From NCBI GenBank assembly GCA_002309855.1, contig DBYD01000031.1, forward strand, positions 60,723 through 124,722: a stretch of 64,000 bases of DNA. The letters are read 5' to 3'. The notes under the pieces were generated by a model. It ran no database searches. It was given only the letters and a program-made list of their open reading frames with translations, and was not told the DNA's origin. The stretch is from Bacteroidales bacterium UBA1195. GTDB lineage: Bacteria > Bacteroidota > Bacteroidia > Bacteroidales > WCHB1-69. Position numbers and translations under genes: made by a program. Shown here piece after piece: positions 1 through 64,000 of the stretch (within the stretch, counting starts at the first letter, position 1; each line of letters begins with the position of its first letter).

Positions 1-198
1 TACAGGAAAAAATTGGAGGAGTTGCTTTCGGATCCGGAGGGTCTGAATTCGTTGAAGGCTGCAGCGGATTCATCTGAAAGGGATAAGTTCCTTTACAGCC
101 GCATTGCCGGCAAAGTGCTAAAAGATGTTGCAGGGTATGACAGCCTGCACAAAGTTGTCCGAAATGAAGAGACGAATACATGTCATTTAAAACTATGA
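1..198 (+). CDS. 3' end of an upstream gene (partial), function unknown, probably part of the polysaccharide locus
   Basis: Frame 1 is open from the window edge to TGA 196-198. The stop overlaps the next ATG (195-197) as ATGA. No family motif is visible in the 65 residues. Confidence 0.4.
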   Translation, partial: YRKKLEELLSDPEGLNSLKAAADSSERDKFLYSRIAGKVLKDVAGYDSLHKVVRNEETNTCHLKL

Positions 199-1403
199 GT
201 AAACCTGTATTGTTGCAGATCAACGCCTATCAGGGGTCAGGCTCCATCGGGCGCATTGCGGAGCAGATAGGTCTGCGGGCCGGAGCCGCAGGCTGGGATG
301 TGTATATGGCATCGGGGGCACGCTATTCCCGTCCATGCCAGTTAAAGGAGATACGTTTCTCCACGCTCTTCCAGGAGTATATGCACATTCTTCGGAGCCT
401 GCTGCTGGATGCGCACGGAGGAGGTTCCCGCCGGGCGACCCGCCGGCTGATACGCGCCATTGAAAAACTGCACCCCAATGTGATACATCTGCACAATGTG
501 CACGGGTATTACCTTAATATAAAGTTATTTTTCAATTTTCTGAAAAAATCAGGCATACCTGTTGTCTGGACGCTGCATGACTGCTGGACCATGACCGGAC
601 ATTGCGCCCATTTCGAGTCGGCGGGCTGCATGCGCTGGAGGGAGGGCTGTCACCATTGCCCTTTGAAGAGGGAATATCCGCGGACACTTTTCTTGGATGC
701 CTCGGAACGAAATTACCGGCTGAAAAAACAGCTTTTCACCACGTTGCCCAATTTGCGGATTGTCACGGTGTCACAATGGCTGGCGGAGATTGTCCGTCAG
801 TCGTACCTGCAGCGGTATCCACTGCAGGTGATGCACAACGGCATAGACCTGGATGTTTTCCGTCCGACCTCTTCGGACATGCGGCAGCGGCTTGGACTTG
901 GAGACACCTTTGTGGTTCTTGGGGTGGCATCAGTCTGGTACGGTGCCAAGGGGATTGCGGAGTTCATCCGGCTGGCCGGAAATCTGGACATCCGCGTTGT
1001 GCTGGTAGGTGTGACCGAAAAGCAGCGTAAACTCTTCCCCGACAGTGTCGTCACTGTCGCACGTACCCATGACCGGCAGGAGCTGGCCGCCATTTACACC
1101 ATGGCTGATGTTCTTGTGAACCCCACCTATAACGACAGCTTCCCGACGGTGAACCTTGAGGCGCTGGCATGCGGCACGCCCGTTGTGACCTATCGGACTG
1201 GAGGCAGCCCGGAGGCGGTGGACGCGGAGACGGGCGTTGTGGTCGCAAAGGGTGACTATGACGGCCTTGTGGCGGCCATTGAATGCTTCCGGAACCGTCC
1301 GAAGCCATCGGAGGCCTGCCGCCGCCGTGCCGAAACCTGTTTTGACATGAACCGCTGCGCGGAACGCTATCTGGAGCTTTTCGAATCCTGCCGTTTGCCG
1401 TGA
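195..1403 (+). CDS. Glycosyltransferase, GT-B fold (family 4-like)
   Basis: The C-terminal block NPTYNDSFPTVNLEALACGTPVV...GGSPEAVD is the GT1/GT4 nucleotide-sugar binding signature. ATG 195 overlaps the upstream stop; an in-frame alternative ATG lies at 180. Confidence 0.85.
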   Translation: MSKPVLLQINAYQGSGSIGRIAEQIGLRAGAAGWDVYMASGARYSRPCQLKEIRFSTLFQEYMHILRSLLLDAHGGGSRRATRRLIRAIEKLHPNVIHLHNVHGYYLNIKLFFNFLKKSGIPVVWTLHDCWTMTGHCAHFESAGCMRWREGCHHCPLKREYPRTLFLDASERNYRLKKQLFTTLPNLRIVTVSQWLAEIVRQSYLQRYPLQVMHNGIDLDVFRPTSSDMRQRLGLGDTFVVLGVASVWYGAKGIAEFIRLAGNLDIRVVLVGVTEKQRKLFPDSVVTVARTHDRQELAAIYTMADVLVNPTYNDSFPTVNLEALACGTPVVTYRTGGSPEAVDAETGVVVAKGDYDGLVAAIECFRNRPKPSEACRRRAETCFDMNRCAERYLELFESCRLP

Positions 1404-1444
1404 AATTTTTCCCCGCCGGCATGGAATCGTGTTGTGAAATGTGC

Positions 1445-1452
1445 TAATTTTG
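1445..1452 (+). promoter_or_regulatory. Bacteroidetes -7 promoter box (TAATTTTG)
   Basis: Matches TAnnTTTG, 22 nt upstream of ATG 1474. The island cassettes at 3983, 9264 and 9905 have the same spacing. Confidence 0.45.
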
Positions 1453-1473
1453 CAGCATAAAATTTGAAATGAA

Positions 1474-2166
1474 ATGGAAGCGTTCATATCTTGGTTAAGC
1501 GAACATTATCCTATTGTGTTCCTGGTTATTGTTGCAATAATCGCCACCTGGTTCGTGGCGAAGGGATGGTTTCAACTCCATAACAGCGTCAAAAGCCATG
1601 GTGACAAAATTGCCGAACATGAAACTAGATTTGAGAAAGTTGATGAGGTCCAGATTCGGAAAAGCTTAAAGAATCATGATGAAAGAATGGCCTGGCATGA
1701 ATCAAGGCTGGATAAGGTTGACGAAGCAATTTCTGAAATAAAGGAAACACTTCTTATAATAAAGACCCATCTCATTGAGAAGGATTCAAAGGTTGCAAAA
1801 CTGCTTTCAGGCAAGACAAGCCCGCGCAGGCTGAACGAGTCTGGGATGGCGATCTTCCGCGAGTTTGACGGTGAGCGCTTCTTGAAGAACAACAGGGAAT
1901 ATCTTACGGATAAAATTGAAGCGAAGAGACCACAGACCGCACTTGACGTTGAAAAGTATGCGCTTGAAGTCCTGTATGAATGCGTCAATAACGGGATTTT
2001 CAACGATGTCAAGGTGAAGGTTTACAACAGCAAGGCGTTCATTATCAAACATGAGACAGGCGAAGAGATCTCCTTTGACATCACAATGAATGACATCTGC
2101 TTTGTCTTCAGCATTGAATTGAGGGATATCTATCTGTCGGTGCATCCGGAAGTGCGTGTGGAATAA
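1474..2166 (+). CDS. Hypothetical membrane-anchored coiled-coil protein
   Basis: 230-aa ORF with one N-terminal hydrophobic helix (YPIVFLVIVAIIATWFVA). An internally duplicated helical motif follows (EHETRFEKVDEV / WHESRLDKVDEA). This is the first AT-rich gene after the GT4 gene. Confidence 0.5.
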   Translation: MEAFISWLSEHYPIVFLVIVAIIATWFVAKGWFQLHNSVKSHGDKIAEHETRFEKVDEVQIRKSLKNHDERMAWHESRLDKVDEAISEIKETLLIIKTHLIEKDSKVAKLLSGKTSPRRLNESGMAIFREFDGERFLKNNREYLTDKIEAKRPQTALDVEKYALEVLYECVNNGIFNDVKVKVYNSKAFIIKHETGEEISFDITMNDICFVFSIELRDIYLSVHPEVRVE

Positions 2167-2324
2167 AATGCTGCCTTGCGCGATTACCTTCGCAACTTGC
2201 GGCAGGCAAAGGCGACCGGCTGGCGGTCGGAGACGATAGCGGGGGAGGTTAGTTTATAACAATCGTCCAGTAGATGGATTTGCTACCCAAAAGAAAAAGA
2301 CAACTACCCCAAGGCCGTTAATTA

Positions 2325-2531
2325 ATGGTAAAAAATCAAAGTAATATATCAGACAGATTTATGCAGAAGGCGAACTGGACAGGGGACGAACTATCCTTAC
2401 TCAATGGCAAACGCCGTCCTTGCGCCTATACTCGGGAGGAAATGGCGGAAAGTCTGCGCGAAGCAGAAGCGGATTACAAGGCAGGAAGGTATGTTTCCCA
2501 TGGAGACCTCTTTAAAGAATATGGTCTATGA
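2325..2531 (+). CDS. Small hypothetical protein (68 aa)
   Basis: ATG-initiated ORF ending 6 nt before the next ORF. No family recognised. Its position next to a RhuM fragment suggests remnants of an older accessory module. Confidence 0.35.
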   Translation: MVKNQSNISDRFMQKANWTGDELSLLNGKRRPCAYTREEMAESLREAEADYKAGRYVSHGDLFKEYGL

Positions 2532-2537
2532 GATAAG

Positions 2538-2750
2538 ATGGCCCGTGACGGCAATGTGTGGATGAATCAGAAACAAATGGCAGAACTTTTTGCCACCTCA
2601 AAGCAAAATATTGGCCAACATGTAGATAATATTTTGAGAGAAAATGAATTAACTTTAGATTCAGTTGTAAAGTATTTCTTTATAACTGCTGCCGATGGAA
2701 AGAACTATGAAGTAACTTTTTATTCTTTGGACATGGTGTTGGCTTTGTAA
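2538..2750 (+). pseudogene. Fragment of a RhuM-family (virulence protein RhuM-like) gene
   Basis: VWMNQKQMAELFATSKQNIGQHVDNILRENEL...ITAADGKNYEVTFYSLDMV matches the N-terminal HTH region of RhuM proteins of about 330 aa. The ORF stops after 70 aa, where the conserved ISVGYRV segment would follow. Confidence 0.6.
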
Positions 2751-2824
2751 TGGCTTGGAAAACATTTGTATAATAATCTTAGAACGGTGCAGATGATAAA
2801 ATGATGTTTTAGGAGATACGTAAC

Positions 2825-2849
2825 ATTGTGCAGCCAGTGGCTACACAAT
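2825..2849. promoter_or_regulatory. Near-perfect 11-bp inverted repeat (possible operator) upstream of the WYL gene
   Basis: ATTGTGCAGCC-AGT-GGCTACACAAT has 10 of 11 arm positions complementary. It lies 75 nt upstream of ATG 2924. Confidence 0.3.
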
Positions 2850-2923
2850 TGGATATGATACTTTCGGTTCAATGATTAACGATTAGACAAATATTTTATA
2901 AACAACAATAAATTAACCATATT

Positions 2924-3985
2924 ATGCCATTAAACAAAGACAAGATATTACGATATAGTGTGTTGGATAAATGCTTCCAGGACACAGCAAATTATTATAA
3001 CATGAACAGACTGCATCAAGCCGTTAATAGGGAGGTGATGCGGGTCTATGACAAAACTGTCAGCATACGTACCATCCAGGAGGATGTGAAAATATTGCAG
3101 TTTTCTCCGTATAATGTTGTTTTTGATGATGATTTGCGTGAACAAAGATATTACCGGTATGCCGATCCGGATTTCAAGCTTAATATCGTACAATCTTTGT
3201 CAAAAAGTGAGCAGTCCGCTATCCGTGACACAATTAAACTTCTTCGTCCGAAAGTGGGTGATTTTGAGAAAGCCACCCCTTTACATTATTATATGTATTT
3301 ATGTCTGCAGAATATTGCCATCGGCAATACATTGACTTTTGATTTTCCGAGTGTGGAGTTTGAAAACAACGGGGAGTTGGCAGGCATGAATAATTTTGAA
3401 GAGTTGGCCAAATGTGTGATGAACAAACAGCCAATAATAATCACCTATTGTCCTTTTTGGACTGAAGAGAAACTTGTTTTCAAGGTTCATCCGTATCTTT
3501 TGAAGCAGTACAACGGAAGATGGTATTTGATTTCGCATCCTGAAGGGGTTGATTACCAGATAGCCACCCATCCGATAGACAGGATTAGAGATGTGAAGCT
3601 ATGGAAAAAGGCGTTCATACCGCCTTCCATGGACATGCGCGAGTATTTCAATTACACCACCGGTGTGACGATTGATGATTCACCGGTTGAACGTATTGTG
3701 CTAAAGATAAGCAATTCACGTTATAAATACGTTGAGACAAAACCTTTTGGCGAGGACCAGAAGGAGGTTAGACACGATGAGAAATACAATGTGATCGATG
3801 AGGAATACCATATAATAAAGTTCAAAATGCGCATAAACAAGGAATTTGTCTCTTTGCTGCTATCCTTCGGCGATGATTTGGAAGTATTGGAGCCTCAAAG
3901 TCTTAGGGATAAGATGGCTGAAAAAATCATAGCGATGGGGAAAAAATATTCCGTCGCGCAGAAAGACTGCACGGAGGGGGTGTAA
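2924..3985 (+). CDS. WYL-domain transcriptional regulator (wHTH-WYL-WCX type)
   Basis: N-terminal DeoR/HTH_11-like segment (KTVSIRTIQEDVKILQ) and a central WYL motif (KQYNGRWYLISHPEG). The 353-aa size is typical. Its last codons run into promoter cassette A. Confidence 0.8.
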   Translation: MPLNKDKILRYSVLDKCFQDTANYYNMNRLHQAVNREVMRVYDKTVSIRTIQEDVKILQFSPYNVVFDDDLREQRYYRYADPDFKLNIVQSLSKSEQSAIRDTIKLLRPKVGDFEKATPLHYYMYLCLQNIAIGNTLTFDFPSVEFENNGELAGMNNFEELAKCVMNKQPIIITYCPFWTEEKLVFKVHPYLLKQYNGRWYLISHPEGVDYQIATHPIDRIRDVKLWKKAFIPPSMDMREYFNYTTGVTIDDSPVERIVLKISNSRYKYVETKPFGEDQKEVRHDEKYNVIDEEYHIIKFKMRINKEFVSLLLSFGDDLEVLEPQSLRDKMAEKIIAMGKKYSVAQKDCTEGV

Positions 3986-4004
3986 TTTTGCAGCCAGAAA
4001 AAAC
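3951..4004 (+). promoter_or_regulatory. Island promoter/hairpin cassette, copy A
   Basis: CGCGCAGAAAGACTGCAC...GTGTAATTTTGCAGCCAGAAAAAAC contains a GCAG/CTGC mini-hairpin and a TAATTTTG -7 box at 3983-3990. It lies 24 nt before ATG 4014 and is homologous to copies B, C and D. Confidence 0.55.
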
Positions 4005-4013
4005 AATTGAGTT

Positions 4014-4211
4014 ATGGAAGACAATTACGAAGATTATTGCGGCAATGATTACAATGATTATCTCGACCGGTGTGTGGACGAAGATTATTATGAGGAGGAA
4101 CATTATGAGACCTTTTCCGGATCCTATGCGCAGGAATACGAGGGTCTGAGTGACGAATACATTTGGGATGCGTTCGGCGGGGATCCGGATGCGTATTGGA
4201 ATATTGATTGA
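4014..4211 (+). CDS. Extremely acidic, tyrosine-rich small protein (65 aa)
   Basis: By direct count it has 22 Asp/Glu, 11 Tyr, 1 Arg and no Lys. The C-terminal 38 aa (EEHYETFSGSYAQEYEGLSDEYIWDAFGG.DAYWNID) are duplicated at the end of the WG-repeat protein (9294-9863). Confidence 0.5.
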   Translation: MEDNYEDYCGNDYNDYLDRCVDEDYYEEEHYETFSGSYAQEYEGLSDEYIWDAFGGDPDAYWNID

Positions 4212-4218
4212 ATTTTTT

Positions 4219-4275
4219 TCCGCCGCGCAGAAAGGCTGCATGGAAAAGGTGTACTTTTGCAAATTGAAAAACGAG
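4219..4275 (+). promoter_or_regulatory. Island promoter/hairpin cassette, copy B (drives the retron transcript)
   Basis: CGCCGCGCAGAAAGGCTGCATGGAAAAGGTGTACTTTTGCAAATTGAAAAAC has a TACTTTTG -7 box at 4252-4259. No ORF follows until the RT, so the transcript starts with about 300 nt of non-coding RNA. Confidence 0.5.
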
Positions 4276-4355
4276 AGGAGGAACGGATAAATAATAAATG
4301 TAATTATAGCAAGATTAACTGTAAGTTAAAACGTTTTAATGAAATAGTTCTTTGA

Positions 4356-4549
4356 AAAGGTGTCAAGATAAACTGAATTTGAATTCGCCATCTTGTGATC
4401 GGATGGTAATGTGGACAATGTCTCTTGGTTATTGTTGAGCGAATCGTTCTAATCGACCGATGGCTGAAATAACTGAAATAACAAGAAGACTCCGGTGCTT
4501 GCTTAGTAGTATCATATCTGAAGAAACGAGGGATAATCTTGACACCTTT
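4356..4549 (+). ncRNA. Candidate retron msr-msd non-coding RNA
   Basis: A perfect 14-bp long-range inverted repeat closes the region: AAAGGTGTCAAGAT (4356-4369) and ATCTTGACACCTTT (4536-4549). It ends 27 nt before the RT start. Internal stems include CCATC/GATGG at ~4387-4405 and CTTGGTTATT...AATAACAAG, plus a tandem TGAAATAAC x2. Exact ends and the branching G are not determinable by eye. Confidence 0.55.
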
Positions 4550-4575
4550 AAGAAGAATAAAATAGAGCAAAGCAA

Positions 4576-5676
4576 GTGGAGGAATTAAAGACAACAGAAG
4601 TTAAGACGGAGTTGTTGAAGGAACTCAATGAGATAAATAAAGCGTTATATGGTGAAAAGAGTTTCCTTTTTACCATGAAACAGCTAAACTATCATGCATA
4701 CTCCAAGAACAATCCACATCGATACGTCCAATTTCAAATCCCCAAAAAGAAACAGAGGGAATTCCGTACAATTACGGCTCCATGTCGCGGGCTGAAATAT
4801 ATTCAGCGATGTCTTAATGCCATGTTGTTGGATAAATTCACCCCACATCCGTCTGCCAAAGGTTTTGTGCCCGGAAAGTCTATTGTAGATAATGCCAAGG
4901 TGCATCTGGGACAGAATTACATTTATAATATAGATTTGAAAGACTTTTTTCCGAGTATAAAGGCCGCAAGGATTTTTGCCCGTTTACAGTTGCATCCATT
5001 TTCATTTGACAGGGAGACTTCCAGCTTGATTACCGATCTCTGTTGCCATGAAGGTGTATTGCCGCAGGGCGCTCCGACTTCGCCCACCATTACCAACATT
5101 ATTTGCGAACGTTTGGACTGGCGTTTGTCAAAACTGGCACAACGCTATAATATGAGGTATTCCCGATATGCTGACGACATCACATTCAGCAGTATGGGAA
5201 ACCTGTTTCATGAAGATGGTGATTTTGTTAAGGAATTGCACCGTTTTATTGAAATGGAAGGCTTTACTATTAATACTGAAAAGACACGGTTGAATAGCAA
5301 ATACCAAAGACAGGAGGTCACAGGCCTGATAATAAATGAAAAGCCAAATGTGACACAGAAATATGTGAAGCAAATCCGAACCATGCTTAACAATTGGGAA
5401 AAGAGTGGTTATGAATATGCGCAAAGTAAGTTCCTGGAACATTATCATCCCACAAAAAAAACGAAGGGTGAACCTCATATAGAGATTATCATCAGTGGTA
5501 AGTTGGATTACTTGAAAATGGTAAAGGGGGAAAAGGACAGAACTTACTTAAAGCTGAAAAATCGGTATGATCAGCTTTTAGGTTCCATTGTGACAAACAT
5601 ACTTGATGTATGGGAGAAAGATGGAATAGAAGAAGCTATTGAATTATACGAAAAGACAATTCATCGCAACAAATAA
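4576..5676 (+). CDS. Retron-type reverse transcriptase
   Basis: RT motifs are present: SIVDNAKVH (NAxxH), NIDLKDFFPSI, LPQGAPTSPTITN and YSRYADDITFS (YADD at 5167-5178). The retron-specific RQEVTGLIIN (VTG) lies at 5317-5325. The ORF is 366 aa and starts at GTG 4576; the first ATG is codon 34. There is no maturase or endonuclease extension. Confidence 0.9.
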   Translation: MEELKTTEVKTELLKELNEINKALYGEKSFLFTMKQLNYHAYSKNNPHRYVQFQIPKKKQREFRTITAPCRGLKYIQRCLNAMLLDKFTPHPSAKGFVPGKSIVDNAKVHLGQNYIYNIDLKDFFPSIKAARIFARLQLHPFSFDRETSSLITDLCCHEGVLPQGAPTSPTITNIICERLDWRLSKLAQRYNMRYSRYADDITFSSMGNLFHEDGDFVKELHRFIEMEGFTINTEKTRLNSKYQRQEVTGLIINEKPNVTQKYVKQIRTMLNNWEKSGYEYAQSKFLEHYHPTKKTKGEPHIEIIISGKLDYLKMVKGEKDRTYLKLKNRYDQLLGSIVTNILDVWEKDGIEEAIELYEKTIHRNK

Positions 5677-5680
5677 TAAT

Positions 5681-6796
5681 ATGAAATTCTTGGAAAGCAA
5701 AAATTTATCTTTATCTAAAGACACTATTCCTCCCGAAAAATTAAATAGATTTGTTAGTTATTTAATAGGTAATCGCTCTTTAGCCAGTAAGGATCGAGAG
5801 AGAATTGTGGAATTGTTGCTAAAGGATAGAGATAAGGAATATGTGACAAAAGAACAATTGCAAGAACTTTTAAAGATAGGTGGTGATAGAAAAATAGTAG
5901 AGGAAGGAAAGAAAAAAACTGAATATCCTGAACCCAAACAAACATACGAATTTCTCTCTTTCTTTTCTCAAAATGACGGTGGGCTAAAAAATTTGACACA
6001 TGATTTCAATTATGGCTATATAGATTACGATGTTTTTATGGCCCAGTGTAGGAAGGAGTTTGAGGAAGGGAAAAGAAAATATCCAAAGGTCCCGTCTAGA
6101 TTATTGGGAAGAATTGAAGCTTTTGCCTTTAGAGAAGCTCCGGAATGGTATATTCAAAAATGGTTGCAAAAAGAAAGGACTATAATTAGACATGGCTGGT
6201 CTGAACCGGGTTTTGTAGAATGGTATAAGACTAACAAGCTTCATCCATCCAAAGACGCTTTTTACAATAAAGAGATGATAATACCCTTCAAGGAGTCAAT
6301 ACAGGTTAGGGCGGATACGGGCAATTTGATTTCTCTCCTAAAATCTCTTGTAAAGAAAGTGTTTGGTGAAACCCCGAGTTGTAATGTCACTATTTCTGAA
6401 AAAGTTAAAGATGCACAATTTTATACTGATGTTGATAGCTTGGGTCAGGCATTATATCAGATTTTTTCCACTATTAAAGAATACTCTGAAAAGAATTTCT
6501 GCGATGAAGTGGAAATTGACTATTTTACAGAAGGAGAGTATAAAGTGCTAACAGTAACTCACATTGACTCTAAACCAACCAAGAGGGCAGACGACAAGGA
6601 TTATTCTGGAGGAAATACTGATGCCATAAAAAAACAACTCAAGGGATTATGCAACTATGAGATATGTGCGGTCTTTCGAGATGGTCCTTTCAGAAAAATA
6701 ATTCTTTCAGACAATTACGCTGATTTCAAAAAAGGACTTATTCCAATTGATGCCAACTGTATAAAAGGATATACTCATAAAATGTTATTTTATTAA
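5681..6796 (+). CDS. Retron-associated protein 1 (371 aa, unknown family)
   Basis: ATG lies 4 nt after the RT stop; the track start at 5639 is a TTG inside the RT gene. The N-half is helical. The C-terminal ~130 aa (VDSLGQALYQIFSTIKEYS...KVLTVTHIDS...GGNTDAIKKQLKGLCNYEI) loosely recalls a degenerate GHKL/HATPase_c sandwich, but the catalytic N and G boxes are not intact. No Walker A motif. Confidence 0.6.
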   Translation: MKFLESKNLSLSKDTIPPEKLNRFVSYLIGNRSLASKDRERIVELLLKDRDKEYVTKEQLQELLKIGGDRKIVEEGKKKTEYPEPKQTYEFLSFFSQNDGGLKNLTHDFNYGYIDYDVFMAQCRKEFEEGKRKYPKVPSRLLGRIEAFAFREAPEWYIQKWLQKERTIIRHGWSEPGFVEWYKTNKLHPSKDAFYNKEMIIPFKESIQVRADTGNLISLLKSLVKKVFGETPSCNVTISEKVKDAQFYTDVDSLGQALYQIFSTIKEYSEKNFCDEVEIDYFTEGEYKVLTVTHIDSKPTKRADDKDYSGGNTDAIKKQLKGLCNYEICAVFRDGPFRKIILSDNYADFKKGLIPIDANCIKGYTHKMLFY

Positions 6797-6814
6797 TCAA
6801 AGAATATTAAAGTT

Positions 6815-7447
6815 ATGATTTATATACTAGATGATTCGGTAACGGAACAGCGGAAAAAAGAGATTCAATATCTTCAAAATACCCCATATTCTGAAGTGTG
6901 TGTGCTTATTGAAAAGCCAACTAAAAAGATTAATAGGGAAATATTGGCCACATTTTCCGATGATCAAAATTGCTTATTATGCATACATCGCTCCTTAAAG
7001 TATTTTAATGATTTTGGTTCTGAATTAGCCGAATCTGAAGCCATTAGAAACAATATGATCGAGCAGGTTAAGCAAATGAATATCTCTTGTATGGTTTTTG
7101 GTCGTGATATGAGTAGAAACAGAGAAAAGTTGTTTATCGACAAGGATGTGTTTTATAGGAATCTAAAGCTATTCATTGACACAATGATTGTTGGAAATAT
7201 GGAGATAGCAATTCTTTATGATGGTGCCAAGTATATGTATGCAGAACGCACAAGGCTATTGAACGAAATTATCAATGTTATTAATTTAGAATGGTCCACA
7301 TATGATGAAGAAAATAAAACTTTGTTGAATTTGATGCAACACTATTTCATGGGGGAAGATCCTCGGAAAATTATTGAAACATGGAAAAGCAAAAGCCTTT
7401 CTAAGAAAGAAATAAGACAATTTATAAACGATAAATATAAACTATGA
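6815..7447 (+). CDS. Retron-associated protein 2 (210 aa, pseudo-receiver/flavodoxin-like N-terminus)
   Basis: It starts MIYILDD (beta1-DD), followed by CLLCIHRSL and ISCMVFGRD strand-like segments and a helical C-half. No acceptor Asp is evident. It begins 18 nt after protein 1, and its stop overlaps the next ATG as ATGA. Confidence 0.55.
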   Translation: MIYILDDSVTEQRKKEIQYLQNTPYSEVCVLIEKPTKKINREILATFSDDQNCLLCIHRSLKYFNDFGSELAESEAIRNNMIEQVKQMNISCMVFGRDMSRNREKLFIDKDVFYRNLKLFIDTMIVGNMEIAILYDGAKYMYAERTRLLNEIINVINLEWSTYDEENKTLLNLMQHYFMGEDPRKIIETWKSKSLSKKEIRQFINDKYKL

Positions 7448-9192
7448 GAAGCACATTTATAATATATGATGATGGTTCTAAAGAACAAGCCGAAAAATTT
7501 GGACAACAATTATCAATTGAAAGAATCTCATATCAAGCACATGAAAATGAAATGGGATACCACGATTGGTTAACGAGAGAATTCAAGTCTAAAGATATCC
7601 AGAGAATACTGATACCCTTATCTCTCCCTTCATTGGAAGCAAATACCGAAGGTTTGCTTCTTGGATTGCATATTAGATTAAATTTTGAGCTGCCAATCGA
7701 AAAAAGAAGTATTCCAATTGTGTTCATCACCAATTTAAGTATTGATAATATTCTTACAAAATCGACTTTTGACAGCGATAGTAATCCTCAGAATCTATTG
7801 TTTAGCGAAGGAATCTATATCTCTTCAACCGATATAGATGAAATAAAAGAGAAATTGGAAACATCTAAGTCTGTAAAAGATTATAACTTGTTTTTGCGGC
7901 AACTTAATATTCGAAGAAAAGCAGCTGTTGGTGGACATGATATTGCAAATGCATGGGGATGTTATAAATTGGCTCGTGTAGTGGTTGGTGTTAGTGAAGC
8001 AGAATCTTTTTATTCAAATGAAGCCATTGCAAACCATCTCAAACAATTGTATGCAAAATATTTGATATGTGTTAACGAATCGTTCAAAGATTCAAAGGAG
8101 TCTTATGTTGATTTGGATCCAATTAGTTGTAAGGATAAAAAAGTGCTATTTATTGATGATAAATCTGATGAAGGATGGGGGCTTTTGATGCAAAAGATTT
8201 TCAAGTCCGCTGGAAATGGTTTTGTTTGTGTCGATTCGACAAAATATAAGACTGCCGGAAGTTTTGATTATGATGGCTTTATTTCGGAATGTAAATCTTA
8301 TATTGGTCAATATTGGGATTTGATTATTGTTGACATTCGCCTTAATCCCAATAAGGAAGATATTGATTCTGCCAATATTGCTCCTACGGAGTTTTCAGGA
8401 TATGAGCTTATTGATGCTTTTTTGAACAATAATAAAGGGTATCAGATATTGGTATCCACCGCATCAAATAAAATATGGAATGTAAATGCTGCCCTTAAAC
8501 GCGGTGCAAAAGGGTATTACATAAAGGAATCACCAGAGTTTAACTATCCTATTTCGGAAACAAAAAGACAGTATGAATTATTTAAGAATAGTGTTCAGTC
8601 CTGTTTCTATAATTCATATTTGCAAAATATTTTCAAGTCTGTAGGAGAAGAGATAAAGCCAAGTTTGCCCAATAATGACTTTGGCGAACTGATTTCTAAA
8701 CAATTAGATATAGCATGTTATTTGATTTCTTTAGCGGAAACTCAAGAGCAATATGCTTTTGCATATGTTTCGTTGTACCAAATAATTGAAATAATTACTA
8801 ATGAATTGATTAATAAAGAACAGATACAGTCCAATTCTGCTTTTAATAAATGGAAACTGTTAGATGGAACTTATATACATGAATTCGAATGGGATTCACA
8901 TAATAAGTCGTATAAGGATTTGGGAGACGCTCAATCTGGTAAAGAACCATTTCCTCAATGGAAAAAAATGGCTGGATTAGTATTGCAAGAATGGGCCATG
9001 CCCAATGGAGACGGGTTTGTTCGCAATCTTAGTTTTTTAATCGAAAAGCGTCATGGATTTATTCATAATGACAAGACTATTTTGGATAAACAAGATAAAA
9101 ATACTGGCAAATATCTGAATCATGATATTTTTGATAAATCCGGCTTTGAATCATTGTTTAAAAGTATAAAAGCAATTTGCTCGTACTTATGA
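7444..9192 (+). CDS. Retron-associated protein 3 (582 aa): pseudo-receiver + CheY-like receiver + C-terminal HEPN-like helical domain
   Basis: Residues 232-362 (nt 8137-8529) keep all receiver hallmarks: VLFIDD, LIIVDIRL (acceptor Asp), ILVSTAS and GAKGYYIKE (Lys). The N-terminus FIIYDD...RILIPLS...IPIVFITN is a second, degenerate copy. The C-terminal helical region contains EKRHGFIH, an Rx4H motif at 9049-9066. Confidence 0.6.
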   Translation: MRSTFIIYDDGSKEQAEKFGQQLSIERISYQAHENEMGYHDWLTREFKSKDIQRILIPLSLPSLEANTEGLLLGLHIRLNFELPIEKRSIPIVFITNLSIDNILTKSTFDSDSNPQNLLFSEGIYISSTDIDEIKEKLETSKSVKDYNLFLRQLNIRRKAAVGGHDIANAWGCYKLARVVVGVSEAESFYSNEAIANHLKQLYAKYLICVNESFKDSKESYVDLDPISCKDKKVLFIDDKSDEGWGLLMQKIFKSAGNGFVCVDSTKYKTAGSFDYDGFISECKSYIGQYWDLIIVDIRLNPNKEDIDSANIAPTEFSGYELIDAFLNNNKGYQILVSTASNKIWNVNAALKRGAKGYYIKESPEFNYPISETKRQYELFKNSVQSCFYNSYLQNIFKSVGEEIKPSLPNNDFGELISKQLDIACYLISLAETQEQYAFAYVSLYQIIEIITNELINKEQIQSNSAFNKWKLLDGTYIHEFEWDSHNKSYKDLGDAQSGKEPFPQWKKMAGLVLQEWAMPNGDGFVRNLSFLIEKRHGFIHNDKTILDKQDKNTGKYLNHDIFDKSGFESLFKSIKAICSYL

Positions 9193-9230
9193 TGCTCGCT
9201 CCATCTCTACAATCGTTTTTCATATTATTC

Positions 9231-9284
9231 CTCTCCGCGCAGAAAGGCTGCACTTGAGTTGTGTACTTTTGCAGCCGGAAAAAC
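9231..9284 (+). promoter_or_regulatory. Island promoter/hairpin cassette, copy C
   Basis: CTCTCCGCGCAGAAAGGCTGCACTTGAGTTGTGTACTTTTGCAGCCGGAAAAAC has its -7 box at 9264-9271, 23 nt before ATG 9294. It is almost identical to copy D. Confidence 0.55.
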
Positions 9285-9293
9285 AAAGGAAAT

Positions 9294-9863
9294 ATGGCAC
9301 AAGAGAACGTTCAAATTGAAAAGATGGAGGAACTGGAAAAGAGGTACAAATCGGTGAAGGTGTATGATAATGTTGCGGTTGTTCAGGATTACAGATGGCT
9401 TTGGGGTGTGGTTTCTTTGGATGGTGCGGAGATTGTTCCTTTTGGCAGGTATGGTTGGATTGACGGTTTTGATTCCGGGTTGGCGCGGGTGCGCGCTAAA
9501 GGACGCAGTTTTGAAGAGCGAAAAAATGCGAAATGGGGCGTGATTAATGTGCAGGGAGAAGAGGTGCTGCCGGTAGAATATGACAATATATGGAACTTTC
9601 TGGGCAAAAACCGCCAATCAACAACTGTGGAAAAGGGCGGTGAAAAGAGTTTTGTGTACTTCTGCGATTTGAATCCTGATTTGGAATACAAACCGTGCAG
9701 ACAAACAAATCATTATTGGCACGAATATGAAGATGATTGGCGCGAGGAGGAGCATTATGAGACGTTTTCCGGATCTTATGCGCAGGAATACGAGGGCTTG
9801 AGCGATGAGTACATTTGGGATGCGTTCGGTGGGGAGGCGGATGCGTATTGGAATATCGATTAG
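9294..9863 (+). CDS. WG-repeat protein with acidic C-terminal tail
   Basis: WG/KWG-type repeats are present (LWGVVSLDGAEIVPFGRY, KWGVINVQGEEVLPVEYD). The acidic tail is shared with ORF 4014-4211. ATG 9294 is preferred because the track start at 9261 lies inside the promoter cassette. Confidence 0.6.
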   Translation: MAQENVQIEKMEELEKRYKSVKVYDNVAVVQDYRWLWGVVSLDGAEIVPFGRYGWIDGFDSGLARVRAKGRSFEERKNAKWGVINVQGEEVLPVEYDNIWNFLGKNRQSTTVEKGGEKSFVYFCDLNPDLEYKPCRQTNHYWHEYEDDWREEEHYETFSGSYAQEYEGLSDEYIWDAFGGEADAYWNID

Positions 9864-9870
9864 TTTTTTT

Positions 9871-9925
9871 TCTCTCCGTGCAGAAAGGCTGCACTTGAGT
9901 TGTGTACTTTTGCAGCCGGAAAAAC
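9871..9925 (+). promoter_or_regulatory. Island promoter/hairpin cassette, copy D
   Basis: TCTCTCCGTGCAGAAAGGCTGCACTTGAGTTGTGTACTTTTGCAGCCGGAAAAAC has its -7 box at 9905-9912, 22 nt before ATG 9934. Confidence 0.55.
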
Positions 9926-9933
9926 GATAAGGC

Positions 9934-10470
9934 ATGATGGAAGTATTTAACGCATTAAAACAACTTAAACTATTGAAAAAGAAAACAAACATGGACGGTT
10001 CCAACTCTGTTGGGAAATTGGTGAAGCGGATTGCGAAGAAAATGACGGCGAAGGGGATCAAATGCGAGAATGGGGAGGTGAATCTGAGGTATTCCTTGAA
10101 CAACCGTGCGTTCAAGGCAAGGTTCTGGCCGTCCAAATCATCCGGATACAGGGCTGTCATAATTGAATTAATCTCTTTGGACATCTGGGAGAAGATAACA
10201 GATGAGGGCAGGTCCTTGTGGGTGAACCAGATCAACAGGAACAACCTTGACATGAAAGTCTTTTCCCTGGACGATTCTGTCGTTTGCCAATACACCACGT
10301 TTATAAAGAAGCCCGCGGATTTTGTGGATGAGGCAAAGCGCGGTTATGATGTCTTTGGGGAGACTATGAATTCCTTCTATGACAAGCTTTCCGAAATGGA
10401 ACAGCAGTACGCTGTCCGGGAGCCGATACGTCCCATCGGTTTTTTGAGGAGCATGGAGTCTGTCGCATAA
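9934..10470 (+). CDS. Hypothetical protein (178 aa)
   Basis: ATG ORF directly behind cassette D. No family recognised. Confidence 0.5.
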   Translation: MMEVFNALKQLKLLKKKTNMDGSNSVGKLVKRIAKKMTAKGIKCENGEVNLRYSLNNRAFKARFWPSKSSGYRAVIIELISLDIWEKITDEGRSLWVNQINRNNLDMKVFSLDDSVVCQYTTFIKKPADFVDEAKRGYDVFGETMNSFYDKLSEMEQQYAVREPIRPIGFLRSMESVA

Positions 10471-10501
10471 TGGCAAAATACACGTTACATCCTACCTTCC
10501 C

Positions 10502-10600
10502 ATGCCTCGCGAACTTACCATTGACATCCACGGCAAATACGTTGAAGATGCCCTTGCGGAGGTGCGGGATGAAAAAAACAACGCCGAAGGCAATTTTTGA
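10502..10600 (+). pseudogene. Orphan 5' end of an Smr-domain gene
   Basis: MPRELTIDIHGKYVEDALAEVR then diverges and stops after 32 aa. Nt 10511-10569 match 11382-11440 (the 5' end of the intact Smr ORF) with 4 mismatches in 59 nt. Confidence 0.6.
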
Positions 10601-10645
10601 ATATTAAATGCGTTCCATTAATATAGATAAAAAATTGAAGACAAT

Positions 10646-11230
10646 ATGTGCAGATTTTCGGAACCAAGCAGGCAGAAATTAGGTAACACCGTGTTGTATA
10701 TCGCACAACACGCCAAGTATCCATACAAGACAGAAATATTGAAGCTGCTGTACTTGATGGAAGAACTGTCTGTCAGGCAGTACAACACACCATTCCTGGG
10801 CATACCTTTTTCGGTATGGAGGCTTGGTCCTGTTTCCGTCGATGTTTTCGAGGAGCTTTCTGACGGTCCTGTCATACTTGGCGACTTCATCACACTCCAG
10901 TTCAACGGACAGGGTGTCCGTGTCACACCTGTCGCAGGCCGCGAATTCAATGATGATGAGTTTTCCGACAACGACATCAGTGTGATGGAGATGGTAATGA
11001 AAAAATATGGAGGCATGGATTCCGAGTCGCTCATTGCTTTGACACACAAGGAAGGCTCGCTATGGTATGAGACAGCTAAGGAACACGGTTTGCTGCAGGA
11101 TTTTGAGCAGAAACGTGCAAACAGCTCGAACATTGTGATAGATATGGCACGAGGTCTCTGTCCCGATGCACGTAACATGTATGAGGAGACATTGGAAATC
11201 CGTGATTTTGCAAATCGTATGCGCAAATAA
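10646..11230 (+). CDS. DUF4065/Panacea (SocA-like) antitoxin-domain protein
   Basis: The pattern KTEILKLLYLMEE...FSVWRLGPVSVDVFEEL...ESLIALTHKEGSLWYE fits the Panacea/DUF4065 domain of PanA-type antitoxins. 194 aa. Confidence 0.65.
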   Translation: MCRFSEPSRQKLGNTVLYIAQHAKYPYKTEILKLLYLMEELSVRQYNTPFLGIPFSVWRLGPVSVDVFEELSDGPVILGDFITLQFNGQGVRVTPVAGREFNDDEFSDNDISVMEMVMKKYGGMDSESLIALTHKEGSLWYETAKEHGLLQDFEQKRANSSNIVIDMARGLCPDARNMYEETLEIRDFANRMRK

Positions 11231-11233
11231 GCC

Positions 11234-11416
11234 ATGTATCAGGAAGGGCAGCTGCTGAAGTTTTCAAATTTTGTGTTCAAAAATGGCAACACTCCAAAGA
11301 CCAAGTATTTACATAAAGTGGCTGTAGTCCACTTTCTGCTTTGTTTTACACCCCCTAATTCTTTCATAGAAAAAAGTGTTGGAACTTACCATCGACATTC
11401 ACGGCAAATACGTTGA
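11234..11416 (+). pseudogene. Possible truncated toxin partner of the Panacea antitoxin
   Basis: ATG lies 3 nt after the antitoxin stop. The first ~26 aa (MYQEGQLLKFSNFVFKNGNTPKTKYL) look like the start of a small beta-barrel toxin. The frame then runs into the Smr junction with implausible sequence. Weak call. Confidence 0.25.
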
Positions 11417-11612
11417 GGACGCCCTTGCGGAGGTGCGGGAATTTGTTCGGCGCGCTCCGAAGGAGGCGGAGAAGATTGTAGTGATACACGGTTACAACCG
11501 CGGCACGGCCTTGCGCGACGCCTTGCGCACAAGGCTGCGTTCGCCCCGCATACGTCTGATCGAACCCTCGTTCTTCAATCAGGGCGAAACCTACATTTGG
11601 CTGAAACGATAG
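11376..11612 (+). CDS. Small Smr-domain protein
   Basis: LTIDIHGKYVEDALAEVREFV...VVIHGYNRGTALRDALR is an Smr (MutS2 C-terminal-like) domain. It has no ATG: the ORF starts at GTG 11376, and the ATG-bearing 5' end sits 870 nt upstream at 10502. Confidence 0.65.
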   Translation: MLELTIDIHGKYVEDALAEVREFVRRAPKEAEKIVVIHGYNRGTALRDALRTRLRSPRIRLIEPSFFNQGETYIWLKR

Positions 11613-11625
11613 ATTTGTAACCCCT

Positions 11626-12387
11626 ATGAAAATTTCTGTTATAACCGTCACCTACCAGTCGGTGGGGACGCTGGAGGAGGCCATGCGGAGCGTGTTGCGG
11701 CAGAGCTGGCCTGATGTGGAGTACATTGTTGTGGACGGCGGTTCCACGGACGGGACCGTGGAGACAATCCGCCGCATGGAGCCGGAATTCAACGGCAGGC
11801 TGCGCTGGATCAGCGAGCCGGACCACGGCATTTACGACGCCATGAACAAAGGCATCCGCATGGCGGCAGGGGAGGTCGTCGGCATTCTGAACAGCGACGA
11901 TTTCTTCGCCGCTCCGGATGTGCTGGAGCGCGTGGCCGCCGCCTTTGCCTCCGATGCCGCATTGGAGGGCGTTTATGGCGATGTGCGCTATGTGGAGCCT
12001 GAAAACACCGCAAGGACGGTGCGGCATTACTCCTCTGCGGGGTTCACCCGCAAAAAGCTGGTCTACGGCCTTATGCCGGCGCATCCCTCGTTCTATGCCC
12101 GCAAAACCTGCTTTGACCGTTTCGGGTTGTACGACACCCGTTACCGCATCTCCGCCGATTACGACATGTTTGTCCGGCTGATATGGGTGGGAGGCATCCG
12201 CACGCGCTATATGCCATTCGATTTTGTGACAATGCGGAACGGAGGTGCCTCATCATCCGGATTTTCCGCCAGGTGGCAGATAATGCGCGAACACCTTCGG
12301 AGCGCACGGGAGCATGGGATGCCTAGCAGCTTTTTCCTGCAAAGCCTGCGTTATTTCGGAAAAATTGCCGACCTTTTGAAAAAATAG
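11626..12387 (+). CDS. Glycosyltransferase family 2
   Basis: ISVITVTYQS...YIVVDGGSTDGT...GILNSDD is the GT-A/GT2 signature including DxD. 253 aa. Confidence 0.85.
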   Translation: MKISVITVTYQSVGTLEEAMRSVLRQSWPDVEYIVVDGGSTDGTVETIRRMEPEFNGRLRWISEPDHGIYDAMNKGIRMAAGEVVGILNSDDFFAAPDVLERVAAAFASDAALEGVYGDVRYVEPENTARTVRHYSSAGFTRKKLVYGLMPAHPSFYARKTCFDRFGLYDTRYRISADYDMFVRLIWVGGIRTRYMPFDFVTMRNGGASSSGFSARWQIMREHLRSAREHGMPSSFFLQSLRYFGKIADLLKK

Positions 12388-12391
12388 AGCC

Positions 12392-13348
12392 ATGATTGAA
12401 CTTTTTGTATTTTTGTTTCTGCTGTCGGTGGAACTCGGCTATTACCGCCTTGCCAAAAGAAAAAATATCCTCGACATGCCCAACGAGCGCAGTTCCCACC
12501 ATGAGGGGACGGTGCGAGGCGGCGGCATCGTCTTCTACGCCGCATGTCTGGTGTTTTTCTTAAGCCATCACTTCATGTGGCCGTGGTTTATGATCGGAAT
12601 GACAATGATTGCCGGAATCAGCATACTTGATGACATCCGCTCCGTCAAGCCCAATATCCGGCTGCTTGTGCAGGCCGCCGGTGTGTTCCTGGTGCTGTTC
12701 CAGTTCAGCGTGTTCAACCTGGTTGGATGGAAATCCTTCATCGCGGTCTTCTCCGCCGTCTGCATACTGAACGTCTACAATTTCATGGACGGCATCAACG
12801 GCATGACCGGACTCTACACCCTTGTAACCTTGCTGACGCTTTCGTTTGTCAACATGTTTGTGGTTGAGTTTATTCCGCAGGACATCATCACCTATGTGCT
12901 GCTGGCCGACATTGTGTTCCTTGGCTTCAACTTCCGTCGGCACGCCCTCTGCTTCGCCGGCGATGTGGGGGCGGTGGGGCTCGGTGTCATCATTGTATAT
13001 CTGTTCGGACGGCTGCTGCAGTATTCAGGTGCAGAAATCAGCTACATGACCTTCCTGGTGGTCTACGGGACGGACGCGGGCTTCTCCGTCATCCGCCGCC
13101 TATGGCTTAAACAGAACATTTTCCATCCGCACAGGGTCTTCATTTTCCATCTGCTGGCCAACGAGTGCAAGATTCCGCAATTGCTTGTTGCGACAATCTA
13201 TGCCACACTGCAACTGGTGATTAATATCGGTTATCTGATGTTTCCCTTTAACAAATACATATACATGGCGGCATGGATAGTGGTGCTGGTTACAGTCCAC
13301 ATTGCCATCTACCGCTATTGCGACAAACACTATACTTTAATCAAATAG
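12392..13348 (+). CDS. Polyprenyl-phosphate sugar-1-phosphate transferase (MraY/WecA family)
   Basis: Polytopic membrane protein with the NVYNFMDGINGMTG motif and DDIRS. 318 aa. Confidence 0.8.
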   Translation: MIELFVFLFLLSVELGYYRLAKRKNILDMPNERSSHHEGTVRGGGIVFYAACLVFFLSHHFMWPWFMIGMTMIAGISILDDIRSVKPNIRLLVQAAGVFLVLFQFSVFNLVGWKSFIAVFSAVCILNVYNFMDGINGMTGLYTLVTLLTLSFVNMFVVEFIPQDIITYVLLADIVFLGFNFRRHALCFAGDVGAVGLGVIIVYLFGRLLQYSGAEISYMTFLVVYGTDAGFSVIRRLWLKQNIFHPHRVFIFHLLANECKIPQLLVATIYATLQLVINIGYLMFPFNKYIYMAAWIVVLVTVHIAIYRYCDKHYTLIK

Positions 13349-13356
13349 AACAGGTT

Positions 13357-15600
13357 ATGAGAAATCGGATACTATTTTTGCTTTTGCTTGCATCGTCGTG
13401 CAGCCTCTTTTCCCAGACGGTGGAGCGTGCCGAGGTGAAACCCTACAAGGGCCGTCCCGCCTTGTATATCAACGGTGTGCCGACAGTCCCGCAGTTTTAT
13501 GCCCTGACCGACCGCCCGACGGGAAACCGCTCCTACGAGGCTCTGCCATCGCACAGCATCGCGCAGTTCGCCAAGGCCGGATTCAAGCTTTACCAGCTGG
13601 ATATCTGGTTTGAGGAGATGCTGCCCGTAAACGGTGAGTTGGACATCACTGAGGCAAGGAGGCAGGTGCAGGGGGTGCTGAAACATTGTCCCGACGCCGC
13701 CGTCATGTTCCGGCTGCATGTCAATCCTCCATTCTGGTGGTTGGGACAGCATCCGGAGGAATGCTGCCGCTTTGCAGACGACACGCTCCAGCCTGAGCCT
13801 TACCGTCCGCTGCACCAGAACTATCTGTGGCAGGATCTGAACATGGTCCCGCGCTGCAGCTACGCCTCCCAAAAATGGCAGCGGTGGATGGAGGGGAATG
13901 TCGCCGAATTCTGCCGCCAGCTGGCCGTGACTGACGAGGGGCGGCATGTTATGGGAATCCAGATTGCCAACGGCCTGAACGGCGAGCACCACCAGTGGGG
14001 ATTTGTCAAGCACGATCCTGACGTTTCGGAGCCGATGCAGCTCTTTTTCCGCCAGTTCCTTAAAGATAAATATCATACTGAAAAGGCGTTGCGCAAGGCC
14101 TGGAACCTGCCCTCCGCTACCTTTGAAAATGCAACTCTCCCAGGCATGGAGCGGCATCAGACTTCGGCCGGCATCTTCCGAGACCCGCAAAAGGAGCAGG
14201 CTGTGGCCGACTATTACGAATGCCAGCACAAGGTGGTGACGCAAAGCATTCTTGGCTTTGCCAAGGTTGTGAGGGAAAACTGGCCGCGCCCCGTGACAAT
14301 CGGCTGTTTCTACGGCTATTACCTTTCTTTGTTCGGTCGTCAGGCGGCGGGCGGACACCTTTGCGAGCAGGATATTCTCACCTCCCCGTATCTCGATTTT
14401 CTCTGTGCGCCGCAGGCCTACAACAAGAACAGCCGTCTCCCAGGCGGCCCCGCATTGTCGCGCGGGCTGGTCGAGTCGGTGAACCTGCATGGCAAGCTGT
14501 GGCTGGACGAGATGGACCAGCCTTCCCATCTCGGATATGTTTACCTTGGCGGCTTGCAGATGTATCCGCTGGAGGAGAGCATACAGATTCTGCGAAAGTT
14601 CGTGCTGGGCCCGTTTTTGCGCGGCGGCGGCATGTGGTTCTACGATTTCGGCCCGCTGATGTGCAGCGGCTGGTGGGACGACCCCGCATATATGGAGGAT
14701 ATAGCCCGGATGCACAAGGTGGAGGAGCGTTATTTCCAGCATGAGCAGAATTGCCCTGCGGATGTGCTGCTGGTCTTCGACACGAAGGTCTTTTTCCACA
14801 CCGCCTCCCGCGACACGGATGACCCCATCACTGACCAGACATCGGTGAACGTGGTGCCGATCGAGGTGTTCAAGTCGGGAGTTGCAGCCGCCACCTGCTA
14901 CCTTTCTGACCTGCCGCAGATGCCGTTGGAGCAATACAGGGCTGTGGTGTTTGTGAACTGCTTCCTGCTGACGGCGGAGCAGCGGCAATGGATTCGGAAG
15001 AACGTGGCAAAGGAGGGGCGCAGCCTCATCTGGCTGACTGCGCCGGGATACAATGACGGTAAGACGCTCGATCTGCGCTATGTGTGCGAGGCTGCGGGGA
15101 TGCGTCTCGACACCTTCTCCGCCTTCAGAATTCCCGACATCCGGTTCGGCGCGGCATTCGGCGACAGCCTGCAGAAGGGGGCGAAGATTGCCGAGGTGGG
15201 CAAGACCATCTTCATGAACACGAACGACAGCATACGGGCCTTCCGGCAGACCTTCTTCCATGTGACTGATGAGGGTGCGGAGCGGCTCGCCATGTTCGAT
15301 TCGCTTCCGGATTCACGTGTGGCCGCAGCAGTGGTGCGGCACCGGACGCACAACGATTATTTCTTTGCCCTTCCGCTGATGACCAACGGATTGTGGATGC
15401 AGCTCCTTCGCGATGCCGGATGCCACATCTACGATGATGCGGGCGATGCGGTGATTGCCGGTTCCGGCCTGCTTATGATTCACACGGCAGCGGGCGGTGA
15501 ACGGACCATCCGGCTGCGCAACGGACGGGAGGTGAAGGTGATGCTACAGCCCAAACAGACCCTGCTGCTCGATGCGGAGAGCGGGGAGAAGGTTTTGTGA
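13357..15600 (+). CDS. Secreted protein, possibly glycoside-hydrolase-like
   Basis: ATG 13357 gives the signal peptide MRNRILFLLLLASSCSLFSQ. The track start at 13273 lies inside the upstream gene. Its size and position in a polysaccharide locus suggest a glycan-active enzyme, but no family could be named by eye. Confidence 0.6.
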   Translation: MRNRILFLLLLASSCSLFSQTVERAEVKPYKGRPALYINGVPTVPQFYALTDRPTGNRSYEALPSHSIAQFAKAGFKLYQLDIWFEEMLPVNGELDITEARRQVQGVLKHCPDAAVMFRLHVNPPFWWLGQHPEECCRFADDTLQPEPYRPLHQNYLWQDLNMVPRCSYASQKWQRWMEGNVAEFCRQLAVTDEGRHVMGIQIANGLNGEHHQWGFVKHDPDVSEPMQLFFRQFLKDKYHTEKALRKAWNLPSATFENATLPGMERHQTSAGIFRDPQKEQAVADYYECQHKVVTQSILGFAKVVRENWPRPVTIGCFYGYYLSLFGRQAAGGHLCEQDILTSPYLDFLCAPQAYNKNSRLPGGPALSRGLVESVNLHGKLWLDEMDQPSHLGYVYLGGLQMYPLEESIQILRKFVLGPFLRGGGMWFYDFGPLMCSGWWDDPAYMEDIARMHKVEERYFQHEQNCPADVLLVFDTKVFFHTASRDTDDPITDQTSVNVVPIEVFKSGVAAATCYLSDLPQMPLEQYRAVVFVNCFLLTAEQRQWIRKNVAKEGRSLIWLTAPGYNDGKTLDLRYVCEAAGMRLDTFSAFRIPDIRFGAAFGDSLQKGAKIAEVGKTIFMNTNDSIRAFRQTFFHVTDEGAERLAMFDSLPDSRVAAAVVRHRTHNDYFFALPLMTNGLWMQLLRDAGCHIYDDAGDAVIAGSGLLMIHTAAGGERTIRLRNGREVKVMLQPKQTLLLDAESGEKVL

Positions 15601-15669
15601 GCATTGCAGGCCAATCGTATTGGAAAAATAATTATTTTTGCAATTTTAAAACGATTACATAAAATCACT

Positions 15670-18600
15670 ATGAATAAAACAGCCAATTTCATCATCTGTC
15701 TGCTCCTGTTCTGCGGAACAGCCACGTTGCAGGCGCAATACCAGTTAATAAACAGTGGGTTCGAATCTTGGGACACAACTGCCAATCCGTTGCCGGAGGG
15801 GTGGAACTCCTATTCTTCGGCCAATTGTAACATCATTGGTTTTCCGCCCAATTATGCGGCGACCATCAAACGGATCATCACTACTACGACGGTACATGAG
15901 CGGACTGCGGGATGTCGTCCGGGCGGCAGCGGAAAAAGTTATCTGACCCTGCAGACCCGGAATGTGAATGCAGGTGGTATAACCATGCCGGTCAGTGGGA
16001 TTGTATGCACCGGCCTGTTCAACATCGGTTCCATCTCCGTCTATACGCCGTTGAACTATTTTTCCACTGAGCGCAATCGTCCTGGTTTTTGCATGCCGCT
16101 CTCCACAACGCCCGATTCGCTATACATCTGGGTTAAATATTACGCTTCCGATCCGGACACATCTCTGGCGCGTTTTGTGGCCTATCTGCATGGGGACACT
16201 GATTTCCAGTATATGAACCATGCTGGCAATAAGTCGCTTTATTGCGGTTATATCCACCATCTGATGGCGCGTACCGATTCGGTCCTGCCGGCAACCCACT
16301 GGGTACAGTTGCGGCTTCCGTTCGTATATGACGGGAAGGCCAAACCGAAATACCTGCTGATGTACATGGCATCCGACTCCTGCATGATGGGCGGGAAAAT
16401 CGGCAACGAGCTATCCGTGGATGATATTGAGCTGGTGTATAACTCATGGTTGAAGGGCATGCTGGTGGACAGCGTGGCAGTGCCGGATTTCAAAAAGGGT
16501 ATCTTCAATTACCAGATAGAGTTGCCATACGGCACCTCCTTGCAGCATGTGCCCTCTGTCCAATGCATCGGAGAGGTGGATGACATCACTGACAGTGTGG
16601 CTTTCTATCCTTCCGCCAACGGTGTGGAGGGAGGACGTTCCGTAATCACTGTGACGGCTGAGGATGGCATTTCCAAGCATACATATACACTGACCTATCA
16701 CATCGCCAAATCCCCGAATGCGCACCTTTCTGTTTTGACCTATGACAAAAAGTCGGTGCCAGGCTTCCGTCGGGACAGCCTCAGCTATGTGGTATGGCTG
16801 GCACCAGGCACCACGGTGCCGCCGGTGGTTGAATGCCAGACGGAGTTTCCGGGCTTGAAGCCGCAGATTACGCAGGCAACCGCTCTTCCAGGCACTGCGA
16901 CCGTGAAGGTGACGGCTGAGGACGGACATACCCAATTGACCTACACAATCAGTTTTATGGTCTCTTTGTCCAAAGACGCTTCCGCCTCCTGGATACGCTA
17001 CAACCAGCAGCTGCTGCCCGGTTTTCATCCTGACAGCCTCAACTATGCGGTGGAACTGCCATACGGCACCGCTTCGGTACAGGTGACGGCCGCCGCCAAC
17101 TGGCCATCGGCAAAGGTTCGTTACATGCAGGTCTCCGCATTTCCCGGCACAGCTACTGTGACCGTGGTGGCGGAGGATACCACCGTCAGGCGGAATTACC
17201 GCATTTTTTTTACGGTGGCCAAAAACAACAATGCCCGTTTGGATTCGCTTTATTATCTGTTGGGGAAAACCAAATGTCTGATACCTTCCTTCCATCCGGA
17301 CAGTATGTTGTATTCCGTTGAACTTCCGGAAAAAAACAAGATTCGTCCGGTGGTTGCCGCTGTGCCGCAGGATGCCCGTGCCAAGGTGCGGGCGGTTTAT
17401 CCGCTCCTGATGGAGGATACGGTGCGGGTGTGGGTGTTGGCGGAAAATGGCAGTGACAGCCTTTGTTACCGGATTGCCTTCCGTGTTCGCAAGGCCACCA
17501 ATGCGCTATTGTCCTCCTTGAAGATTGACGGGAAGCCGTTGGCGAATTTCAAGGATACGGTTTTTGACTATCAGGTGTTGTTGGACAGCAATCTGGTGCC
17601 GATGGTGGAGGCTTTGCCGGCTGATAGCGATGCGCGGGTGCGCATCTTATATCCCACCAATATTCCGGGAACCATCACGGTTACAGTGACAGCGGAGGAT
17701 ACCGGTGTGAAATGTTCATACCGGCTCTATTGCTCCATCCGTCTTTCGGACAATGCGGATCTGATGTCGTTAGGTTACCGGTTGGGGCAAAACTATTATC
17801 CTCTGGAAAACTTCCATAAGGACACGCTCCAATACCATGTGCTTTTGCCGCCTTTCACGACGGTGGCGCCGGTGCTGGTGTGGGTCAAGGCCGATTTTGA
17901 TGCATCCGATACTGTGCGCCAGCCGCTCTCCCCAACAGATTCTGCCTTTGTGCTCGTGGTTTCTGAGAGCGGCAACACATCAAAGAGATATTCGCTTTGG
18001 TTTGATGTTGACTTATCCCGCAATGCAAATTTGGAATCGGTCAGTTATGATGGGAATCCGTTGGCCGGTTTCCATCCGGACAGTGTTTTCTATACGGTGT
18101 GGCTGCATCCTGACACAGTGCATCCGCCGGTTGTGACCGCCCGGGCGGTGCAGGGTGCGGTCGTGCAGATCAGGCAGGCAGTGGCGTTGGGTGACACTGC
18201 ATGGCTGACAGTTAGGGCGCAGGACACCACAGTGGTGAAGAGATATGGGATCCGTTTCCTGCGCAGTCTCTCTTCCGTTTCCACGCTTTCTGCATTCCAT
18301 TACCAGTTGGGTGAAGCCGATTCCTCCGTGGAGATACAGGATGGGGTTACAACCTATATTGTATGGTTGAAGGAAAAGACAACGGCGGTGCCATTCAATT
18401 TCCGTAGTGAGCTTACCGACGGCAGGGCTGCTGTCAAGTATCTGCGTATCCCGTTGTCGGTGAATGATACTGCGGTGGTGCGTGTGCTTGCGGAGGATGG
18501 CGTTTCGGTGACAGCCTATTTTTTTGTGTTCCGGAGAATTCCTTCGGCGGATGCCCTGTTGGATTCCATCTGGGTGAACGGGAGTCCGCTCAAGCACTTT

Positions 18601-19296
18601 CGTCCGGACCGTTTCAGCTATTCCTGCGGGATCTCCACTGCCATGCAGGAACTGCCTGTGGTGTCGGTCCGGCTGGCATGGGAAGCGGATTCGGTCTATG
18701 TCACCCAATCCTCATCGCTTTTCGGCACTGCACAGATCAGGGTTGTGGCGGAGGATGGACAACACTATCACATTTACACTGTGCAATTCCGTCCGTTGAA
18801 CACTGAATCAAGGTTGCAGTCAATTGGGTTGGACGGCGGCTTCCCTGTGCCGCATTTCAATGCGGATGTGAAACGGTATGAAATGTCTTATGGTCCACAA
18901 TTCCCCAAAACGGTGGAGGCTGTGCCTGTGGATTCATTCGCCACGTGGAAATGGGAGGCGGTGGTGCACAGTGATACAATGGATATCAAGGTGCTGTGTA
19001 TGGCGGAAGATACAAATTTCTGGTCGCTGTATTCCGTGCGCATCCATTTGGTAAACGGGGTGGGACAGTATGCGGAGACACCGGTTTCCGTTTATCCCAA
19101 TCCGGCCCATACCATGTTGTATGTCCGTGGGGTGAAAGGGGAGCCGGTCCGGCTGTTTGATATGCAGGGCAGGCTGCTGATGCAGGCGGAGGCTACAGGC
19201 GAAGAGACTATTCAGATGGATGTTTCAGGGCTTCCAAATGGAATTTTCCTGCTGCGCTGCGGACGGCGTGTGGCAAGGTTTGTGGTAGCAAGGTGA
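15670..19296 (+). CDS. T9SS-secreted surface protein: PCMD-like N-domain + 10 cadherin-like beta-sandwich repeats + Por C-terminal sorting domain
   Basis: Signal peptide MNKTANFIICLLLFCGTATLQAQ. Ten ~85-aa repeats (L.S/L....P.F.PD...Y.V.LP.GT...P.V......A.V...QA...PGTATVTVTAEDG....Y.I.F) span ~16447-19070. The C-terminus VSVYPNPAHTMLYVRG...LPNGIFLLRCG is a T9SS CTD. Confidence 0.8.
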   Translation: MNKTANFIICLLLFCGTATLQAQYQLINSGFESWDTTANPLPEGWNSYSSANCNIIGFPPNYAATIKRIITTTTVHERTAGCRPGGSGKSYLTLQTRNVNAGGITMPVSGIVCTGLFNIGSISVYTPLNYFSTERNRPGFCMPLSTTPDSLYIWVKYYASDPDTSLARFVAYLHGDTDFQYMNHAGNKSLYCGYIHHLMARTDSVLPATHWVQLRLPFVYDGKAKPKYLLMYMASDSCMMGGKIGNELSVDDIELVYNSWLKGMLVDSVAVPDFKKGIFNYQIELPYGTSLQHVPSVQCIGEVDDITDSVAFYPSANGVEGGRSVITVTAEDGISKHTYTLTYHIAKSPNAHLSVLTYDKKSVPGFRRDSLSYVVWLAPGTTVPPVVECQTEFPGLKPQITQATALPGTATVKVTAEDGHTQLTYTISFMVSLSKDASASWIRYNQQLLPGFHPDSLNYAVELPYGTASVQVTAAANWPSAKVRYMQVSAFPGTATVTVVAEDTTVRRNYRIFFTVAKNNNARLDSLYYLLGKTKCLIPSFHPDSMLYSVELPEKNKIRPVVAAVPQDARAKVRAVYPLLMEDTVRVWVLAENGSDSLCYRIAFRVRKATNALLSSLKIDGKPLANFKDTVFDYQVLLDSNLVPMVEALPADSDARVRILYPTNIPGTITVTVTAEDTGVKCSYRLYCSIRLSDNADLMSLGYRLGQNYYPLENFHKDTLQYHVLLPPFTTVAPVLVWVKADFDASDTVRQPLSPTDSAFVLVVSESGNTSKRYSLWFDVDLSRNANLESVSYDGNPLAGFHPDSVFYTVWLHPDTVHPPVVTARAVQGAVVQIRQAVALGDTAWLTVRAQDTTVVKRYGIRFLRSLSSVSTLSAFHYQLGEADSSVEIQDGVTTYIVWLKEKTTAVPFNFRSELTDGRAAVKYLRIPLSVNDTAVVRVLAEDGVSVTAYFFVFRRIPSADALLDSIWVNGSPLKHFRPDRFSYSCGISTAMQELPVVSVRLAWEADSVYVTQSSSLFGTAQIRVVAEDGQHYHIYTVQFRPLNTESRLQSIGLDGGFPVPHFNADVKRYEMSYGPQFPKTVEAVPVDSFATWKWEAVVHSDTMDIKVLCMAEDTNFWSLYSVRIHLVNGVGQYAETPVSVYPNPAHTMLYVRGVKGEPVRLFDMQGRLLMQAEATGEETIQMDVSGLPNGIFLLRCGRRVARFVVAR

Positions 19297-19300
19297 AGGA

Positions 19301-19341
19301 ATAGTTGATAGTTGATAGTTTAGAGTTAATAGTTAATAGTT
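19301..19341. repeat. Heptanucleotide tandem repeat (about 6 units of ATAGTTG-like)
   Basis: ATAGTTG ATAGTTG ATAGTTT AGAGTTA ATAGTTA ATAGTTG lies between the T9SS cargo stop and the recX start. Confidence 0.7.
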
Positions 19342-19807
19342 GGAAGTGGAGGGGGTGGCATTTCAGCAGGCGTTGCAGAAGGCGGAGAAGTTCTGCGCTT
19401 ATCAGGAGCGGAGCCAGCAGGAGGTGCGCAGGCGGCTGCGTGCATGGAAAGTCGGGGAGAGCGATGCTGAGGCTGTGATTGCGGAGCTGATTGCCCGGAA
19501 TTTCCTAAGCGAGGCGCGGTATGCGGCGGCATTTGTCTCCGGACACTACCGCATCAAGCGTTGGGGAAGGCTGAAAATTGCAGCCGCGTTGAGGCAGGAG
19601 GGAGTTACGGAGCGTTGCGTCCTGGCCGCTTTTGAGGAGACCGACTTTTCCGATTATCAGGAAACCATCCGCAAGGTGGCCGAAGGCTGGCGCAAATGCC
19701 ATCCTGATGTGCCGCCTGAAGCTGTGAGGTGGAAATTGCGCTCCTATCTGTTCGGACGGGGTTTTGAAACGGACGAAATCAGTGGGGTGGAAGAGATGAT
19801 CCGGTGA
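19340..19807 (+). CDS. recX: Regulatory protein RecX
   Basis: ALQKAEKFCAYQERSQQEVRRRL and repeated three-helix units are typical of RecX. The longest ORF starts at TTG 19340; the true start is uncertain. Confidence 0.75.
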   Translation: MEVEGVAFQQALQKAEKFCAYQERSQQEVRRRLRAWKVGESDAEAVIAELIARNFLSEARYAAAFVSGHYRIKRWGRLKIAAALRQEGVTERCVLAAFEETDFSDYQETIRKVAEGWRKCHPDVPPEAVRWKLRSYLFGRGFETDEISGVEEMIR

Positions 19808-19827
19808 AAGCCGGATTTTTTTTTTTT
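19799..19827 (+). terminator. Rho-independent terminator after recX
   Basis: ATCCGG-TGAAAG-CCGGAT (6-bp stem) is followed by T12 at 19816-19827. The recX stop codon lies in the loop. Confidence 0.6.
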
Positions 19828-19906
19828 CTTAAAATGCAATTGCATACAAATTTTATATCTATCTTTGCTTTTTGGTTTTTGTGTTTACGAACAAAAGGAA
19901 TCGTTT

Positions 19907-20260
19907 ATGGAAGACAACAGAAGAAAAGAGGGTAAAGAATTGGTTTCTAAGTCTGTAAAGGCTGGAAAAAGGACCTATTTCTTTGACATGAAGGAGACAC
20001 GGTATGGTGAGCATTATTTGGTGATTGCGGAAAGCAAACGCCATTTTGATGAAGAAAAGGGTCATTTTTTCTATGAGAAACACAAAATTTTCCTTCACGT
20101 GCAGGATTTGGAGAAGTTTTCAAACTGTCTGGAGGAGATGAATGCGTATGCCAAAGACAATTTCTCCGATGAGGAGCTGCATCCCTTCTATCCGGAATCG
20201 GATGCGTCCGATGCTGTAAGGAATGCTGAGGCCGATGACTTTGATTTCTTTGACAAATAA
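19907..20260 (+). CDS. PUR-alpha-like DNA/RNA-binding protein (DUF3276 family)
   Basis: SKSVKAGKRTYFFDMKETRYGEHYLVIAESKRHFDEEKGHFFYEKHKIFL matches the bacterial Pur-repeat family. ATG 19907 is preferred over the longer non-conserved extension. A TATCTTTG -7 box lies upstream at ~19857-19864. Confidence 0.7.
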   Translation: MEDNRRKEGKELVSKSVKAGKRTYFFDMKETRYGEHYLVIAESKRHFDEEKGHFFYEKHKIFLHVQDLEKFSNCLEEMNAYAKDNFSDEELHPFYPESDASDAVRNAEADDFDFFDK

Positions 20261-20849
20261 AATCTTTTCCGGAAAACCGGTGCTGCTTGTGCTGGTGTGC
20301 CGGATGTTCACTATGGCTGGGGTAATGGCCCAGTCCATATCGGATTCCGATATTAGTCAGGATTTTTTTTATTGTCAGGATGACAAGCTTTTTCGTGTAG
20401 TTAATTCAACTGATACTTTAAGTTATTCAGCCCGTCTGCAAGGGGGTATCACTGATTTTGACGCATCCAATCCGTTCAAGATTCTGGTCTTTTCCGCCCC
20501 ATTTCAGAAAATCTATTACCTCAACCACCGGCTGACACCCTTGTCAGAGGAATGCCTCCTGAGTGATTTGGGGTTGGGCGAGGTTACTTGTGCCTGTGCC
20601 TCCAAACAGGGAGGGTTTTGGGTGTTTGACCGTTGGAACGGTGTGCTGATCCGTTTTGACGGTCAGATGCAACGGGTGGTTTCCAGTGAGAGTTTCAGTC
20701 TGCTGGGGTTACAGCAGGCCGAGCCGGTAAAAATCCGTGAGGTGGGCAATCAGATGTATGTATGCTGTAGGGAATCGGGCGGCTATCGCTTTGACCTTTT
20801 CGGAAACTATATCGGCCCGGATCCCGCAATGCGTCCGGAGGATTTCTAG
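20235..20849 (+). CDS. Hypothetical secreted protein
   Basis: Signal-like N-terminus (KIFSGKPVLLVLVCRMFTMAGVMAQS). Overlaps the preceding gene end. No family recognised. Confidence 0.5.
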   Translation: MTLISLTNKIFSGKPVLLVLVCRMFTMAGVMAQSISDSDISQDFFYCQDDKLFRVVNSTDTLSYSARLQGGITDFDASNPFKILVFSAPFQKIYYLNHRLTPLSEECLLSDLGLGEVTCACASKQGGFWVFDRWNGVLIRFDGQMQRVVSSESFSLLGLQQAEPVKIREVGNQMYVCCRESGGYRFDLFGNYIGPDPAMRPEDF

Positions 20850-23800
20850 GCTTTTGCCAGTTCAACACATACTTTCAGGGTGTCGGTCAGATCGATGGTC
20901 GTGCCGGTTTGCAGTCCATCCACAAGACTCATGGCAGTGCAGAGAGTTTCGTTGCAGATGTACTGCCGGTGGTTATCCAGCACATCCTGCAATTCAGCAT
21001 TTGCGGTCAGGGATACACTGATGCGGTCTGTGACGGCCAAGTTTGTCTCTTTGCGCAGGTTCTGGAGCCTGTTGACCAGTTCGCGGGCGATGCCTTCGCG
21101 CCGCAGTTCCGGCGTTACGTTGGTGTCCAGAGCAACTGTCAGCTGGTCGGATGAGGCCACCACCCAGCCCGGAATGTCCTCGGTGCTGATTTCAACATCT
21201 TCCATGTTCAGTGTCACCTCCTGCTCTTCAATGGTGAACCGGTATTCGCCTGTCTGCTCCATCCGGTTGATTTCAGCCTGTGTGAATTGGGCGATGCGGC
21301 CGGCGATGGCCTTCATGATCTTCCCGTATTTCGGCCCCAATGTCTTGAAATTCGGCTTTATGCTCTTGGTAAGGACATCATTGTCCGGACTAAGGAATTC
21401 CATCTCCTTGATGTTGGTTTCAGCCAGTATCAGGTGCTGGACTTTTTCAATCTGCTCCTTCATGTGGCTGCTGCTGACCGGAATCATCACTTTGGCGAGC
21501 GGCTGGCGCACTTTAAGCGTGTGCCGTTTGCGCAGCGAAAGGATTAAAGAGGAGATTTCCTGTGCAAGACGCATCTGCTCTTCAAGGTTTTCATCCACAA
21601 ATGATTTGTCCGCCTTCGGGAAATCGGTCAGGTGGATGGAGCCGTGTCTCTCTTTTCCGGTCATCCCGTTGAGGGCGCGGAAGATCTGTTCGGAGAAGAA
21701 AGGCGCGATGGGGGCGATAAGCTTCATCACTGTAATCAGGCAGGTGTACAGAGTCTGGTAGGCGGAAATCTTGTCCTCGTTGTACTCGCCTTTCCAGAAA
21801 CGGCGGCGGCAGAGCCTCACATACCAGTTGCTCAGGTACAGGTCCACAAAGTTCTGGATCTTCAGGCCGGCCTTTCGCGGCTCGTAGTCCTGATAATCGG
21901 CATCCACCTGCCCGATCAGCGTGTGCAGCTCGGAAAGGATCCAACGGTCGATTTCAGGCCGTTCCTCTATCGGAATGTCAGGTTCGCGGTAGCTGAAACC
22001 GTCAATGTTTGCGTATCCTGCAAAGAACTTGTAGGTATTGAACAGCGTGCCGAAGAAGGTGCGCTTGACCTCATCGATGCCCGCCTCGTCAAAACGCAGG
22101 TTCTCCCAGGGCTGCGAGGCTGTAATCATATACCAGCGGGTGGCGTCCGGTCCGTGTTTGGCCAGTATCTCGAACGGGTCTACGGCATTCCCTAACCGTT
22201 TTGACATCTTGTTCCCGTTCTTGTCAAGAACAAGCCCGTTGGAAATCACTGTCTTATATGCTACTGAGTCGAACATCATCGTGGCGATGGCATGTAGTGT
22301 GAAAAACCATCCGCGTGTCTGGTCAACCCCCTCGGCGATGAAATCTGCCGGGAAAAGTTTTCCTGATTCGATCTCCTCTTTGTTTTCAAACGGGTAGTGC
22401 ATCTGTGCGTATGGCATGGCGCCCGAATCGAACCAGACATCAATCAGGTCGGGTTCGCGGTACATCGGCTTTCCGCTGTCGGAGACAAGCACCACCTTGT
22501 CAATGTAGGGGCGGTGCAGGTCGTATTTTTCTTTCCTGTAAGTGTTTTCATCCATCAGTCCGGCTTTGATCGCCTTGTCAATCTCCTGTTGCAGTTCGGC
22601 CACGGATCCGATGCAGCGCTCCTCCTTTCCGTCCTTGGTGCGCCAGATGGGCAGGGGAGTTCCCCAGTAGCGTGAACGGGAGAGGTTCCAGTCAACCAGA
22701 TTTTCAAGCCAGTTTCCGAATCGTCCGCTTCCGGTCGCCTCGGGTTTCCACCGGATGGTTTTGTTCAGTTCAATCATCCGATCCTTCAGTGCGGTGGTGC
22801 GTATGAACCAGCTGTCCAACGGGTAATAGAGCACAGGCTTGTCGGTGCGCCAGCAGTGCGGGTAGGAGTGTGTGTGCTTTTCGATCTTGAAGACTTTGTT
22901 TTCGTTCTTTAAGGCGATACAGAGGCGGATGTCGATGTTCTCCGCCTTTTGCGCCGCCTTCTCGTCATATTTTCCGTCAACTGTGAACTGCGGGTCGTAG
23001 GCGTTTTTGACAAACTGTCCCTCGAAGACGCTGTAAGCCTCCTTTTGTACAAACTGTGCCACAAAGTCTTCACGTAACTCTTCTGTTTTCCAGAACTTTC
23101 CCTTCAGGTCGACCATGGGGCGCGGTTCGTCTTTGAGGTTGATCATGAACAGGGAGGGGATGCCGGACAGTCTTGCCACTTTGGCGTCGTCCGCGCCGAA
23201 GGTCGGGGCGATGTGCACAATGCCGGTTCCGTCCTCCGTGGTCACGTAGTCGCCCGGAATAACGCGGAATGCCTCGGCGGACTTGTCGGTGATTTTTCCC
23301 TCCACAATTTCGCAGGGCTTCACCCACGGGAAAAGCTGCTCGTAATGGATTCCGAGAAGTTCGCTGCCCTTGTAATGTCCGATGACACGGTAGGGGATTA
23401 TTTTGTCTTCCTTGTCAAAAACCATTTCCTTTTCAGCACCTTGCGGGTTGAAATAGGCGTTCAGCCTGGCCTCCGCCATAAGGCAGAGCATTGGGGTGCC
23501 ATGGTAAGGCTGGAAGGTCTCCACCGCCACATATCCGATTTTCGGTCCCACACAGAGTGCGGTGTTTGATGGCAGTGTCCATGGAGTGGTTGTCCATGCC
23601 AGAATAAAGAAGTCCTTTGCAAAAGCAGGGTCGGCCTTGGCGTAGATTTCATCCAGCACAGGATGCGGCTCCCTGCGCACGCGGAACTGTGCGGTGCAGG
23701 TGGTGTCCTTCACGTCGCGGTAGCAGCCGGGCATGTTCAGCTCGTGGGAGCTCAGTCCGGTTCCGGCGGCGGGGGAGTATGGCTGGATGGTGTAGCCCTT

Positions 23801-24325
23801 GTATAGCAGCCCTTTCTTATATATTTCCGAAAGCAGGTGCCAGAGGGTCTCAATGTATTCGTTCTCAAAGGTGATGTATGGATTCTCCAGGTCGACCCAA
23901 TAGCCCATCTTCACTGTCAGGTCGTCCCATAGATCCTTGTATTTCATCACTTCCTGTCTGCACGCGCGGTTGTAGTCGTCCACTGAAATCTTTTTGCCGA
24001 TATCCTCCTTGGTGATGCCGAGGTTCTTTTCCACTCCAAGTTCCACAGGCAGTCCGTGTGTGTCCCAGCCGGCCTTGCGCTGCACATAGAATCCTTTCTG
24101 TGTCTTATAGCGGCAGAAAATGTCCTTCAGGGTGCGCGCCATCATGTGGTGGATGCCCGGTTTGCCGTTGGCGGAAGGGGGGCCTTCATAAAAAATAAAG
24201 GGGGGCTCACCTTCACGCAGCTCCATGCTTTTGTGGAAAGTTTTGTCATTCTCCCAAAAACGGAGAATGTCCTTGGCGGTCTCAACAAGGTTAAGGTCCT
24301 TGTATTCAGTGTATTTTTTGTCCAT
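20846..24325 (-). CDS. ileS: Isoleucine--tRNA ligase
   Basis: Class I aaRS motifs: GPPSANGKPGIHH (HIGH-type) and NKMSKRLGN (KMSKS). About 1159 aa from MDKKYTEYKDL at ATG 24325. The longer track ORF adds 30 non-conserved codons. Confidence 0.95.
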   Translation of the reverse strand: MDKKYTEYKDLNLVETAKDILRFWENDKTFHKSMELREGEPPFIFYEGPPSANGKPGIHHMMARTLKDIFCRYKTQKGFYVQRKAGWDTHGLPVELGVEKNLGITKEDIGKKISVDDYNRACRQEVMKYKDLWDDLTVKMGYWVDLENPYITFENEYIETLWHLLSEIYKKGLLYKGYTIQPYSPAAGTGLSSHELNMPGCYRDVKDTTCTAQFRVRREPHPVLDEIYAKADPAFAKDFFILAWTTTPWTLPSNTALCVGPKIGYVAVETFQPYHGTPMLCLMAEARLNAYFNPQGAEKEMVFDKEDKIIPYRVIGHYKGSELLGIHYEQLFPWVKPCEIVEGKITDKSAEAFRVIPGDYVTTEDGTGIVHIAPTFGADDAKVARLSGIPSLFMINLKDEPRPMVDLKGKFWKTEELREDFVAQFVQKEAYSVFEGQFVKNAYDPQFTVDGKYDEKAAQKAENIDIRLCIALKNENKVFKIEKHTHSYPHCWRTDKPVLYYPLDSWFIRTTALKDRMIELNKTIRWKPEATGSGRFGNWLENLVDWNLSRSRYWGTPLPIWRTKDGKEERCIGSVAELQQEIDKAIKAGLMDENTYRKEKYDLHRPYIDKVVLVSDSGKPMYREPDLIDVWFDSGAMPYAQMHYPFENKEEIESGKLFPADFIAEGVDQTRGWFFTLHAIATMMFDSVAYKTVISNGLVLDKNGNKMSKRLGNAVDPFEILAKHGPDATRWYMITASQPWENLRFDEAGIDEVKRTFFGTLFNTYKFFAGYANIDGFSYREPDIPIEERPEIDRWILSELHTLIGQVDADYQDYEPRKAGLKIQNFVDLYLSNWYVRLCRRRFWKGEYNEDKISAYQTLYTCLITVMKLIAPIAPFFSEQIFRALNGMTGKERHGSIHLTDFPKADKSFVDENLEEQMRLAQEISSLILSLRKRHTLKVRQPLAKVMIPVSSSHMKEQIEKVQHLILAETNIKEMEFLSPDNDVLTKSIKPNFKTLGPKYGKIMKAIAGRIAQFTQAEINRMEQTGEYRFTIEEQEVTLNMEDVEISTEDIPGWVVASSDQLTVALDTNVTPELRREGIARELVNRLQNLRKETNLAVTDRISVSLTANAELQDVLDNHRQYICNETLCTAMSLVDGLQTGTTIDLTDTLKVCVELAKA

Positions 24326-24508
24326 CAGTAGAATATTAACAAAACTTGCAAAGTTCCGAAAAAAAAAGATATGTTTGTCCCATTGAATCATTTTTTTTCT
24401 TTTTCCTGAATCCAACGTGGATTTTCCCTACGAAAAAGTGGCTGCAAAATGCCTGTGATAATCCGAAATGTTGTACTTTTGCAGTTTGTTTAAATTTTGG
24501 AATCTGTG

Positions 24509-25477
24509 ATGGCATTACAATCAATAGCAGGGGATTTGGAGCAGTTTGAGCGGCAGTTTGCCAGCCAGCTGGATGATCGCGAACCTGCGATACGTTTTCT
24601 GTTGCAGTATCTGGCCGGGCAGCATGCGGGGCGTTTGCGTCCGAAAGTGCTGCTGCTGGCTGCCGGCATGCAGGGTGGGACAGGTCCGGAAAGCGGACGT
24701 ATGGCGTTGCTGGTGGAGCTGCTGCATCTGGCATCGCTCATTCATGACGATGTCATAGACAATGCGGCGGAACGCAGGAACCAACAGACAGTCAATGCGG
24801 TATGGGATAACAAAATTGCGGTTTTGCTTGGGGATTACCTTTTGTCAAAGGTTCTTGGCCTGATGCAGGAGTCCTCCTTGCCCGGATTGCTGGAGCGTGT
24901 AAGTTCGACTGTACAGCAGCTGACTTCCGGTGAAATCACCCAGTTGTCGCAATACAACAACCTGGATTTGTCGGAATCTGACTACATCCGTATTGTTTCA
25001 CTCAAGACCGCCTCGCTGCTTGAAACCTCTTTCCGTCTGGGTGCCTTGTCAGCCGGAGCGGATATGGTACAGGAGGCGGCCTATGGCAGTTTCGGACAGC
25101 GTTTCGGCCTCTTTTTCCAATTAAAGGATGACTTGAAGGATTATGCTGTAACTTCTGATGGAAAAGGAATTTACAATGATATTAGGGAAGGGAATGTAAC
25201 TTTGCCGGTAATCTATACAATGCAGTCTCTCTGCATGACGGAACGGGCAGACTTCCGTCGCCGGTATCTGCAGGTCGGGAAAAGTGAGCAGGATTTGTCA
25301 GCCATTGCCGGGACTGTAAGGCAGTGCGGAGCTTTGGCCCATGCATGTGGTCAGTTGCGGCAGATGGAGGAGGAGCTCCTGCAGGACTGCGCACACTTTC
25401 CCGCTTCACCTTACCGTGATGATTTGGAACATGTTATCCGTGAAACCGGAGATTGTGGTCCTATATTGAAATTTTGA
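24509..25477 (+). CDS. Polyprenyl diphosphate synthase (long-chain, IspB-like)
   Basis: Two Asp-rich motifs: LIHDDVIDNAAERR and FQLKDDLKD. ATG 24509 is used because the track start is a TTG. A TACTTTTG -7 box lies at ~24473-24480. Confidence 0.85.
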   Translation: MALQSIAGDLEQFERQFASQLDDREPAIRFLLQYLAGQHAGRLRPKVLLLAAGMQGGTGPESGRMALLVELLHLASLIHDDVIDNAAERRNQQTVNAVWDNKIAVLLGDYLLSKVLGLMQESSLPGLLERVSSTVQQLTSGEITQLSQYNNLDLSESDYIRIVSLKTASLLETSFRLGALSAGADMVQEAAYGSFGQRFGLFFQLKDDLKDYAVTSDGKGIYNDIREGNVTLPVIYTMQSLCMTERADFRRRYLQVGKSEQDLSAIAGTVRQCGALAHACGQLRQMEEELLQDCAHFPASPYRDDLEHVIRETGDCGPILKF

Positions 25478-25479
25478 AT

Positions 25480-26556
25480 ATGGGTAAGTTCTTGCGCAGG
25501 CGTCTGGGATATGGAATACTGGTGATGTGGGGAGTCTTTACGCTGATTTTCTGCCTTTTTTCACTTTTGCCGGGCGATTCCGCCGTAATGACGATGGGGC
25601 AGCGCAGCGATTTGGGTTCCGTGGAGGCTGTCCGTCACGAACTGGGGCTTGACCGTCCTGTGACTACCCGTTATCTTTCCTATGCCAATGATTGTCTGCC
25701 GGTTTCGTTACACCGGTGGAACGATGCGGAAAGCTTTTTCTATTTGGATCCTCAGAAATACAAGGCTGTCAAACTTTTTCGTTTGGGTGGCTGGTGCTGC
25801 GTGGCCAAGATCCCTTATTTGGGACGTTCCTACCAAACCAAGCGTCCTGTTTTGGAAATGTTGAATGAGGCTTTCCCCAAGACCGCTCTGTTGGCTTTGG
25901 TCTCCATATTTATCGCCATCATTGTCGGAATATTTGTAGGGATTCTCTGTGCGATTTGGAAGGACACCTGGTTCGACCGCACAGCCATTGTCGGTTCGGT
26001 TTTGGGCATGTCGGTCCCATCCTTCTTTGCAGCCATCCTTCTGGCCTGGATTTTTGCCTTTCTGCTGGCGGACGTCACGGGGCTCAACATGTTCGGCAGC
26101 CTCTACAGCGTCAGTGATTTCGGCGATGGCGAATACCTTGATTTGAAGAACCTGATCCTTCCTGCGGTGACTTTGGGCATACGTCCGTTGGCCTCAGTTG
26201 TCCAGCTGACCCGCAATTCTGTGCTTGAGGTGATGGGGCAGCCCTATGTGCGGACTGCATTCGCCAAGGGGTTGGGTTACGGCAGTGTGATTCGTCATCA
26301 TGTGGTGAAAAATGCGCTCAATCCGGTTGTTACGGTGGTTTCCGGCTGGTTGGCCGGCATGATGGCAGGAACTGTCTTTGTGGAGTATATTTTTGATTAT
26401 AAAGGAGTGGGAGTGATGATTGTCAACGGTTTGGACAAGTATGACTTTCCTGTGGTGATGGGCAGCCTGCTTTACATCTCTATCATTCTTGTTGTGATAA
26501 ACATTGTGGTGGACATAATCTACGCCATGCTTGACCCGAAGGTTCGATTGTCATAA
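25480..26556 (+). CDS. ABC transporter permease (Opp/Dpp BPD-type)
   Basis: Six or more hydrophobic segments and an EAA-like loop (EVMGQPYVRTAFAKGL). Start MGKFLRRRLGYGILV. Confidence 0.8.
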   Translation: MGKFLRRRLGYGILVMWGVFTLIFCLFSLLPGDSAVMTMGQRSDLGSVEAVRHELGLDRPVTTRYLSYANDCLPVSLHRWNDAESFFYLDPQKYKAVKLFRLGGWCCVAKIPYLGRSYQTKRPVLEMLNEAFPKTALLALVSIFIAIIVGIFVGILCAIWKDTWFDRTAIVGSVLGMSVPSFFAAILLAWIFAFLLADVTGLNMFGSLYSVSDFGDGEYLDLKNLILPAVTLGIRPLASVVQLTRNSVLEVMGQPYVRTAFAKGLGYGSVIRHHVVKNALNPVVTVVSGWLAGMMAGTVFVEYIFDYKGVGVMIVNGLDKYDFPVVMGSLLYISIILVVINIVVDIIYAMLDPKVRLS

Positions 26557-26582
26557 AATGATTATAAAACAGATTATTATAT

Positions 26583-27674
26583 ATGGATTCGATGTTTGAG
26601 GAGACCGGACGCACACCGCTTGAGCGATATGGTGAATTCGGCCTGATTGATTTGCTGACGAAAAACATCCGCCTGAAAAACAGCAGTTCGCTGTGCGGTG
26701 TCGGGGATGATGCGGCCATTTTGGATGCCGCCGGACGGGTTCAGGTCGTAACCAAGGACCTGCTTGCGGAAGGTGTGCATTTCGACCTGACGTATTGTCC
26801 TTTGAAACATTTGGGATACAAGGCGATTGCTGTGAACCTGTCGGACATTGCCGCCATGAACGCCAAGCCGGAACAGGTGCTGGTGGGGATTGCTGTTTCC
26901 AGCCGTTTCACTGTGGAGGCGGTTGAGGAGCTATATTCAGGCATGCTGTTATGTTGTGAACGCTACGGTGTTGACCTGGTCGGTGGGGACACTGTCTCTT
27001 CCCAAAGCGGCATGTTCATAAGCGTGACTGCATTGGGATATGGACAAAAAGGGGAGATTGTGCGCCGCAACACTGCCCAATCCGGCGACCTGATTTGCGT
27101 TTCCGGCGACTTAGGGGCCGCGTACGCAGGTCTGCTGATTCTGGAGCGTGAGAAACAGGTGTTCCTGAAAGATCCGAAGGCGCAACCAGACTTGGACGGT
27201 TACGATTACATTCTGGAACGCCAGTTGAAGCCGGAACCGAGGCTGGATGTCGTAAAACTGCTGCATGAACGGGGGGTGCTGCCCACCTCAATGATAGACA
27301 TTTCTGACGGGCTTGCCTCCGAAAGCATGCACCTTGCGACGGATTCCGCGCTCGGCTGCTGCCTGTATGAGGAGAAACTGCCGATAGATACCCAGACCTA
27401 CCAGACCCTGACTGACATGGGGCTGCTGCCAACCACGGTCGCGCTGAACGGCGGGGAGGATTATGAACTGCTCTTTACGGTCCGTCAGGCCGATTACGAC
27501 AAAATAAAGGATTTGAAGGAGGTGCATGTTATCGGCTACATGACCGCTGAGGCTGGCGACTATGCCCTGATTACAAACGACCAGAAAAAAATCGCCTTGA
27601 AGGCGCAAGGCTGGGACGCCTACCTGAAGCATCGGAACGAAAACCGTAAAAATACGGGCTTGGAGGAGGAATGA
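26583..27674 (+). CDS. thiL: Thiamine-monophosphate kinase
   Basis: GEFGLIDLL...GDDAAIL...TKDLLAEGVHF and the AIR-synthase-like fold pattern. Confidence 0.8.
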   Translation: MDSMFEETGRTPLERYGEFGLIDLLTKNIRLKNSSSLCGVGDDAAILDAAGRVQVVTKDLLAEGVHFDLTYCPLKHLGYKAIAVNLSDIAAMNAKPEQVLVGIAVSSRFTVEAVEELYSGMLLCCERYGVDLVGGDTVSSQSGMFISVTALGYGQKGEIVRRNTAQSGDLICVSGDLGAAYAGLLILEREKQVFLKDPKAQPDLDGYDYILERQLKPEPRLDVVKLLHERGVLPTSMIDISDGLASESMHLATDSALGCCLYEEKLPIDTQTYQTLTDMGLLPTTVALNGGEDYELLFTVRQADYDKIKDLKEVHVIGYMTAEAGDYALITNDQKKIALKAQGWDAYLKHRNENRKNTGLEEE

Positions 27675-28969
27675 GCGTCAGGGTAGCCATTAAAACGTTG
27701 GGATGCAAGCTGAATTTCAGCGAAAGCGCCACACTTGAACGCCGGCTGGTTGAAGAGGGCTACGAAAATGTCCCCTTTTCGGATGATGCGGATGTTTATG
27801 TGGTCAACACCTGCGCGGTTACGGAGGAGGCGGGACGCAAGTGCCGCTATTATGTGCATGGTGTGCGACGGCGGCATCCTGATGCCAGAATTGTGCTGAT
27901 GGGATGTTATTCGGCATTGCGGGCGGAGCAGCTGCAGAAGGAGCTGGATGCGGATCTGGTGTTGGGAAGCAACACCAAGTTCCAGCTGCCCGAACGGATT
28001 TCGGAGCTGCTTGCCGGCGGCACTGGTTCTTTTGACCCTGCATGTGAATCGGAGCGGGACTTTTTCGGTGCCTATTCTCTGCGTGAAGAGCGTACCCGCT
28101 CATTCCTTAAGGTGCAGGACGGCTGCGACTATTTCTGCACCTATTGCACGATACCTTTGGCACGCGGCCGGTTCCGCAGCGGTGACCTTGACGCATTGCT
28201 GGCGGCGGCCCGTGACATCATCGCCCACGACATCCGTGAGATTGTGCTGACGGGTGTCAATATCGGGGAATACCGTGGCAGGAACGGGGAGCGTCTTATC
28301 GACCTGCTTCATGCCCTGACGGCACTGCCCGGACTCCAGAGGCTGCGTATCTCTTCAATTGAACCCAATCTGCTGACGGATGAAATCATCGCGCTTGCGG
28401 CAGACTCTCCTGTCATAATGCCCCATTTCCATATTCCGCTGCAGTCCGGCTGTGACCGCATTCTGGAGCGGATGCACCGGCGTTACAACCGTGCGCTCTA
28501 TGCTGAAAAGGTGCTGCAGATAAAACAGTTGATGCCCAAGGCCTTTGTTGCTGCCGATGTAATTGTCGGCTTTCCGGGCGAGACCAAGGAGGATTTTCAG
28601 GAGACGTATGATTTTTTAGACAGCCTTCCTGTGAGTGCATTGCATGTCTTTCCATATTCACGTCGCCCCAACACGCCTGCATACGACATGCCGGACCAGC
28701 TTTCCCGTGCGGAGAAGGCGGAACGTGTCCGGAGACTGATTTCGTTGTCCGATGAAAAAAAACTTGCATTGTGCCGCCTTTGCGAGGGTGATGTGGTGCA
28801 GGTGCTGGTGGAATCGAAGGAAAAGGGGGGATTTTACAGCGGTTTCAGTGAAAATTATTTGAAAGTAAGGCTTAATTGCACGGAAAATGCTATTAACACC
28901 ATCCAAAAGGTCCGTCTGGCCGAAACTGCTGCGGACGGCACCATGAAAGGAGAAATAATTGATGGATAA
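27671..28969 (+). CDS. mtaB: tRNA threonylcarbamoyladenosine methylthiotransferase MtaB (radical SAM)
   Basis: N-terminal UPF0004 cysteines (TLGCKLN, NTCAVT), a radical-SAM CDYFCTYC motif and a TRAM-like C-terminus. Start overlaps the thiL stop as ATGA. Confidence 0.85.
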   Translation: MSVRVAIKTLGCKLNFSESATLERRLVEEGYENVPFSDDADVYVVNTCAVTEEAGRKCRYYVHGVRRRHPDARIVLMGCYSALRAEQLQKELDADLVLGSNTKFQLPERISELLAGGTGSFDPACESERDFFGAYSLREERTRSFLKVQDGCDYFCTYCTIPLARGRFRSGDLDALLAAARDIIAHDIREIVLTGVNIGEYRGRNGERLIDLLHALTALPGLQRLRISSIEPNLLTDEIIALAADSPVIMPHFHIPLQSGCDRILERMHRRYNRALYAEKVLQIKQLMPKAFVAADVIVGFPGETKEDFQETYDFLDSLPVSALHVFPYSRRPNTPAYDMPDQLSRAEKAERVRRLISLSDEKKLALCRLCEGDVVQVLVESKEKGGFYSGFSENYLKVRLNCTENAINTIQKVRLAETAADGTMKGEIIDG

Positions 28970-30230
28970 AGTATTAAAAATTTGTTTGTTGTTCTTGTTC
29001 TGCAGCGTTTTTGCCTCTTTGCGGGCAGCCTATATCTTCATCCCGATGGACAAGGAGCAGACCAACCACCTGAAAGCCTACGGTGTGACCTATTGGGCGC
29101 TTACAAAAGATGTGGATGTCAGCTGGCTGCTGAACTACCGCGGCGGCAGCTTCCTCTGTGAATATTATGAGGCTGTTGAGAACGAATGTCTTGCGCGTGA
29201 TGTGAGCTATGAGGTCATGGCTGATGCCAAGGTTAGTGGCATTCTTGCCGAGATAATGCGTTCCGATGTGAACATGAGTGAGGTAAAGCTGACCAAAGCA
29301 CCGAAAATTGCTGTCTATTCCCCCAAGAACAAACTTCCTTGGGACGATGCGGTGACATTGGTGCTCACTTATGCGGAAATCCCTTACGATGTGGTTTATG
29401 ACGATGAAATAATGGCCGATGTGCTGCCTGCATACGATTGGCTGCATCTGCATCATGAGGATTTCACCGGACAGTACGGCAAGTTCTGGGCCAATTACCG
29501 TCATGCGGACTGGTATGTGGCCGATGTGCGCAAAAATGAGGAAACGGCACGGCGCCACGGCTTTGCGAAGGTCTCGCAGCTGAAACTGGCTGTGGCTAAA
29601 AAAATCCGCGATTTTGTGATGGGCGGGGGCTACATGTTCGCCATGTGTTCCGCTCCGGACAGTTATGACGTGGCTTTGGCCGCCGAAGGTGTTGACATCT
29701 GTGAGACCCCGTTCGACGGCGATCCGATGGATCCGGCGGCACAGCAGAAATTGGACTATAGCAAGTGCTTCGCCTTCACCAATTTCAAGATCTCACGGAA
29801 TCCGTCGGAATATGAGATTTCCGACATTGACATCGACCCTTCCGTACATATGGCCAACCGGAACAGCGATTTCTTCACGCTGTTTGAGTTTTCCGCCAAA
29901 TGGGATGTTGTGCCTACAATCCTCTGCCAGAACCATGAGCAGGTGATCCGCGGCTTCATGGGGCAGACCACCGCTTTCCGTCGTGACAAGGTGAAACCTG
30001 AAATTATCATTTTGGGGGAAACAAAGGCCTTTAACGAGGTGCGCTATATCCATGGTGAATACGGAAAGGGTATGTTCACATTCCTTGGCGGACACGATCC
30101 GGAGGATTACCAGCATTTTGTCGGTGACAATCCGACCGACCTTAACCTGCATCCGAATTCATCCGGATACCGGCTGATCCTGAACAATGTGCTTTTTGTC
30201 GCAGCAAAACGTGAAAAGCGCAAGACCTGA
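28962..30230 (+). CDS. Conserved secreted hypothetical protein
   Basis: Signal peptide MDKVLKICLLFLFCSVFASLRA. 422 aa. No catalytic motif recognised. An 11-T run follows. Confidence 0.6.
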   Translation: MDKVLKICLLFLFCSVFASLRAAYIFIPMDKEQTNHLKAYGVTYWALTKDVDVSWLLNYRGGSFLCEYYEAVENECLARDVSYEVMADAKVSGILAEIMRSDVNMSEVKLTKAPKIAVYSPKNKLPWDDAVTLVLTYAEIPYDVVYDDEIMADVLPAYDWLHLHHEDFTGQYGKFWANYRHADWYVADVRKNEETARRHGFAKVSQLKLAVAKKIRDFVMGGGYMFAMCSAPDSYDVALAAEGVDICETPFDGDPMDPAAQQKLDYSKCFAFTNFKISRNPSEYEISDIDIDPSVHMANRNSDFFTLFEFSAKWDVVPTILCQNHEQVIRGFMGQTTAFRRDKVKPEIIILGETKAFNEVRYIHGEYGKGMFTFLGGHDPEDYQHFVGDNPTDLNLHPNSSGYRLILNNVLFVAAKREKRKT

Positions 30231-30297
30231 TTTTTTTTTTTGGCTAAGGTGCAATAATAGCGTAATATTGTCGTTCATTAAAAAAAATATTTTTATT

Positions 30298-31305
30298 ATG
30301 AAGAAGGGCTTAATATTGATTTTCAGTTTATTGTTCTGTATTTGCGGAACACGGGCGCAATTGGGCGGCGCATTGCAGAAGGCGGCGCAGAAGGCGGTGA
30401 AGAAGACCACCGACAAAGTGATTGACAAAACTACAGATGCCGCTGCGGATGCGGCAGCCAACGCTGTGGACAGGGAGCTGGACAAACTGCGCTCCAACAA
30501 TTCTGCGGACAAGCCGCAACAAACTTCGGCGGAAGCTGTGGAGGAGCAGACCGTTGCCTCCCTCATGGCACAACTGCCGGAACTGCCTTCCGTACAGCAG
30601 CTGGTAAATTACAAGACTGCCGAATTGAACGAGCAGACCGTAAAAATGTTGGCCTCTCCGGTGACTTCGTTCAACACCAAGCTGTTCAACCTCTCCATGC
30701 AGGCGTTGTCGTTAGGTGCGCAGAATGTGGATTCCGCACAAGTTATGGAGACCGCCTACAAGGCTGCGGAAAAGAGCACCGGTTTGAGCAGGGAGGAGAT
30801 CAACAAGCTCTCCACCATGTCCGATGAGGAGCAGGAGGCATATCTGAGGTCCCATTACAAGGAGGGGACTTATGAGGCGGCTGTGCTGCAGCAGGCGGAA
30901 GAAGCGGGCGAATACCTGAAACCGGTCCAGCCTCTGATTGACCAGTGGAGCGCCGTGGATGACAAGATTACGGCCCTGTACAAACAATCGGAAACGCGCT
31001 GCCGCGGCATCTATGCCAAGTATTCCGACCAGCTTTCCAAGGCGGCCGGAAAGGAGAGGAACGCGCTGCTTTTGAAATACTATTCTGAGATTGTCCCCAT
31101 CCAGCGGGAGGCGGTGCAGCAGGCGATGCAGCTCCGGTTGAAGGAGCAGCTCCCGATTGCGGACAAAATAGAGGAGAAGATGGTTGAAATCCGTGCACAG
31201 CACCAGGATGTGGTCTCCATGCTGCTGAACTATCCGCAGATAACAGCCACACAGTATTTTATGGAACCGACTCATTTGCTTGACATTCCGGAGTATAAGG
31301 AATAG
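30298..31305 (+). CDS. Secreted alpha-helical hypothetical protein
   Basis: ATG 30298 gives MKKGLILIFSLLFCICGTRAQ. The rest is A/K/E/Q-rich and helical. Confidence 0.55.
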   Translation: MKKGLILIFSLLFCICGTRAQLGGALQKAAQKAVKKTTDKVIDKTTDAAADAAANAVDRELDKLRSNNSADKPQQTSAEAVEEQTVASLMAQLPELPSVQQLVNYKTAELNEQTVKMLASPVTSFNTKLFNLSMQALSLGAQNVDSAQVMETAYKAAEKSTGLSREEINKLSTMSDEEQEAYLRSHYKEGTYEAAVLQQAEEAGEYLKPVQPLIDQWSAVDDKITALYKQSETRCRGIYAKYSDQLSKAAGKERNALLLKYYSEIVPIQREAVQQAMQLRLKEQLPIADKIEEKMVEIRAQHQDVVSMLLNYPQITATQYFMEPTHLLDIPEYKE

Positions 31306-31356
31306 TAGTGCAACAGTCTGTCATTTTTTTTCAGGGAAAGTCACAAGTTGTGGTTT

Positions 31357-31410
31357 TTGCTTAATCCAATAAGCAATTTTTATTTAAATTTGCTTAATGC
31401 ATTAAGCAAA
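31357..31410. promoter_or_regulatory. Two palindromic operator-like sites upstream of the AAA ATPase gene
   Basis: TTGCTTAATCCAATAAGCAA (31357-31376) and the perfect 22-bp palindrome TTTGCTTAATGCATTAAGCAAA (31389-31410) share the half-site TTGCTTAAT. A TATATTTG -7 box follows at ~31417-31424. Confidence 0.5.
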
Positions 31411-31452
31411 TTTACGTATATTTGCATTTCCAAATAATAGATTGCTTAGGTA

Positions 31453-32649
31453 ATGGAACAACTTAAAACACAACATTTAAGGCTAATATCTAATTTGAGT
31501 GTGAAACACAAGCGCAGCCTGATTGATGTCATAAACTGGAATGCTCCGCTTATCGGAATCAGAGGCGCACGTGGTGTGGGCAAGACAACCATGTTGTTGC
31601 AGCATATCAAGGAAAATTATGGCTCAAATCCCAATATCGCCCTTTATGCGAGTATGGATCATCTCTATTTTACACGCCATAGCCTGTTGGAGATGGCGGA
31701 GGAATTCTATAAGCATGGAGGGCGTTGCCTTTATCTTGACGAAGTGCACAAATACGAGGGCTGGAGTCGCGAAATCAAGAATATTTACGACAGTCTGCCC
31801 GAACTGAAAGTGGTGTTCACCGGTTCTTCTCTGCTCAATATACTGAATGCGGAAGCTGACTTGTCGCGCCGATGTGCCAGTTATGAGATGCAGGGGCTTT
31901 CGTTCAGGGAATACCTTTTGTTCAGGCACAACATAAAACTGCCGGTGTTTTCCTTGGAAGATATCCTTGTGCATCCGTTGGAGGCTTCGGAAGAGGTGAT
32001 GCGCGAGTGTTTTCCTTTACAGCATTTTCCACAATACCTGCAGCAGGGCTATTACCCGTTTTTTTTGCAAAAAAATATGGATTATTTAACTCAAGTCCAG
32101 AAAGTTGTAAACATGATTCTGGAGATTGAGCTGCCACAGCTCGGCAATGTTGATGTGGCCAATGTGCGCAAGTTGCGCAGTCTGCTTTCGGTGTTGAGCA
32201 GCGGTGTCCCTTTTGCGGTTGACATCAGTAAAATGTCGCAGGCCTCCGAGCTGAACCGTAACACCATACTTTTGTATCTTGCGCATCTGCATCGCGCACG
32301 TCTGGTCAATTTGCTCTATAGCGACACTCGGAATCTGAAACGGATGCAGAAACCTGATAAAATCTATATGGAGAACACGAACCTGCTTCATGCGCTTTCG
32401 CTTTCACAGGTGGAGGCGGGAACAGCCAGGGAGACTTTCTTTGTAAACCAGTTGATGCAACAGCACGAAGTGGAATACGGACGTGGTGCAGACTTTGTCA
32501 TTGACCGGAAGTATACCATTGAGGTTGGAGGTCAAAGCAAAGACGGAAAGCAGATTGCCGGTGTGCCGGATGCGTTCATCGCGGCGGATGGGATGGAGTA
32601 TGCTTTGGGCAACAAAATTCCGTTATGGCTCTTCGGTTTCCTTTATTGA
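31453..32649 (+). CDS. AAA-family ATPase with DUF4143-type C-terminal domain
   Basis: Walker A GIRGARGVGKTT and Walker B CLYLDEVH. The 398-aa size and C-terminal region are typical of the Bacteroidales 'ATP-binding protein' family. Confidence 0.75.
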   Translation: MEQLKTQHLRLISNLSVKHKRSLIDVINWNAPLIGIRGARGVGKTTMLLQHIKENYGSNPNIALYASMDHLYFTRHSLLEMAEEFYKHGGRCLYLDEVHKYEGWSREIKNIYDSLPELKVVFTGSSLLNILNAEADLSRRCASYEMQGLSFREYLLFRHNIKLPVFSLEDILVHPLEASEEVMRECFPLQHFPQYLQQGYYPFFLQKNMDYLTQVQKVVNMILEIELPQLGNVDVANVRKLRSLLSVLSSGVPFAVDISKMSQASELNRNTILLYLAHLHRARLVNLLYSDTRNLKRMQKPDKIYMENTNLLHALSLSQVEAGTARETFFVNQLMQQHEVEYGRGADFVIDRKYTIEVGGQSKDGKQIAGVPDAFIAADGMEYALGNKIPLWLFGFLY

Positions 32650-32837
32650 TTGGAAACCGTTGTGATTCTTCGGCAGTTTGTCCGGTCGAAAATATTTTCC
32701 GAAAATAGTGCACCGCGTTGATATTTTGATTACTTTTGCAAATTCAAATGAGTATTAATTTAATTGTATAATTACAATAAGTTCGTTTTTTTTTGTTTTG
32801 TTTTTGAAATATGTCTAACAAATAATAATTTGTTGAA

Positions 32838-33458
32838 ATGAATGCATTTAAACATTTTGTATGGATTGCCGTTGCGGCAATGGTAATGGTTGGTTGCAGC
32901 AGTTCGAAACATGCTGTGGATTCAAAAATCACCAAACAGACCAGTCTTGAAGGTGAAAAGGTGATGGTTGAGACTGCAAAGATGCAGGGGATTGAAATGG
33001 TTGAAGGTCTGAGTGAGGACGGCACCAAAATCAAAAAGGTGCCCTATAAGTGGTTTGCCGGTATCGGTAAGGCCGATGACAAGCAGACCGCCATTGAGAT
33101 GGCCGAACTGGAGGCCAGAGCCACAATCTCCCGTATTATTGAGAATCTTGTGATGGCCTGTGCCGAGCGTGGCAGCCTGGCCAATAACGGTGAGGTGCAG
33201 AAGGCACTTTCCTCGCATTGGCAGCAGGTTAGCCGGAGCATACAGAATGCCTGCGAACCTTTTGGTGAAACTAAGATTGAGTATAGCCAATCGACCAAAA
33301 TGTACACAGTGACCTCCAAGGTGGGCATCCGTGGCGACAAGTTCCAGCAGATGCTCAACAACGCGGGCAATTTCAAGCCAAGCAGTCTTAGCGGCAAAGA
33401 TTTGGAGGATTTCATTGAGGTGAACAGACAGATTATTGAGGCCGCCAAAGGAAACTGA
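32838..33458 (+). CDS. LPP20-like lipoprotein
   Basis: Lipobox (VMVGCSS). WFAGIGKADDKQTAIEMAELEARATISRIIENLV resembles LPP20-family domains. Paralogous to 34497-35072. Confidence 0.6.
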   Translation: MNAFKHFVWIAVAAMVMVGCSSSKHAVDSKITKQTSLEGEKVMVETAKMQGIEMVEGLSEDGTKIKKVPYKWFAGIGKADDKQTAIEMAELEARATISRIIENLVMACAERGSLANNGEVQKALSSHWQQVSRSIQNACEPFGETKIEYSQSTKMYTVTSKVGIRGDKFQQMLNNAGNFKPSSLSGKDLEDFIEVNRQIIEAAKGN

Positions 33459-33510
33459 AAAAGCGAATAATTGAAAGTAAACATTTTGGACACTTCCATT
33501 GCATAAAATC

Positions 33511-34500
33511 ATGAAACATCTTTTTATTGCCTTGTTTCTGGTTGCAAGTGTTGTTGCCACAGCGCAGAATTATCCGTCTGATTGGGCGAAATATACCTCC
33601 GACAGATATTTTCACGATGTGGAGAGCGCATCCGGCAAGCAGGCCGCACTCGAACTGGCTCGCACCAGCCTGGCCCGTCAGGTGCAGGTGCGCGTCAGCG
33701 AGGTGAGCCAGATGAACAAGGATGTGGTCAACGGTCGTTCGACCATTTTCTATAGTTCGAGCAAGACCTTCTTCACCGATGTGGACATGAACTTGGCCGA
33801 GACAAAAAGCTACTACAACGAAGCTGCCGGAAAGTACTATGTGCTTGTTTATATTGACAAGGTGGCGGCCTGCACCTTTTATGAGAACGAGGTTAGGATG
33901 CTTATCAGCAATACGGACAACACTCTTGGCATTGCAGGCAACTATATTGCGACCGGTTTCAAGCAGAAGGCGAAAGCCGAGTTGGAAAAGATGCTGAAGC
34001 AGTTCGACGGGGCAGGCAAGTCCTTTTTCTGGCTCAACGTGTTCGGCTTTGACGAAGTGCAGCTGCACCGGTATCTTACCAAGTTGCAAGATAATGAACA
34101 GACCGCCAAACAGTGGCTTGCCGACTTGGAATACGGCACCACCTATTGCGTGGTATGCGATGCTGACCTTTTCGGCAAGAAGTATCTCAAACTGGCGAAT
34201 GAGGTTAAAGGCGAGCTCTCGGCTTCGGGCTGCAATTTTGTGGACGACCCCTCATTGGCCGATTATGTCATCCGCATCAGTGCCTCTGCCCGAAAGTACA
34301 ATGAATTTCAGGGTGCCTATTTCACTTATGTGGATGCGACGGTTACTGTTGACAAGAGTGCCACCAGCCAGCGTATTTTTGAGGATGAGGTTTCCGAGAA
34401 AGGTTCCCATACAATCAACTACGATGAGGCCGCCCGCGACGGATACAAAAAGATAAGCAAGGCAATTGTTAAAATGTTAAAAGATAATATCAAGTTATGA
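33511..34500 (+). CDS. Secreted protein with LPP20-like N-terminal segment
   Basis: ATG 33511 gives MKHLFIALFLVASVVATAQ; the track start is a TTG. GKQAALELARTSLARQVQVRVSEV resembles the LPP20 helix. Confidence 0.55.
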   Translation: MKHLFIALFLVASVVATAQNYPSDWAKYTSDRYFHDVESASGKQAALELARTSLARQVQVRVSEVSQMNKDVVNGRSTIFYSSSKTFFTDVDMNLAETKSYYNEAAGKYYVLVYIDKVAACTFYENEVRMLISNTDNTLGIAGNYIATGFKQKAKAELEKMLKQFDGAGKSFFWLNVFGFDEVQLHRYLTKLQDNEQTAKQWLADLEYGTTYCVVCDADLFGKKYLKLANEVKGELSASGCNFVDDPSLADYVIRISASARKYNEFQGAYFTYVDATVTVDKSATSQRIFEDEVSEKGSHTINYDEAARDGYKKISKAIVKMLKDNIKL

Positions 34501-35072
34501 AACAGCATGTGATATTTTTTACGGCACTGATGGTGGTAGCCGTATTTGGAGCCAAAGCTCAGGACAAGAAAACCATTACCAAAAAGAATTTGAAACTTCA
34601 GGGTGTGGAAATGGTGGAAACACTCAACGAGGACGGTACGGACATGATAAAACGGCCATATCGCTGGTTTGCAGGTATGGCTGAGGCTGATGTGCAGTCG
34701 GTGGCCGTGGAGATGGCGCAATTGGAGGCCTACGCCGCCATATCGCGAGTGATTGAAAATTTGGTGACCACCCAGGCCGAACGTGGCACCGTAGCTGTGA
34801 ACGGCAATGTGCAGAAGGCACTCAAATCGCATTGGGAACAGATGAGTATGAGTATCCAGAAGGCCTGTGAACCATTCGGTGAAACTGAGGTGAACTATGA
34901 TAGTGAAACAGGCATTTATGAGGTGGTTGCCAAGGTGGGTATCCGTGGTGACCGCTATGTGAAACTGCTGGACGGTGCAAAAAAAGCGCAGCCGGAAGGT
35001 TTGACCGGTGACGACTTGAAGCAGTTCAACGCCGCCAACGAAGCCATTATTGATGCCGCAAAAGGAAACTGA
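34497..35072 (+). CDS. LPP20-like secreted protein (paralogue of 32838-33458)
   Basis: WFAGMAEADVQSVAVEMAQLEAYAAISRVIENLV and a shared C-terminal ...IIDAAKGN. Start overlaps the upstream stop as ATGA. Confidence 0.6.
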   Translation: MKQHVIFFTALMVVAVFGAKAQDKKTITKKNLKLQGVEMVETLNEDGTDMIKRPYRWFAGMAEADVQSVAVEMAQLEAYAAISRVIENLVTTQAERGTVAVNGNVQKALKSHWEQMSMSIQKACEPFGETEVNYDSETGIYEVVAKVGIRGDRYVKLLDGAKKAQPEGLTGDDLKQFNAANEAIIDAAKGN

Positions 35073-35093
35073 TAACCATATACGCATTTATAT

Positions 35094-36332
35094 ATGAAAC
35101 AGATTCTGATAACAGTTGTGCTGGTAATCTCAACAGTGTTTTCACTTTCCGCCCAACAGAACATAAAGAAAGTGGCAATTCTAGAAACCGTTGACAAGGA
35201 GGGCAGCGTGCCGTATGGAATACGCCTGCAGCTGCGTAGCAGCCTTACCTATGCCATTTCAAACACTCCCGGTTATGAAGGTTACGACCGTGTTGACATG
35301 TCTTCGATTATGGGTGAGCACAACTTCCAGCGTACCGGTATGGTGAGTGATGCGCAGATAAAAAAACTCGGTGAGATGACAGGAGCTAACTCCATTCTTG
35401 TGGCGGAGGCCGCAATGTACGATGCCAACCACATCATCATTACTGCGAAGATACTGAGTGTCGTGACTGCTGGAGTGGAGGCTGCCGCACCACCTAAGGT
35501 TTCAAGTATTGATCCGGAATCCATGGAAAAAGCTTGTATTGAATTGGCGAAGAAACTGCTTGGAAAAACCTCCGGTGATGGTTCTTATGCGGTAATGCCT
35601 GGTGGTGGGAACTCTTCCAACCAGCAGGGAGCTTCCATGATAACCATAAGGGCGGGCAATGTGAGTTTTGAGATGGTGAAGGTGGAGTCCGGAAGTTTTG
35701 TCATGGGCTGCACGGGCGAGCAGGGCGGAGACTGCGATGATGATGAGAAACCTTATCACCGCGTGACCATTTCCCAGGACTACTACATCGGGAAGTTTGA
35801 GGTGACGCAGGAGCTGTATGAGGCGGTGATGGGGGTGAACCCGAGCAACTGGAAGGCCTTCGACCGTCCTGTGGAAATCGTGAGCTGGAACGATGCGATG
35901 GAGTTTTGTGCCGAACTGAGCCGCATGACAGGACGTCGCTTCACCCTGCCCACGGAGGCGGAGTGGGAGTATGCCGCCCGTGGCGGCAGGAAGTCCACCA
36001 GCGCCAAATACAGTGGCAGTTCCAGTGTGACCAATGTGGCGTGGTACAATGGAAACAGTGGCAGCCAGACCCATCCGGTGGGTAAGCTCCGTCCCAACGA
36101 GCTGGGCATCTATGACATGAGCGGCAATGTGTGGGAGTGGTGTCTGGATTGGAAAGGAAGTTACAGTAGTGCGAGCCAGACCGACCCTATGGGACCCGGT
36201 TCGGGCTCCTACCGCGTGCTGCGCGGCGGTAGCTGTTACCAAAGCGCGGGGGGCTGCCGTGTTTCGCTCCGGAGCGACTTCCCCCCTGGTAACGCGCTCC
36301 AAAACATCGGATTCCGTGTTGTCCTCCATTAG
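35094..36332 (+). CDS. Lipoprotein paralogue F1: CsgG/LpoB-like N-domain + FGE-sulfatase (SUMF1, C-type-lectin fold) C-domain
   Basis: Signal peptide, then KKVAILETVD...GYEGYDRVDMSSIMGEHNFQRTGMVSDAQIKKLGEMTGANSILV. The FGE block follows: YYIGKFEVTQELY...VSWNDAMEFC...RFTLPTEAEWEYAARGG...GIYDMSGNVWEWC...RVLRGGS...GFRVVLH. Confidence 0.8.
   Translation: MKQILITVVLVISTVFSLSAQQNIKKVAILETVDKEGSVPYGIRLQLRSSLTYAISNTPGYEGYDRVDMSSIMGEHNFQRTGMVSDAQIKKLGEMTGANSILVAEAAMYDANHIIITAKILSVVTAGVEAAAPPKVSSIDPESMEKACIELAKKLLGKTSGDGSYAVMPGGGNSSNQQGASMITIRAGNVSFEMVKVESGSFVMGCTGEQGGDCDDDEKPYHRVTISQDYYIGKFEVTQELYEAVMGVNPSNWKAFDRPVEIVSWNDAMEFCAELSRMTGRRFTLPTEAEWEYAARGGRKSTSAKYSGSSSVTNVAWYNGNSGSQTHPVGKLRPNELGIYDMSGNVWEWCLDWKGSYSSASQTDPMGPGSGSYRVLRGGSCYQSAGGCRVSLRSDFPPGNALQNIGFRVVLH
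36210..36332 (+). other. VR-like hypervariable 3' block of F1 (most divergent copy)
   Basis: Last 41 codons, see the DGR finding. It keeps the conserved skeleton but has non-NNC deviations (TGT, CAA x2, GCG). Confidence 0.5.
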
Positions 36333-36489
36333 TTTGCTACGAAAAATCCATCAGTCATACTAAGCTAAAAAAACGGTTTATGATAGTGAAGCGGAGCGGG
36401 AGCGGAACGGAGTGCAGCGACAGGCGCAGCGGAAACATCATAAACCGCCGGTGGAAAATAAGAATTACAATCAAGCAAATAATAAAATT
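36333..36489 (+). repeat. Conserved intergenic unit, copy 1
   Basis: Post-stop element TTTGCTACGAAAAATCCATCAGTCATACTAA, then the stem CGGTTTATGAT (36374-36384) / ATCATAAACCG (36437-36447) around a 52-nt purine-rich loop. A 37-codon uORF (36380-36493) ends in a TGA that overlaps the F2 GTG start as GTGA. Confidence 0.8.
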
Positions 36490-37743
36490 GTGAAACGATT
36501 ATTGATTTTTTTATTCATGCTGTCTGTTTCAGTGGCTTCTATAGCTCAGAGCAAGCCTAAGAAGGTTGCCGTATGGGAGACCCAGCGCATTGGCGATGAT
36601 ATCTCGTTGTTCAAGGGTACATTGGTGCGCGGTGCCATTGAGGAGGCTGTAGATAATACTCCAGGTTATGTCAAATATGACAGGGCCATGTTCGATGCAA
36701 TTGTAGCTGAGCACAAATTCCAGCGTTCAGGTGCTGTTAAGGATGATGATATGAGGAAAATGGGTGAAATGGCCGGTGTGCAATATGTTATTGTTCCAGA
36801 ATGTGCTATTGAGGACGGGTATTTTGTGCTTAACGTAAGAATGCTTGATGTGGAGTCCGGACAATCGAAAACAGTGCAGGAGATTCCGGCCAATACTGTA
36901 CCTGAAATAAAGGCGGCCTGCACAAAGTTGTCTGCGCGTCTGTTTGGCAATTCGGGTGGTAGTTCTTATGTGCGTTCTGGCGGAGGTGGCAACACCACCA
37001 CGCAGCGCGGCCAGGATTTCACGGAGACAGCTTTCGGCATCAACATGCGGATGGTATATGTGGAGGGCGGCACCTTCACCATGGGCTGTACTGGCGAGCA
37101 GGGCAGCGATTGTGAAGATGACGAGTCTCCCAACCGGCAGACCACTGTCAGTTCATACTACATCGGTATGTTGGAGGTGACACAGAGCCAGTGGGAGAAG
37201 GTGATGGGAACTTCCATTTATCAGCAGCAGTCCAAAGCAGATGCTTCGAAAACCTATGGCACCGGTGCCGACTACCCGATGTATTATGTGAGTTGGGAGG
37301 AGGCGAAGGAGTTTTGCACCCGCCTAAGTCGTCAGACTGGAAGGAACTATACACTGCCCACCGAGGCGGAGTGGGAGTATGCCGCCCGTGGTGGGAAGAA
37401 AAACGAAGGGACGAAGTACAGTGGGGGCTGGAGTGTAGGTGATGTGGCGTGGTATGATGGAAACAGCGGCAGTTCCACGCATCCGTGTGGAACCAAGCGT
37501 CCAAATGCGCTTGGCATCTACGACATGAGCGGCAACGTATGGGAGTGGTGCGAGGACTGGTATGGCAGCAAATACCTGCAGTATGACAATAACAACCCCA
37601 AAGGTGCCAGTTCAGGCTCCTGCCGCGTGTTGCGCGGCGGTAGCTGGAGCTACGGCGCGAGGAACTGCCGTGTTTCGGATCGGATCAACAGCGCTCCTGG
37701 CAACCGGAACGACGACGACGGGTTTCGCGTTGTCCTCCATTAG
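36490..37743 (+). CDS. Lipoprotein paralogue F2: CsgG/LpoB-like N-domain + FGE-sulfatase C-domain
   Basis: GTG 36490 gives VKRLLIFLFMLSVSVASIAQ. The track start at 36412 lies in the intergenic repeat in another copy's frame. The FGE block is near-identical to F5 and F7. Confidence 0.75.
   Translation: MKRLLIFLFMLSVSVASIAQSKPKKVAVWETQRIGDDISLFKGTLVRGAIEEAVDNTPGYVKYDRAMFDAIVAEHKFQRSGAVKDDDMRKMGEMAGVQYVIVPECAIEDGYFVLNVRMLDVESGQSKTVQEIPANTVPEIKAACTKLSARLFGNSGGSSYVRSGGGGNTTTQRGQDFTETAFGINMRMVYVEGGTFTMGCTGEQGSDCEDDESPNRQTTVSSYYIGMLEVTQSQWEKVMGTSIYQQQSKADASKTYGTGADYPMYYVSWEEAKEFCTRLSRQTGRNYTLPTEAEWEYAARGGKKNEGTKYSGGWSVGDVAWYDGNSGSSTHPCGTKRPNALGIYDMSGNVWEWCEDWYGSKYLQYDNNNPKGASSGSCRVLRGGSWSYGARNCRVSDRINSAPGNRNDDDGFRVVLH
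37621..37743 (+). other. VR-like hypervariable 3' block of F2
   Basis: All 15 hypervariable codons are NNC or NNT (TGC, AGC, AGC, TAC, GGC, AAC, GAT, ATC, AAC, AGC, AAC, AAC, GAC, GAC, GAC). Confidence 0.7.
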
Positions 37744-37901
37744 TTTGCTACGAAAAAATCCATCACTCATACTAAGTTAAAAAACGGTTTATGATAATGA
37801 AGCGGAGCGGGAGCGGAACGGAGTGCAGCGACAGGCGCAGCGGAAACATCATAAACCGTCGGCGGAAAATAAGACTTACAATCAAGCAAAATAATAAAAT
37901 T
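37744..37901 (+). repeat. Conserved intergenic unit, copy 2
   Basis: Same architecture as copy 1, with a 12-bp stem. Here the upstream ATG frame reads in-frame into the next gene. Confidence 0.8.
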
Positions 37902-39170
37902 GTGAAACGATTATTGATTTTTGCGGCTTTGATAGTGTGTTCTCTAATCACTTTGGGGCAGAATGTAAAAAAGGTTGCTATGTTGGAAACTCTTAATGGG
38001 GATAAGAGTGTCGGAGATTTGGCATTTGAGCTGAACATGGTACGAGGTGAATTGATTAAAGCTATTTGCCTCCAATCAGGATATAGAGCATTTATGCGTA
38101 CTGATATTGATCAGCTAATGAAAGAGTATGGTTTTCAAAATTCAGGAATGGTGGCCGATGCTCAAAGAAAAAGAATCGGAGAAATGGCAGGTGCCGATTT
38201 TATTTGTGTTTCAAAACTTACAAAGAAACAATCCTTTTTTTATATTGAGGCATACTTGGTTGATATTGTTACTGGTGAATATTCCGTTCCTGCAACGCAA
38301 TATGTGACATTAAGAGGTAATGATTATGCCGAATTATTTGAAAAGTGTAAAACTCTGGCTCAAGAATTGTTGGGTAATGTTGGCCCTTCTGTTACTACGC
38401 CGCCCCGTACTCCTGTAATAACACCTTCCATACCGTCAACTCCTATAGCAGATGGAAACTACAATGTCAATAGAAACTATAATGGATTCTATATTTGCGG
38501 AAATCAGAGGACTGATTACTCTGATGTTGCGGACGCCTTAAAGGGATTGGCTGATGCAGTCAACAAATGGGGAGAACTTCGTACAGGTGCAATACTTGAA
38601 AACGGGAATGGTATAGTTATATATGGTGGTAATGGCTATAAATACATGGGTTTTTCTGCTGATTTTAGTGCAACTTTTTTGGAAAAGTTAAAAAAATGCC
38701 ACGATGAAAAGGAAATCATTAAAGACATTACTGTTAATTCGAAAGGTCATTATGTCATTATTTATGGGAATGATTACTACCGCACCGATGGATTACCAGA
38801 ATCTTTCTTGAAAAAAATAAAAAAAAGCAGTGATGACGATGAAGATGTTATTTATTCTGTTTCCATAGACAATTCTGACAATTGGGCGTTTGTTTCGAAG
38901 AAGTTTTTCTGTGCTTCAAATAATGATGACTATGAATTTATGCGAGAGGCTAAAAATAAGTTTGGTCATATTGAGTCGGTATGTATTACACTTAAGGGAA
39001 TTGTTGTATGTTGCGAAAAAGGAGTATATTTTAGGGGGATACCAAAGAAAGTTGTTGATAAGTTGATAGAGTTTATGGATAAAGGTAAAATCCCCAAAGT
39101 AATTAAGTATACTGATAGTGGAACATGTTTTATTACTGATGGAGAAAAAACGTATGTTTTTTATATGTAA
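37902..39170 (+). CDS. Lipoprotein paralogue F3': CsgG/LpoB-like N-domain + unrelated AT-rich repeat C-domain (no FGE domain)
   Basis: GTG 37902 gives VKRLLIFAALIVCSLITLGQ. The N-domain is homologous to the other paralogues. The C-half has about 5 internal repeats (GIVIYGGNGYKYMG / HYVIIYGNDYYRTDG / NWAFVSKKFFCAS / GIVVCCEKGVYFRG / TCFITDGEKTYVFYM). Confidence 0.7.
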   Translation: MKRLLIFAALIVCSLITLGQNVKKVAMLETLNGDKSVGDLAFELNMVRGELIKAICLQSGYRAFMRTDIDQLMKEYGFQNSGMVADAQRKRIGEMAGADFICVSKLTKKQSFFYIEAYLVDIVTGEYSVPATQYVTLRGNDYAELFEKCKTLAQELLGNVGPSVTTPPRTPVITPSIPSTPIADGNYNVNRNYNGFYICGNQRTDYSDVADALKGLADAVNKWGELRTGAILENGNGIVIYGGNGYKYMGFSADFSATFLEKLKKCHDEKEIIKDITVNSKGHYVIIYGNDYYRTDGLPESFLKKIKKSSDDDEDVIYSVSIDNSDNWAFVSKKFFCASNNDDYEFMREAKNKFGHIESVCITLKGIVVCCEKGVYFRGIPKKVVDKLIEFMDKGKIPKVIKYTDSGTCFITDGEKTYVFYM

Positions 39171-39174
39171 AAAT

Positions 39175-40407
39175 ATGAAAAAATTACTGATTCTTGCAAC
39201 CTTGCTGACACTCTCCTTATGTGCCATGGCTCAGAGCAAGCCTAAAAAGGTTGCTGTATGGGATGCCAAGTGCATTGGAACAGATGACCTGTTGTTCGAG
39301 GCCGATGTGGTTCAAGGTAGCTTGGAAGAGGCTGTGGACAATATGTCCGGTTATGTCAAATACGACAGGGCAATGTTTGATAAAGTCATGAAGGAACACA
39401 ATTTTGAGCGTTCTGGAGCTGTAAATGACAATCAAATCAAGGAAATGGGTGAATATGCGGGTGTGGATTATATCTTTGTGCCTTCTGTGTCCTCAAAATC
39501 TGGATATATTAACATTGTGGTGCGGTGTATTGACATTAAAACAGGTGAGTCTGTGACAAGGCAGCAACTATCCTCGGCTGAACCACCTGAAATTCAAAAG
39601 GCGTGTGTCAAGATTGCTGAACGGATGCTTGGTGGTAATTCCGGTTCTGACCGCATATACACACAGCCCCGTCCTGGTGGCGGAAACTTTTCCAGCCAGC
39701 AGGGAGCTTCCACGATAACCATAAGGGTTGGCAATGTGAGTTTTGACATGGTGAAGGTGGAGGCGGGCAGCTTTATCATGGGTTGCACGGGCGAGCAGGG
39801 TGGAGAGTGCTATTATGACGAGAGCCCTTATCACCGCGTGACCATTTCCCAGGACTACTACATCGGAAAGTTTGAGGTGACGCAGGAACTGTATGAGGCG
39901 GTGATGGGGGTGAACCCGAGCAACTGGAAGGCATTCGACCGTCCTGTGGAAAGGGTGAGCTGGAACGATGCGATGGAGTTTTGTGCCGAGCTGAGCCGCA
40001 TGACAGGCCGCCGCTTCACCCTGCCGACTGAGGCGGAGTGGGAGTATGCCGCCCGTGGCGGCAGAAAGTCCACCAATGCCAAATACAGCGGCAGTGCCAG
40101 TGTGTCCAATGTGGCGTGGTATGATGGGAACAGCGGCAACCAGACCCATCCGGTGGGTAAGCTCCGTCCCAACGAGCTGGGCATCTACGACATGAGCGGC
40201 AATGTATTTGAATGGTGTCTGGACTGGTACGGAAGCTACAGCAGTGCGAGCCAGACCGACCCTATGGGACCCGGTTCGGGCTCCAGCCGCGTGTTGCGTG
40301 GCGGTGGCTGGGGCTACGGCGCGAGGTACTGCCGTGTTTCGAATCGGAACGGCAGCGCTCCTGGCTACCGGTACGGCTACAACGGGTTTCGCGTTGTCCT
40401 CCATTAG
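39175..40407 (+). CDS. Lipoprotein paralogue F4: CsgG/LpoB-like N-domain + FGE-sulfatase C-domain
   Basis: ATG 39175 lies 4 nt after the F3' stop and gives MKKLLILATLLTLSLCAMAQ. The FGE block is about 90% identical in DNA to F1 (by eye). Confidence 0.8.
   Translation: MKKLLILATLLTLSLCAMAQSKPKKVAVWDAKCIGTDDLLFEADVVQGSLEEAVDNMSGYVKYDRAMFDKVMKEHNFERSGAVNDNQIKEMGEYAGVDYIFVPSVSSKSGYINIVVRCIDIKTGESVTRQQLSSAEPPEIQKACVKIAERMLGGNSGSDRIYTQPRPGGGNFSSQQGASTITIRVGNVSFDMVKVEAGSFIMGCTGEQGGECYYDESPYHRVTISQDYYIGKFEVTQELYEAVMGVNPSNWKAFDRPVERVSWNDAMEFCAELSRMTGRRFTLPTEAEWEYAARGGRKSTNAKYSGSASVSNVAWYDGNSGNQTHPVGKLRPNELGIYDMSGNVFEWCLDWYGSYSSASQTDPMGPGSGSSRVLRGGGWGYGARYCRVSNRNGSAPGYRYGYNGFRVVLH
40285..40407 (+). 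other. VR-like hypervariable 3' block of F4
   Basis: Hypervariable codons are AGC, GGC, GGC, TAC, GGC, TAC, AAT, AAC, GGC, AGC, TAC, TAC, GGC, TAC, AAC. Confidence 0.7.
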
Positions 40408-40571
40408 TTTGCTACGAAAAAATCCATCAGTCATACTAAGCTAAAAAAACGGTTTATGATAGTGAAGCGGAGTGGGAGCGGAATGGAGTGCAGCGACAGG
40501 CGCAGCGGAAACATCATTAACCGCCAGGGAAGAAACATTAAAAAGAAAGATAGTAAAAGGAATATAGTGTC
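40408..40571 (+). repeat. Conserved intergenic unit, copy 3
   Basis: Same element and stem, with one stem mismatch. The 39-codon uORF (40456-40575) ends in a TGA that overlaps the F5 ATG as ATGA. Confidence 0.8.
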
Positions 40572-41828
40572 ATGAAGTTAAAACAAATCGTATTCATCCT
40601 GTTGTATGTGTTCTCACTTACAGCGGTGGGTCAGACGAAGAAAGTAGCTGTGTGGGAGACCAAATGCAGTGACAACAGCCTACGACCAATCCAGAAAACA
40701 ATGGTGCGTGGAGGAATGGAGACCTCTGTGGGGAATACACCGGGTTACGAGGTGTTTGACCGTAGTGCGTTTGATGTCATAATGAAGGAACACCATTTTG
40801 AGCGTTCTGGTGCGGTGAGTGAGGCGGAAATAAAGGAATTGGGTAAAATAGCTGGAGTACAGTACATAATAGTGCCGGAGGCAATGACTGATGGCACAGA
40901 TTTCTATATCATTGTGAAGATGCTTGATGTTGAGACGGGCAAGTTCGGAGGTGTTCATCAGGCATTGTGTACTCCTACAGGGTCGGATATCTATAAAGCA
41001 TGCGAAAAATTAGGTGCTGAACTTTTTGGCAGTTCTTACGGTGGTTCAAATACTAATGGCAATCGTTCCAATGGCAACGCCACCACGCAGCGCGGCCAGA
41101 ACTTCACGGAGACAGCCTTCGGCATCAACATGCGGATGGTATATGTGGAGGGCGGCACCTTCACCATGGGCTGTACTGGCGAGCAGGGCAGCGATTGTGA
41201 CGATGACGAGTCTCCCAACCGGCAGACCACTGTCAGTTCATACTACATCGGTATGTTGGAGGTGACACAGAGCCAGTGGGAGAAGGTGATGGGAACTTCC
41301 GTCTATCAGCAGCGGAACAAAGCCAATCCGGAATGGACGATGCGTGGCATCGGTGCCGACTACCCGATGTACTATGTGAGCTGGGAGGAGGCGAAGGAAT
41401 TTTGCGCCCGCCTGAGCCGTCAGACAGGAAGGAACTACACTCTACCGACCGAGGCGGAATGGGAATATGCCGCCCGTGGCGGGAAGAAAAACGAAGGGAC
41501 GAAGTACAGCGGGGGCTGGAGTGCCGATGATGTGGCGTGGTATGATGGCAACAGCGGCAATTCCACGCATCCGTGCGGCACCAAGCGTCCGAACGCGCTT
41601 GGCATCTACGACATGAGCGGCAATGTGTGGGAGTGGTGCGAGGACTGGTATGGCAAGTATTTGCAGTATGACAACAACAATCCCAAAGGTGCCAATGTCG
41701 GCTCCGGCCGCGTGTCGCGTGGCGGTGGCTGGAACAACTGCGCAGGGTACTGCCGTGTTTCGTATCGGAACGGCAGCACTCCTGGCAGCAGGTACGGCAA
41801 CCTCGGGTTTCGCGTTGTCCTCCATTAG
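40572..41828 (+). CDS. Lipoprotein paralogue F5: CsgG/LpoB-like N-domain + FGE-sulfatase C-domain
   Basis: Signal MKLKQIVFILLYVFSLTAVGQ. The N-terminal ~207 aa differ from F6 at only 7 positions. The FGE block is of the F2/F7 type. Confidence 0.8.
   Translation: MKLKQIVFILLYVFSLTAVGQTKKVAVWETKCSDNSLRPIQKTMVRGGMETSVGNTPGYEVFDRSAFDVIMKEHHFERSGAVSEAEIKELGKIAGVQYIIVPEAMTDGTDFYIIVKMLDVETGKFGGVHQALCTPTGSDIYKACEKLGAELFGSSYGGSNTNGNRSNGNATTQRGQNFTETAFGINMRMVYVEGGTFTMGCTGEQGSDCDDDESPNRQTTVSSYYIGMLEVTQSQWEKVMGTSVYQQRNKANPEWTMRGIGADYPMYYVSWEEAKEFCARLSRQTGRNYTLPTEAEWEYAARGGKKNEGTKYSGGWSADDVAWYDGNSGNSTHPCGTKRPNALGIYDMSGNVWEWCEDWYGKYLQYDNNNPKGANVGSGRVSRGGGWNNCAGYCRVSYRNGSTPGSRYGNLGFRVVLH
41706..41828 (+). 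other. VR-like hypervariable 3' block of F5
   Basis: Hypervariable codons are GGC, GGC, AAC, AAC, TGC, TAC, TAT, AAC, GGC, AGC, AGC, TAC, GGC, AAC, CTC. Confidence 0.7.
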
Positions 41829-41992
41829 TTTGCTACGAAAAAATCCATTAGTCATACTAAGCTAAAAAAACGGTTTATGATAGTGAAGCGGAGCGGGAGC
41901 GGAATGGAGTGCAGCGACAGGCGCAGCGGAATCATCATAAACCGCCGGTGGAAGAAATATTAAAAGAAAGATAGTAAAAGGAATATAGTGTC
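41829..41992 (+). repeat. Conserved intergenic unit, copy 4
   Basis: Same element and 11-bp stem. The uORF (41877-41963, 28 codons) stops 30 nt before the F6 ATG. Confidence 0.8.
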
Positions 41993-43345
41993 ATGAATTT
42001 AAAACAAATCGTATTTATCCTTTTGTCAGTGTTCTCACTGACAGCGGTGGGTCAGACGAAGAAAGTTGCCGTGTGGGAGACCAAATGCAGTGACAACAGC
42101 CTACGACCAATCCAGAAAACAATGGTGCGTGGAGGAATGGAGACCTCTGTGGGGAACACACCGGGTTACGAGGTGTTTGACCGTAGTGCGTTTGATGTCA
42201 TAATGAAGGAACACCATTTTGAGCGTTCTGGTGCGGTGAGTGAGGCAGAAATAAAGGAACTTGGTAAAATAGCTGGAGTCCAGTATATAATAGTGCCGGA
42301 GGCAATGACTGATGGTACAGATTTCTATATCATTGTGAAGATGCTTGATGTAGAGACGGGCAAGTTCGGAGGTGTCCATCAGGCATTGTGTACTCCTACA
42401 GGGTCGGATATCTATAAAGCCTGCGAAAAATTAGGTGCTGAACTTTTTGGCAGTTCTTACGGCGTTTCAAATTCTAATGGCAACCGTTCTAATGGCAACG
42501 CCACCACGCAGCGCGGCCAGGACTTCACGGAGACGGCCTTCGGCATCAACATGAAAATGATATATGTTGAGGGCGGCACCTTCACCATGGGCTGCACCGG
42601 CGAGCAGGGCAGCGATTGCTATGATGGCGAGAAACCTGTCCATATGGTAACGCTTTCCAATTATTATATTGGTGAGACGGAGGTGACTGTAAGACAATTC
42701 ATGAAATTCATAACTGAGACAGGGTATCGCACCGATGCTGAAAAGGATGGTGGTGCATGGAGATGGATAAAGGTTGGTGATGAATGGAAATGGAATTATG
42801 TGAACGGATTGAATTGGATGTATGATGCCAATGGGAATGTCAGGAACAGTTCTGAATATGACCATCCTGTGTTGTATGTAAGTTGGAATGATGCCAATGA
42901 GTTCTGCAAATGGTTGAGACAAAAGACCGGAAAAAGTTATCGCCTGCCCACGGAGGCGGAGTGGGAGTATGCGGCACGTGGAGGTAGAAGAAGCAAAGGC
43001 TATAAATTTAGTGGCAGTAACAGTATAAATGATGTGGCGTGGTATGGGAATTTGAATAGTAGTACAACGGCAAATGGGAAAACGCATTCTGTCGGTACAA
43101 AAACTGCCAACGAACTGGGCATCTACGACATGAGCGGCAACGTGTGGGAATGGTGTCAGGATTGGTACGGAAGTTACAGCAGTGCGAGCCAGACCGACCC
43201 TATGGGACCTGCAGCAGGCTCCTACCGCGTGCTGCGCGGCGGTAGCTGGATCTGCATCGCGGGGGACTGCCGTGTTTCGTACCGGAACCGCACCAACCCT
43301 GGTAACCGGATCGACTGCTACGGATTCCGTGTTGTCCTCCATTAG
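41993..43345 (+). CDS. Lipoprotein paralogue F6: CsgG/LpoB-like N-domain + longer, more canonical FGE-sulfatase C-domain
   Basis: The N-half is almost identical to F5. From ~42615 the FGE domain switches to another subtype (KPVHMVTLSNYYIGETEVTVRQF...HPVLYVSWNDANEFCKWL...YRLPTEAEWEYAARGG). Confidence 0.8.
   Translation: MNLKQIVFILLSVFSLTAVGQTKKVAVWETKCSDNSLRPIQKTMVRGGMETSVGNTPGYEVFDRSAFDVIMKEHHFERSGAVSEAEIKELGKIAGVQYIIVPEAMTDGTDFYIIVKMLDVETGKFGGVHQALCTPTGSDIYKACEKLGAELFGSSYGVSNSNGNRSNGNATTQRGQDFTETAFGINMKMIYVEGGTFTMGCTGEQGSDCYDGEKPVHMVTLSNYYIGETEVTVRQFMKFITETGYRTDAEKDGGAWRWIKVGDEWKWNYVNGLNWMYDANGNVRNSSEYDHPVLYVSWNDANEFCKWLRQKTGKSYRLPTEAEWEYAARGGRRSKGYKFSGSNSINDVAWYGNLNSSTTANGKTHSVGTKTANELGIYDMSGNVWEWCQDWYGSYSSASQTDPMGPAAGSYRVLRGGSWICIAGDCRVSYRNRTNPGNRIDCYGFRVVLH
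43223..43345 (+). other. VR-like hypervariable 3' block of F6
   Basis: Hypervariable codons are TAC, AGC, ATC, TGC, ATC, GAC, TAC, AAC, CGC, ACC, AAC, ATC, GAC, TGC, TAC. Confidence 0.7.
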
Positions 43346-43502
43346 TTTGCTACGAAAAAATCCATCATTCATACTAAGCTAAAAAAAACGGTTTATGATA
43401 GTGAAGCGGAGCGGGAGCGGAACGGAGTGCAGCGACAGGCGCAGCGGAAACATCATAAACCGCCGAGGAAGAATAAGACTTACAATCAAGCAAAATAATA
43501 AA
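43346..43502 (+). repeat. Conserved intergenic unit, copy 5
   Basis: Same element and stem. The upstream ATG frame reads in-frame into F7. Confidence 0.8.
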
Positions 43503-44774
43503 ATGGTGAAACGATTATTGATTTTGGCAGCTTTGCTTGCGGTATCGGTTGTGGTATCTGCCCAGGATAAAGTCAAGAAGGTGGCTGTGCTCAAGGTTGT
43601 CGATGAATATGATGCCGTATCGCCGGGCATAAAACTCAACCTGCGGCAGACCCTGACCGTCGCCATCAACGATATGGAAGGCTATGAGGCCTATACCCGT
43701 GTCAATACGTCGGCTATCAGGGATGAACACGCCTTTGAACGATCCGGCTATGTCAGTGACGATGAGATAAAGGAACTCGGACGGATGAACAGTGTTGATT
43801 ATGTGCTGGTGGCCGAGGTCGCTCCATATAGTGATGGTTACGTCACTTTGACCGCTTCCATATACAATGTGGTTACCGGGCGTATCTTCAAGGCATCGGA
43901 GGGCAAAATAACCTCAACAGATCCCACGAAGATGCCGCAATCGGCCAGGGAGGTTGCCCACACGCTTCTCAAGGGACGCCGACAGGGAGAATTGGTGTCG
44001 GGTGGATACGGATCTGCGGGCAACACCACCACGCAGCGCGGCCAGGATTTCACGGAGACAGCTTTCGGCATCAACATGCGGATGGTATATGTGGAGGGCG
44101 GCACCTTCACCATGGGCTGTACAGGTGAGCAGGGTAGTGATTGCTACGATAACGAGTCCCCAAATAGGCAGACCACTGTCAGTTCATACTACATTGGTAT
44201 GTTGGAGGTGACACAGAGCCAATGGGAGAAAGTGATGGGAACTTCCATTTATCAGCAGCAGTCCAAAGCAAATGCTTCGAAAACCTATGACACCGGTGCC
44301 GACTACCCGATGTATGGTGTGAGTTGGAAGGAGGCGAAGGAGTTTTGCACCCGCCTAAGTCGTCAGACAGGAAGGAACTATACACTGCCCACCGAGGCGG
44401 AGTGGGAGTATGCCGCCCGTGGTGGGAAGAAAAACGAAGGGACGAAGTACAGTGGGGGCTGGAGTGTAGGTGATGTGGCGTGGTATGATGGAAACAGCGG
44501 CAGTTCCACGCATCCGTGTGGAACCAAGCGTCCAAATGCGCTTGGCATCTACGACATGAGCGGCAACGTATGGGAGTGGTGCGAGGACTGGTATGGCAGC
44601 AAATACCTGCAGTATGACAATAACAACCCCAAAGGTGCCAGTTCAGGCGGCTGCCGCGTGTTGCGCGGCGGTTGCTGGAACAACAGCGCAAGGGACTGCC
44701 GTGTTTCGAATCGGAGCTACTTCACTCCTGGCAGCCGGTTCAACGGCTACGGGTTTCGCGTTGTCCTCCATTAG
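43503..44774 (+). CDS. Lipoprotein paralogue F7: CsgG/LpoB-like N-domain + FGE-sulfatase C-domain
   Basis: ATG 43503 gives MVKRLLILAALLAVSVVVSAQ. The FGE block is of the F2/F5 type. Confidence 0.8.
   Translation: MVKRLLILAALLAVSVVVSAQDKVKKVAVLKVVDEYDAVSPGIKLNLRQTLTVAINDMEGYEAYTRVNTSAIRDEHAFERSGYVSDDEIKELGRMNSVDYVLVAEVAPYSDGYVTLTASIYNVVTGRIFKASEGKITSTDPTKMPQSAREVAHTLLKGRRQGELVSGGYGSAGNTTTQRGQDFTETAFGINMRMVYVEGGTFTMGCTGEQGSDCYDNESPNRQTTVSSYYIGMLEVTQSQWEKVMGTSIYQQQSKANASKTYDTGADYPMYGVSWKEAKEFCTRLSRQTGRNYTLPTEAEWEYAARGGKKNEGTKYSGGWSVGDVAWYDGNSGSSTHPCGTKRPNALGIYDMSGNVWEWCEDWYGSKYLQYDNNNPKGASSGGCRVLRGGCWNNSARDCRVSNRSYFTPGSRFNGYGFRVVLH
44652..44774 (+). other. VR-like hypervariable 3' block of F7
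   Basis: Hypervariable codons are TGC, TGC, AAC, AAC, AGC, GAC, AAT, AGC, TAC, TTC, AGC, TTC, AAC, GGC, TAC. Confidence 0.7.
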
Positions 44775-44775
44775 T

Positions 44776-44808
44776 TTAGTATGACAGATGGATTTCAGTC
44801 GTAGTAAA
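44776..44808 (-). repeat. Inverted copy of the ~32-nt post-stop element
   Basis: TTAGTATGACAGATGGATTTCAGTCGTAGTAAA aligns with the reverse complement of the element found after F1, F2, F4, F5 and F6 (TTAGTATGACTGATGGATTTTTTCGTAGCAAA). About 29 of 33 positions match with one small indel. A direct-orientation alignment gives only about a third identity. Confidence 0.7.
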
Positions 44809-44997
44809 CAGGTTCGTGTCGGGTTTGGCATTGCCAAACGAAAAGGAGCGGTCGGGAACCGTCTGTATGCCGGTGCTGGTAGCCGTTGCAGGGTCGTTAC
44901 AGAACCGGATTACTGCATCGGCGAAGGCTCCGGTGATGAGATATGTTCCAATCCCACCCCCGCTTCATCCGGCAGGTTTTGATTAAAATAATTCAAT

Positions 44998-46491
44998 ATG
45001 AAACAATTCTTTACATTCATCCTTGCATTTTTGTTCGCCTCCAATGCCTTTGCTCAGGTGAACCGCGACGCGTTTGACCAACAGCGGCAGAAGATGCGCG
45101 AGCAGTATGAGCAGAAGAAAAATCAGATGCAGCGGCAGTATGACGATGCGCGTAAAAAGGCGGAAGCGGAATACGCAGCCTTCCGCAAGAAGGCCAACGA
45201 GGAGTATGCCGAGGCGGTGAAAAAAGCCTGGCAGCAGATGGGTGTCCAGCCTGCCGTGCCGAAACCAAAAGAGCCGGAGCCACCTCGTCCGCCTGCACCT
45301 GTTCCCGACAAGGAACCTACTACCGACCCGCTGCCGCAGGGTGAAGTGGAGCCATTGCCGGAGGTCAAACCTCCAGTGCCTGCGCCGCCTATTCCCGAAC
45401 CGGAGCCTGAGGTGCCAGTAATGCGGTTCAGCCTGTATGGCACCGGCTGCAGCGTTCATGCCGATGCCGGGCAGCTACGTTTCAAGCTGGCATCGGTTGA
45501 TGAAAATGGGGCGGCGGCGGCCTGGCAAACATTGTCGCAGGAGAAATACGACGGGCTGTTGCACGATTGTCTGGCACTGCGTGACCGGCTGCATCTTGGG
45601 GATTGGGGCTATCTATGCCTGCTGCAGTCTGCAACGGAGCAATTGCTTGGCAGTGGCAGCAACGAGGCTGTGCTGCTGCAGATGTACCTGCTGACCCAGT
45701 CCGGTTACCGTGTGCGCCTTGCCAAGGCGGACGGACGTTTTGTCCTGTTGGTGCCTTTCAGCCATACGGTCTATAATTATTCTTATGTGCCCATAGATGG
45801 ATTGAAGCATTATCTGCTCCGTCCCGGTAAGGGCGGCAGCGTGCAGGTCTGCAAAGTGGCTTTTCCACGTGAGCAGGTGGCAAACATCCTGTTGGCGGAA
45901 CTGCCCGCCTTGGAGCATAATATGCAACCTGGGCGCACCTTTTCGGCCAAACGTTTTGGCACGATGCGGGCGGAGGTCTCGGTGGACAAAAGCCTTGTGG
46001 ATTTCATGAACGATTATCCGTTGAGCGGAGCCTGGGAATGCTACGCCCGTACCGGTTTGAGCGAAAACGTAAAGTCAACCCTCTATCCGGCGTTGCGCAG
46101 TCAGATTGAAGGCAAAAGCAAAAAAAAGGCCGCACTCATGCTTCTGGATTTTGTACAGTCAGCCTTTGCCTATGCCACTGATCAGGAGCAGTTCGGCTAC
46201 GAGAGGCCCCTGTTCGGGGATGAGAGCTTCCATTATCCCAAGAACGACTGTGAGGACCGTTCCATCCTCTACAGCATTCTGGTGCGCGACCTTTTGGGGC
46301 TGGATGCGGTGCTTGTGAACTGGCCAGGACATCTGGCCACGGCGGTGGCCTTTCCGGAAGAGGTGGAGGGCGACTATTTCACCATAGACGGCCGCCGTTA
46401 TACGGTGTGCGACCCAACCTATATCGGTGCCTCAATTGGGGAGACTATGCCGCAGTTCAAGAAGGTGGAGGCCAAACTGATAAAGTTATGA
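44998..46491 (+). CDS. Secreted protein: coiled coil + Pro-rich linker + transglutaminase-like (papain-fold) C-domain
   Basis: Signal MKQFFTFILAFLFASNAFAQ, a K/E/Q-rich helix and a PxP-rich stretch. A candidate Cys-His-Asp triad is present (NDCEDRSILY...WPGHLATAV...VCDPT). Confidence 0.6.
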   Translation: MKQFFTFILAFLFASNAFAQVNRDAFDQQRQKMREQYEQKKNQMQRQYDDARKKAEAEYAAFRKKANEEYAEAVKKAWQQMGVQPAVPKPKEPEPPRPPAPVPDKEPTTDPLPQGEVEPLPEVKPPVPAPPIPEPEPEVPVMRFSLYGTGCSVHADAGQLRFKLASVDENGAAAAWQTLSQEKYDGLLHDCLALRDRLHLGDWGYLCLLQSATEQLLGSGSNEAVLLQMYLLTQSGYRVRLAKADGRFVLLVPFSHTVYNYSYVPIDGLKHYLLRPGKGGSVQVCKVAFPREQVANILLAELPALEHNMQPGRTFSAKRFGTMRAEVSVDKSLVDFMNDYPLSGAWECYARTGLSENVKSTLYPALRSQIEGKSKKKAALMLLDFVQSAFAYATDQEQFGYERPLFGDESFHYPKNDCEDRSILYSILVRDLLGLDAVLVNWPGHLATAVAFPEEVEGDYFTIDGRRYTVCDPTYIGASIGETMPQFKKVEAKLIKL

Positions 46492-47201
46492 GAAAAGAAA
46501 TAATGGTTTTGGCATTGGTTCCCTTTCTGTTGGTGGCGGGTTGTCATCGCCGCGACAAAAAGGATGTTCGCCCGGAGTCTGTTCCGCCGTGTGAGGAGGT
46601 GACGGAACATAAGGACACTGTATCGGTGGAGGCGGATTCATTGGTGAAAACTTCAAAAAAATTAACAGTTTCCGACCTCTACCAGTTGCAGCTGGACAGT
46701 GCGGAAGTCACCAACCTGCGTCTTATGGGACGCAAACAGCGTGTCATTTACCGTTCCAGGCAGCTTTGGGGCAAATGGCAGCGTGGCAGCGAACATGTTG
46801 TTTTCCGGAACGACAGCACCGGTCTGATGTGGGATTTCTCCGATGATGTTTCCCGCGAGGAGGCGCAGCACTTCACTTGGAGCATGGACAGCAATATGCT
46901 GCTGCTTGTTTTCAGAATGGAACGGGGAGCGTTGGTGCCGAAGCTGTATCTCGTCACCTTTGCCGATGATGAGAGCCTGGCCTATAGCGATGCCTATGGG
47001 AATGCCTTCCTGTGGGATAGGGACACAACTGTCCGGGTGGCCTTTGCAGACGGTTTCTTATCCAAAAAAGATTCATTATCTCCTATAGTGTCCGCGCATG
47101 GAAAGCACCAGGACAAGTACCAAATTATCATGAATTTGGTATATAATCCGATCTTTTCTGTTGATTCTCCGGGACCAGCAGCCTGCGAGATCTCCTACTA
47201 A
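46488..47201 (+). CDS. Hypothetical lipoprotein
   Basis: ATG 46488 overlaps the upstream stop as ATGA and gives MRKEIMVLALVPFLLVAGC (lipobox). Its last 126 nt overlap the convergent YoeB gene, so the 3' end may be altered. Confidence 0.55.
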   Translation: MRKEIMVLALVPFLLVAGCHRRDKKDVRPESVPPCEEVTEHKDTVSVEADSLVKTSKKLTVSDLYQLQLDSAEVTNLRLMGRKQRVIYRSRQLWGKWQRGSEHVVFRNDSTGLMWDFSDDVSREEAQHFTWSMDSNMLLLVFRMERGALVPKLYLVTFADDESLAYSDAYGNAFLWDRDTTVRVAFADGFLSKKDSLSPIVSAHGKHQDKYQIIMNLVYNPIFSVDSPGPAACEISY

Positions 47202-47345
47202 TTGCTCCGGTTTCCCAGTGCCTGTGCGCGGGTGCAAGGCCATCTCTTCAAGCAGCCTCTGTATTTTCCTTTTTGTGGCGGGATCTCCGTTTTCCTTCCA
47301 CCATTCAATGTCCTTTTGGGCATCAGGGGTGTATGCTATTTCCAT
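47076..47345 (-). CDS. Txe/YoeB-family type II toxin
   Basis: KIQRLLEEM...GTGKPEQLVGDLAGCWSRRINRKDRIIYQI...MRGHY is the YoeB/Txe pattern. 89 aa. Confidence 0.8.
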   Translation of the reverse strand: MEIAYTPDAQKDIEWWKENGDPATKRKIQRLLEEMALHPRTGTGKPEQLVGDLAGCWSRRINRKDRIIYQIHDNLVLVLVLSMRGHYRR

Positions 47346-47539
47346 AAGTCAGCGGTTCCAATGATTTTGTAGTCGCCTTTTTGAAAAGCCTCCTGTCCTC
47401 TTTTGATTTTGCATACCATTTCGGGGTCGTAGCTTTCATTTTCCGCCACTTCCCTTACATCTTCAAATTTAAGCAAGGCTGAAATGAGTGCCTTTATCGC
47501 TTTGTTTCGTCCGTCATATTCTATGGTTATCGTTTCCAT
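47336..47539 (-). CDS. Cognate antitoxin (small, DUF2683-like)
   Basis: 67 aa from METITIEYDGRNKAIKALI. It overlaps the toxin start by 10 nt. The longer track ORF adds 22 unlikely codons. Confidence 0.6.
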   Translation of the reverse strand: METITIEYDGRNKAIKALISALLKFEDVREVAENESYDPEMVCKIKRGQEAFQKGDYKIIGTADLWK

Positions 47540-47731
47540 GATAGTCTGTTTTTTTCCTTCAAAAACCAAAAAGTAATTGATTTGCAAAAATAGCCTTTTT
47601 TCCAATACGCATCATTAAAAAGTACATGAAAAAAAAGATTGCTGCAAAATAAAAGTTATTCGGTTTTCGCGACGGTTCTGTATTGATTTTTCAAGTACTT
47701 TTGCAACTTTGTTTTTGTGTAGAGGAAAAAC

Positions 47732-50584
47732 ATGGCAACTACGTTTGAAGGCGAAGAGAAGGAGTTGGTTATCAAGGGGGCACGTGTGCACAACCTTAAA
47801 AATATTGATGTCACCATCCCCAGGAACCGGCTTGTTGTGATTACAGGACTTTCCGGATCCGGCAAATCATCCCTCGCTTTCGACACCATCTATGCTGAAG
47901 GCCAGCGCAGGTATATGGAGACATTCTCCTCCTATGCCCGTCATTTTATCGGGGATATGATCCGTCCGGATGTGGACAAGATAACAGGTCTGAGTCCGGT
48001 AATCGCCATTGAGCAGAAGACGGTAAACCGCAGCCCGCGCTCCACGGTCGGCACAGTGACGGAGATCTATGATTTTTTGCGCCTGCTTTATGCGCGTGTC
48101 TCCACCGCCTATTCATATCATACTGGGGAGCCGATGGTGCGATATACGGAAACGCAGATTGTCAATCTGATTATGGAGCGCTATTCCGGAAAAAAAATCC
48201 ATTTGCTTTCACCACTTGTGCGTGGAAGGAAGGGGCACTATCGTGAAATTTTCCAGCAAATCCTTAAATGGGGTTTCCTCTATGCACGCATAGACGGAAT
48301 TGTGCAGGAGGTGCTGGTCAGGATGCAGGTCGACCGCTACAAGACTCATAATATCGAGATGGTGGTTGACACTCTGGAGGTAAGGGAGGAGAACAGGCAG
48401 CGGCTGGTCAAATCCGTACAGACCGCCATGAAATTTGGGAAGGGCACCATGATGGTCCTGGATGTCACAAAGGTTGAACCCAAGCTGTTCAGCCGTTTCC
48501 TTATGTGTCCGACCACCGGCATATCCTATCCCGAACCGGAAGCCAACACCTTTTCTTTCAATTCCCCTTATGGCGCATGCCCCCATTGTCACGGTTTGGG
48601 GGAGGTGGTGGCGGTCGATTTCAACAAGCTGGTGCCAAATCCGGAAAAAAGCATCCGCGAAGGCGGGTTGGCTCCGTTGGGGAAATACAAGTCCAACTGG
48701 ATGTTCCGTCAGATTGAACAGATGGCGCGCTATGAGGGCTTCACGCTGGACACCCCCATTGCGGAGATTCCCGAGGAGTCGCTCAACCGTATTTTGTATG
48801 GTTCGGAAAGTCCGATGTCAATAAATGATTCGGATGGGGAAGGTGAGGCCGTTGCCGTTTCCGACGGTTTTGAGGGCATTGTCAACTTCATCCTGTCCCA
48901 GAACACTGAGGAGGCTCCGGCCAACATCCGTAAGTGGGCGCAGCAGTTCATGCACACCCGTCCATGTGAGGCCTGTAACGGCACACGCCTGAAAAAGGAG
49001 GTGCTCCATTTCCGAATCGGAGACCGCTCCATTGCCGACTTGTCGGCCATGGATCTTGTCAGGCTGCATGAATGGATGCTGCATGTGAACGATTACTTGG
49101 ATGAGAGCAGGCAGTTGATAGCCAAAGATATTGTTAAGGAAATCATGGGGCGGCTGGATCTGCTGCTCTATCTGGGCATCGACTACCTTTGCCTGAACCG
49201 TTCCTCCCAAACCCTGTCGGGCGGGGAGGCGCAGCGCATCCGGCTGGCCACCCAAATCGGTTCGAGGCTGGTGAATGTGCTCTACATTCTGGATGAACCC
49301 AGCATAGGTCTGCACCAGCGGGACAACAACCGGCTCATCACCGCGCTGAAGAGGCTGCGTGATGCCGGCAATTCCGTGATTGTGGTGGAGCATGACCGCG
49401 ACACCATGCGTGCCGCCGATTATATTGTGGACATAGGCCCCGATGCCGGTTTGCGCGGAGGACATGTTCTTTCCGCAGGCAGTTATGCCGATTTGCTCCG
49501 TTCCGGTTCGCTTACGGCCGATTATCTGAACGGTGTGCGCCGGATAGGGTTGCCGAAAAAGCGGCGTCGTGGCAACGGGGATTCCTTGTGGTTGCGTGGA
49601 GCCTGTGGCAACAACTTGAAGGAGATAGATGTCCGTTTCCCGTTAGGGACTTTCATCTGCGTCACCGGTGTGTCTGGTAGCGGCAAATCCTCCCTGATAA
49701 ACGGAACCCTTTTCCCAATCCTTAACCACGCACTCTACCGTGCCGAAAAGAAACCGCTACCATACAGGGCGGTTGAAGGGCTTGAGCATATTGACAAGGT
49801 GATAGAGATTGACCAGCTTCCGATCGGGCGCACACCGCGTTCCAATCCGGCCACATATATCGGGGTGTTTGATGAAATCCGGAAACTGTATGCCTCGCTC
49901 CCTGAAGCAAAAGTTCGCAATTATGCCGTGGGACGTTTCTCATTCAATGTTCCCGGCGGCCGTTGTGAAACCTGTAAGGGGTCGGGCATGCGCACCATTG
50001 AAATGAATTTCCTTCCGGATGTCTACGTGCATTGTGAGACATGCAACGGCAAAAGGTACAATCGCGAGACATTGGAGGTTCGCTATAAAGGAAAATCTAT
50101 CAGTGATGTGCTGGAGATGAATGTGAACGAGGCGGTGACATTTTTTGAGGGAATCCCCTCCATCGCCTACAAGCTGCGGGTGTTGCAGAAGGTAGGGCTG
50201 GGGTATCTGGCGTTGGGGCAGCCGTCCACCACATTGTCGGGCGGAGAGGCGCAGCGTATAAAGCTTTCGGCGGAGCTCAGCCGGAAGGATACTGGACATA
50301 CCTTTTACATTTTGGACGAACCGACCACCGGACTTCATTTTGAGGACATCCGCATTCTGCTGGAAGTGCTGCAGCAACTTGTCGAGAGGGGAAACACTGT
50401 TCTTGTTGTTGAGCACAACATGGATGTGATAAAAGTGGCGGACCACATTATTGACATGGGACCCGAAGGGGGAGAACGCGGAGGTTGCGTGGTGGCCTCC
50501 GGAACGCCTGAGCAGGTCGTTCGCAAAGGTGTAGGCTATACCGCCCAATATTTGAAGGAATACGTGGAACATGCGGAAGATTGA
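47732..50584 (+). CDS. uvrA: Excinuclease ABC subunit A
   Basis: Two ABC ATPase modules ([22 protein letters not shown]; LSGGEAQR x2; YILDEP x2) and zinc-finger cysteines. 950 aa. A TACTTTTG -7 box lies at ~47695-47702. Confidence 0.95.
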
Positions 50585-52421
50585 ACTGCTTAGTCCGGCC
50601 AAGGATGCCTTTTGTGGTATGGAGGCGGTGAAGCATGGTGCGGATGCCGTCTATATCGGTGCGCCACGTTTCAGTGCACGGGCTGCCGCAAGCAATTCCT
50701 GGGAGGATGTTGAACGGCTGGTACGCTTTGCACATCTGTACAGGGCCAAGGTGCATGTCGCCCTCAACACCATCTTGACAGATGCTGAGCTGGAGGAGGC
50801 GCACAAAATGGCTGTCCGTTGTTATGAGATGGGTGTTGACGCGCTGATTGTGCAGGATATGGGGCTGCTGCGGACGGATTTGCCTCCCATCGCACTCCAT
50901 GCAAGTACGCAGACCGATGTCCGGACAATAGAAAAGGTGCGTTTTTTGGCTGCTGCCGGTTTTCAGCGTGTGGTGCTTGCCCGAGAACTCTCATTGGCGG
51001 AAATTTCATCAATCCACAAGGCATGTCCTGTTGAGTTGGAGGCTTTCGTCCATGGTTCGCTATGTGTCTGCTATAGCGGACAATGTTACATGAGTTGCGT
51101 CTCTTGCGGACGTTCCGCCAACCGTGGGGAGTGCGCACAATACTGCCGTCTGCCGTATGACCTGACCGATGCTGATGGGCGCGTGCTGCAGCGAGGCAGG
51201 CACCTGCTGTCGCTGAAGGATATGGACCGTTCCGACTGTCTGGAGGAGATGCTTGAAGCCGGAATCACCTCCCTTAAGATTGAGGGCAGGCTCAAAGATG
51301 CGGATTATGTGAAAAATATCACCTTGTTTTACCGGAGGAAATTGGATGCCCTGATGGAAAGGTCGGATGGAAGGTATGGAAGAGCCTCATTGGGAACTGT
51401 GCATGCCACTTTTGAACCCAATCCGGAAAAAAGTTTCCATCGCGGCTCCACCGATTATTTCCTGCATGGTGTCCGTGGGGATATGGCCTCCATGGATAGT
51501 CCGAAATCGTATGGAGAAATGGTGGGTAAGGTAACTTCTGTGCACAAGAGTTTCCTGATCTGTGAAGGCAGTGTCGGGCTGCAAAACGGGGACGGCCTCT
51601 GTTTTGTGGATGCGCAGGGTGTCTTGCATGGGTTCAGAGTAAATATGGTAAGGGATGGCAAAATATTCCCGCAGAGAAAACCGCCCGGACTGGTGGTTGG
51701 CGTTACTCTTTACCGCAATGAAGACAGGCTGTTCCGTAAAAAAATGGACAGGGAGACGTCACAGCGGCGAATACCTCTGGAAATTCTCTTTTATGAGACA
51801 GAAACCGGCTTTTCACTTCAGCTGGCAGACGAGGAGGGGCATCGGGTGACTGTGGAGCGTCCTGCGCAAAAACAGCTGGCGGAGAATCCGGAAATGCTTT
51901 ATATCCAGTTGCGGAACCAGCTTTCAAAATTCGGACAGACGGAATTTGAAGCGACGATGCCTCAAATTCTGCTTCCACACCCTTGGTTTGTACCTGTATC
52001 ACTGCTTGGTGATATGCGGCGGGAGGCGACCGGACGACTGCAGGAGTTGCGTTCGGCTTGGCGTCCGGCGGATGTTTTCCGCAAGGAAACAGATATGCCT
52101 TATCCTTTTGAAAGAGATGACAGGCACTTGGATTACCGTGCCAACGTGATGAATATTAAGGCCAAAGAGTTTTATATGGAACATGGGGCCGCTACGGTGG
52201 ACTGGGCGATGGAGCATCCTGAACATGCTGCCGAGGAGATTCGGATGCTGATGCAATGCCGTTATTGTCTGCTTGATGCTCTGGGCGCCTGCAAAAAAAA
52301 CAAATCAGGGAATTCCCTACAATATCATGAACCGCTTTATCTGCAGCATGGGAGCCTACGCTACAGGTTGCAATTTGACTGCAGTGCCTGTGAAATGTAT
52401 GTGATTTCAGAACCAAAATAA
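50571..52421 (+). CDS. Peptidase U32 family protein
   Basis: N-terminal IELLSPAKD...AVKHGADAVYIG and the conserved E..VHG.LC.CYSGQC motif. 616 aa. Confidence 0.8.
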   Translation: MRKIELLSPAKDAFCGMEAVKHGADAVYIGAPRFSARAAASNSWEDVERLVRFAHLYRAKVHVALNTILTDAELEEAHKMAVRCYEMGVDALIVQDMGLLRTDLPPIALHASTQTDVRTIEKVRFLAAAGFQRVVLARELSLAEISSIHKACPVELEAFVHGSLCVCYSGQCYMSCVSCGRSANRGECAQYCRLPYDLTDADGRVLQRGRHLLSLKDMDRSDCLEEMLEAGITSLKIEGRLKDADYVKNITLFYRRKLDALMERSDGRYGRASLGTVHATFEPNPEKSFHRGSTDYFLHGVRGDMASMDSPKSYGEMVGKVTSVHKSFLICEGSVGLQNGDGLCFVDAQGVLHGFRVNMVRDGKIFPQRKPPGLVVGVTLYRNEDRLFRKKMDRETSQRRIPLEILFYETETGFSLQLADEEGHRVTVERPAQKQLAENPEMLYIQLRNQLSKFGQTEFEATMPQILLPHPWFVPVSLLGDMRREATGRLQELRSAWRPADVFRKETDMPYPFERDDRHLDYRANVMNIKAKEFYMEHGAATVDWAMEHPEHAAEEIRMLMQCRYCLLDALGACKKNKSGNSLQYHEPLYLQHGSLRYRLQFDCSACEMYVISEPK

Positions 52422-52436
52422 CACATAGTATATCAG

Positions 52437-53558
52437 ATGGAAAAGAATAAGAGAAAAAGAAAAGTTGGATGGGTTGTCTATCAGGTTGTTGTGCATCTGT
52501 TTGCATTAGCCGGTGCGGCAATTGTTGGAGCATGGGCCCTTTACAAGCTGGGTGTCAGCAACAACAGCGGCAGTGTGGACAGGAACAATCGCTATCTGGC
52601 AGATTATACGGCTATTGTCACACAAGAGGATTCGGTGTCGGAGTTCATGGCCATGACCGACCGCTATGCCGAACTTGCCGTTTTGGGACGGATTTATCCC
52701 GAAAATGCGCGTCTTATCCATGAGGCGGGCTATTACACCGACCATCCTGATGCAATTAACCGGATGCTGTATGCCGCCGGTATGTATCTGAAGGACGATT
52801 CGCTGGCCGCCGGATATACGGAGGCGGTCCGGGAGATGCAGGAGCTGCTGCAGCGCTACGGTTTCGAACGGCGGCAGGGTAATGTCATTCCCTGGATGAA
52901 CGACAGTAGCTGGACCCTGCTGCAGGATGCCATTGTGCGTGACAGCGCGGCCATCCGCAAGGCGGCCGCCCTGACCGGCGTGGATCCGAGACTTATTGTA
53001 GGCTGCACCATGGGAGAACAGATCCGGCTTTTCCATACCGACAGGAAGCGTGAGGTGATAAAGCGTCATCTCGGCCCGGTCGCACTGACGGTACAGTCGC
53101 AGTTCTCGTTGGGTATCAACGGTATCAAGGATTTCACCGCAATGAAGGTGGAGGCTAACCTCAAGGACAGCACCTCGCTTTTCTACATGGGGCCGGCCTA
53201 TGAGCACCTGCTGGATTTCGAGACAGACAATCCGACGGAGGAGAGGCTGAACCGGCTGCTCAGCGAACGCAACCATTTCTATTCCTATCTTTATACCGCG
53301 TGTATCCTGAAACAGACCATGTGGCAGTGGAAACGCAGCGGGTATGATATTTCCGACCGCCCTGACATCCTCTTCACGCTTTTCAACCTTGGCTTCGGGG
53401 TTTCCAAACCTCATGCCGAGCCGCGCTGCGGCGGTTCCAACATCCAGGTGAACGGGCGCAACTACACTTTCGGGGTGATTGGGAACGACTTTTTCTATTC
53501 CGGTGTGCTTGCGAAGGAGTTTCCGATACACCGCCAGTTGTTTTACGAAGTGAACTGA
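52437..53558 (+). CDS. Hypothetical membrane-anchored protein
   Basis: One N-terminal TM helix (VVYQVVVHLFALAGAAIVGAWALY). No family recognised. Confidence 0.5.
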   Translation: MEKNKRKRKVGWVVYQVVVHLFALAGAAIVGAWALYKLGVSNNSGSVDRNNRYLADYTAIVTQEDSVSEFMAMTDRYAELAVLGRIYPENARLIHEAGYYTDHPDAINRMLYAAGMYLKDDSLAAGYTEAVREMQELLQRYGFERRQGNVIPWMNDSSWTLLQDAIVRDSAAIRKAAALTGVDPRLIVGCTMGEQIRLFHTDRKREVIKRHLGPVALTVQSQFSLGINGIKDFTAMKVEANLKDSTSLFYMGPAYEHLLDFETDNPTEERLNRLLSERNHFYSYLYTACILKQTMWQWKRSGYDISDRPDILFTLFNLGFGVSKPHAEPRCGGSNIQVNGRNYTFGVIGNDFFYSGVLAKEFPIHRQLFYEVN

Positions 53559-53584
53559 TTTAATTTAATGAAAGGCCTGTAGCA

Positions 53585-54781
53585 ATGAAAAAGAAGATAC
53601 ATTTAGGTTTGTTGCCCAAAGTGTTGCTGGCCATTGTCCTGGGTGTGGTATGCTCCAGGTTCCTGCCGATGGGGGTGATGCGTGTTTTCTTCACCTTTAA
53701 CGCTGTGTTCGGAAATTTTCTGAACTTTATTATCCCACTTATCATTGTCGGTTTGGTTGCCCCCGGCATCGCCGAGTTGGGTAAGGGTGCAGGCCGGCTT
53801 CTTGGGCTTACCGCGCTTTTGGCCTATCTCTCCACCGTGATAGCCGGTTTTTTCTCCTATGGCATCTGCAGGGGTGTCTATCCCTCTTTCCTGAAAATGG
53901 GGGATTTTGTCTCCTCTCAGGCGGAAATGGGCACGGAGTCCATAGCTCCATATTTCACCATTGAAATGCCTCCTGTCATGGGTGTGATGTCCGCTTTGGT
54001 GCTTGCCTTCGTCCTTGGACTCGGGCTGGCGGCGGTGCAGGGTGAGACCTTCAAAAATGTGCTGTCAGAATTCCGTGAGGTGGTCACCCTTACCATCTCA
54101 AAGGTGGTGATTCCGCTTTTCCCGCTATATATCTTCGGCATTTTCATGAAGCTTTGCGCCGAAGGTGAGGTCGGACGCATACTGCAGGTTTTCATCAAGG
54201 TGATTGCTGTCATTTTCGCCATCCACATTGTATGGCTGCTGCTGCAGTTTCTGGTGGCCGGAGCCGTTTCGCGGAAAAATCCCTTCCGCTGCCTTTGGAA
54301 CATGCTTTCCGCTTATGTGACCGCACTTGGCACACAATCTTCTGCTGCAACAATTCCGGTGACTTTGGCCCAGGCCAGAAAAAACGGGGTGAGTGAGGGA
54401 ATTGCCGATTTTGTCATCCCATTGTGCGCCACCATACATCTGTCTGGAAGCACTCTTAAAATCGTCGCCTGCGCCTATGCCATCGTGCTGATGGGCGGGC
54501 TCCCCGGAGGTCTGGGGCTGTTTGCAGGCTTCATCTTCATGTTGGGCATCACCATGGTCGCCGCTCCTGGTGTGCCGGGAGGAGCCATAATGGCGGCCTT
54601 GGGACTGCTCTCATCCATGTTGGGTTTTGACGAGACCCTGCTCGGAATGATGATTGCGCTTTACATTACAATGGACAGTTTCGGCACCGCCTGCAACGTC
54701 ACCGGTGACGGCGCGATAGCTCTGATTGTGGATACGGTGTACCGCAGGAAGGAGAGAAAGGAGGTTGTGGCCGATGCGTAG
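53585..54781 (+). CDS. Dicarboxylate/amino acid:cation symporter (DAACS family, SstT-like)
   Basis: Polytopic membrane protein of 398 aa with SSAATIP and reentrant-loop-like segments typical of the family. Confidence 0.75.
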   Translation: MKKKIHLGLLPKVLLAIVLGVVCSRFLPMGVMRVFFTFNAVFGNFLNFIIPLIIVGLVAPGIAELGKGAGRLLGLTALLAYLSTVIAGFFSYGICRGVYPSFLKMGDFVSSQAEMGTESIAPYFTIEMPPVMGVMSALVLAFVLGLGLAAVQGETFKNVLSEFREVVTLTISKVVIPLFPLYIFGIFMKLCAEGEVGRILQVFIKVIAVIFAIHIVWLLLQFLVAGAVSRKNPFRCLWNMLSAYVTALGTQSSAATIPVTLAQARKNGVSEGIADFVIPLCATIHLSGSTLKIVACAYAIVLMGGLPGGLGLFAGFIFMLGITMVAAPGVPGGAIMAALGLLSSMLGFDETLLGMMIALYITMDSFGTACNVTGDGAIALIVDTVYRRKERKEVVADA

Positions 54782-55490
54782 GTTTTTCTTTGTCTGTCTG
54801 CTGTTTTCGCTTACCTCCTGCTCGCTGACCGCACAGGAAAATCTCTTTTCGTGTACAGTGGGGCGGGATTCCACGGATGAATTGTTTTTCTACTATCCGC
54901 AGTTCACCTCCATCGGGCTGGCGTGCGGTACAATGCCGTACAATGACACATCTGTGGTGTTTTGTGCGGAGGCGGCTTACACGCACGCAATCCGGCGCAA
55001 GTTCAGTCATGACAACATTGACGGATGCCATGTCTGCGACGGTGTGAAATATACTGGGGCGGATTGCAAGGACAACACCGGCATGTTTGTATGGCATGGC
55101 GGAGCGTGGCAGTTTGTCTATCCTGCGAACGATGCGGTGATGGATTCTGCGGCCACCGATTCCTGCGGCATGGGTTTCGGACAGACCATGCTGATTTACC
55201 ATAAGGCCCTGTTATTGCCGGTGCGCAATTTGAAGCAGGTCGCCCATTTCAGGGCGCTCTGCGAACGGCAGGGACAGCTCTGTGTAATAGATTCAAAGGA
55301 TACGGTCACTTTCGGACATTTCCTCTACCTGCTCTGCGCATGTGGTGTGGAAAATGCCCTGTATATGGATATGGGTAGCGGTTGGAACCATTCCTGGTAC
55401 CGCGAAGTTGATGGCACCTTGCGTGAGATTTATCCGTACAGGCATCCCTATTGCACCAATTGGATTGTGTTCCGGCGGAAGGAGAATTAA
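54774..55490 (+). CDS. Hypothetical lipoprotein (possibly phosphodiester glycosidase/DUF2233-like)
   Basis: ATG 54774 gives MRRFFFVCLLFSLTSCS. The C-terminal ALYMDMGSGW loosely recalls the family. Weak functional call. Confidence 0.45.
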   Translation: MRRFFFVCLLFSLTSCSLTAQENLFSCTVGRDSTDELFFYYPQFTSIGLACGTMPYNDTSVVFCAEAAYTHAIRRKFSHDNIDGCHVCDGVKYTGADCKDNTGMFVWHGGAWQFVYPANDAVMDSAATDSCGMGFGQTMLIYHKALLLPVRNLKQVAHFRALCERQGQLCVIDSKDTVTFGHFLYLLCACGVENALYMDMGSGWNHSWYREVDGTLREIYPYRHPYCTNWIVFRRKEN

Positions 55491-55576
55491 TGGAAATACT
55501 GTTTCGGAAATGTTTTTCGCAGGAAGGGACAATTTTTTGCTTTGGGCCACGTTTCCATATATTGTTTGATTGAAAA

Positions 55577-58120
55577 ATGCAGATGCCAGCGTTGCGTGGA
55601 ATTGTCATCGGAATATTTTTATTGTGCTGCCTGCCGCCAGTGCGGGCGCAGCAGGAAATCCGTATCAGCGGCAAGGTGACGGATACACTGGGGCAACCGA
55701 TTGAATTGGTTAATGTTGTTTTGAAAGATATGTCTCAGAAGGGGACCACTACCAATGAAAACGGCGCATTTTTCTTGTCTGTTCCGGCCAATCAGGAGGT
55801 GGTGCTGCTCTTTTCTTGTGTGGGATATGTCACTGTTGAGAGGAAGTTATTTGTCAGGAACGGCAAGAATCCATTTCTGCTGGTTCAGCTGGAACCGGAT
55901 GCCATACAGCTGAAGCCTGTGGTGACACGCGGGGAGCGCTACACCTTCAATACCGGTGTGGAATATATGGATGCGAAGATGATAACTCATCTTCCGACGA
56001 TGGGCAGTGGAATTGAAGGGCTTATAAAGATATCCGGTCTGGGGGTGCATTCGCACGACGAGCTGAGTTCGCAGTACAATGTGCGGGGCGGAAGTTATGA
56101 CGAGAATCTGGTTTATGTCAACGGCATGGAGATTTTCCGGCCTTTTTTGATCCGTTCCGGACAGCAGGAGGGGTTGAGCTTCATCAATCCGGACATGGTC
56201 ACCTCCGTATGCTTTTCGTCCGGTGGCTTTGAGTCCGCCTATGGTGACAAGACTGCCTCGGTGCTGGATGTGGAATATGCTGAGCCGGTCCGTTTTTCCG
56301 GCAGTGTGTCCGGCAGCTTTTTGGGTGGTTCCGCCCATGTGGGGGGCTGTTCAAAGAATCGGAAGTTTTCCTATCTGGCCGGGGCGCGATACCAGTCGAA
56401 CGCCTATATGCTCAAGCAGATGCAGACACATGGCAACTACCAGCCCAATTTTACGGATGTGCAGCTGCTGCTTCGCTATACACCGGACGAAAGATGGAAA
56501 TTTTCGATGTTCGGCAACTTCGCCCGCAACGAATACAGGTTGGCTCCCGAAACCGGTGAGGCCACAATCGGCAATATTCTCACCACAATCCAGCGTCTGA
56601 ACATCTATTATGACGGGCAGGAGGTGGATGCTTACCGGACGTTATTCACTTCTGTAGCCGCCACCAGGATGTTCAGCCGCACTTCTGACATCACATTTTC
56701 CGCCACATATTTCCGTACCATGGAAAAGGAGACTTTTGATATCAGTGCGGAATATTGGCTCAGCGACATTAATATGGACAACGGATCCGAATCGTTCGGT
56801 GAGTCCGTCTCATCCCGGGCGGTCGGCGGGGAACTGCGTCACGGACGCAATTTTTTGGATGCCGACATTTTCAATCTGGCGGTCCAAGGCCGCCATGCGT
56901 TGGGTGCCCATGAACTGCGTTGGGGACTTTCCGGTCGCGAGGAACTGATACGTGACCGGCTGGAAGAGTGGTATCTGTATGATTCCTCCTTCTATTCCCT
57001 GCCGCATCCACATACGCTTCCAGGCGATACGGTACCTTTTTCCGATACGGCACGGCTGCTGACGGTCTCCTCTTTGCTTCAGAGCCGTAACAATGTCGGG
57101 AACGAACGGCTTACCGCCTATCTGCAGGACCAGTGGTCCTTCGGTCTGGACCGTTTCCGGTACAAACTGACCACTGGAGTCCGCTTCTCCTACGCTACGA
57201 TGAATGGTGAATGGTTCGTTACTCCGAGGGTGCGGTTCACCATCCAGCCTTTAGCAAATCAGAACCTTTCATTCTACGTGGCGGGCGGATGCTATTACCA
57301 GCCGCCGTTCTACAAGGAGATGCGTACCCCTTCAGGTGAAATCAATAACGATATCCGCAGCCAGAAGTCCTGTCATTTCATTCTGGGCGGCGACCTGCTC
57401 TTCAAATGGGCGGAACGGCCGTTCAAACTGAGTGGGGAGGCCTATTACAAATATCTTTGGGACTTGGTCAGCTATGAGCTGGACAATGTCCGGACCATCT
57501 ATTCCGGTTACAACGATGCCGACGGATATGCCATAGGAATGGATCTGAAGTTGAGCGGTGAAGTGGTGAAGGGGCTGGAATCGTGGCTGTCGGTTTCCTT
57601 GATGCAGACCATGGAGGATATCCATGGCGACTATTATCTGCAATATTTTGACAGTCTGGGGCAGCAGCAGCGGGGTGCGGACGGTGCGGCACGTGTTGAC
57701 ACGGTTTATCCGGGCTACATACCCCGACCGACCGACCAGCGGTTCTCCATTAACCTCTTTTTTCAGGATGAGATTCCGCACCATCCTGACTTCAAGGCGC
57801 ATATCAATCTGATATATTCCACTCCGCTTCCATACGGCATTGTGGGCACGCCGGCATACCAGTGGGCGAACCGGCGCGGCAAGGCCTATTTCCGCACTGA
57901 TGTCGGCTTTTCCTGGCGCTTCCTCTCTGAAAACAATCAGCGGAAAAAGCCGTTCTCCCTGATCAGGACAGGTTATGTCACATTGGAAATCCTGAACATG
58001 TTCAATTATTACAACATCATCTCCTACACGGCGGTGACCGACATTGACGGCAATTCATACCTGACCCCGAATTATCTGACCCCACGCCTGTATAACATCA
58101 AACTGCGCTTCGAATTCTGA
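55577..58120 (+). CDS. TonB-dependent receptor-like outer-membrane protein with CarboxypepD_reg N-domain
   Basis: Signal peptide, ISGKVTDTLGQPIELVNVVLKD (carboxypeptidase-regulatory-like fold), a plug-like region, a long beta-rich body and a terminal ...LRFEF. Confidence 0.8.
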   Translation: MQMPALRGIVIGIFLLCCLPPVRAQQEIRISGKVTDTLGQPIELVNVVLKDMSQKGTTTNENGAFFLSVPANQEVVLLFSCVGYVTVERKLFVRNGKNPFLLVQLEPDAIQLKPVVTRGERYTFNTGVEYMDAKMITHLPTMGSGIEGLIKISGLGVHSHDELSSQYNVRGGSYDENLVYVNGMEIFRPFLIRSGQQEGLSFINPDMVTSVCFSSGGFESAYGDKTASVLDVEYAEPVRFSGSVSGSFLGGSAHVGGCSKNRKFSYLAGARYQSNAYMLKQMQTHGNYQPNFTDVQLLLRYTPDERWKFSMFGNFARNEYRLAPETGEATIGNILTTIQRLNIYYDGQEVDAYRTLFTSVAATRMFSRTSDITFSATYFRTMEKETFDISAEYWLSDINMDNGSESFGESVSSRAVGGELRHGRNFLDADIFNLAVQGRHALGAHELRWGLSGREELIRDRLEEWYLYDSSFYSLPHPHTLPGDTVPFSDTARLLTVSSLLQSRNNVGNERLTAYLQDQWSFGLDRFRYKLTTGVRFSYATMNGEWFVTPRVRFTIQPLANQNLSFYVAGGCYYQPPFYKEMRTPSGEINNDIRSQKSCHFILGGDLLFKWAERPFKLSGEAYYKYLWDLVSYELDNVRTIYSGYNDADGYAIGMDLKLSGEVVKGLESWLSVSLMQTMEDIHGDYYLQYFDSLGQQQRGADGAARVDTVYPGYIPRPTDQRFSINLFFQDEIPHHPDFKAHINLIYSTPLPYGIVGTPAYQWANRRGKAYFRTDVGFSWRFLSENNQRKKPFSLIRTGYVTLEILNMFNYYNIISYTAVTDIDGNSYLTPNYLTPRLYNIKLRFEF

Positions 58121-58683
58121 TGCATCCCTGCCATCCCGCCAAACGGTTCCGTTTCTGCCCATTTTGTGGCGGTTCTCATTTTGAGTGGGAGGGAAGAAAA
58201 TCGCATCTTTGCGCCGATTGCGGACACCGGTTCTTTACAAATCCTGCTGCAGCGGTCATTGCTGTTATTGAAAATGAACGTGGGGAGGTGCTTTTTGTCC
58301 GCCGGAAGTATGATCCGGCCAAAGGCATGTTGGATTTGCCCGGCGGTTTTGTGGATTGTGGCGAACGGGCTGAGGATGCTCTGAAGCGTGAGGTGTTGGA
58401 GGAGGTGGGGCTACAGGTTGTCGGGGCCGATTTCCTGACGACGCTTCCCAACACTTATCTGTATGACGGTCTGCTATATTATACAACTGATCTAGCTTTC
58501 CGCTGCAAGGTTGGGGACTGGAGCCTGCTATCTGCCGGTGATGATGCGGCGGAATGCCGCCTGATGCCGCTTTCATCGGTGAAACCGGACGATATCGGCC
58601 TCGATTCCATCCGGAAATTGGTGGAGTTGCTCCAGCAGGGACTGGCAGGGAATGGTGTCAGCGGTTTTTCTTTTTCAGAATGA
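58120..58683 (+). CDS. NUDIX hydrolase with N-terminal zinc ribbon
   Basis: CPFCGG...CADCGH is followed by the Nudix box GGFVDCGERAEDALKREVLEEVGL. Confidence 0.85.
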   Translation: MHPCHPAKRFRFCPFCGGSHFEWEGRKSHLCADCGHRFFTNPAAAVIAVIENERGEVLFVRRKYDPAKGMLDLPGGFVDCGERAEDALKREVLEEVGLQVVGADFLTTLPNTYLYDGLLYYTTDLAFRCKVGDWSLLSAGDDAAECRLMPLSSVKPDDIGLDSIRKLVELLQQGLAGNGVSGFSFSE

Positions 58684-58807
58684 GCGCACCAAGGATGACC
58701 AATGCGCCGCAGAGCAGTGTCCATCCGTAGTCGCCGGTGTTGGCGGAATAGAAGACACCGAAGGTGCCGAGAAACACCATGGTGACACTGATGGTCTTGC
58801 GGATCAT
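58658..58807 (-). CDS. Small membrane protein (49 aa), translationally coupled to aroQ
   Basis: Not in the ORF track because it is under 60 aa. The sequence is MIRKTISVTMVFLGTFGVFYSANTGDYGWTLLCGALVILGALILKKKNR, with two hydrophobic helices. Its ATG (58805-58807) overlaps the aroQ stop (58804-58806) as ATGA. Confidence 0.45.
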   Translation of the reverse strand: MIRKTISVTMVFLGTFGVFYSANTGDYGWTLLCGALVILGALILKKKNR

Positions 58808-59226
58808 GGCTTGGCGGTGAGATGTGCTACGGCCAAACGGTACCCGTCCAATCCCAATCCGGCAATGAGACCTTTGCAGACAGGGGTGAGGTAGGAGTGG
58901 TGACGGAACTGTTCCCGGGCGAAAATGTTTGTCAGGTGCACTTCGATAACTGGAATGCCCAAACTGCGGACAGCATCTGCGATGGCCAGTGAGGTATGGG
59001 TGTAGGCTCCGGCGTTAAGTATGACGGCATCACATTCGTCACCGGCCTGTTGTAATGCGGTTACAACCGCCCCCTCATCGTTGGACTGGAAACAGGTTAT
59101 CAGGTGCTGCGGATATTGCTGCTGCAATCCTATAAGGAAGGGTTCGAAAGGGGTGTTTCCGTACAATGCGGGTTCACGTTTCCCCAAAGTGTTCAGGTTT
59201 GGTCCGTTGATGATGGCTATTCTCAT
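58804..59226 (-). CDS. aroQ: Type II 3-dehydroquinate dehydratase
   Basis: MRIAIINGPNLNTLGKREPALYG...NAGAYTHTS...EVHLTNI is the AroQ signature. 140 aa. Confidence 0.95.
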   Translation of the reverse strand: MRIAIINGPNLNTLGKREPALYGNTPFEPFLIGLQQQYPQHLITCFQSNDEGAVVTALQQAGDECDAVILNAGAYTHTSLAIADAVRSLGIPVIEVHLTNIFAREQFRHHSYLTPVCKGLIAGLGLDGYRLAVAHLTAKP

Positions 59227-59537
59227 TGCTTGGCCTTTTTTTTGTCGCGATTGTCAGGCCGTGAAACAAAAAAGATGTCCTCGTCCGGCTTTTTCATGTG
59301 GTAGCGGTTACGTATATATTCCTCCTGCAGAAGGGGGTTCTGCTGCAAATTTTCAATGTACAGGTCCAAACTGTCGATTTTGGCGCGTTCCTGTTCAATC
59401 ACCTTTTCCTTTTCCTTGATTTTCTGTTTCATTTCCCTGTTGGTGAAAATCCGCCCGTTCCCAAACAGAAGAATTAGGGCGAACAGTGCGATGGTCAGGA
59501 TGTACTTATGTCTCCGTATGAATTCAAATATTTTCAT
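59223..59537 (-). CDS. Septum formation initiator (FtsB/DivIC-like) protein
   Basis: ATG 59537 gives MKIFEFIRRHKYILTIALFALILLF (one TM helix), followed by a coiled coil (KQKIKEKEKVIEQERAKIDSLDLYIENL). Its stop overlaps the aroQ start. Confidence 0.65.
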   Translation of the reverse strand: MKIFEFIRRHKYILTIALFALILLFGNGRIFTNREMKQKIKEKEKVIEQERAKIDSLDLYIENLQQNPLLQEEYIRNRYHMKKPDEDIFFVSRPDNRDKKKAKQ

Positions 59538-59653
59538 GGGCAATCGGATTTCAATCTGCAAAAGTAGCCATAATTTGAATGGAAAAAGCAGCTTTCCAGT
59601 TTTTTTTTTCATGCGGTGTGGATGGTTGACCGAAAAATGAGTACTTTTGCAGC

Positions 59654-61270
59654 ATGTTTATGGACATGAAAAACAATAGAAGTGTATATCTGTTTGTATG
59701 GCTTGTAGCAATGGTGCTCTATGTGCCATGTGTGGCGTTGTGCGTCAATCCGCCGCTTGTTGTGGGGAGGATTTTCCTTATTCTGGCCGCGTGGTATGTG
59801 CTGTGGATGCTCCCTTTTCTTTTTTTTCCACGGAAGTTCTGCTACCGGACGGCAGTGGCTGTGCTTTTTGCCGGAGGTTTTCTTAACCTTGCCCATTGGC
59901 TGGTGCTCAAATGTCCGCTTAATGTTTCGTCCCTGTTCGTCCTGCTGAACACAAATGGGAGCGAGGCGATGGAGTTCGTTTCGCTCAAGGCCTCGCTCCG
60001 ATGGCTGCTGCTTCTCCCGTATCTGTTTCTTGCAGTGATGGCATTCCGTCATGTGCCTGATATTTCTTCCGAAAAAGGTGTTTCGCGGGTTGTACGTATA
60101 GTTTTGCTGCTTTTTGTGTTGCTTTTTTACGGGGAGGCGGCTTGGAACGGCAGGCTTGTGCGCACTGCCTTGCCCGACACGGAGCGGACACTCTTTTCTT
60201 TTTCCGGTGAAATTAAGGCTTACCGGAATCTGAAACAGCGGCAGTTCAGGCCGGTTGAGGCTGTGGCGGATCCGGATCCCTGTGTCTCTGTACTGATTAT
60301 AGGGGAATCTTGTAACCGAAACCACATGTCGCTTTATGGCTATCACCGGCAGACCTCGCCCAGATTGTCGCGCCGTGGCGACATACTCTGTTTCACCGAT
60401 GTGGTGACGCCCTATTCCGCAACTCTGAACTCCGTGCTTGGCTCCCTTACCGAAAGTGATATGGATGCGCCAATATCACCGGACAGCTGCTTCCATGCAC
60501 TTGATGTGTACCGCTCTGCCGGTTTTGTCACATATTGGATTTCAAACCAGTCGCCTATCGGGGTGTGGGACAATGCTGTATTCAATTTCGCCAGGGTGGC
60601 GGACCATCCTGTTTTTGTGAACCGTGCCGCCAACTCATCGTTTGAAAGCACGCAGCTGGCCGTGTATGACGAAGTGCTGCTGCCGGTGCTTCACCGGGTG
60701 CTTTATGAGGACACTGCATCCCGCAAATGGATTGTGCTTCACCTGATGGGCAGCCATTCCCAGTACGACAAAAGGTATCCGGCAGCATACACCCGTTATT
60801 GCGGCGGGGCCGACAAGCGTCAGCGCACCATTGATGCTTATGACAACTCCATCCTTTACAATGATGCTGTTGTGGACAGCATTTTCACGATGCTGGCACA
60901 GTATGCCGCCGACCATCCGCATGTGCGCACACATTCGCTATATGTTTCCGATCATGGGGAGAATGTGTATGATGCAGGCGAGACCTCCGGCCATGATTTT
61001 GCCGATACCATCCCTTACGCTAATGTGGAGATTCCCTTTTTGCTGTGGTTGTCCGCACAGGACACGCTGCGCGATACGGCCTTGTATCACCGTTTGCAGG
61101 CTAGGCTTTCCTGGCCATTCATGTCAGATGACCTGTTCCATCTGCTGTTGGATTTGGACGGCATTGCCACATCTTGTTTTCAGCCGGAGCGGAGCCTGTT
61201 CCATCCAGCTTACCGTCGGGAGCGTCAGCGGCTCCTGATGGATGGGCGGGTGTACCAACGGAAACCGTAA
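59654..61270 (+). CDS. Phosphoethanolamine transferase (EptA/sulfatase-fold family)
   Basis: Five N-terminal TM helices and a sulfatase-like domain (VLIIGESCNRNHMSLYGY...LHLMGSH...YVSDHGE). A TACTTTTG -7 box lies at ~59642. Confidence 0.8.
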   Translation: MFMDMKNNRSVYLFVWLVAMVLYVPCVALCVNPPLVVGRIFLILAAWYVLWMLPFLFFPRKFCYRTAVAVLFAGGFLNLAHWLVLKCPLNVSSLFVLLNTNGSEAMEFVSLKASLRWLLLLPYLFLAVMAFRHVPDISSEKGVSRVVRIVLLLFVLLFYGEAAWNGRLVRTALPDTERTLFSFSGEIKAYRNLKQRQFRPVEAVADPDPCVSVLIIGESCNRNHMSLYGYHRQTSPRLSRRGDILCFTDVVTPYSATLNSVLGSLTESDMDAPISPDSCFHALDVYRSAGFVTYWISNQSPIGVWDNAVFNFARVADHPVFVNRAANSSFESTQLAVYDEVLLPVLHRVLYEDTASRKWIVLHLMGSHSQYDKRYPAAYTRYCGGADKRQRTIDAYDNSILYNDAVVDSIFTMLAQYAADHPHVRTHSLYVSDHGENVYDAGETSGHDFADTIPYANVEIPFLLWLSAQDTLRDTALYHRLQARLSWPFMSDDLFHLLLDLDGIATSCFQPERSLFHPAYRRERQRLLMDGRVYQRKP

Positions 61271-61309
61271 TATCCTTTTTCCTAATGCGGAAAAAATATC
61301 AAAAATTCT

Positions 61310-61759
61310 TTAGGCTTGATTCAGCAACGCCTTGACCTTTTCGGCAATGATTTTGTTTTCGGCTTTTCCGGCCAGGGCTTTTGAGGCCAGCCCCATCACT
61401 TTGCCCATGCCCTTGATGTCTGTCACGCCGCTTTCGGCAATAATCTGGCGTATGACCGCCTCAATCTCAGCTTCGGACATTTGTGCCGGCAGGAACGCGG
61501 CGATTACTTCCGCCTGCCGCATCTCCTCGGTGTACTGCTCCTCACGGTTCTGTGACTTGTAGGTCTCAGCCGCCTCCCTGCGCTGTTTGATCATGCGCTG
61601 CAGCATCTTTATCTCCATCTCCTCAGTGATTTCCGTGCCGGGATTGTTCGCCTTGAGCAGCAAAAGTTCCGATTTGATGGCGCGCAAAGCGTCCAGTTTC
61701 TCCTTCTCCTTGTGAAGCATGGCCTGTTTGATGGCCTCGTTGATGGTTTCTGTAAGCAT
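61310..61759 (-). CDS. GatB/YqeY domain protein
   Basis: INEAIKQAMLHKEKEKLDALRAIKSE...MGKVMG is typical of YqeY. 149 aa. Confidence 0.85.
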   Translation of the reverse strand: MLTETINEAIKQAMLHKEKEKLDALRAIKSELLLLKANNPGTEITEEMEIKMLQRMIKQRREAAETYKSQNREEQYTEEMRQAEVIAAFLPAQMSEAEIEAVIRQIIAESGVTDIKGMGKVMGLASKALAGKAENKIIAEKVKALLNQA

Positions 61760-61961
61760 GTCTCTTTTTTTTTATTCCGAATTATTACAACGTATCTGCG
61801 GACGGATTATTGTGGGATAAGCGGAAAAGATCTTTTTTTACATTTTTTCAGTATTGCGCAGCTCTCTTCGTGAAATCTGCATCAGTTTGCTGTATATGGG
61901 TGTTCTATTTTTTACTATCTTTGCATTTTGTGACAATTTGTGAAGATAAAACAATAAAGAT

Positions 61962-63323
61962 ATGGAACTGAATACATTGACAGCAATTTCTCCGGTGGAT
62001 GGCCGCTATTTCAGGCAGACGGAGCCGCTCACGGAGTATTTTTCGGAATATGCGCTGATCCGGGCGCGGGTGCTGGTGGAGGTGGAGTATTTCATCGCGT
62101 TGTGCGAATGGCCTTTGCCGGAACTGAAAGGGGTGGATGCCTCCCTGTTCCCAAAGTTGCGCGGCATCTACACGGACTTTTCGGTGGAGGATGCGCGGCA
62201 TGTGAAGGAGATTGAGAAGACCACCAACCACGATGTCAAGGCGGTGGAATATTTTCTGAAGGAGAAATGGGATGCTCTGCAGCTTTCCGAATACAAGGAG
62301 TTCATCCATTTCGGCCTCACTTCGCAGGATATCAACAACACAGCCATGCCCTGGCTGCTTAGGAGTTTCCATCAGAAGGTGTGGGAACCGGCCTTTGCGG
62401 AGCTGTCGGCTGCGCTGCTGGAACGGGCCGAATCCTGGAAGGAGGTGCCCATGCTGGCCAAAACCCACGGGCAGCCCGCCTCACCGACGGTGCTGGGCAA
62501 GGAGTTCTATGTGTTTTACGAGCGGTTGCAGGCGCAGAAAAAGTTGCTGGACCAGATTCCGTTCTGCGGAAAGTTCGGCGGCGCGACCGGTAATTTCAAT
62601 GCGCACCACGTGGCCTATCCGGATTTGGACTGGGTGGCGTTCGGGAACCGCTTCCTTTCGGAAAAATTGGGGTTACAGCGTCTGCAGACCACCACGCAGA
62701 TTGAGCATTATGACCATCTGGCCGCCTATCTGGAAGGGGTGAAGCGCATCAACACCGTCCTGCTTGACATGGACAGGGACATCTGGATGTATGTCTCCAT
62801 GGAGTATTTCCGCCAGCAGGTGAAGGCGGGGGAGGTTGGTTCCTCGGCCATGCCGCACAAGGTGAATCCAATCGATTTTGAAAATTCCGAAGGAAATATC
62901 TGCATCGCCAACGCGCTGCTGGAGGGAATTGCGGCCAAACTGCCGGTGTCGCGGCTGCAAAGGGATTTGACCGACAGTACCGTCACCCGTAATTTGGGCG
63001 TCCCGTTGGCACACACCATCATTGCCTTCAGCTCCTTCAAGAAGGGTTTGGGCAAACTGTTGCTGAACGAGGAGGCTTTGGAGCGGGATCTGGAGAAGAA
63101 CTGGGTGGTGGTTTCCGAAGCCATCCAGACCATCCTGCGCCGCGAAAAATATCCGCAGCCCTATGAGGCGCTCAAGGCGCTGACCCGAGGCAAAACCCAC
63201 ATCACCAGGGAGGTGATCCACGAATTCATCGACACCTTGCAGGTGAGCGATACGGTGAAAGCCGAGCTGAAGCGGATCACACCGCAAAACTACACCGGCG
63301 TGGCCTGTAATATGGTGAAGTAG
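61962..63323 (+). CDS. purB: Adenylosuccinate lyase
   Basis: ISPVDGRY start, TSQDINNTA, the signature loop GSSAMPHKVNPIDFEN. 453 aa. A TATCTTTG -7 box lies at ~61917. Confidence 0.95.
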   Translation: MELNTLTAISPVDGRYFRQTEPLTEYFSEYALIRARVLVEVEYFIALCEWPLPELKGVDASLFPKLRGIYTDFSVEDARHVKEIEKTTNHDVKAVEYFLKEKWDALQLSEYKEFIHFGLTSQDINNTAMPWLLRSFHQKVWEPAFAELSAALLERAESWKEVPMLAKTHGQPASPTVLGKEFYVFYERLQAQKKLLDQIPFCGKFGGATGNFNAHHVAYPDLDWVAFGNRFLSEKLGLQRLQTTTQIEHYDHLAAYLEGVKRINTVLLDMDRDIWMYVSMEYFRQQVKAGEVGSSAMPHKVNPIDFENSEGNICIANALLEGIAAKLPVSRLQRDLTDSTVTRNLGVPLAHTIIAFSSFKKGLGKLLLNEEALERDLEKNWVVVSEAIQTILRREKYPQPYEALKALTRGKTHITREVIHEFIDTLQVSDTVKAELKRITPQNYTGVACNMVK

Positions 63324-63329
63324 GGGGGC

Positions 63330-63860
63330 TTACTGCCGCTTGCGGTAGTATCCTTTCACAAAGGGCGGGTCAATGTGATCATTTGTGAAATAGTCTTTGC
63401 TCTCCATCCATATCAGGGAATCCCTGTTTTTAGCAAACCATTGTGATAATGCTGTTTTCAGATATATCCTGTTTTGAAAATTATCCCGGACAAACTCAAA
63501 ATAGACATTTTGTCCCAAATAGTCTTTTTTGCCTTGAATCATCTCCCAAACAGGAATGTCTTCAATCATATCGGTGATGATTGAAAATGCTATGTCTCCA
63601 ACCGTGTAATTTCCGTTCCAATTAGGAACAGCCGCTTTTGTTTCCGTTGTGTCATCAATTAACGCGATTGCGGCAGGTACAACCTCCAAACCTTCTGCAA
63701 CGAGTTCCCAGTACAAACTGTCACCAGCAACTCCTATATACCACATCTCCTTTATTTGAAGGATTTTATCACGAAGATGGTTGTCAGTTGTTTGGGCGTT
63801 TGCCGCCACCAAAACCATCAGGCAAACAATACATAATATGTTTTTTGAGAATAAACGCAT
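63330..63860 (-). CDS. Hypothetical secreted protein
   Basis: ATG 63860 gives MRLFSKNILCIVCLMVLVAANAQ. No family recognised. Confidence 0.5.
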   Translation of the reverse strand: MRLFSKNILCIVCLMVLVAANAQTTDNHLRDKILQIKEMWYIGVAGDSLYWELVAEGLEVVPAAIALIDDTTETKAAVPNWNGNYTVGDIAFSIITDMIEDIPVWEMIQGKKDYLGQNVYFEFVRDNFQNRIYLKTALSQWFAKNRDSLIWMESKDYFTNDHIDPPFVKGYYRKRQ

Positions 63861-64000
63861 GTCAATCGGTGTTTTTGCAAAAGTACTCAAAATTCCTATA
63901 CTCTTCCCGCGCCGGGGGTGGAAAATATTATCTTTCCTCCAACTAATGAAGCTGTTCCTTTTCTTTTTTCACCGCGTTTTCCGGCCACACCGGTTTGCCG

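Follow-up and report, generated by a model that had tools for sequence, protein, structure and literature searches.

Type XI and type XII retrons carry a trypsin-like protease and a TIR domain, respectively, fused C-terminally to the reverse transcriptase (RT). Type XI was reported without a recognisable non-coding RNA (ncRNA), and HEPN RNases are already known as retron effectors from type IX (Mestre et al. 2020, PMC7736814). A purely computational study described TXI_C2like retrons, which were found in Bacteroidota only, carry the NAxxH and VTG motifs, have a WYL protein encoded within two genes of the RT and possess, 38-388 bp ahead of it, a conserved ncRNA of several stem-loops flanked by a1/a2 (Toro, bioRxiv 2026, 10.64898/2026.05.14.725207). 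Kinases, receivers and RT-kinase fusions are absent from the text of that preprint (10.64898/2026.05.14.725207), which lists 'iREC;HisKin-conflict' solely among the neighbour annotations of a supplementary table. Our search of the literature on retrons with kinases or iREC proteins, with Burroughs & Aravind 2020 lying outside its scope, returned nothing relevant beyond this preprint. By profile score, the nearest experimentally studied relative of the locus analysed here is Ec67/Eco2 (type I-C), an RT-Toprim fusion.

The locus lies in a 64,000-nucleotide stretch of the genome of Bacteroidales bacterium UBA1195 (hereafter the window; all features given below are on its forward strand). Its order is WYL regulator, small ORF, promoter/operator, msr/msd ncRNA (4347-4558), RT, histidine kinase, 210-aa protein and iREC/REC/HEPN protein. 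By the features described in the preprint (10.64898/2026.05.14.725207), the RT/ncRNA lineage matches the TXI_C2like retrons: a WYL-WCX protein (2924-3985) is encoded two genes upstream of the RT, the a1/a2-flanked multi-stem-loop ncRNA lies 18-229 nt upstream of the start codon (38-388 bp in the preprint), and the RT has both NAxxH and VTG as well as Bacteroidota relatives. A preliminary description had flagged positions 4262-5676 as a retron-type RT with a structured leader. This interval does hold the retron core, and a real retron-type RT with a conserved, covarying template RNA directly 5' of it was confirmed; the interval stops short, however, of the effector genes in the operon (5681-9192) and does not reach back to the WYL regulator. 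We read the whole locus, including the mechanism proposed below, as a protease-less type XI-like Bacteroidota retron with a kinase/210-aa/iREC-REC-HEPN module, and give this reading a probability of roughly 0.7. The relatives are Bacteroidales/Bacteroidota MAGs, and the window carries a Por_Secre_tail sorting-domain protein and Bacteroidetes-type -7 boxes. The locus sits in a defence islet, where other conflict-type genes, such as one for a SocA/Panacea protein, occur too.

A type XI-like RT without a fused effector domain

The RT (4576-5676) is a 366-aa protein with a GTG start, which is backed by conserved N-termini and by an ATG at the equivalent position in homologs. The motifs from which it had first been recognised are all present, namely NAKVH at 4891-4905 (residue 106), QGAPTSP at 5065-5085, YADD at 5167-5178 and VTG at 5317-5325 (residue 248). 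Pfam detected RVT_1 only, in line with the stated lack of maturase and endonuclease domains; the 366-aa protein likewise contains neither the protease fusion of type XI nor the TIR fusion of type XII.

The retron class of the RT was checked by profile scores, and retron profiles lay far above those of every other RT class. All 25 listed PADLOC matches were retron RT models, led by RT-Protease_XI (370 bits), RT-TIR_XII (354 bits) and RT-Toprim_I-C (313 bits). In NCBIfam, retron models scored 240-304 bits, against 62 bits for the group II intron RT (61.6 bits for the RT/maturase model, whose cut-off is 300), 40 bits for Drt3a and 33 bits for Drt2. Although the canonical type XI and XII retrons supply the best profiles (370 and 354 bits), the effectors of the window are separate genes and not C-terminal fusions. 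The two PADLOC profiles, of about 500 positions, were matched only in the RT portion (~16-326), and the NCBIfam TIR-retron model reached 304 bits with a cut-off of 600. The RT belongs to the same broad clade as Ec67/Eco2 (RT-Toprim_I-C 313 bits, retron_Ec67_fus 278 bits) and shares with it the ncRNA-then-RT layout, but it falls below the family cut-off of 450 and has no Toprim domain. Close RT relatives were obtained through exact-protein look-ups; in RT-alignment scans of genomes and metagenomes, no relative above 57% identity was found among the matches listed.

A conserved and covarying RNA directly upstream of the RT

The preliminary description had seen no ORF ahead of the RT start, and between 4262 and 4576 there is indeed no plus-strand ORF of at least 50 aa; this region holds only unconserved mechanical ORFs of 28-46 aa and, on the minus strand, a single mechanical one. 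The inverted repeat of 14 perfect base pairs reported for this leader is also real: AAAGGTGTCAAGAT (4356-4369) is exactly complementary to 4536-4549. Allowing up to two mismatches, the 14-mer occurs four times in the 64-kb window, with 0.43 matches expected, and the sole exact two are this pair. The repeat forms the core of a 22-23-nt stem with a 2-nt internal mismatch (4347/4348-4369 with 4536-4557/4558). The 5' arm GTTCTTTGAAAAGGTGTCAAGAT (4347-4369) pairs with the 3' arm ATCTTGACACCTTTAAGAAGAAT (4536-4558), which ends 17 nt before the RT start codon, at -28.9 kcal/mol, and the minimum free energy structure of 4262-4580 closes with the 23-nt stem (z = -2.1 versus shuffles). By retron convention, a2 denotes the 5' repeat beside the branching G and a1 denotes the 3' repeat. 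The arms are thus an a1/a2-like pair, as the preliminary description had it, except that its labels were swapped, the 5' arm having been called a1.

Homologous loci keep the position of the inverted repeat and show covariation in it. The ncRNA is retained in 12 distinct loci with RTs ~64-98% identical, and the closing stem folds in all 12. In alignment A7, 94.1% of the cells of the closing stem are paired, against 45-55% in slid controls, and seven pairs have both sides changed, against 1.7 in shuffles, none of which (0/500) was as high. The outer part of the 5' arm is conserved, while its inner part covaries. Pairing with the locus's own 3' arm is better than with those of other loci (-31.6 versus -22.3 kcal/mol). 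As nhmmer profiles of the 5' and 3' ncRNA blocks gave matches in the close RT family only, more distant ncRNAs were located through the short 5' motif and arm complementarity. The motif G[GTA]TCTTTGA, together with a locus-specific complementary arm, is common to 68 distinct RT loci across Bacteroidota, in which own duplexes average -28.4 kcal/mol and non-cognate ones -16.0 kcal/mol. An Rfam scan of 3500-7500 at E <= 10 returned no retron msr family, only chance-level miRNA/lncRNA matches, and there is no detectable sequence relation to known ncRNA families. In contrast to type XI as reported, an ncRNA is clearly present in the window.

Candidate priming site and template

Beyond an internal loop, the closing stem is prolonged by a short, covarying inner helix with the invariant G4381 at its end, which plausibly supplies the branching G. 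TTTGA is invariant in the 12-sequence alignment. Of 65 loci, 52 have 4-6 nt ahead of this G that pair in register with the stretch after a conserved AAAG-type motif of the 3' block, with covarying classes. The inner helix of the window has three pairs only (U4378-U4380 with A4524-A4526). On the strength of the conservation and of this helix, the G that follows the UUU (4378-4381) is a candidate branching, or priming, guanosine. The preliminary description had seen no obvious branching G directly after the 5' arm, and indeed no invariant G adjoins the main stem. The 3' strand of the inner helix is held in a conserved block, CATATCTGAAGAAACGA (4513-4529), which is nearly invariant in the close family, and an equivalent ...ATAAAGAAA[AT]GA block is found across the broad set. 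The block of the window has a T-to-C change, a variant that also occurs in two other loci (L171 and L172). The reverse-transcribed template would begin at about 4523 and be read leftwards, with the 5' end of the predicted DNA complementary to ...CATATCTGAAG.

Two further elements lie between the arms. The first is a conserved stem-loop, SL1 (GCCATC...GATGGT, 4387-4407), with 98.6% of cells paired, one compensatory pair change from C-G to U-A (in L173) and otherwise wobble-compatible changes; it includes the pairing of CCATC (4388-4392) with GATGG (4402-4406) noted earlier. The second is a variable long hairpin (4413-4495), by its fold a candidate msd stem-loop, which includes the 4420-4433/4477-4490 repeat. 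The remaining local features of the preliminary description are found here, namely the stem of CTTGGTTATT (4424-4433) with AATAACAAG (4477-4485) and the tandem duplication of CTGAAATAA (4464-4472 and 4473-4481). This central hairpin is strong in every relative, but its sequence is unrelated among them; between the window and L081, 4413-4495 is wholly different despite RTs that are 98% identical. Both computational checks that the preliminary description had set as able to refute it turned out in its favour: given a retron-class RT and a conserved, covarying repeat, the msr-msd layout 5' of the RT proposed earlier is the best reading.

Alternatively, the RT might use the structured leader as template or cofactor for a product of a non-canonical kind, such as the unbranched, concatemeric or protein-primed cDNA of some DRT-type systems, or the leader could be a pure cis-regulatory 5' UTR. 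A branched msDNA is assumed by analogy, because the msDNA of type XI-like retrons has not been shown experimentally, and the priming G is itself only inferred. Furthermore, no type XI ncRNA was recognisable in Mestre et al. 2020 (PMC7736814), 3500-7500 matches no Rfam family, and the leader that precedes the 5' arm is unusually long in the window. Nevertheless, the RT scores ~5-10 times higher with retron models than with those for Drt2, Drt3 or group II introns, the leader combines the retron hallmarks of an end-to-end closing stem, a conserved stem-loop and a hypervariable central hairpin immediately 5' of the RT, and relatives have a dedicated promoter at the 5' arm. We therefore regard a leader other than msr/msd as unlikely.

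Upstream regulator, small ORF and promoters

The WYL-WCX protein (Pfam WYL 4.6e-10 and WCX 1.2e-10; PADLOC WYL 2e-29) is the predicted transcriptional regulator of the locus. WYL homologs were found by tblastn in 68 of 170 RT loci (the first 170 fetched), and in most close relatives the WYL gene is located just upstream, on the opposite strand. It is followed in the window by a small acidic 65-aa ORF (4014-4211) that ends in ...GSYAQEYEGLSDEYIWDAFGGDPDAYWNID and has no Pfam match. This ORF is 91% identical in L081-L083, and 16 further loci match its C-terminal 32 aa at 56-72% identity, mostly no more than ~500 nt upstream of the RT match.

Two promoter/operator cassettes, which are direct repeats with 80% identity, are present. 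Cassette A (3949-4002), with the palindrome GCGCA-N7-TGCAC (3956-3972) and a Bacteroidetes-type -7 box, precedes the 65-aa ORF. Cassette B (4218-4271), with the palindrome GCGCA-N7-TGCAT (4225-4241) and the -7 box TACTTTTG (4252-4259), is likely to drive transcription of the ncRNA-RT operon and can be aligned with the promoter region of the relatives. Palindromes like GTGCA-N7-TGCAC precede the ncRNA in other loci, and 47 of 68 loci have a Bacteroidetes -7 box just upstream of the ncRNA. In relatives, a TAnnTTTG box is found 4-6 nt before the 5' arm, whereas in the window and L081 this arm-proximal box is degenerate and ~85 nt separate cassette B from the 5' arm. A sigma-70 promoter/terminator scan, which does not cover Bacteroidetes promoters, remained at background level.

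A kinase, 210-aa protein and receiver-HEPN-like module downstream of the RT

The downstream genes form a tight operon with the RT, with junctions 4 nt apart or overlapping. The first gene (5681-6796), which starts 4 nt after the RT stop, encodes a histidine-kinase-like protein of 371 aa that is a clear member of the HisKin-conflict family (Pfam PF22561, 5e-58). Its His107, within an LKNLTH motif, is conserved in 16 kinases. By sequence it has no relative among solved structures, and no homolog was found in the plasmid collection. The second gene (6815-7447) encodes a conserved 210-aa protein with 39 homologs, for which the AF2 model (pLDDT 87.9) shows a flavodoxin-like alpha/beta domain at the N terminus, followed by a C-terminal half made of helices. 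This protein has no Pfam match even at E <= 1, no significant Foldseek match in the PDB (best E = 0.02) and no profile similarity to the iREC/REC protein. Other kinase-type loci have a gene of 207-244 aa at its position; we take it for an obligate partner, which may modulate the relay.

The third gene (7444-9192) starts within the end of the 210-aa gene, with an overlap of 4 nt. Its 582-aa product, a predicted phospho-regulated RNase effector, consists of an iREC domain, a linker, an active REC domain and a HEPN-like domain. The first domain is a clear member of the iREC family (PF22563, 4.3e-12), and a weak Response_reg match was obtained as well. Both this family and HisKin-conflict reportedly stem from the work of the Aravind group on histidine-kinase conflict systems. 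Across 34 homologs there is no variation in DD238-239, D297, T339 and K361 of the receiver or in the Rx4H HEPN motif (R536-x4-H541). HEPN Pfam families match five of the 34 homologs, and the C-terminal domain of the window's own protein is without a match at E <= 0.01. In the AF2 model (pLDDT 88), the C-terminal domain has a beta insert, and the top PDB matches are to the tandem-receiver protein PleD. Judged from their sequences, the acceptor His of the kinase and the pocket residues of the receiver are those of a putative two-component phosphorelay. In contrast to type IX retrons, a receiver would act through the HEPN-like domain here, and a kinase encoded beside the RT or fused to it is predicted to control this domain.

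The kinase and iREC genes are linked to the RT clade by gene order, by fusion and by a kinase-specific RT tail. Kinase homologs are located directly 3' of the RT in 20 loci, and the order RT, kinase, ~210-240 aa gene and iREC gene is found in ~34 of 175 compared sequences from many Bacteroidota families. RVT_1 and HisKin-conflict occur in a single ORF in the six loci checked with Pfam (L090, L012, L023, L011, L007 and L029), and the fused form exists in two cultured strains, Chryseobacterium gregarium DSM 19109 (L011) and Mucilaginibacter antarcticus KCTC 52232 (L023). A specific C-terminal tail is seen on stand-alone RTs that are followed by a kinase gene: the motif W[ED]..G[IVL][DENQ].A[IMLV] is present in 13 of 34 kinase/iREC-type loci, compared with one of 109 others (Fisher p = 1.2e-8). 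In the window the tail reads WEKDGIEEAI (5611-5640) and, from this association of motif and module, is predicted to be a docking peptide for the kinase module. In the closest RT relatives (70-98% identical) the downstream gene is another one, for a protein of ~290-327 aa, so that the kinase module is a swapped-in cassette. The P0001 RT, 98% identical to that of the window, diverges only from about residue 330, and has another tail and another downstream gene. We considered the ~290-327 aa proteins as diverged kinases and rejected this, given 15-23% identity, no HisKin-conflict match and an LYQCRNLNHRG motif of their own.

The kinase module could in principle act on its own, in which case the RT and ncRNA would be a retron, and the three genes after it (kinase, 210-aa and iREC-HEPN) would belong to a separate two-component defence system that merely adjoins it in the defence islet. 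Such an arrangement would fit with nearest RT relatives that have other genes in place of the module, with Pfam families for the module that were defined generically from 'conflict contexts', and with the other conflict-type genes of the islet (e.g., that for the SocA/Panacea protein). It does not sit well with an RT and kinase joined in one ORF in six Pfam-checked loci, a gene order kept in ~34 loci of many Bacteroidota families, an RT tail that travels with the module, or the 4 nt between RT stop and kinase start, and we judge it rather improbable, slightly more so than a leader that is not msr/msd.

That the locus is a decaying or inactive remnant is very improbable: although the promoter-proximal -7 box is degenerate, sequence is inserted between promoter and ncRNA, and the T-to-C change in the 3' block weakens the inner helix, all ORFs are intact with catalytic motifs kept, the WYL regulator, kinase, 210-aa and iREC proteins each have identical copies on other public contigs, the RT has a 98% identical relative, the leader arrangement recurs in the independent L081-L083 contigs, and the T-to-C variant is common to L171 and L172.

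Proposed mechanism

Under our preferred reading of a type XI-like retron coupled to a kinase module, the ncRNA would be transcribed from the cassette B promoter under WYL control, and its ends would fold together. The RT would bind this RNA, prime from the 2'-OH of the guanosine that terminates the inner helix (candidate G4381) and copy leftwards from about 4523 through the variable hairpin, giving a branched msDNA that stays bound to the RT. The kinase could be held by the RT-msDNA complex via the RT tail WEKDGIEEAI; in other lineages this link would be covalent, because RT and kinase are fused there. A phage-induced change in the msDNA or RT might then alter kinase activity (His107), and phosphotransfer to the receiver Asp297 would switch on the HEPN RNase, so that the infected cell is arrested.

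More generally, we tentatively propose, at somewhat less than even odds, that the RT-msDNA complex provides the sensory input to a phosphorelay of the histidine-kinase type, with a receiver-gated HEPN RNase as its output. The kinase would be recruited either by fusion to the RT or by a short, exchangeable RT tail, and the tail would allow near-identical RT/ncRNA cores (98%) to swap effector cassettes by recombination. Such signal-transduction logic for an effector, as opposed to direct toxin sequestration, was not described in the retron literature searched.

Implications

Type XI-like retrons were the main retron group without a known template RNA, and they are abundant in gut Bacteroidota and experimentally uncharacterised. 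The window offers a concrete construct for an msDNA test, in which the arms are defined, a branching G is proposed and the start of the template is predicted. As compact units, such Bacteroidota RT/ncRNA cores may be of use for in-vivo DNA production in gut commensals. Furthermore, a possible coupling of retron and effector through phosphorylation emerges from the kinase-receiver-HEPN module, from the fusion of RT and kinase and from an RT tail that is specific to the effector, an idea that is directly testable since cultured strains carry the RT-kinase fusion. The same features suggest a simple rule for the exchange of effectors among retron cores.

A retron-type reverse transcriptase in the window

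The plus-strand ORF at 4576-5676 (GTG start, 366 aa) encodes what is, by its sequence, a retron-type reverse transcriptase (RT). All motifs named in the preliminary description were present, namely NAKVH (the NAxxH motif, 4891-4905), QGAPTSP (5065-5085), YADD (5167-5178), and VTG (5317-5325), and RVT_1 was the sole match in the Pfam scan. The top-ranking PADLOC profiles were RT-Protease_XI (370 bits), RT-TIR_XII (354), and RT-Toprim_I-C (313), each matched only in its RT part; the window RT has neither the protease nor the TIR domain that is fused to canonical type XI and XII RTs, respectively. Because three NCBIfam retron models (304, 278, and 240 bits) outscored those for group II intron RT (62), Drt3a (40), and Drt2 (33), the RT falls outside the Abi/UG/DRT groups. 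The PADLOC and NCBIfam scores thus favour retron models, not the Abi/UG placement raised beforehand as the alternative. A protein search retrieved 28 family RTs, which share 64-91% identity with the window RT when the whole alignment is counted and 69-98% in their best local alignments.

A covarying non-coding RNA directly 5' of the RT

The leader is a conserved, covarying ncRNA with paired ends that lies directly 5' of the RT. As described earlier, no conserved ORF occurs between promoter cassette B and the RT start. The 14-bp inverted repeat, AAAGGTGTCAAGAT (4356-4369) and its perfect complement at 4536-4549, was confirmed and reaches 23 nt (4347-4369 and 4536-4558, the 5' arm a2 and the 3' arm a1) with a 2-nt mismatch inside. 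Chance predicts 0.43 matches to this 14-mer in the 64-kb window at ≤2 mismatches, and this pair supplies the only two exact ones. The local stems and the CTGAAATAA tandem duplication were likewise found at the locus. When the leader was folded, as the preliminary description had suggested, the minimum-free-energy structure of 4262-4580 closed with the inverted-repeat stem (z = -2.1).

Loci were fetched for 12 of the 28 family RTs, giving 12 distinct ncRNA sequences with the window included. In all 12, approximately 200 nt 5' of the RT align to window 4347-4558, the long-range closing stem is part of the minimum-free-energy structure, and the two arms form duplexes of -25 to -38 kcal/mol. The stem's inner portion varies in sequence by locus with complementarity kept: CAAGAT/ATCTTG in the window, TACGG/CCGTA in the compared locus L084, TACAGAC/GTCTGTA in L167, CGTGCATGG/CCATGCCG in L171, and GAGTTGTCACG/CGTGACAACTC in L174. 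Across the 12-sequence alignment, 94.1% of cells in the outer stem and the conserved stem-loop SL1 (4387-4407) are paired, and pairing falls to 45-55% of cells once the 3' partner is shifted 1-3 columns out of register as a control. Two-sided changes were observed at 7 pairs versus 1.7 in shuffles (0 of 500 as high), so that the repeat proved both conserved and covarying in homologous loci. Each 5' arm favours its cognate 3' arm (-31.6 vs -22.3 kcal/mol), and in SL1 one change is fully compensatory and several are wobble-compatible. That this leader is a non-msDNA template RNA or a plain 5' UTR appears unlikely.

At each locus a strong hairpin forms in the central region, its sequence unrelated from one locus to the next. 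The candidate msd (window 4413-4510) is wholly different from L081 ~5825-5935, in a locus whose RT, P0001, is 98% identical and whose flanking RNA is near-identical; the L081 hairpin region holds three CTGTACAAC-like repeats.

The wider clade and a candidate branching G

Genome and metagenome scans added at least 166 loci; among the matches listed, RT identity to the window was 33-57%. The regions 5' of the 175 RTs listed were searched for G[GTA]TCTTTGA and a complementary partner, yielding at least 68 distinct ncRNAs with both. They are 177-315 nt long, with a median distance of 50 nt from their 3' end to the RT; their duplexes average -28.4 kcal/mol with their own arms and -16.0 with non-cognate ones. 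A Bacteroidetes -7 box (TAnnTTTG) lies ≤40 nt upstream in 47 of the 68 loci. In the close relatives of the window it stands 4-6 nt ahead of the 5' arm, which suggests that transcription starts near the arm. Every other close relative keeps this arm-abutting box; the window and L081 have a degenerate form (TTTTAATG). There the promoter cassette lies approximately 85 nt ahead of the 5' arm (window 4262-4346), so that the primary transcript would bear a 5' extension absent in relatives.

The variable arms are flanked by two further conserved elements, (U)UUGA at the 5' flank and ...AUAAAGAAA[AU]GA at the 3' flank. The 4-6 nt ahead of the UUGA G pair in register with the nucleotides after the AAAG-type motif in 52 of 65 loci, and the classes of this inner helix covary (UUUU/AAAA, AUUU/AAAU, UAUU/AAUA, and UAUU/AGUA in 22, 12, 9, and 4 loci, respectively). 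Given this pairing, an extended a2/a1 helix has the invariant G at its inner end, the position of the branching G in retrons. In the window, U4378-U4380 pair with A4524-A4526, the invariant G of UUGA is G4381, a candidate branching G, and the template would start at ~4523. We infer that G4381, past the inner helix, answers the lack of a G right after the stem noted in the preliminary description.

A kinase-receiver module linked to the retron

The interval flagged at first, 4262-5676, was right for the RT and leader but too short for the system, which takes in three genes after the RT. A HisKin-conflict kinase (5681-6796; PF22561, 5e-58) starts 4 nt past the RT stop codon, followed by genes for a 210-aa protein (6815-7447) and a 582-aa protein (7444-9192) that overlap by 4 nt. 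The 582-aa protein contains an iREC domain and matches Response_reg weakly, and its AF2 model (pLDDT 88) is similar to the tandem-receiver protein PleD. In the alignment of its 34 homologs, the receiver site is intact (DD238-239, D297, T339, and K361) and R536-x4-H541 is invariant; five of the 34 match HEPN Pfam families. The 210-aa protein (model pLDDT 87.9) has a flavodoxin-like N-terminal half and gave no significant match in structure or profile comparisons. The Pfam families HisKin-conflict and iREC reportedly derive from work by Burroughs and Aravind in 2020, where the link to RTs may already stand.

The order RT, kinase, ~210-240 aa gene, and iREC protein recurs in about 34 of the 175 sequences listed, from many Bacteroidota families (tblastn), and RVT_1 and HisKin-conflict share one ORF in L090, L012, L023, L011, L007, and L029. 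Further, stand-alone RTs with the kinase next have in common a C-terminal tail motif that reads WEKDGIEEAI in the window (5611-5640) and occurs in 13 of 34 kinase-type loci versus 1 of 109 others (p = 1.2e-8). Judged from conserved order, RT fusions, and tail motif, the kinase module belongs with the retron. It could instead be an independent system that merely neighbours the retron, a decidedly improbable reading because both the RT-kinase fusions and the kinase-linked tail motif speak against it.

P0001 (L081-L083) departs from the window RT only past ~residue 330, where its tail is different, and is followed by a 317-aa protein of an LYQCRNLNHRG-motif family in place of the kinase module. 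As tail and next gene both differ, the tail and effector cassette seem to have been swapped together, with a breakpoint at ~nt 5560. Set against L081 ~6985-7128, window ~5560-5676 shows the last ~35 RT residues diverging, which points to a recombination breakpoint in the tail. The LYQCRNLNHRG family (~290-327 aa, without Pfam match) is the usual gene 3' of the closest RT relatives (L081:7168-8121, L084:7133-8116, L085:7247-8125, L167:4117-5082, L168:7193-8068, and L170:7230-8210), and very large SACS-like or helicase proteins often come next. This family may be the uncharacterised 'AC006' cluster of a preprint by Toro (10.64898/2026.05.14.725207). Among kinase-type loci, the RTs of L097 (4733-6430), L104 (5956-7641), and L110 (2609-4396) are 561-595 aa long. 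An insert of ~120 unassigned aa parts the RT core from the WE..GI tail motif, after which comes an acidic extension; the L097 RT, the one of the three scanned, had no Pfam match other than RVT_1.

Regulation and genomic context

Upstream of the RT lie a WYL-WCX protein (2924-3985) and two copies (80% identity) of a 54-nt promoter/operator cassette, one ahead of a 65-aa ORF (cassette A, 3949-4002) and one ahead of the ncRNA (cassette B, 4218-4271). Both contain a GCGCA-N7-TGCA[CT] palindrome beside a Bacteroidetes -7 box, and GTGCA-N7-TGCAC palindromes occur at the same place ahead of the ncRNA in L004, L010, L023, L105, and L127; these palindromes are candidate WYL operators. The very acidic 65-aa ORF between the cassettes (4014-4211) ends in GSYAQEYEGLSDEYIWDAFGGDPDAYWNID and is without Pfam match; 16 other loci encode a version of its C-terminal half at 56-72% identity, mostly less than ~500 nt upstream of the RT match.

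The islet (~2300-11300) lies between glycosyltransferase genes of a polysaccharide locus (180-1403 and 11626-13348); its other products include a WG-repeat protein and one with a SocA/Panacea antitoxin domain (9261-9863 and 10646-11230). WG-repeat proteins adjoin the RT in L084 and appear in the neighbour lists of the Toro preprint. Four window products have identical proteins on a 125.8-kb public contig, and the cluster of the WYL protein has one member named as a Bacteroidales MAG protein.

Relation to known retrons and proposed mechanism

Type XI retrons were defined as RT-protease fusions without recognisable ncRNA, and HEPN effectors have precedent in type IX retrons (Mestre et al. 2020, PMC7736814). 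The Toro preprint (May 2026) describes a protease-less lineage, TXI_C2like, confined to Bacteroidota, with a variable RT C-terminus, WYL neighbours, and an a1/a2-flanked multi-stem ncRNA 38-388 bp upstream (10.64898/2026.05.14.725207). The window shows every lineage feature compared: Bacteroidota affiliation, an RT without protease, a WYL neighbour, and the upstream ncRNA. Kinases and receivers have no mention in the text of the preprint; 'iREC;HisKin-conflict' is a neighbour annotation in a supplementary table only. In L168, the first retron is followed 2.5 kb further on by another retron-like RT (378 aa) and a DnaB_C protein (9643-11702), and a WYL gene stands between the two systems. This looks like the other lineage of the preprint, TXI_noncan_h, beside a TXI_C2like retron.

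By computation, genome order and fusion tie the retron to a kinase, to a receiver, and to a HEPN-like domain. The catalytic and acceptor residues are intact, and it is very improbable that the locus is a decaying remnant. We propose that transcription would be under WYL control, and that the RT would prime at G4381 and copy the variable hairpin into msDNA. The kinase would dock on the RT tail, and a phage trigger would alter its activity; phosphotransfer to D297 would then switch on the putative HEPN RNase and lead to growth arrest.

The original finding is correct, and the locus is probably a member of a recently proposed retron lineage that is defined computationally. To this our analysis adds a defined RNA anatomy with a candidate branching G, and a predicted kinase-receiver-HEPN effector with RT fusions and an effector-specific RT tail.

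Follow-up and report, generated by a model that had tools for sequence, protein, structure and literature searches.

The 64,000-nucleotide stretch of DNA analyzed here (hereafter, the window) belongs to a cow-rumen Bacteroidales bacterium and carries, within one operon, six neighboring genes, F1, F2, F4, F5, F6 and F7, the last 123 nucleotides of which show the signature of variable regions (VRs) of a diversity-generating retroelement (DGR), a system in which a reverse transcriptase (RT) rewrites selected codons. The operon opens with a trio of genes that also precedes the arrays of relatives (L082, L083, L085-L088) and ends with a gene whose counterparts in L082, L083 and L085 are 467-506 aa long. 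In relatives from other studies, this operon contains one to three FGE genes. The features, including the terminal blocks here called VRs, are the following.

32838..35072, forward strand: upstream operon trio, encoding a 206-aa lipoprotein, a 333-aa LPP20-like protein and a 191-aa weakly LPP20-like protein
35094..36332, forward strand: F1, LpoB/CsgG-like N-terminal module and FGE-sulfatase domain (PF03781, 4e-49), signal peptide ...SLSA/QQ (cleavage at the slash)
36210-36332, forward strand: VR of F1, type-B scaffold, partly decayed (TGT, CAA twice, GCG)
36412..37743, forward strand: F2, longest ORF, with the GTG at 36490 as the likely true start
37621-37743, forward strand: VR of F2, type-A scaffold
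37791..39170, forward strand: F3, a non-FGE paralog that interrupts the array and has the N-terminal module alone in common with it; no VR
39118..40407, forward strand: F4, longest ORF, with a likely start near 39175
40285-40407, forward strand: VR of F4, type-A scaffold
40572..41828, forward strand: F5, with its VR at 41706-41828, type-A scaffold
41993..43345, forward strand: F6, with its VR at 43223-43345, type-B scaffold, clean NNC codons
43395..44774, forward strand: F7, longest ORF, with the ATG at 43503 as the likely start
44652-44774, forward strand: VR of F7, type-A scaffold
44998..46491, forward strand: operon-closing gene, about 500 aa, with a signal peptide and no recognized family

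All six VR genes encode an FGE-sulfatase domain (PF03781, E from 1e-47 to 1e-63), and the matches extend to the last residues, with the VR located, as is characteristic of DGR targets, at the 3' end of the ORF and within the C-type-lectin/FGE fold. The best solved-structure match of F2 is TvpA of Treponema denticola (2y3c, E 6e-35), aligned through the VR to the C-terminus, which bears out the TvpA-like scaffold proposed in an earlier note on this DNA. F3 matches no Pfam family and shows a weak similarity to LpoB. The same note described the array proteins as lipoproteins, a description that does not hold: their N-termini are signal-peptidase-I type signal peptides ending in ...SLSA/QQ, SIA/QS, AVG/QT or VSA/QD, and inspection of these N-termini revealed no lipobox cysteine at the cleavage site, so that, judging by sequence, they are not lipoproteins. 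The sole lipobox among the operon proteins inspected (MVGC/S) is that of the first gene (32838-33458). When a collection of genome contigs was searched with the F-family alignment, the matches listed were all FGE-domain relatives with identities of at most 50%.

The last 41 codons of the six genes form a gap-free alignment at the coordinates given above, in agreement with the earlier note, and the codon table reproduces exactly its 15 hypervariable columns and its codon examples. In F2, F4, F5, F6 and F7, the 75 codons in these columns comprise 71 NNC and 4 NAT and nothing else, as the note had it; given a background of 27% C at third positions in the rest of the same genes, the probability of such a composition is P = 4.7e-35. 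Elsewhere in these genes, AAC and AAT occur at a ratio of 64:49. The residues found in the hypervariable columns of these five genes are all reachable from AAC, and every third position in the five VRs is pristine. Across the last 41 codons, at least three bases occur at codon position 1 in 14 columns and at position 3 in none, whereas in every one of the upstream 41-codon blocks of the codon table the third position dominates the variation; the signature is, as claimed, localized rather than spread over the whole genes. Additional variation at codon position 1 is found in columns 14, 25 and 29, and third-position variation (G/A) in column 13; these extra sites would fit isolated adenines in a template. 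The four type-A VRs differ at 29 sites, 27 of which are at codon positions 1 and 2, with A, the commonest base at the variable sites (42%), occurring at 26 of the 29; three differences among these VRs are of the non-adenine kind. Judged indirectly, by the adenines of related template repeats (TRs), the variation is of the kind by which DGR targets are recognized, confined to the first and second positions of AAY-type codons. Directly 3' of the mutagenesis boundary, the VRs contain an invariant 24-nt stretch, GGGTTTCGCGTTGTCCTCCATTAG.

A contrast between the terminal block and the sequence before it is evident in F2 and F7, which differ at 3 of 300 positions directly upstream of the VR (99% identity) and at 18 of 123 positions within it (85% identity; Fisher P = 5e-8). 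The blocks fall into two scaffold types, A in F2, F4, F5 and F7 and B in F1 and F6. Scaffold type and gene phylogeny are discordant, given that the body of F4 groups with F1 and its VR is of type A, a mismatch that overwriting of the block from a template would produce. The deviant codons of F1 and the GGA TTC CGT 3' flank common to F1 and F6, both recorded in the earlier note, are indeed present, and the type-B scaffold that these two genes share accords with the second template suggested there. At least two versions of the template, one for type A (F2, F4, F5 and F7) and one for type B (F1 and F6), would thus have been used. None of the six blocks is itself the template because none is A-rich, and neither a seventh copy of the VR nor an A-rich partner is present in the 64-kb window.

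Whereas the signature, its confinement to the terminal block, the family to which the targets belong and the lack of a core in the window are observations, the sequence of the template, the number of templates and the level of present activity are all inferred here. Deduced from the VRs, the template would read AGCCGCGTGTTGCGYGGCGGTAGCTGGAACAACARCGCRAGGAACTGCCGTGTTTCGAATCGGAACAACAACACTCCTGGCAACAGGAACAACAACAACGGGTTTCGC. When translated, this sequence retrieves pseudo-ORFs of 36-74 aa, for example, GSNRVLRGGSWNNNARNCRVSNRNNNTPGSRNNNNGFRVV, that directly follow RVT_1 genes in cassettes with the order FGE target, HRDC, RT, TR; the inferred template also matches a real TR, that of the annotated DGR of Prosthecochloris pPAES01, which lies directly 3' of the RT. 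The TR that the earlier note had predicted by eye is almost exactly like these real TRs of the same class. In four real TRs, 24-27 of the 33-35 type-A variable sites are adenines; at the scaffold sites, the identity between related TRs and the window is no more than about 70-75%, so none of them is the donor. Cassettes L094/L095/L096, L098 and L089 belong to the same TR class, with a TR peptide close to the inferred one, and L089 and other cassettes contain canonical TR/VR pairs of 123-134 nt, with mismatches on the TR adenines. The target in the L094 cassette has the same two-domain architecture as F2 and is 42% identical to it over the full length (E 2e-103). These HRDC-RT-TR cassettes have one cis target each, in contrast to the window, with its six targets and no core. 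Searching protein databases with a translated inferred template thus recovers TRs that are mis-annotated as tiny SUMF1-family proteins.

No TR matching the VRs was found in the 64-kb window or in the GTDB species-representative genome collection, and searches of IMG/VR, JGI metagenomes and phage records did not find the cognate TR either; a single related TR/cassette was recovered from metagenomes. Among the window ORFs scanned, there was no DGR-type RT, Avd (PF05635) or HRDC (PF00570), there was no Rfam match in the window, and among the 120 listed of the 3,807 matches to a DGR RT probe, none was on the source contig. Within the window, accordingly, none of the components that define a whole system (a DGR-clade RT, a TR, an accessory gene) is present. 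The absence of a matching TR and of Avd that the earlier note reported is therefore upheld, and its statement on the RT stands in part: there is no DGR-type RT, but the window is not devoid of RTs, given the presence of one at 4576-5676. This single RT is retron-type (motifs NAxxH, QGAPTSP, YADD and VTG; PADLOC retron RT 6e-111), which rules it out as the DGR RT. Nor is Avd the accessory to be expected, as the note had assumed, because the related Bacteroidales cassettes use HRDC. The core not being in the 64 kb, it lies at least 35 kb upstream or at least 19 kb downstream, or on another contig, or else has been lost, and the odds that a matching core still resides in the genome appear to be about even. 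The array genes are, accordingly, either non-adjacent (trans) targets or recently orphaned ones.

In a DGR, an RT whose errors are restricted to adenines copies the TR RNA into cDNA, which then takes the place of the target gene's 3' end. The reading that we favor, with a probability of roughly 0.88, is that the six 123-nt blocks are VRs written by such a system, with the secreted FGE array as its targets, a donor of the HRDC class and the core located outside the window. Because the RT misreads only adenines, AAC codons of the template would turn into NNC codons of the genes, and the non-adenine bases would be copied faithfully. The targets would be secreted two-domain proteins consisting of an SPI signal peptide, the LpoB/CsgG-like module and an FGE-type C-type-lectin head, and the varied residues would, by analogy with TvpA, occupy the C-terminal tip of the lectin fold. 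The donor would belong to the Bacteroidales class with the cassette order described above, and the writing of VRs would have continued after the duplication that gave rise to F2 and F7. Several observations hint at low or no activity at present, namely, the non-adenine differences, the decay of F1, the clean run of the assembly through all six VRs and the close relative P0022, which is encoded by the identical sequence on 13 contigs from several samples and has partly decayed VR codons. The sequence of F5 recurs in two contigs from rumen metagenomes, L090 and L091; the unchanged F5 VR of these ENA contigs was considered as evidence of static VRs and dropped, given that they stem from the same rumen study and that L090 is a chimera of F5 and F6.

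The layout, which the earlier note regarded as unusual for a DGR, is not new. Wu et al. 2018 described non-adjacent targets in 45 of 372 DGRs, 29 targets of 10 DGRs at distances above 100 kb and up to eight targets in tandem (PMC5758913); Treponema has one DGR with seven non-adjacent targets (PMC5758913), and 76 remote targets have been found in cyanobacteria (PMC7517822). In these multi-target and remote-target DGRs, there are several VRs per template, and the distance between target and RT ranges from tens of kb to Mb (PMC5758913, PMC7517822). The difference is that in the published systems the TR and the RT are known and adenine specificity has been tested directly, whereas in the present case the VRs are linked to a core by inference. 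T. denticola TvpA (2y3c; PMC4891356; PMC5758913) and the window proteins share an FGE-type C-type-lectin fold in which the VR occupies the extreme C-terminus, but the latter lack a lipobox and possess the LpoB/CsgG-like N-terminal module; moreover, the Treponema targets are scattered, whereas those in the window are arranged in tandem in one operon, with no core in the 64 kb. The locus adds a clear multi-gene array of DGR targets for uncultured rumen Bacteroidales, one in which the members of a conserved operon share an anchoring/secretion module and swap C-terminal heads. It also illustrates that signatures consisting of VRs only can be recognized, and the template predicted, without an RT; RT-centered surveys miss such loci.

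Could the pattern have arisen without any retroelement, through gene conversion of the 3' ends and spacers combined with diversifying selection and codon preference? Some concerted evolution does occur at this locus, as indicated by the homogenized stretch that extends some 125-150 nt beyond the stop codon at 91-96% identity, which a DGR would not write, and the array paralogs are mosaics, exemplified by the N-terminal halves common to F5 and F6. Yet, selection cannot fix C as the third base in 71 of 75 codons (T in the other 4) while all four bases occur at positions 1 and 2, the less so where third-position C is so infrequent, and AAT so common, in the rest of the genes; nor would it limit the residue repertoire to what AAC can reach or make the variable sites coincide with the adenines of real homologous TRs. 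We therefore consider this scenario very improbable. Only slightly less improbable is an artefact, such that a chimeric or collapsed repeat family created the six-gene layout, or that the core is missing because of assembly or binning. The identical stretches of about 300 nt in F2 and F7 would invite misassembly, L090, a short-read contig of the same rumen study, is demonstrably chimeric, the NCBI contig is unannotated, and its near-identical matches come from one rumen project only. Against this, every VR has a sequence of its own and is attached to a different gene body, the identity of L001 and L091 to the window is 99.6-100%, and the operon recurs in the relatives from other studies; misassembly can reorder genes but cannot create a codon signature.

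The DGR reading leaves room for a more specific history, to which the sequences directly downstream of the genes are relevant.

36333..36365, forward strand: target-type 3' flank after F1, TTTGCTACGAAAAAATCCATCAGTCATACTAA
37744-37777 (F2), 40408-40441 (F4), 41829-41862 (F5) and 43346-43379 (F6), forward strand: repeats of the target-type flank
44775..44808, forward strand: 3' flank of F7, TTTAGTATGACAGATGGATTTCAGTCGTAGTAAA

The target-type flank opens an intergenic unit, about 125-150 nt in length, whose five copies are 91-96% identical. The F7 flank corresponds, in reverse complement, to the one that follows the other five genes (score 20, with 0/500 shuffles; about 85% complementarity). The L094/L098-class cassettes have the same kind of 3' flank element, and the F7 flank resembles the TR-side flanks of L094 (0/500) and L098 (P = 0.018), not their VR-side flanks, although the similarity to TR flanks is not convincing beyond about 25 nt. 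In four independent cassettes of this DGR subclass, the flanks of VR and TR are reverse complements of each other. The last array genes of relatives bear the F2-type flank, so the state in F7 is derived.

These relationships raise the possibility, a sub-case of the DGR reading rather than its denial, that the core once lay directly after F7 and was deleted by recombination between the F7 VR and the TR, leaving F7 with the 3' flank of the TR and all six VRs as frozen relics. We regard such an origin as possible but, on the whole, somewhat unlikely. In its favor, the VR and the TR are direct repeats flanking HRDC and RT in L094 and L098, the derived F7 flank is of the TR type, and its degree of complementarity to the other five is what TR/VR flank pairs usually show, unlike a fresh inversion; the lack of a core in the window, the non-adenine differences among the type-A VRs and the static, decaying VRs of relatives point in the same direction. 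The F7 VR, however, shows diversification as far as column 33 and is not rich in A, which requires that the crossover fell within the final ~27 nt; an imperfect hairpin that was inverted locally long ago would look no different, the resemblance to TR flanks is short, the type-B VRs are left unexplained, and five of the supposed relics are pristine at their third positions. If this is what happened, the locus would be a snapshot of DGR arrays in the process of becoming orphaned.

Returning to the DGR reading in general, the flanks might also bear on how these elements choose their targets, provided that the relation between VR flank and TR flank is functional. In DGR targets as described in the literature, the IMH at the 3' end of the VR is followed, within about 4-34 bp, by a hairpin/cruciform with a GC-rich stem and a GRNA loop (PMC3240598); no canonical GC-rich GRNA hairpin was found 3' of the VRs here. 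Conceivably, although we consider it doubtful, in this subclass a reverse-complement flank of 20-30 nt replaces the GC-rich hairpin as the target determinant, with five of the six genes bearing the target-type element and F7 the donor-type one, a scar of recombination between VR and TR; in HRDC-type systems, the spacer of the DGR RNA could then pair, beside the IMH, with the target's sense strand. No covariation is seen in the consensus fold of the intergenic unit, its copies being nearly identical. What does occur 3' of the VRs is a weak AT-rich stem of -1 to -4.8 kcal/mol, with a value of -13.5 kcal/mol for F7.

The locus comprises six arrayed target genes of a Bacteroidales DGR of the HRDC type, the core of which (HRDC, RT and TR, with Avd in some systems) is remote or lost. 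The array is embedded in a single plus-strand operon that spans 32.8-46.5 kb of the window:

32838-46491, plus strand: operon
Ahead of F1-F7, plus strand: a 206-aa lipoprotein and two LPP20-like proteins
35094-44774, plus strand: tandem paralogs F1-F7
After F7, plus strand: last gene of the operon, ~500 aa

The products of F1-F7 share a signal peptide and a ~170-aa N-terminal module with faint similarity to LpoB/CsgG; F1, F2 and F4-F7 encode an FGE-sulfatase domain (E 1e-47 to 1e-63), and F3 has none. An earlier note on this DNA spoke of six tandem lipoprotein genes. Six FGE genes with the terminal block are indeed present, but F3 splits their array, and the F proteins are not lipoproteins because their signal peptides are of the signal-peptidase-I type, followed by Gln and devoid of a lipobox. 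The surrounding genes are chromosomal genes of Bacteroidota (IleRS, UvrA, RecX, a T9SS-sorted protein and a TonB-dependent receptor), and the only contigs that match parts of the window at 99-100% identity are from the bovine rumen project PRJNA60251; the source is therefore an uncultured Bacteroidales of the rumen. The operon is retained in Bacteroidales relatives (contigs L082, L083 and L085-L088), the close ones (60-72% identity) having one to three FGE genes in the same setting. Among these conserved operons, the number of tandem genes varies and the LpoB/CsgG-like module is constant, whereas the C-terminal heads differ (FGE-sulfatase, OmpH, pentapeptide repeats, TonB_C or, as in F3, unknown). 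The whole looks like a putative modular secreted-protein or display system.

The case for a DGR begins at the 3' ends of the six FGE genes, where the final 41 codons, the variable region (VR), align without gaps. As the earlier note had described, the fifteen hypervariable columns in F2, F4, F5, F6 and F7 consist of NNC-type codons, namely, 71 NNC and 4 NAT of 75 (P = 5e-35, C occupying 27% of third positions elsewhere in these genes). All four bases occur at positions 1 and 2 of these codons, the amino acid repertoire is limited to residues reachable from AAC, and columns 13, 14, 25 and 29 vary at a single position, as expected of isolated template adenines. A spread over the whole genes, which the note had named as a refuting result, is not seen: the pattern is confined to the block, and equally long stretches further upstream display ordinary drift, mostly at the third position.

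The blocks also appear to have been overwritten. Between F2 and F7, the 300 positions that precede the block contain 3 differences and the 123 inside it contain 18 (P = 5e-8), 17 of the 18 being at codon positions 1 and 2. The gene bodies cluster as F1 with F4 and F2 with F5 and F7, whereas the blocks are either of type A (F2, F4, F5, F7) or of type B (F1, F6), and these types differ at no fewer than seven synonymous scaffold sites. Block content is thus independent of gene ancestry, which is what retrohoming from a template predicts, and two template versions are implied, in line with the note's suggestion of a second template for F1 and F6. In the four type-A blocks, A is present at 26 of the 29 variable sites and is the commonest base there (42%).

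Further evidence comes from known DGRs. The best match of F2 among solved structures, aligned through the VR, is Treponema denticola TvpA (E 6e-35), which serves as structural prototype for DGR variable proteins of the FGE type. An A-rich template inferred from the type-A blocks and used as a search query is 80% identical over 69 nt to the sequence that immediately follows the RT in the annotated Prosthecochloris pPAES01 DGR (cassette order: FGE target, HRDC, Avd, RT, TR, FGE target), and a 21-nt piece of it matches a single JGI metagenome contig, L089, which carries a complete DGR with an IGNLTSQ and YMDD RT and a TR/VR pair with mismatches on TR adenines. Translated, the inferred template retrieved 133 short 'proteins' at E <= 0.001, such as GSNRVLRGGSWNNNARNCRVSNRNNNTPGSRNNNNGFRVV; those that could be placed adjoin the 3' end of an RVT_1 gene, in cassettes of FGE target, HRDC, RT and TR. 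In one of these, L094, the in-cis target has the same architecture as F2 from signal peptide to VR (42% identity, E 2e-103). In four of these TRs, A occupies 24-27 of the 33-35 positions that are variable in the type-A blocks, in agreement with the DGR reading of the note; at scaffold sites, their identity to the window is only ~70-75%. By these matches, the F proteins are members of a genuine DGR target family, and the class of template is identified. DGR TRs are widely called as genes of 36-74 aa (P0245-P0364; e.g. L094 10001-10135 and L098 1903-2097), labelled in public records as 'SUMF1/EgtB/PvdO family nonheme iron enzyme' or 'formylglycine-generating enzyme'; the Asn-rich translated template is an effective query for finding them.

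The core itself is absent from the window, as the note had maintained: a repeat screen that picks up the L089 control detected no partner repeat with adenine-biased mismatches, and a scan of all sizeable ORFs and intergenic small ORFs was negative for HRDC, Avd and a DGR-type RT. Hence, the core must be separated from the array by over 35 kb on the upstream side or over 19 kb on the downstream side, reside on a different contig, or have been lost. Searches of species-representative genomes, IMG/VR and JGI metagenomes with scaffold and TR-specific patterns yielded no cognate template; phage records gave no match to the inferred TR, plasmid matches were TRs of other phyla, and in the close relatives, too, neither an RT nor a TR occurs within 10 kb. 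In this respect, the window differs from L094, where the core lies next to the target. The layout is not as unusual as the note supposed. Wu et al. reported non-adjacent targets in 45 of 372 DGRs, with seven such targets in Treponema; in their data, 29 targets are at a distance of over 100 kb, and tandem sets have as many as eight members. A cyanobacterial survey found 76 remote targets; with such precedents, the window represents no new kind of DGR organisation. Its interest lies, rather, in the operon context, in a template that can be inferred from VRs alone and then retrieves real TRs, and in the relationship between VR and TR flanks.

The signs of present activity point both ways. Recent activity is suggested by F2 and F7, sharply different in the VR and barely outside it, and by zero third-position decay in the 75 hypervariable codons. 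High activity is opposed by three non-adenine differences among type-A blocks, decayed codons in F1, a relative (P0022) encoded identically on 13 contigs from several samples, and an assembly that passes through all six VRs. Identical F5 copies in ENA carry no weight, as they come from the same study and one copy is a chimera. Among relatives, some VRs have clean scaffolds of their own (L083b, L083c), and others are decayed (L085, L082a, L082c). A dockerin plus FGE-sulfatase cluster, P0076, has 105 member sequences (>=90% identity) recorded on a single contig, a profile that would be expected from an actively diversifying DGR target; clusters of the window family have 1-6 members.

In Bacteroidales-type cassettes, VR and TR form direct repeats on either side of HRDC and RT. 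In four independent cases, the stretches of 20-28 nt that immediately follow VR and TR are reverse complements of each other. Of 500 shuffles, the score was reached by 0 for L094/L096, 0 for L098, 9 for L089 and 0 for L004; direct-orientation comparison of the same flanks was not significant. Three cassettes from other phyla lack such flanks and possess the canonical GC-rich hairpins of DGR targets (PMC3240598). We found no description of the relationship in Guo et al. 2011. The flank may be a putative target-recognition element acting via RNA-DNA pairing.

Flank pairs
L094: 8430-8455 and 10136-10160
L098: 264-295 and 2019-2055
Window: 44775-44808 (F7) and 37744-37777 (F2)

F1, F2, F4, F5 and F6 share one 3' flank, also seen in relatives L085 and L082c; that of F7 is its reverse complement and is similar to the flank on the TR side in L094 and L098. 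Either an imperfect hairpin may have been inverted long ago, or recombination between VR and TR may have deleted an in-cis HRDC-RT-TR core after F7 and left this flank as its scar.

Recombination has made mosaics of the paralogs: F5 and F6 have near-identical N-terminal halves (40572-41130 and 41993-42550) and different FGE domains, and other segments are common to F1/F4 and to F2/F5/F7. A short-read contig, L090, from the study that gave the window-identical contigs, is an F5/F6 chimera. An intergenic unit of ~125-150 nt occurs in five copies:

36333-36480: copy 1
37744-37900: copy 2
40408-40540: copy 3
41829-41960: copy 4
43346-43490: copy 5

The copies are 91-96% identical, whereas the adjoining coding regions are far more diverged; within the unit, a perfect inverted repeat of 11 bp, CGGTTTATGAT...ATCATAAACCG, brackets a GCGG-rich stretch, and the copies offer no covariation. 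Its open frame falsely lengthens the N-termini of the longest ORFs of F2, F3 and F7. A leader, a promoter or an attenuator are possible roles.

Apart from the VR array and unrelated to it, a defence-type island occupies 2924-9192:

2924-3985, plus strand: WYL/WCX regulator
4576-5676, plus strand: retron-type RT
5639-6796, plus strand: HisKin-conflict protein
Within 2924-9192, plus strand: 210-aa ORF
7444-9192, plus strand: iREC/receiver-like protein

The RT was considered as a DGR RT and rejected, its NAxxH, YADD and VTG motifs being of the retron type. The note had seen no RT, correctly for the DGR type, but had overlooked this one. PADLOC identifies it as a retron RT (6e-111; types XI/XII/I-C, E <= 1e-93), and it scores above the NCBIfam retron_St85 cutoff. 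Rfam reported nothing in the 590-nt gap 3986-4575, the expected site of the msr/msd RNA. The island may be a candidate retron with an unusual effector set.

Follow-up and report, generated by a model that had tools for sequence, protein, structure and literature searches.

A conserved post-stop element and stem-loop behind variable-repeat genes of Bacteroidales as a probable target flank of HRDC-type DGRs

We analyzed a 64-kb window of DNA from Bacteroidales bacterium UBA1195 (contig DBYD01000031.1) and found that five of its six genes with variable repeats (VRs) were each followed by the same conserved unit. With a probability of roughly 60%, we consider this unit to be a cis-acting 3' flank that marks the gene end as a target of an HRDC-type Bacteroidales diversity-generating retroelement (DGR). 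The unit contained two elements: X, a 35-nt post-stop element that abuts the stop codon and reads as the reverse complement of the hairpin directly behind the template repeat (TR), here termed X', and HP2, a stem with a conserved interior. The reverse complementarity between X and X' suggests that the mutated DNA copy may be led to the target by an RNA. A role as the target-recognition flank of mutagenic retrohoming had been one of several options raised by an earlier, sequence-only reading of the same DNA; this option gained support from the position of the unit behind the VRs of complete DGRs, from the co-variation of X with X', and from compensatory changes in the stem.

The genes with VR-like ends (F1, F2, F4, F5, F6 and F7) all encoded FGE-sulfatase proteins (PF03781, E = 1e-47 to 1e-63), and each of the six showed the feature of a DGR target in which a gene of the C-type-lectin/FGE-sulfatase fold carries a VR at its 3' end. 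The VRs were located on the + strand at 36208-36332 in F1 (gene 35094-36332), 37619-37743 in F2 (36490-37743), 40283-40407 in F4 (39175-40407), 41704-41828 in F5 (40572-41828), 43221-43345 in F6 (41993-43345), and 44650-44774 in F7 (43503-44774), the last being the sole VR without the unit behind it. The variable columns were confined to the last ~125 nt of the genes and coincided with AAC codons of related TRs, and the last 24 nt of the F1 VR formed a constant, IMH-like segment. The array genes were co-oriented with a positive GC skew, an arrangement reported as favoring DGR editing (PMC12875486). As a separate observation, the VR proteins P0065 and P0032 were each identical across many contigs, which gives no indication that diversification is still under way in the populations concerned.

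The five copies of the unit were confirmed directly 3' of the stop codons that end at 36332, 37743, 40407, 41828 and 43345. X occupied positions 36332-36366 after F1, 37743-37778 after F2, 40407-40442 after F4, 41828-41863 after F5, and 43345-43380 after F6, all on the + strand; the first base of copy 1 was the G of the TAG stop codon, and this copy was assigned as the reverse complement of the post-TR hairpin. Copies 2 to 5 were defined by a 34-nt post-stop pattern, which matched four copies at ≤3 mismatches versus 0 expected by chance, together with an alignment in which copy 1 was one A shorter than the others. The high conservation that had been claimed for a unit of 157-164 nt held for the first ~115 nt, the core, and failed for the tail, which varied. 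The conserved stretch ran from the last 24 nt of the open reading frame through the 3' stem arm with 94-97% identity between copies, while in the flanks the tails were 54-92% and the FGE core 63-92% identical. The two proposed tail variants were real, and the variant tracked the type of the downstream gene. Variant 1 preceded the MKRLLI... genes and served as the leader of F2 (copy 1, 36448-36489), F3' (copy 2, 37859-37901) and F7 (copy 5, 43463-43502), and variant 2 preceded the MK/NLKQIVF... genes as the leader of F5 (copy 3, 40524-40571) and F6 (copy 4, 41945-41992), all on the + strand; the tail is the leader of the next paralogue and lies outside the conserved module. Searches with the post-stop pattern, the stem arms and a covariance model of HP2 revealed no further copies elsewhere in the window, and across the window and 140 fetched loci (1.7 Mb) the copies were limited to positions behind VR genes.

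HP2 began 41 nt after the stop codon and consisted of an 11-bp stem (4/11 G+C) that enclosed a conserved, purine-rich interior of 52 nt. Its copies were located on the + strand at 36374-36447 (arms 36374-36384 and 36437-36447), 37785-37858, 40450-40523, 41871-41944 and 43389-43462. As the sequence-only reading had described, the 11-nt arm CGGTTTATGAT and its complement formed five pairs, four of which were perfect, with a single T.T mismatch in copy 3, where the 3' arm at 40513-40523 read ATCATTAACCG. The 52-nt loop proved not to be purine-only (39/52 purine); it did contain the three described GGAG motifs, and it was without any pyrimidine-pyrimidine step. The stem also co-varied in homologous loci, in which 96% of the stem cells were paired and double changes were present at 4/11 pairs. 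The covariation score was reached by 0/500 shuffles, and a model-based alignment gave a comparable outcome. In the 1.7 Mb of fetched loci, matches to the HP2 covariance model were restricted to positions directly behind FGE/VR genes. We found no complementarity between the HP2 interior and the post-TR RNA.

The comparison with other Bacteroidales DGRs that the sequence-only reading had proposed placed the X+HP2 module behind every VR in the complete loci L089, L105 and L138. The loci were orthologous, sharing the genes up3, up2 and up1 upstream at 63-76% and dn1 downstream at 45-67% amino-acid identity. All three complete loci showed the order FGE(VR)-X-HP2-HRDC-RT-TR-X'-Sp, with RVT_1 and HRDC present, and in this ancestral arrangement the HRDC start codon was located 13-21 nt downstream of HP2. 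TR/VR mismatches at adenine and non-adenine positions numbered 17/0 and 20/0 in L089 and 12/1 in L105. The L089 RT contained the motifs IGNLTSQ and YMDD, which we take to be a DGR signature.

The VR and TR were identical through the stop codon and then diverged as X versus X', which were mirror images of each other, such that the VR-X junction was the exact unfolded form of the TR-X' fold-back junction. X showed 85-94% identity to the reverse complement of X', in comparison with about 60-70% in the direct orientation. Additionally, X and X' co-varied genome by genome: in five genomes, the cognate assignment was the best of 120 permutations, both by duplex energy and by alignment score. Lineage-specific changes common to both elements were CATATTAAG and TCYGTCC in L138, TCCTRCTAAG in L105, and GTCAT in the window. 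X' folded at -5.7 to -12 kcal/mol in 5/5 genomes, versus 0 to -4.4 for the sense-strand X. The co-variation in these five genomes could also reflect occasional copying or gene conversion instead of selection for pairing. The same inverted relation was found in L004, a more distant DGR (z = 5.6). L001 and L024, two further DGRs of the fetched set, lacked it, which indicated that the X/X' rule is clade-specific. The difference between IMH and IMH* was present in a variant form, as X versus X' beyond the stop codon. A survey of DGRs (PMC5758913) describes some elements in which IMH is identical to IMH*, for which discrimination must lie downstream.

The window itself contained no TR, and tblastn with the L089 and L138 RT and HRDC sequences as queries revealed no RT or HRDC homologue in the 64 kb except for an overlap with the TR. 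Behind F7 (stop at 44774), the unit was replaced by the inverted post-stop element and other conserved sequence. X', which in complete DGRs is the hairpin behind the TR, was located on the + strand at 44775-44809, fused to the F7 stop codon, with an RNA fold of -12 kcal/mol, and was followed at 44810-44913 on the same strand by a structured post-TR region. This region corresponds to the Sp-like part of the DGR RNA and has homologues in L089 (9842-9948), L105, L094 and L138. The sequence 3' of F7 matched the post-TR regions of complete DGRs with an nhmmer E-value of 4e-40. This fusion of F7 to X' and the post-TR region is what a deletion through recombination of a VR with the TR would be expected to leave, and would point to a route of DGR cassette decay in which orphan arrays of VR genes are left behind. 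The sequence-only reading had noted neither the lack of an RT and a TR nor the inverted recurrence of the post-stop element behind F7. Since the RT, the HRDC gene and the TR are all missing from the window, the five units are either what remains of a DGR that was lost recently or targets of a DGR encoded elsewhere, and given the absence of RT and TR they may now be inactive.

On the preferred reading, in which the unit is the 3' flank of a DGR target, X' would fold back and prime reverse transcription of the TR (after Naorem et al. 2017). The product strand, 5'-X'(RNA)-cDNA-3', would then be the gapless complement of the sense strand 5'-VR-X-3'. X would act as an IMH-equivalent docking site for this chimera of primer RNA and cDNA, anchoring the cDNA at the VR and giving the transfer its direction. 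HP2 would be an accessory structured element that takes the place of the DGR target stem-loop in an atypical form, either keeping the target open or binding a DGR protein. Priming by X' and its pairing with X in the DNA are predicted from the arrangement of the sequences, and we infer from it the docking at X and the role of HP2. A stricter, RNA-guided form of this scheme, in which X' stays on the cDNA and unfolds onto the 35-nt X, X versus X' alone sets donor and recipient, and HP2 recruits the HRDC protein or holds the site open, is tentative, and we lean against it. If it were true, targets would be reprogrammable by placing X+HP2 behind a gene, and HP2 would represent a second, previously undescribed structured element.

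Several known systems share features with the X/X'/HP2 flank. As in the BPP-1 DGR (Guo et al. 2011, PMC3240598), a cis element is present directly 3' of the VR at the end of a C-type-lectin-fold gene, is situated outside the tract that is copied from the TR, and includes an inverted repeat conserved in pairing rather than in sequence; in contrast to BPP-1, IMH does not differ from IMH* here, and discrimination falls to an element behind the stop codon. The canonical target hairpin is GC-rich, with a stem of 7-10 bp and a 4-nt GRNA loop, 4-34 bp downstream of the VR (PMC3240598). HP2 does not have this form, as its 11-bp stem is AT-rich, it carries ~52 conserved nt instead of the tetraloop, and it begins farther from the VR. 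For the two-thirds of DGRs without a GC-rich hairpin, HP2 would define a target stem-loop of a non-canonical type. Naorem et al. (2017, PMC5703328) described a spacer RNA behind the TR that folds back, primes the cDNA and stays joined to it; this primer pairs with the IMH, and its better pairing with the target than with the donor was proposed to set the direction of transfer. Here, the pairing partner is the mirror of the full 35-nt hairpin rather than a few extra IMH matches, the support comes from cross-species co-variation rather than mutagenesis, and the accessory protein is HRDC rather than Avd. According to PMC12875486, the way in which the cDNA finds and enters a DGR target is not yet fully understood. 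The loci compared here amount to a natural experiment, in which donor and recipient share their sequence as far as the stop codon and are mirror images beyond it. The mirror pair co-varies between species, and this co-variation provides independent comparative support for the proposed pairing between a cDNA-linked primer RNA and the target.

HRDC-containing DGRs (architecture C of Wu et al. 2018, PMC5758913), for example that of Treponema denticola, resemble the orthologous loci in having an HRDC gene, an RT, a TR and FGE/CLec targets, and in having several targets per element. They differ in gene order, which is target-HRDC-RT-TR here, and from the window itself, where HRDC gene, RT and TR have all been lost. 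The passages of that survey consulted here make no mention of elements corresponding to X, X' or HP2. The EBS/IBS pairing of group II introns offers a further parallel, as a retroelement RNA base-pairs with the DNA target beside the site of cDNA entry. In our case there is no intron, ribozyme or reverse splicing, and the proposed guide would be a primer hairpin covalently attached to the cDNA; the resemblance is one of analogy and not of membership.

An unlikely alternative is that the module is an RNA element of the 3'-UTR or intercistronic region (a terminator, insulator, exonuclease block or processing site) that accompanies VR genes because of its effect on their expression, with the complementarity to X' being incidental or a regulatory antisense. 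The covariation of the HP2 stem would suit RNA no less than single-stranded DNA, a few U.G cells are present in the stems, X and X' could pair RNA to RNA, and the ancestral position of HP2 near the HRDC start codon could insulate or regulate the DGR operon. However, HP2 lacks the features of an intrinsic terminator: on the + strand it is followed by CCGGTGGAAAA without a T-run, a T7 run adjoins it on the - strand only, where no gene is read, and its 52-nt interior is unlike that of such a terminator. Rfam 15 gave zero matches at the gathering score in the whole window and zero even at E <= 1 in 36200-45100. This alternative also leaves unexplained the seamless abutment of X and the stop codon, which mirrors the TR-X' junction, and the lost folding of X compared with X'. 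Moreover, HP2 was truncated in several loci that have lost the RT (L095 and L137), which links HP2 with the DGR and not with the expression of genes.

It is decidedly improbable that X is only a by-product, namely a primer-hairpin scar of past retrohoming, or that X and X' are the inverted terminal repeats of an HP2-HRDC-RT-TR cassette homogenized by recombination. X/X' inverted repeats do flank the cassette in L089, L105 and L138, and copying would likewise make cognate X/X' pairs the most alike. Against this, the L089 VRs had 0 non-adenine mismatches to the TR in 125 nt, whereas X showed several mismatches and indels relative to the reverse complement of X', which indicated that copying does not extend into X and does not renew it with each event. 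X was also found behind VRs away from any cassette (the second L089 VR and the five window copies), the five window copies have been kept at high identity, and no transposase or recombinase was found in these loci.

We give very little weight to the view that the unit is a functionless residue of tandem duplication or gene conversion, or a generic REP/MITE-like repeat. The array genes are tandem paralogues that share long stretches, and the unit copies are closely alike, as this view would have it, but X+HP2 stands far above both flanks in conservation, and the module also occurs with compensatory stem changes behind single-copy orthologues of other species. As for the generic repeat considered in the sequence-only reading, neither the remainder of the window nor unrelated sites within the 1.7 Mb of fetched loci contained the unit, and exact searches of viral and metagenome collections revealed no dispersed copies.

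Finally, a translational leader, in which a conserved uORF has its ATG sequestered by the stem and couples or attenuates translation of the next gene, has next to no probability: an ATG does sit in the 5' stem arm, the five copies have their first ~24 codons in common, and the stop overlaps the next start in two copies, but the ATG is absent from the L089 stem (CGGGTTCTCAT), the frame is broken between species by 1-2-nt indels in L083, L089 and L105, and the module precedes unrelated genes in other genomes (HRDC, MORN and dn1). The conserved 24-codon frame survived only as this shared beginning, since no two of the five window copies end the frame in the same way (37 codons, fused, 39, 28 and fused in copies 1-5), and neither its start codon nor its reading frame was conserved across homologues; the apparent conservation of the peptide arises because HP2 is conserved at the nucleotide level. 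We also observed a recurrent annotation error, in which gene starts had been called at the ATG within the stem.

The five units of the sequence-only reading were recovered by reading positions 36000-44000, by repeat finding and by an alignment of six gene ends, and each begins immediately behind the stop codon of one of the tandem genes F1, F2, F4, F5 and F6 (36332, 37743, 40407, 41828 and 43345, respectively). The unit is real; its post-stop pattern and 11-nt arms are confined to these five places within 64 kb, far above chance. Each unit consists of a 35-nt post-stop element (X), a spacer, an 11-bp stem with its interior (HP2) and a tail that forms the leader of the next gene. The stem is perfect in four of the five copies, as had been proposed, with one T.T mismatch in the third. 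The description of its loop as purine-only was an overstatement, as 39 of the 52 interior nucleotides are purines, although there is no pyrimidine-pyrimidine step and three GGAG motifs are present. The two tail variants were also found, and the variant tracks the type of the downstream gene. To locate the unit proper, pairwise identity between the window copies was compared segment by segment. The repeat held up, but its high identity (94-97%) falls on X, the spacer and HP2, while the tails reach only 54-92%; the corresponding values were 87.5-100% for the last 24 nt of the ORF, 63-92% for the FGE core and 55-95% for the next gene.

F1, F2, F4, F5, F6 and F7 encode FGE-sulfatase-domain proteins, and the last ~125 nt of these six genes show the codon variation typical of the variable repeat (VR) of a diversity-generating retroelement (DGR). 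F3' (37902-39170) is a paralogue that shares the N-terminal lipoprotein-like domain of the FGE genes; its unrelated C-terminal half has neither a Pfam match nor a VR, and the unit is absent behind this gene, with F4 beginning 5 nt further on. No template repeat (TR) was found in the 64-kb window, and queries from related elements revealed no homologue of the reverse transcriptase (RT) or of the DGR accessory protein HRDC there.

Related loci from other genomes and contigs were gathered by protein search and exact-protein look-ups, and they have flanking genes in common. Amino-acid identity across loci was 63-76% for the flanking genes up3, up2 and up1 and 45-67% for dn1, and the sharing of these genes shows that the loci are orthologous. 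In the window, the upstream side of the array (32838-35072) holds three small genes for secreted or lipoprotein-like products, of which two are paralogous and one is LPP20-like, and a 497-aa gene lies downstream at 44998-46491. In all related loci these four genes border the FGE/DGR array, with 45-76% identity, which suggests that the DGR is embedded in a conserved surface-protein operon. A scan of genome contigs with the F5 protein gave only distant relatives among the matches listed, which were taken up by common FGE motifs. Complete DGRs were present in three loci (L089, L105 and L138), with the order FGE(VR)-X-HP2-HRDC-RT-TR-X'-Sp, where X' is a hairpin after the TR and Sp a structured post-TR region. 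The L089 RT contains IGNLTSQ and YMDD, and the TR/VR mismatches of this locus fall at TR adenines in 17/17 and 20/20 cases, with 0 elsewhere. X and HP2 stand behind every VR of this VR family in the related loci, including those where the next gene is HRDC or an unrelated MORN-repeat protein, and the module therefore belongs to the VR and not to the next paralogue. In L105, which lies on the minus strand as a whole, there are two copies of the segment RT-TR-X'-Sp-425-aa gene, separated by ~8.2 kb and identical in their TRs; they reflect a tandem duplication or else an artefact of assembly.

The stem of HP2 is conserved in homologous arrays, where it covaries in other genomes. When nine distinct sequences were aligned, pairing held in 96% of the stem cells and 4 of the 11 pairs showed double-sided changes (UA/GC, AU/CG/GC, UA/CG and GC/UA/CG); this covariation was reached by 0/500 shuffles and by no slid register, and a model-based alignment including more degenerate copies gave the same picture. 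A covariance model found HP2 only directly behind FGE/VR genes in ~1.7 Mb of sequence, among them a weak match that follows the L001 VR. Sequence conservation extends to the interior (AGCGNAGC, GAGTG and AGCGGAA), which in all homologues is 65-76% purine with positive GC skew. Other VR families in these arrays have their own long-range stems at the position of HP2, GGGGATTT/AAATCCCC in L093 and GCGCAGGAT/ATCCTGCGC in L095. Stems of this kind, unrelated in sequence and with G-rich interiors, were observed behind VR genes in L093 after 9851, L095 after 11272 and L137 after 3770; these genes belong to other C-terminal families ending in ...VLVP or ...VLIP, and some of the elements contain AGCGGAGC or GAGGGACGA motifs. 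The combination of a VR and a long-range stem may be general in these arrays. Less probably, HP2 acts purely at the RNA level as a 3'-UTR element. On the coding strand HP2 is not followed by a T-run, and it has no Rfam match. Compared with the post-TR region, HP2 was neither similar nor complementary to a significant degree; when its interior was compared with the whole DGR operon by duplexfold, 7 nt complementary to the constant 5' end region of the VR were no more than expected by chance.

X and X' are mirror images of each other. Upon alignment, X matched the reverse complement of X' at 85-94% identity, compared with only ~60-70% for X' in direct orientation. Lineage-specific variants are common to both elements of a genome: CATATTAAG and TCYGTCC in L138, TCCTRCTAAG in L105, a longer loop in L089 and GTCAT in the window. 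Across five genomes, the cognate assignment of X to X' was the best of 120 permutations by duplex energy and alignment score. The RNA hairpin of X' was predicted in 5/5 genomes at -5.7 to -12.0 kcal/mol, whereas the sense strand of X has little tendency to fold (0 to -4.4), so that the post-stop element is not a hairpin but is complementary to one and itself unstructured. The VR and the TR are the same through CATTAG, the stop-codon G can pair with the final C of X', and the VR-X junction corresponds exactly to TR-X' unfolded at that G/C, with no base extra or missing. The inverted relation is also present in a more distant element, L004 (z = 5.6), and was not found in two other DGRs, L001 and L024. 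In L004 (a distant MAG, 10552-11180), the VR (10552-10677) and TR (10933-11058) are only 255 nt apart; the 24 nt directly behind the TR recur as their reverse complement at nt 12-36 behind the VR, a distinct long-range stem (CAGCAG/CTGCTG) comes next, and no RT of the L089/L138 type was found in 17 kb.

That X is a scar or a cassette-bounding inverted repeat is unlikely, as X lies outside the faithfully copied tract (0 non-adenine mismatches in the VR versus several in X) and also stands behind VRs far from any cassette. The unit as a generic repeat or passive duplication is contradicted by the distribution of its copies in the window and in ~1.7 Mb of other loci and by the island of conservation. 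The uORF or attenuator reading fails on conservation of start codon and frame. The frame opened by the stem ATG, described from the sequence alone as a conserved one of 24 codons, runs for 37, 39 and 28 codons in the first, third and fourth copies and is fused to the next gene in the second and fifth. No Bacteroidetes promoter (TAnnTTTG) was seen on reading X or the tails. An integron attC site was rejected because the arms are unlike GTTRRRY/RYYYAAC, there is no integrase in the vicinity and single genes, too, are followed by the element.

Among the readings proposed from the sequence alone, the recognition flank is the one upheld: the unit is best filed as a variant DGR target-recognition flank in an array that has lost its RT. 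The target of the Bordetella phage DGR requires the IMH and a downstream stem-loop (PMC3240598). In that DGR, spacer RNA folds back, primes the cDNA and remains linked to it, and the primer RNA pairs better with the IMH than with the TR-side IMH*, which was proposed to set directionality (PMC5703328). IMH and IMH* are identical in some DGRs, so that discrimination must lie downstream, and a GC-rich inverted repeat is present in only 34% of DGRs (PMC5758913). On the basis of six genomes, we infer a docking mechanism in which X' would be the fold-back primer, with the RNA-cDNA junction predicted at its 3' end, ...GUAGUAAAC/A. The strand 5'-X'(RNA)-cDNA-3' would then be the continuous complement of the sense strand 5'-VR-X-3'. 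X would serve as the docking site and replace the IMH as the determinant of direction, the TR, having X' behind it, would not be a target, and HP2 would be the accessory stem-loop of this DGR family. The stem-loop downstream of the IMH may prolong the open state, and DGR editing is favoured when the cDNA-complementary strand is the lagging-strand template (PMC12875486). GC skew of the plus strand is positive, which places the array in the favoured orientation; this agrees with the docking model but is only consistent with it, because most genes share that orientation. What makes the unit valuable is the X/X' pair, mirror-image and co-varying, together with the atypical HP2; both are directly relevant to how DGR cDNA locates its target.

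The end of the array suggests how the RT may have been lost. The unit is missing after F7, where an inverted post-stop element (minus-strand match, 82% over 39 nt) is followed by ~100 nt of other sequence. This region (44775-44913) is homologous (nhmmer E = 4e-40) to the X' hairpin and the conserved structured post-TR region of complete DGRs, for which a consensus fold was computed. The F7 VR is thus fused to TR-downstream sequence, with HRDC-RT-TR missing, and L094 (after 12770) and L108 (after 959) show the same fusion. The fusion would arise most simply by a deletion through VR x TR recombination within the identical last ~24 nt, removing X-HP2-HRDC-RT. F7 itself was ruled out as the coding template, as the other VRs have adenines at non-adenine F7 positions; the TR expected for the window VRs would be close to GGTAGCTGGAACAACAACGCAAGGAACTGCCGTGTTTCGAATCGGAACAACAAC. 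L083 (10125-10180), with a single FGE gene and no RT, has, behind the unit, 17 codons left over from the start of the HRDC gene (MQYKIFTVPIIGDNEAT) and is a second, independent route of DGR loss. HP2 is truncated in some RT-less loci (L095 and L137). L081 and L082 are the same strain as the window (0-1 SNP in 10 kb) and are therefore uninformative on whether the VRs still vary.

Exact searches of metagenomes for a 24-mer of the HP2 loop, and of viral contigs for the stem pair and for the X'-Sp and VR-X patterns, gave no match; the one match from BLAST against a phage collection, 66 nt long, is unrelated. The ATG inside the 5' arm of HP2 is taken as the start both of P0001, a 459-aa database protein with NCBI as its source, and of the ORF 37791..39170 (window 43395-43502 and 37791-37901). 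For both, the true start is probably further on, at 43503 and 37902, immediately ahead of the signal peptide MKRLLI..., and the stem-ATG starts look like a recurrent N-terminal over-extension; exact-protein look-ups of F3' and P0001 returned no record. The array is closely followed, on the minus strand at 47076-47605, by a ParE/YoeB-like toxin with a DUF2683 partner, according to Pfam marks on the identical contig L081. Positions 1-12000 have a G+C content of ~0.40, compared with ~0.52 elsewhere in the window, and may be a foreign island.
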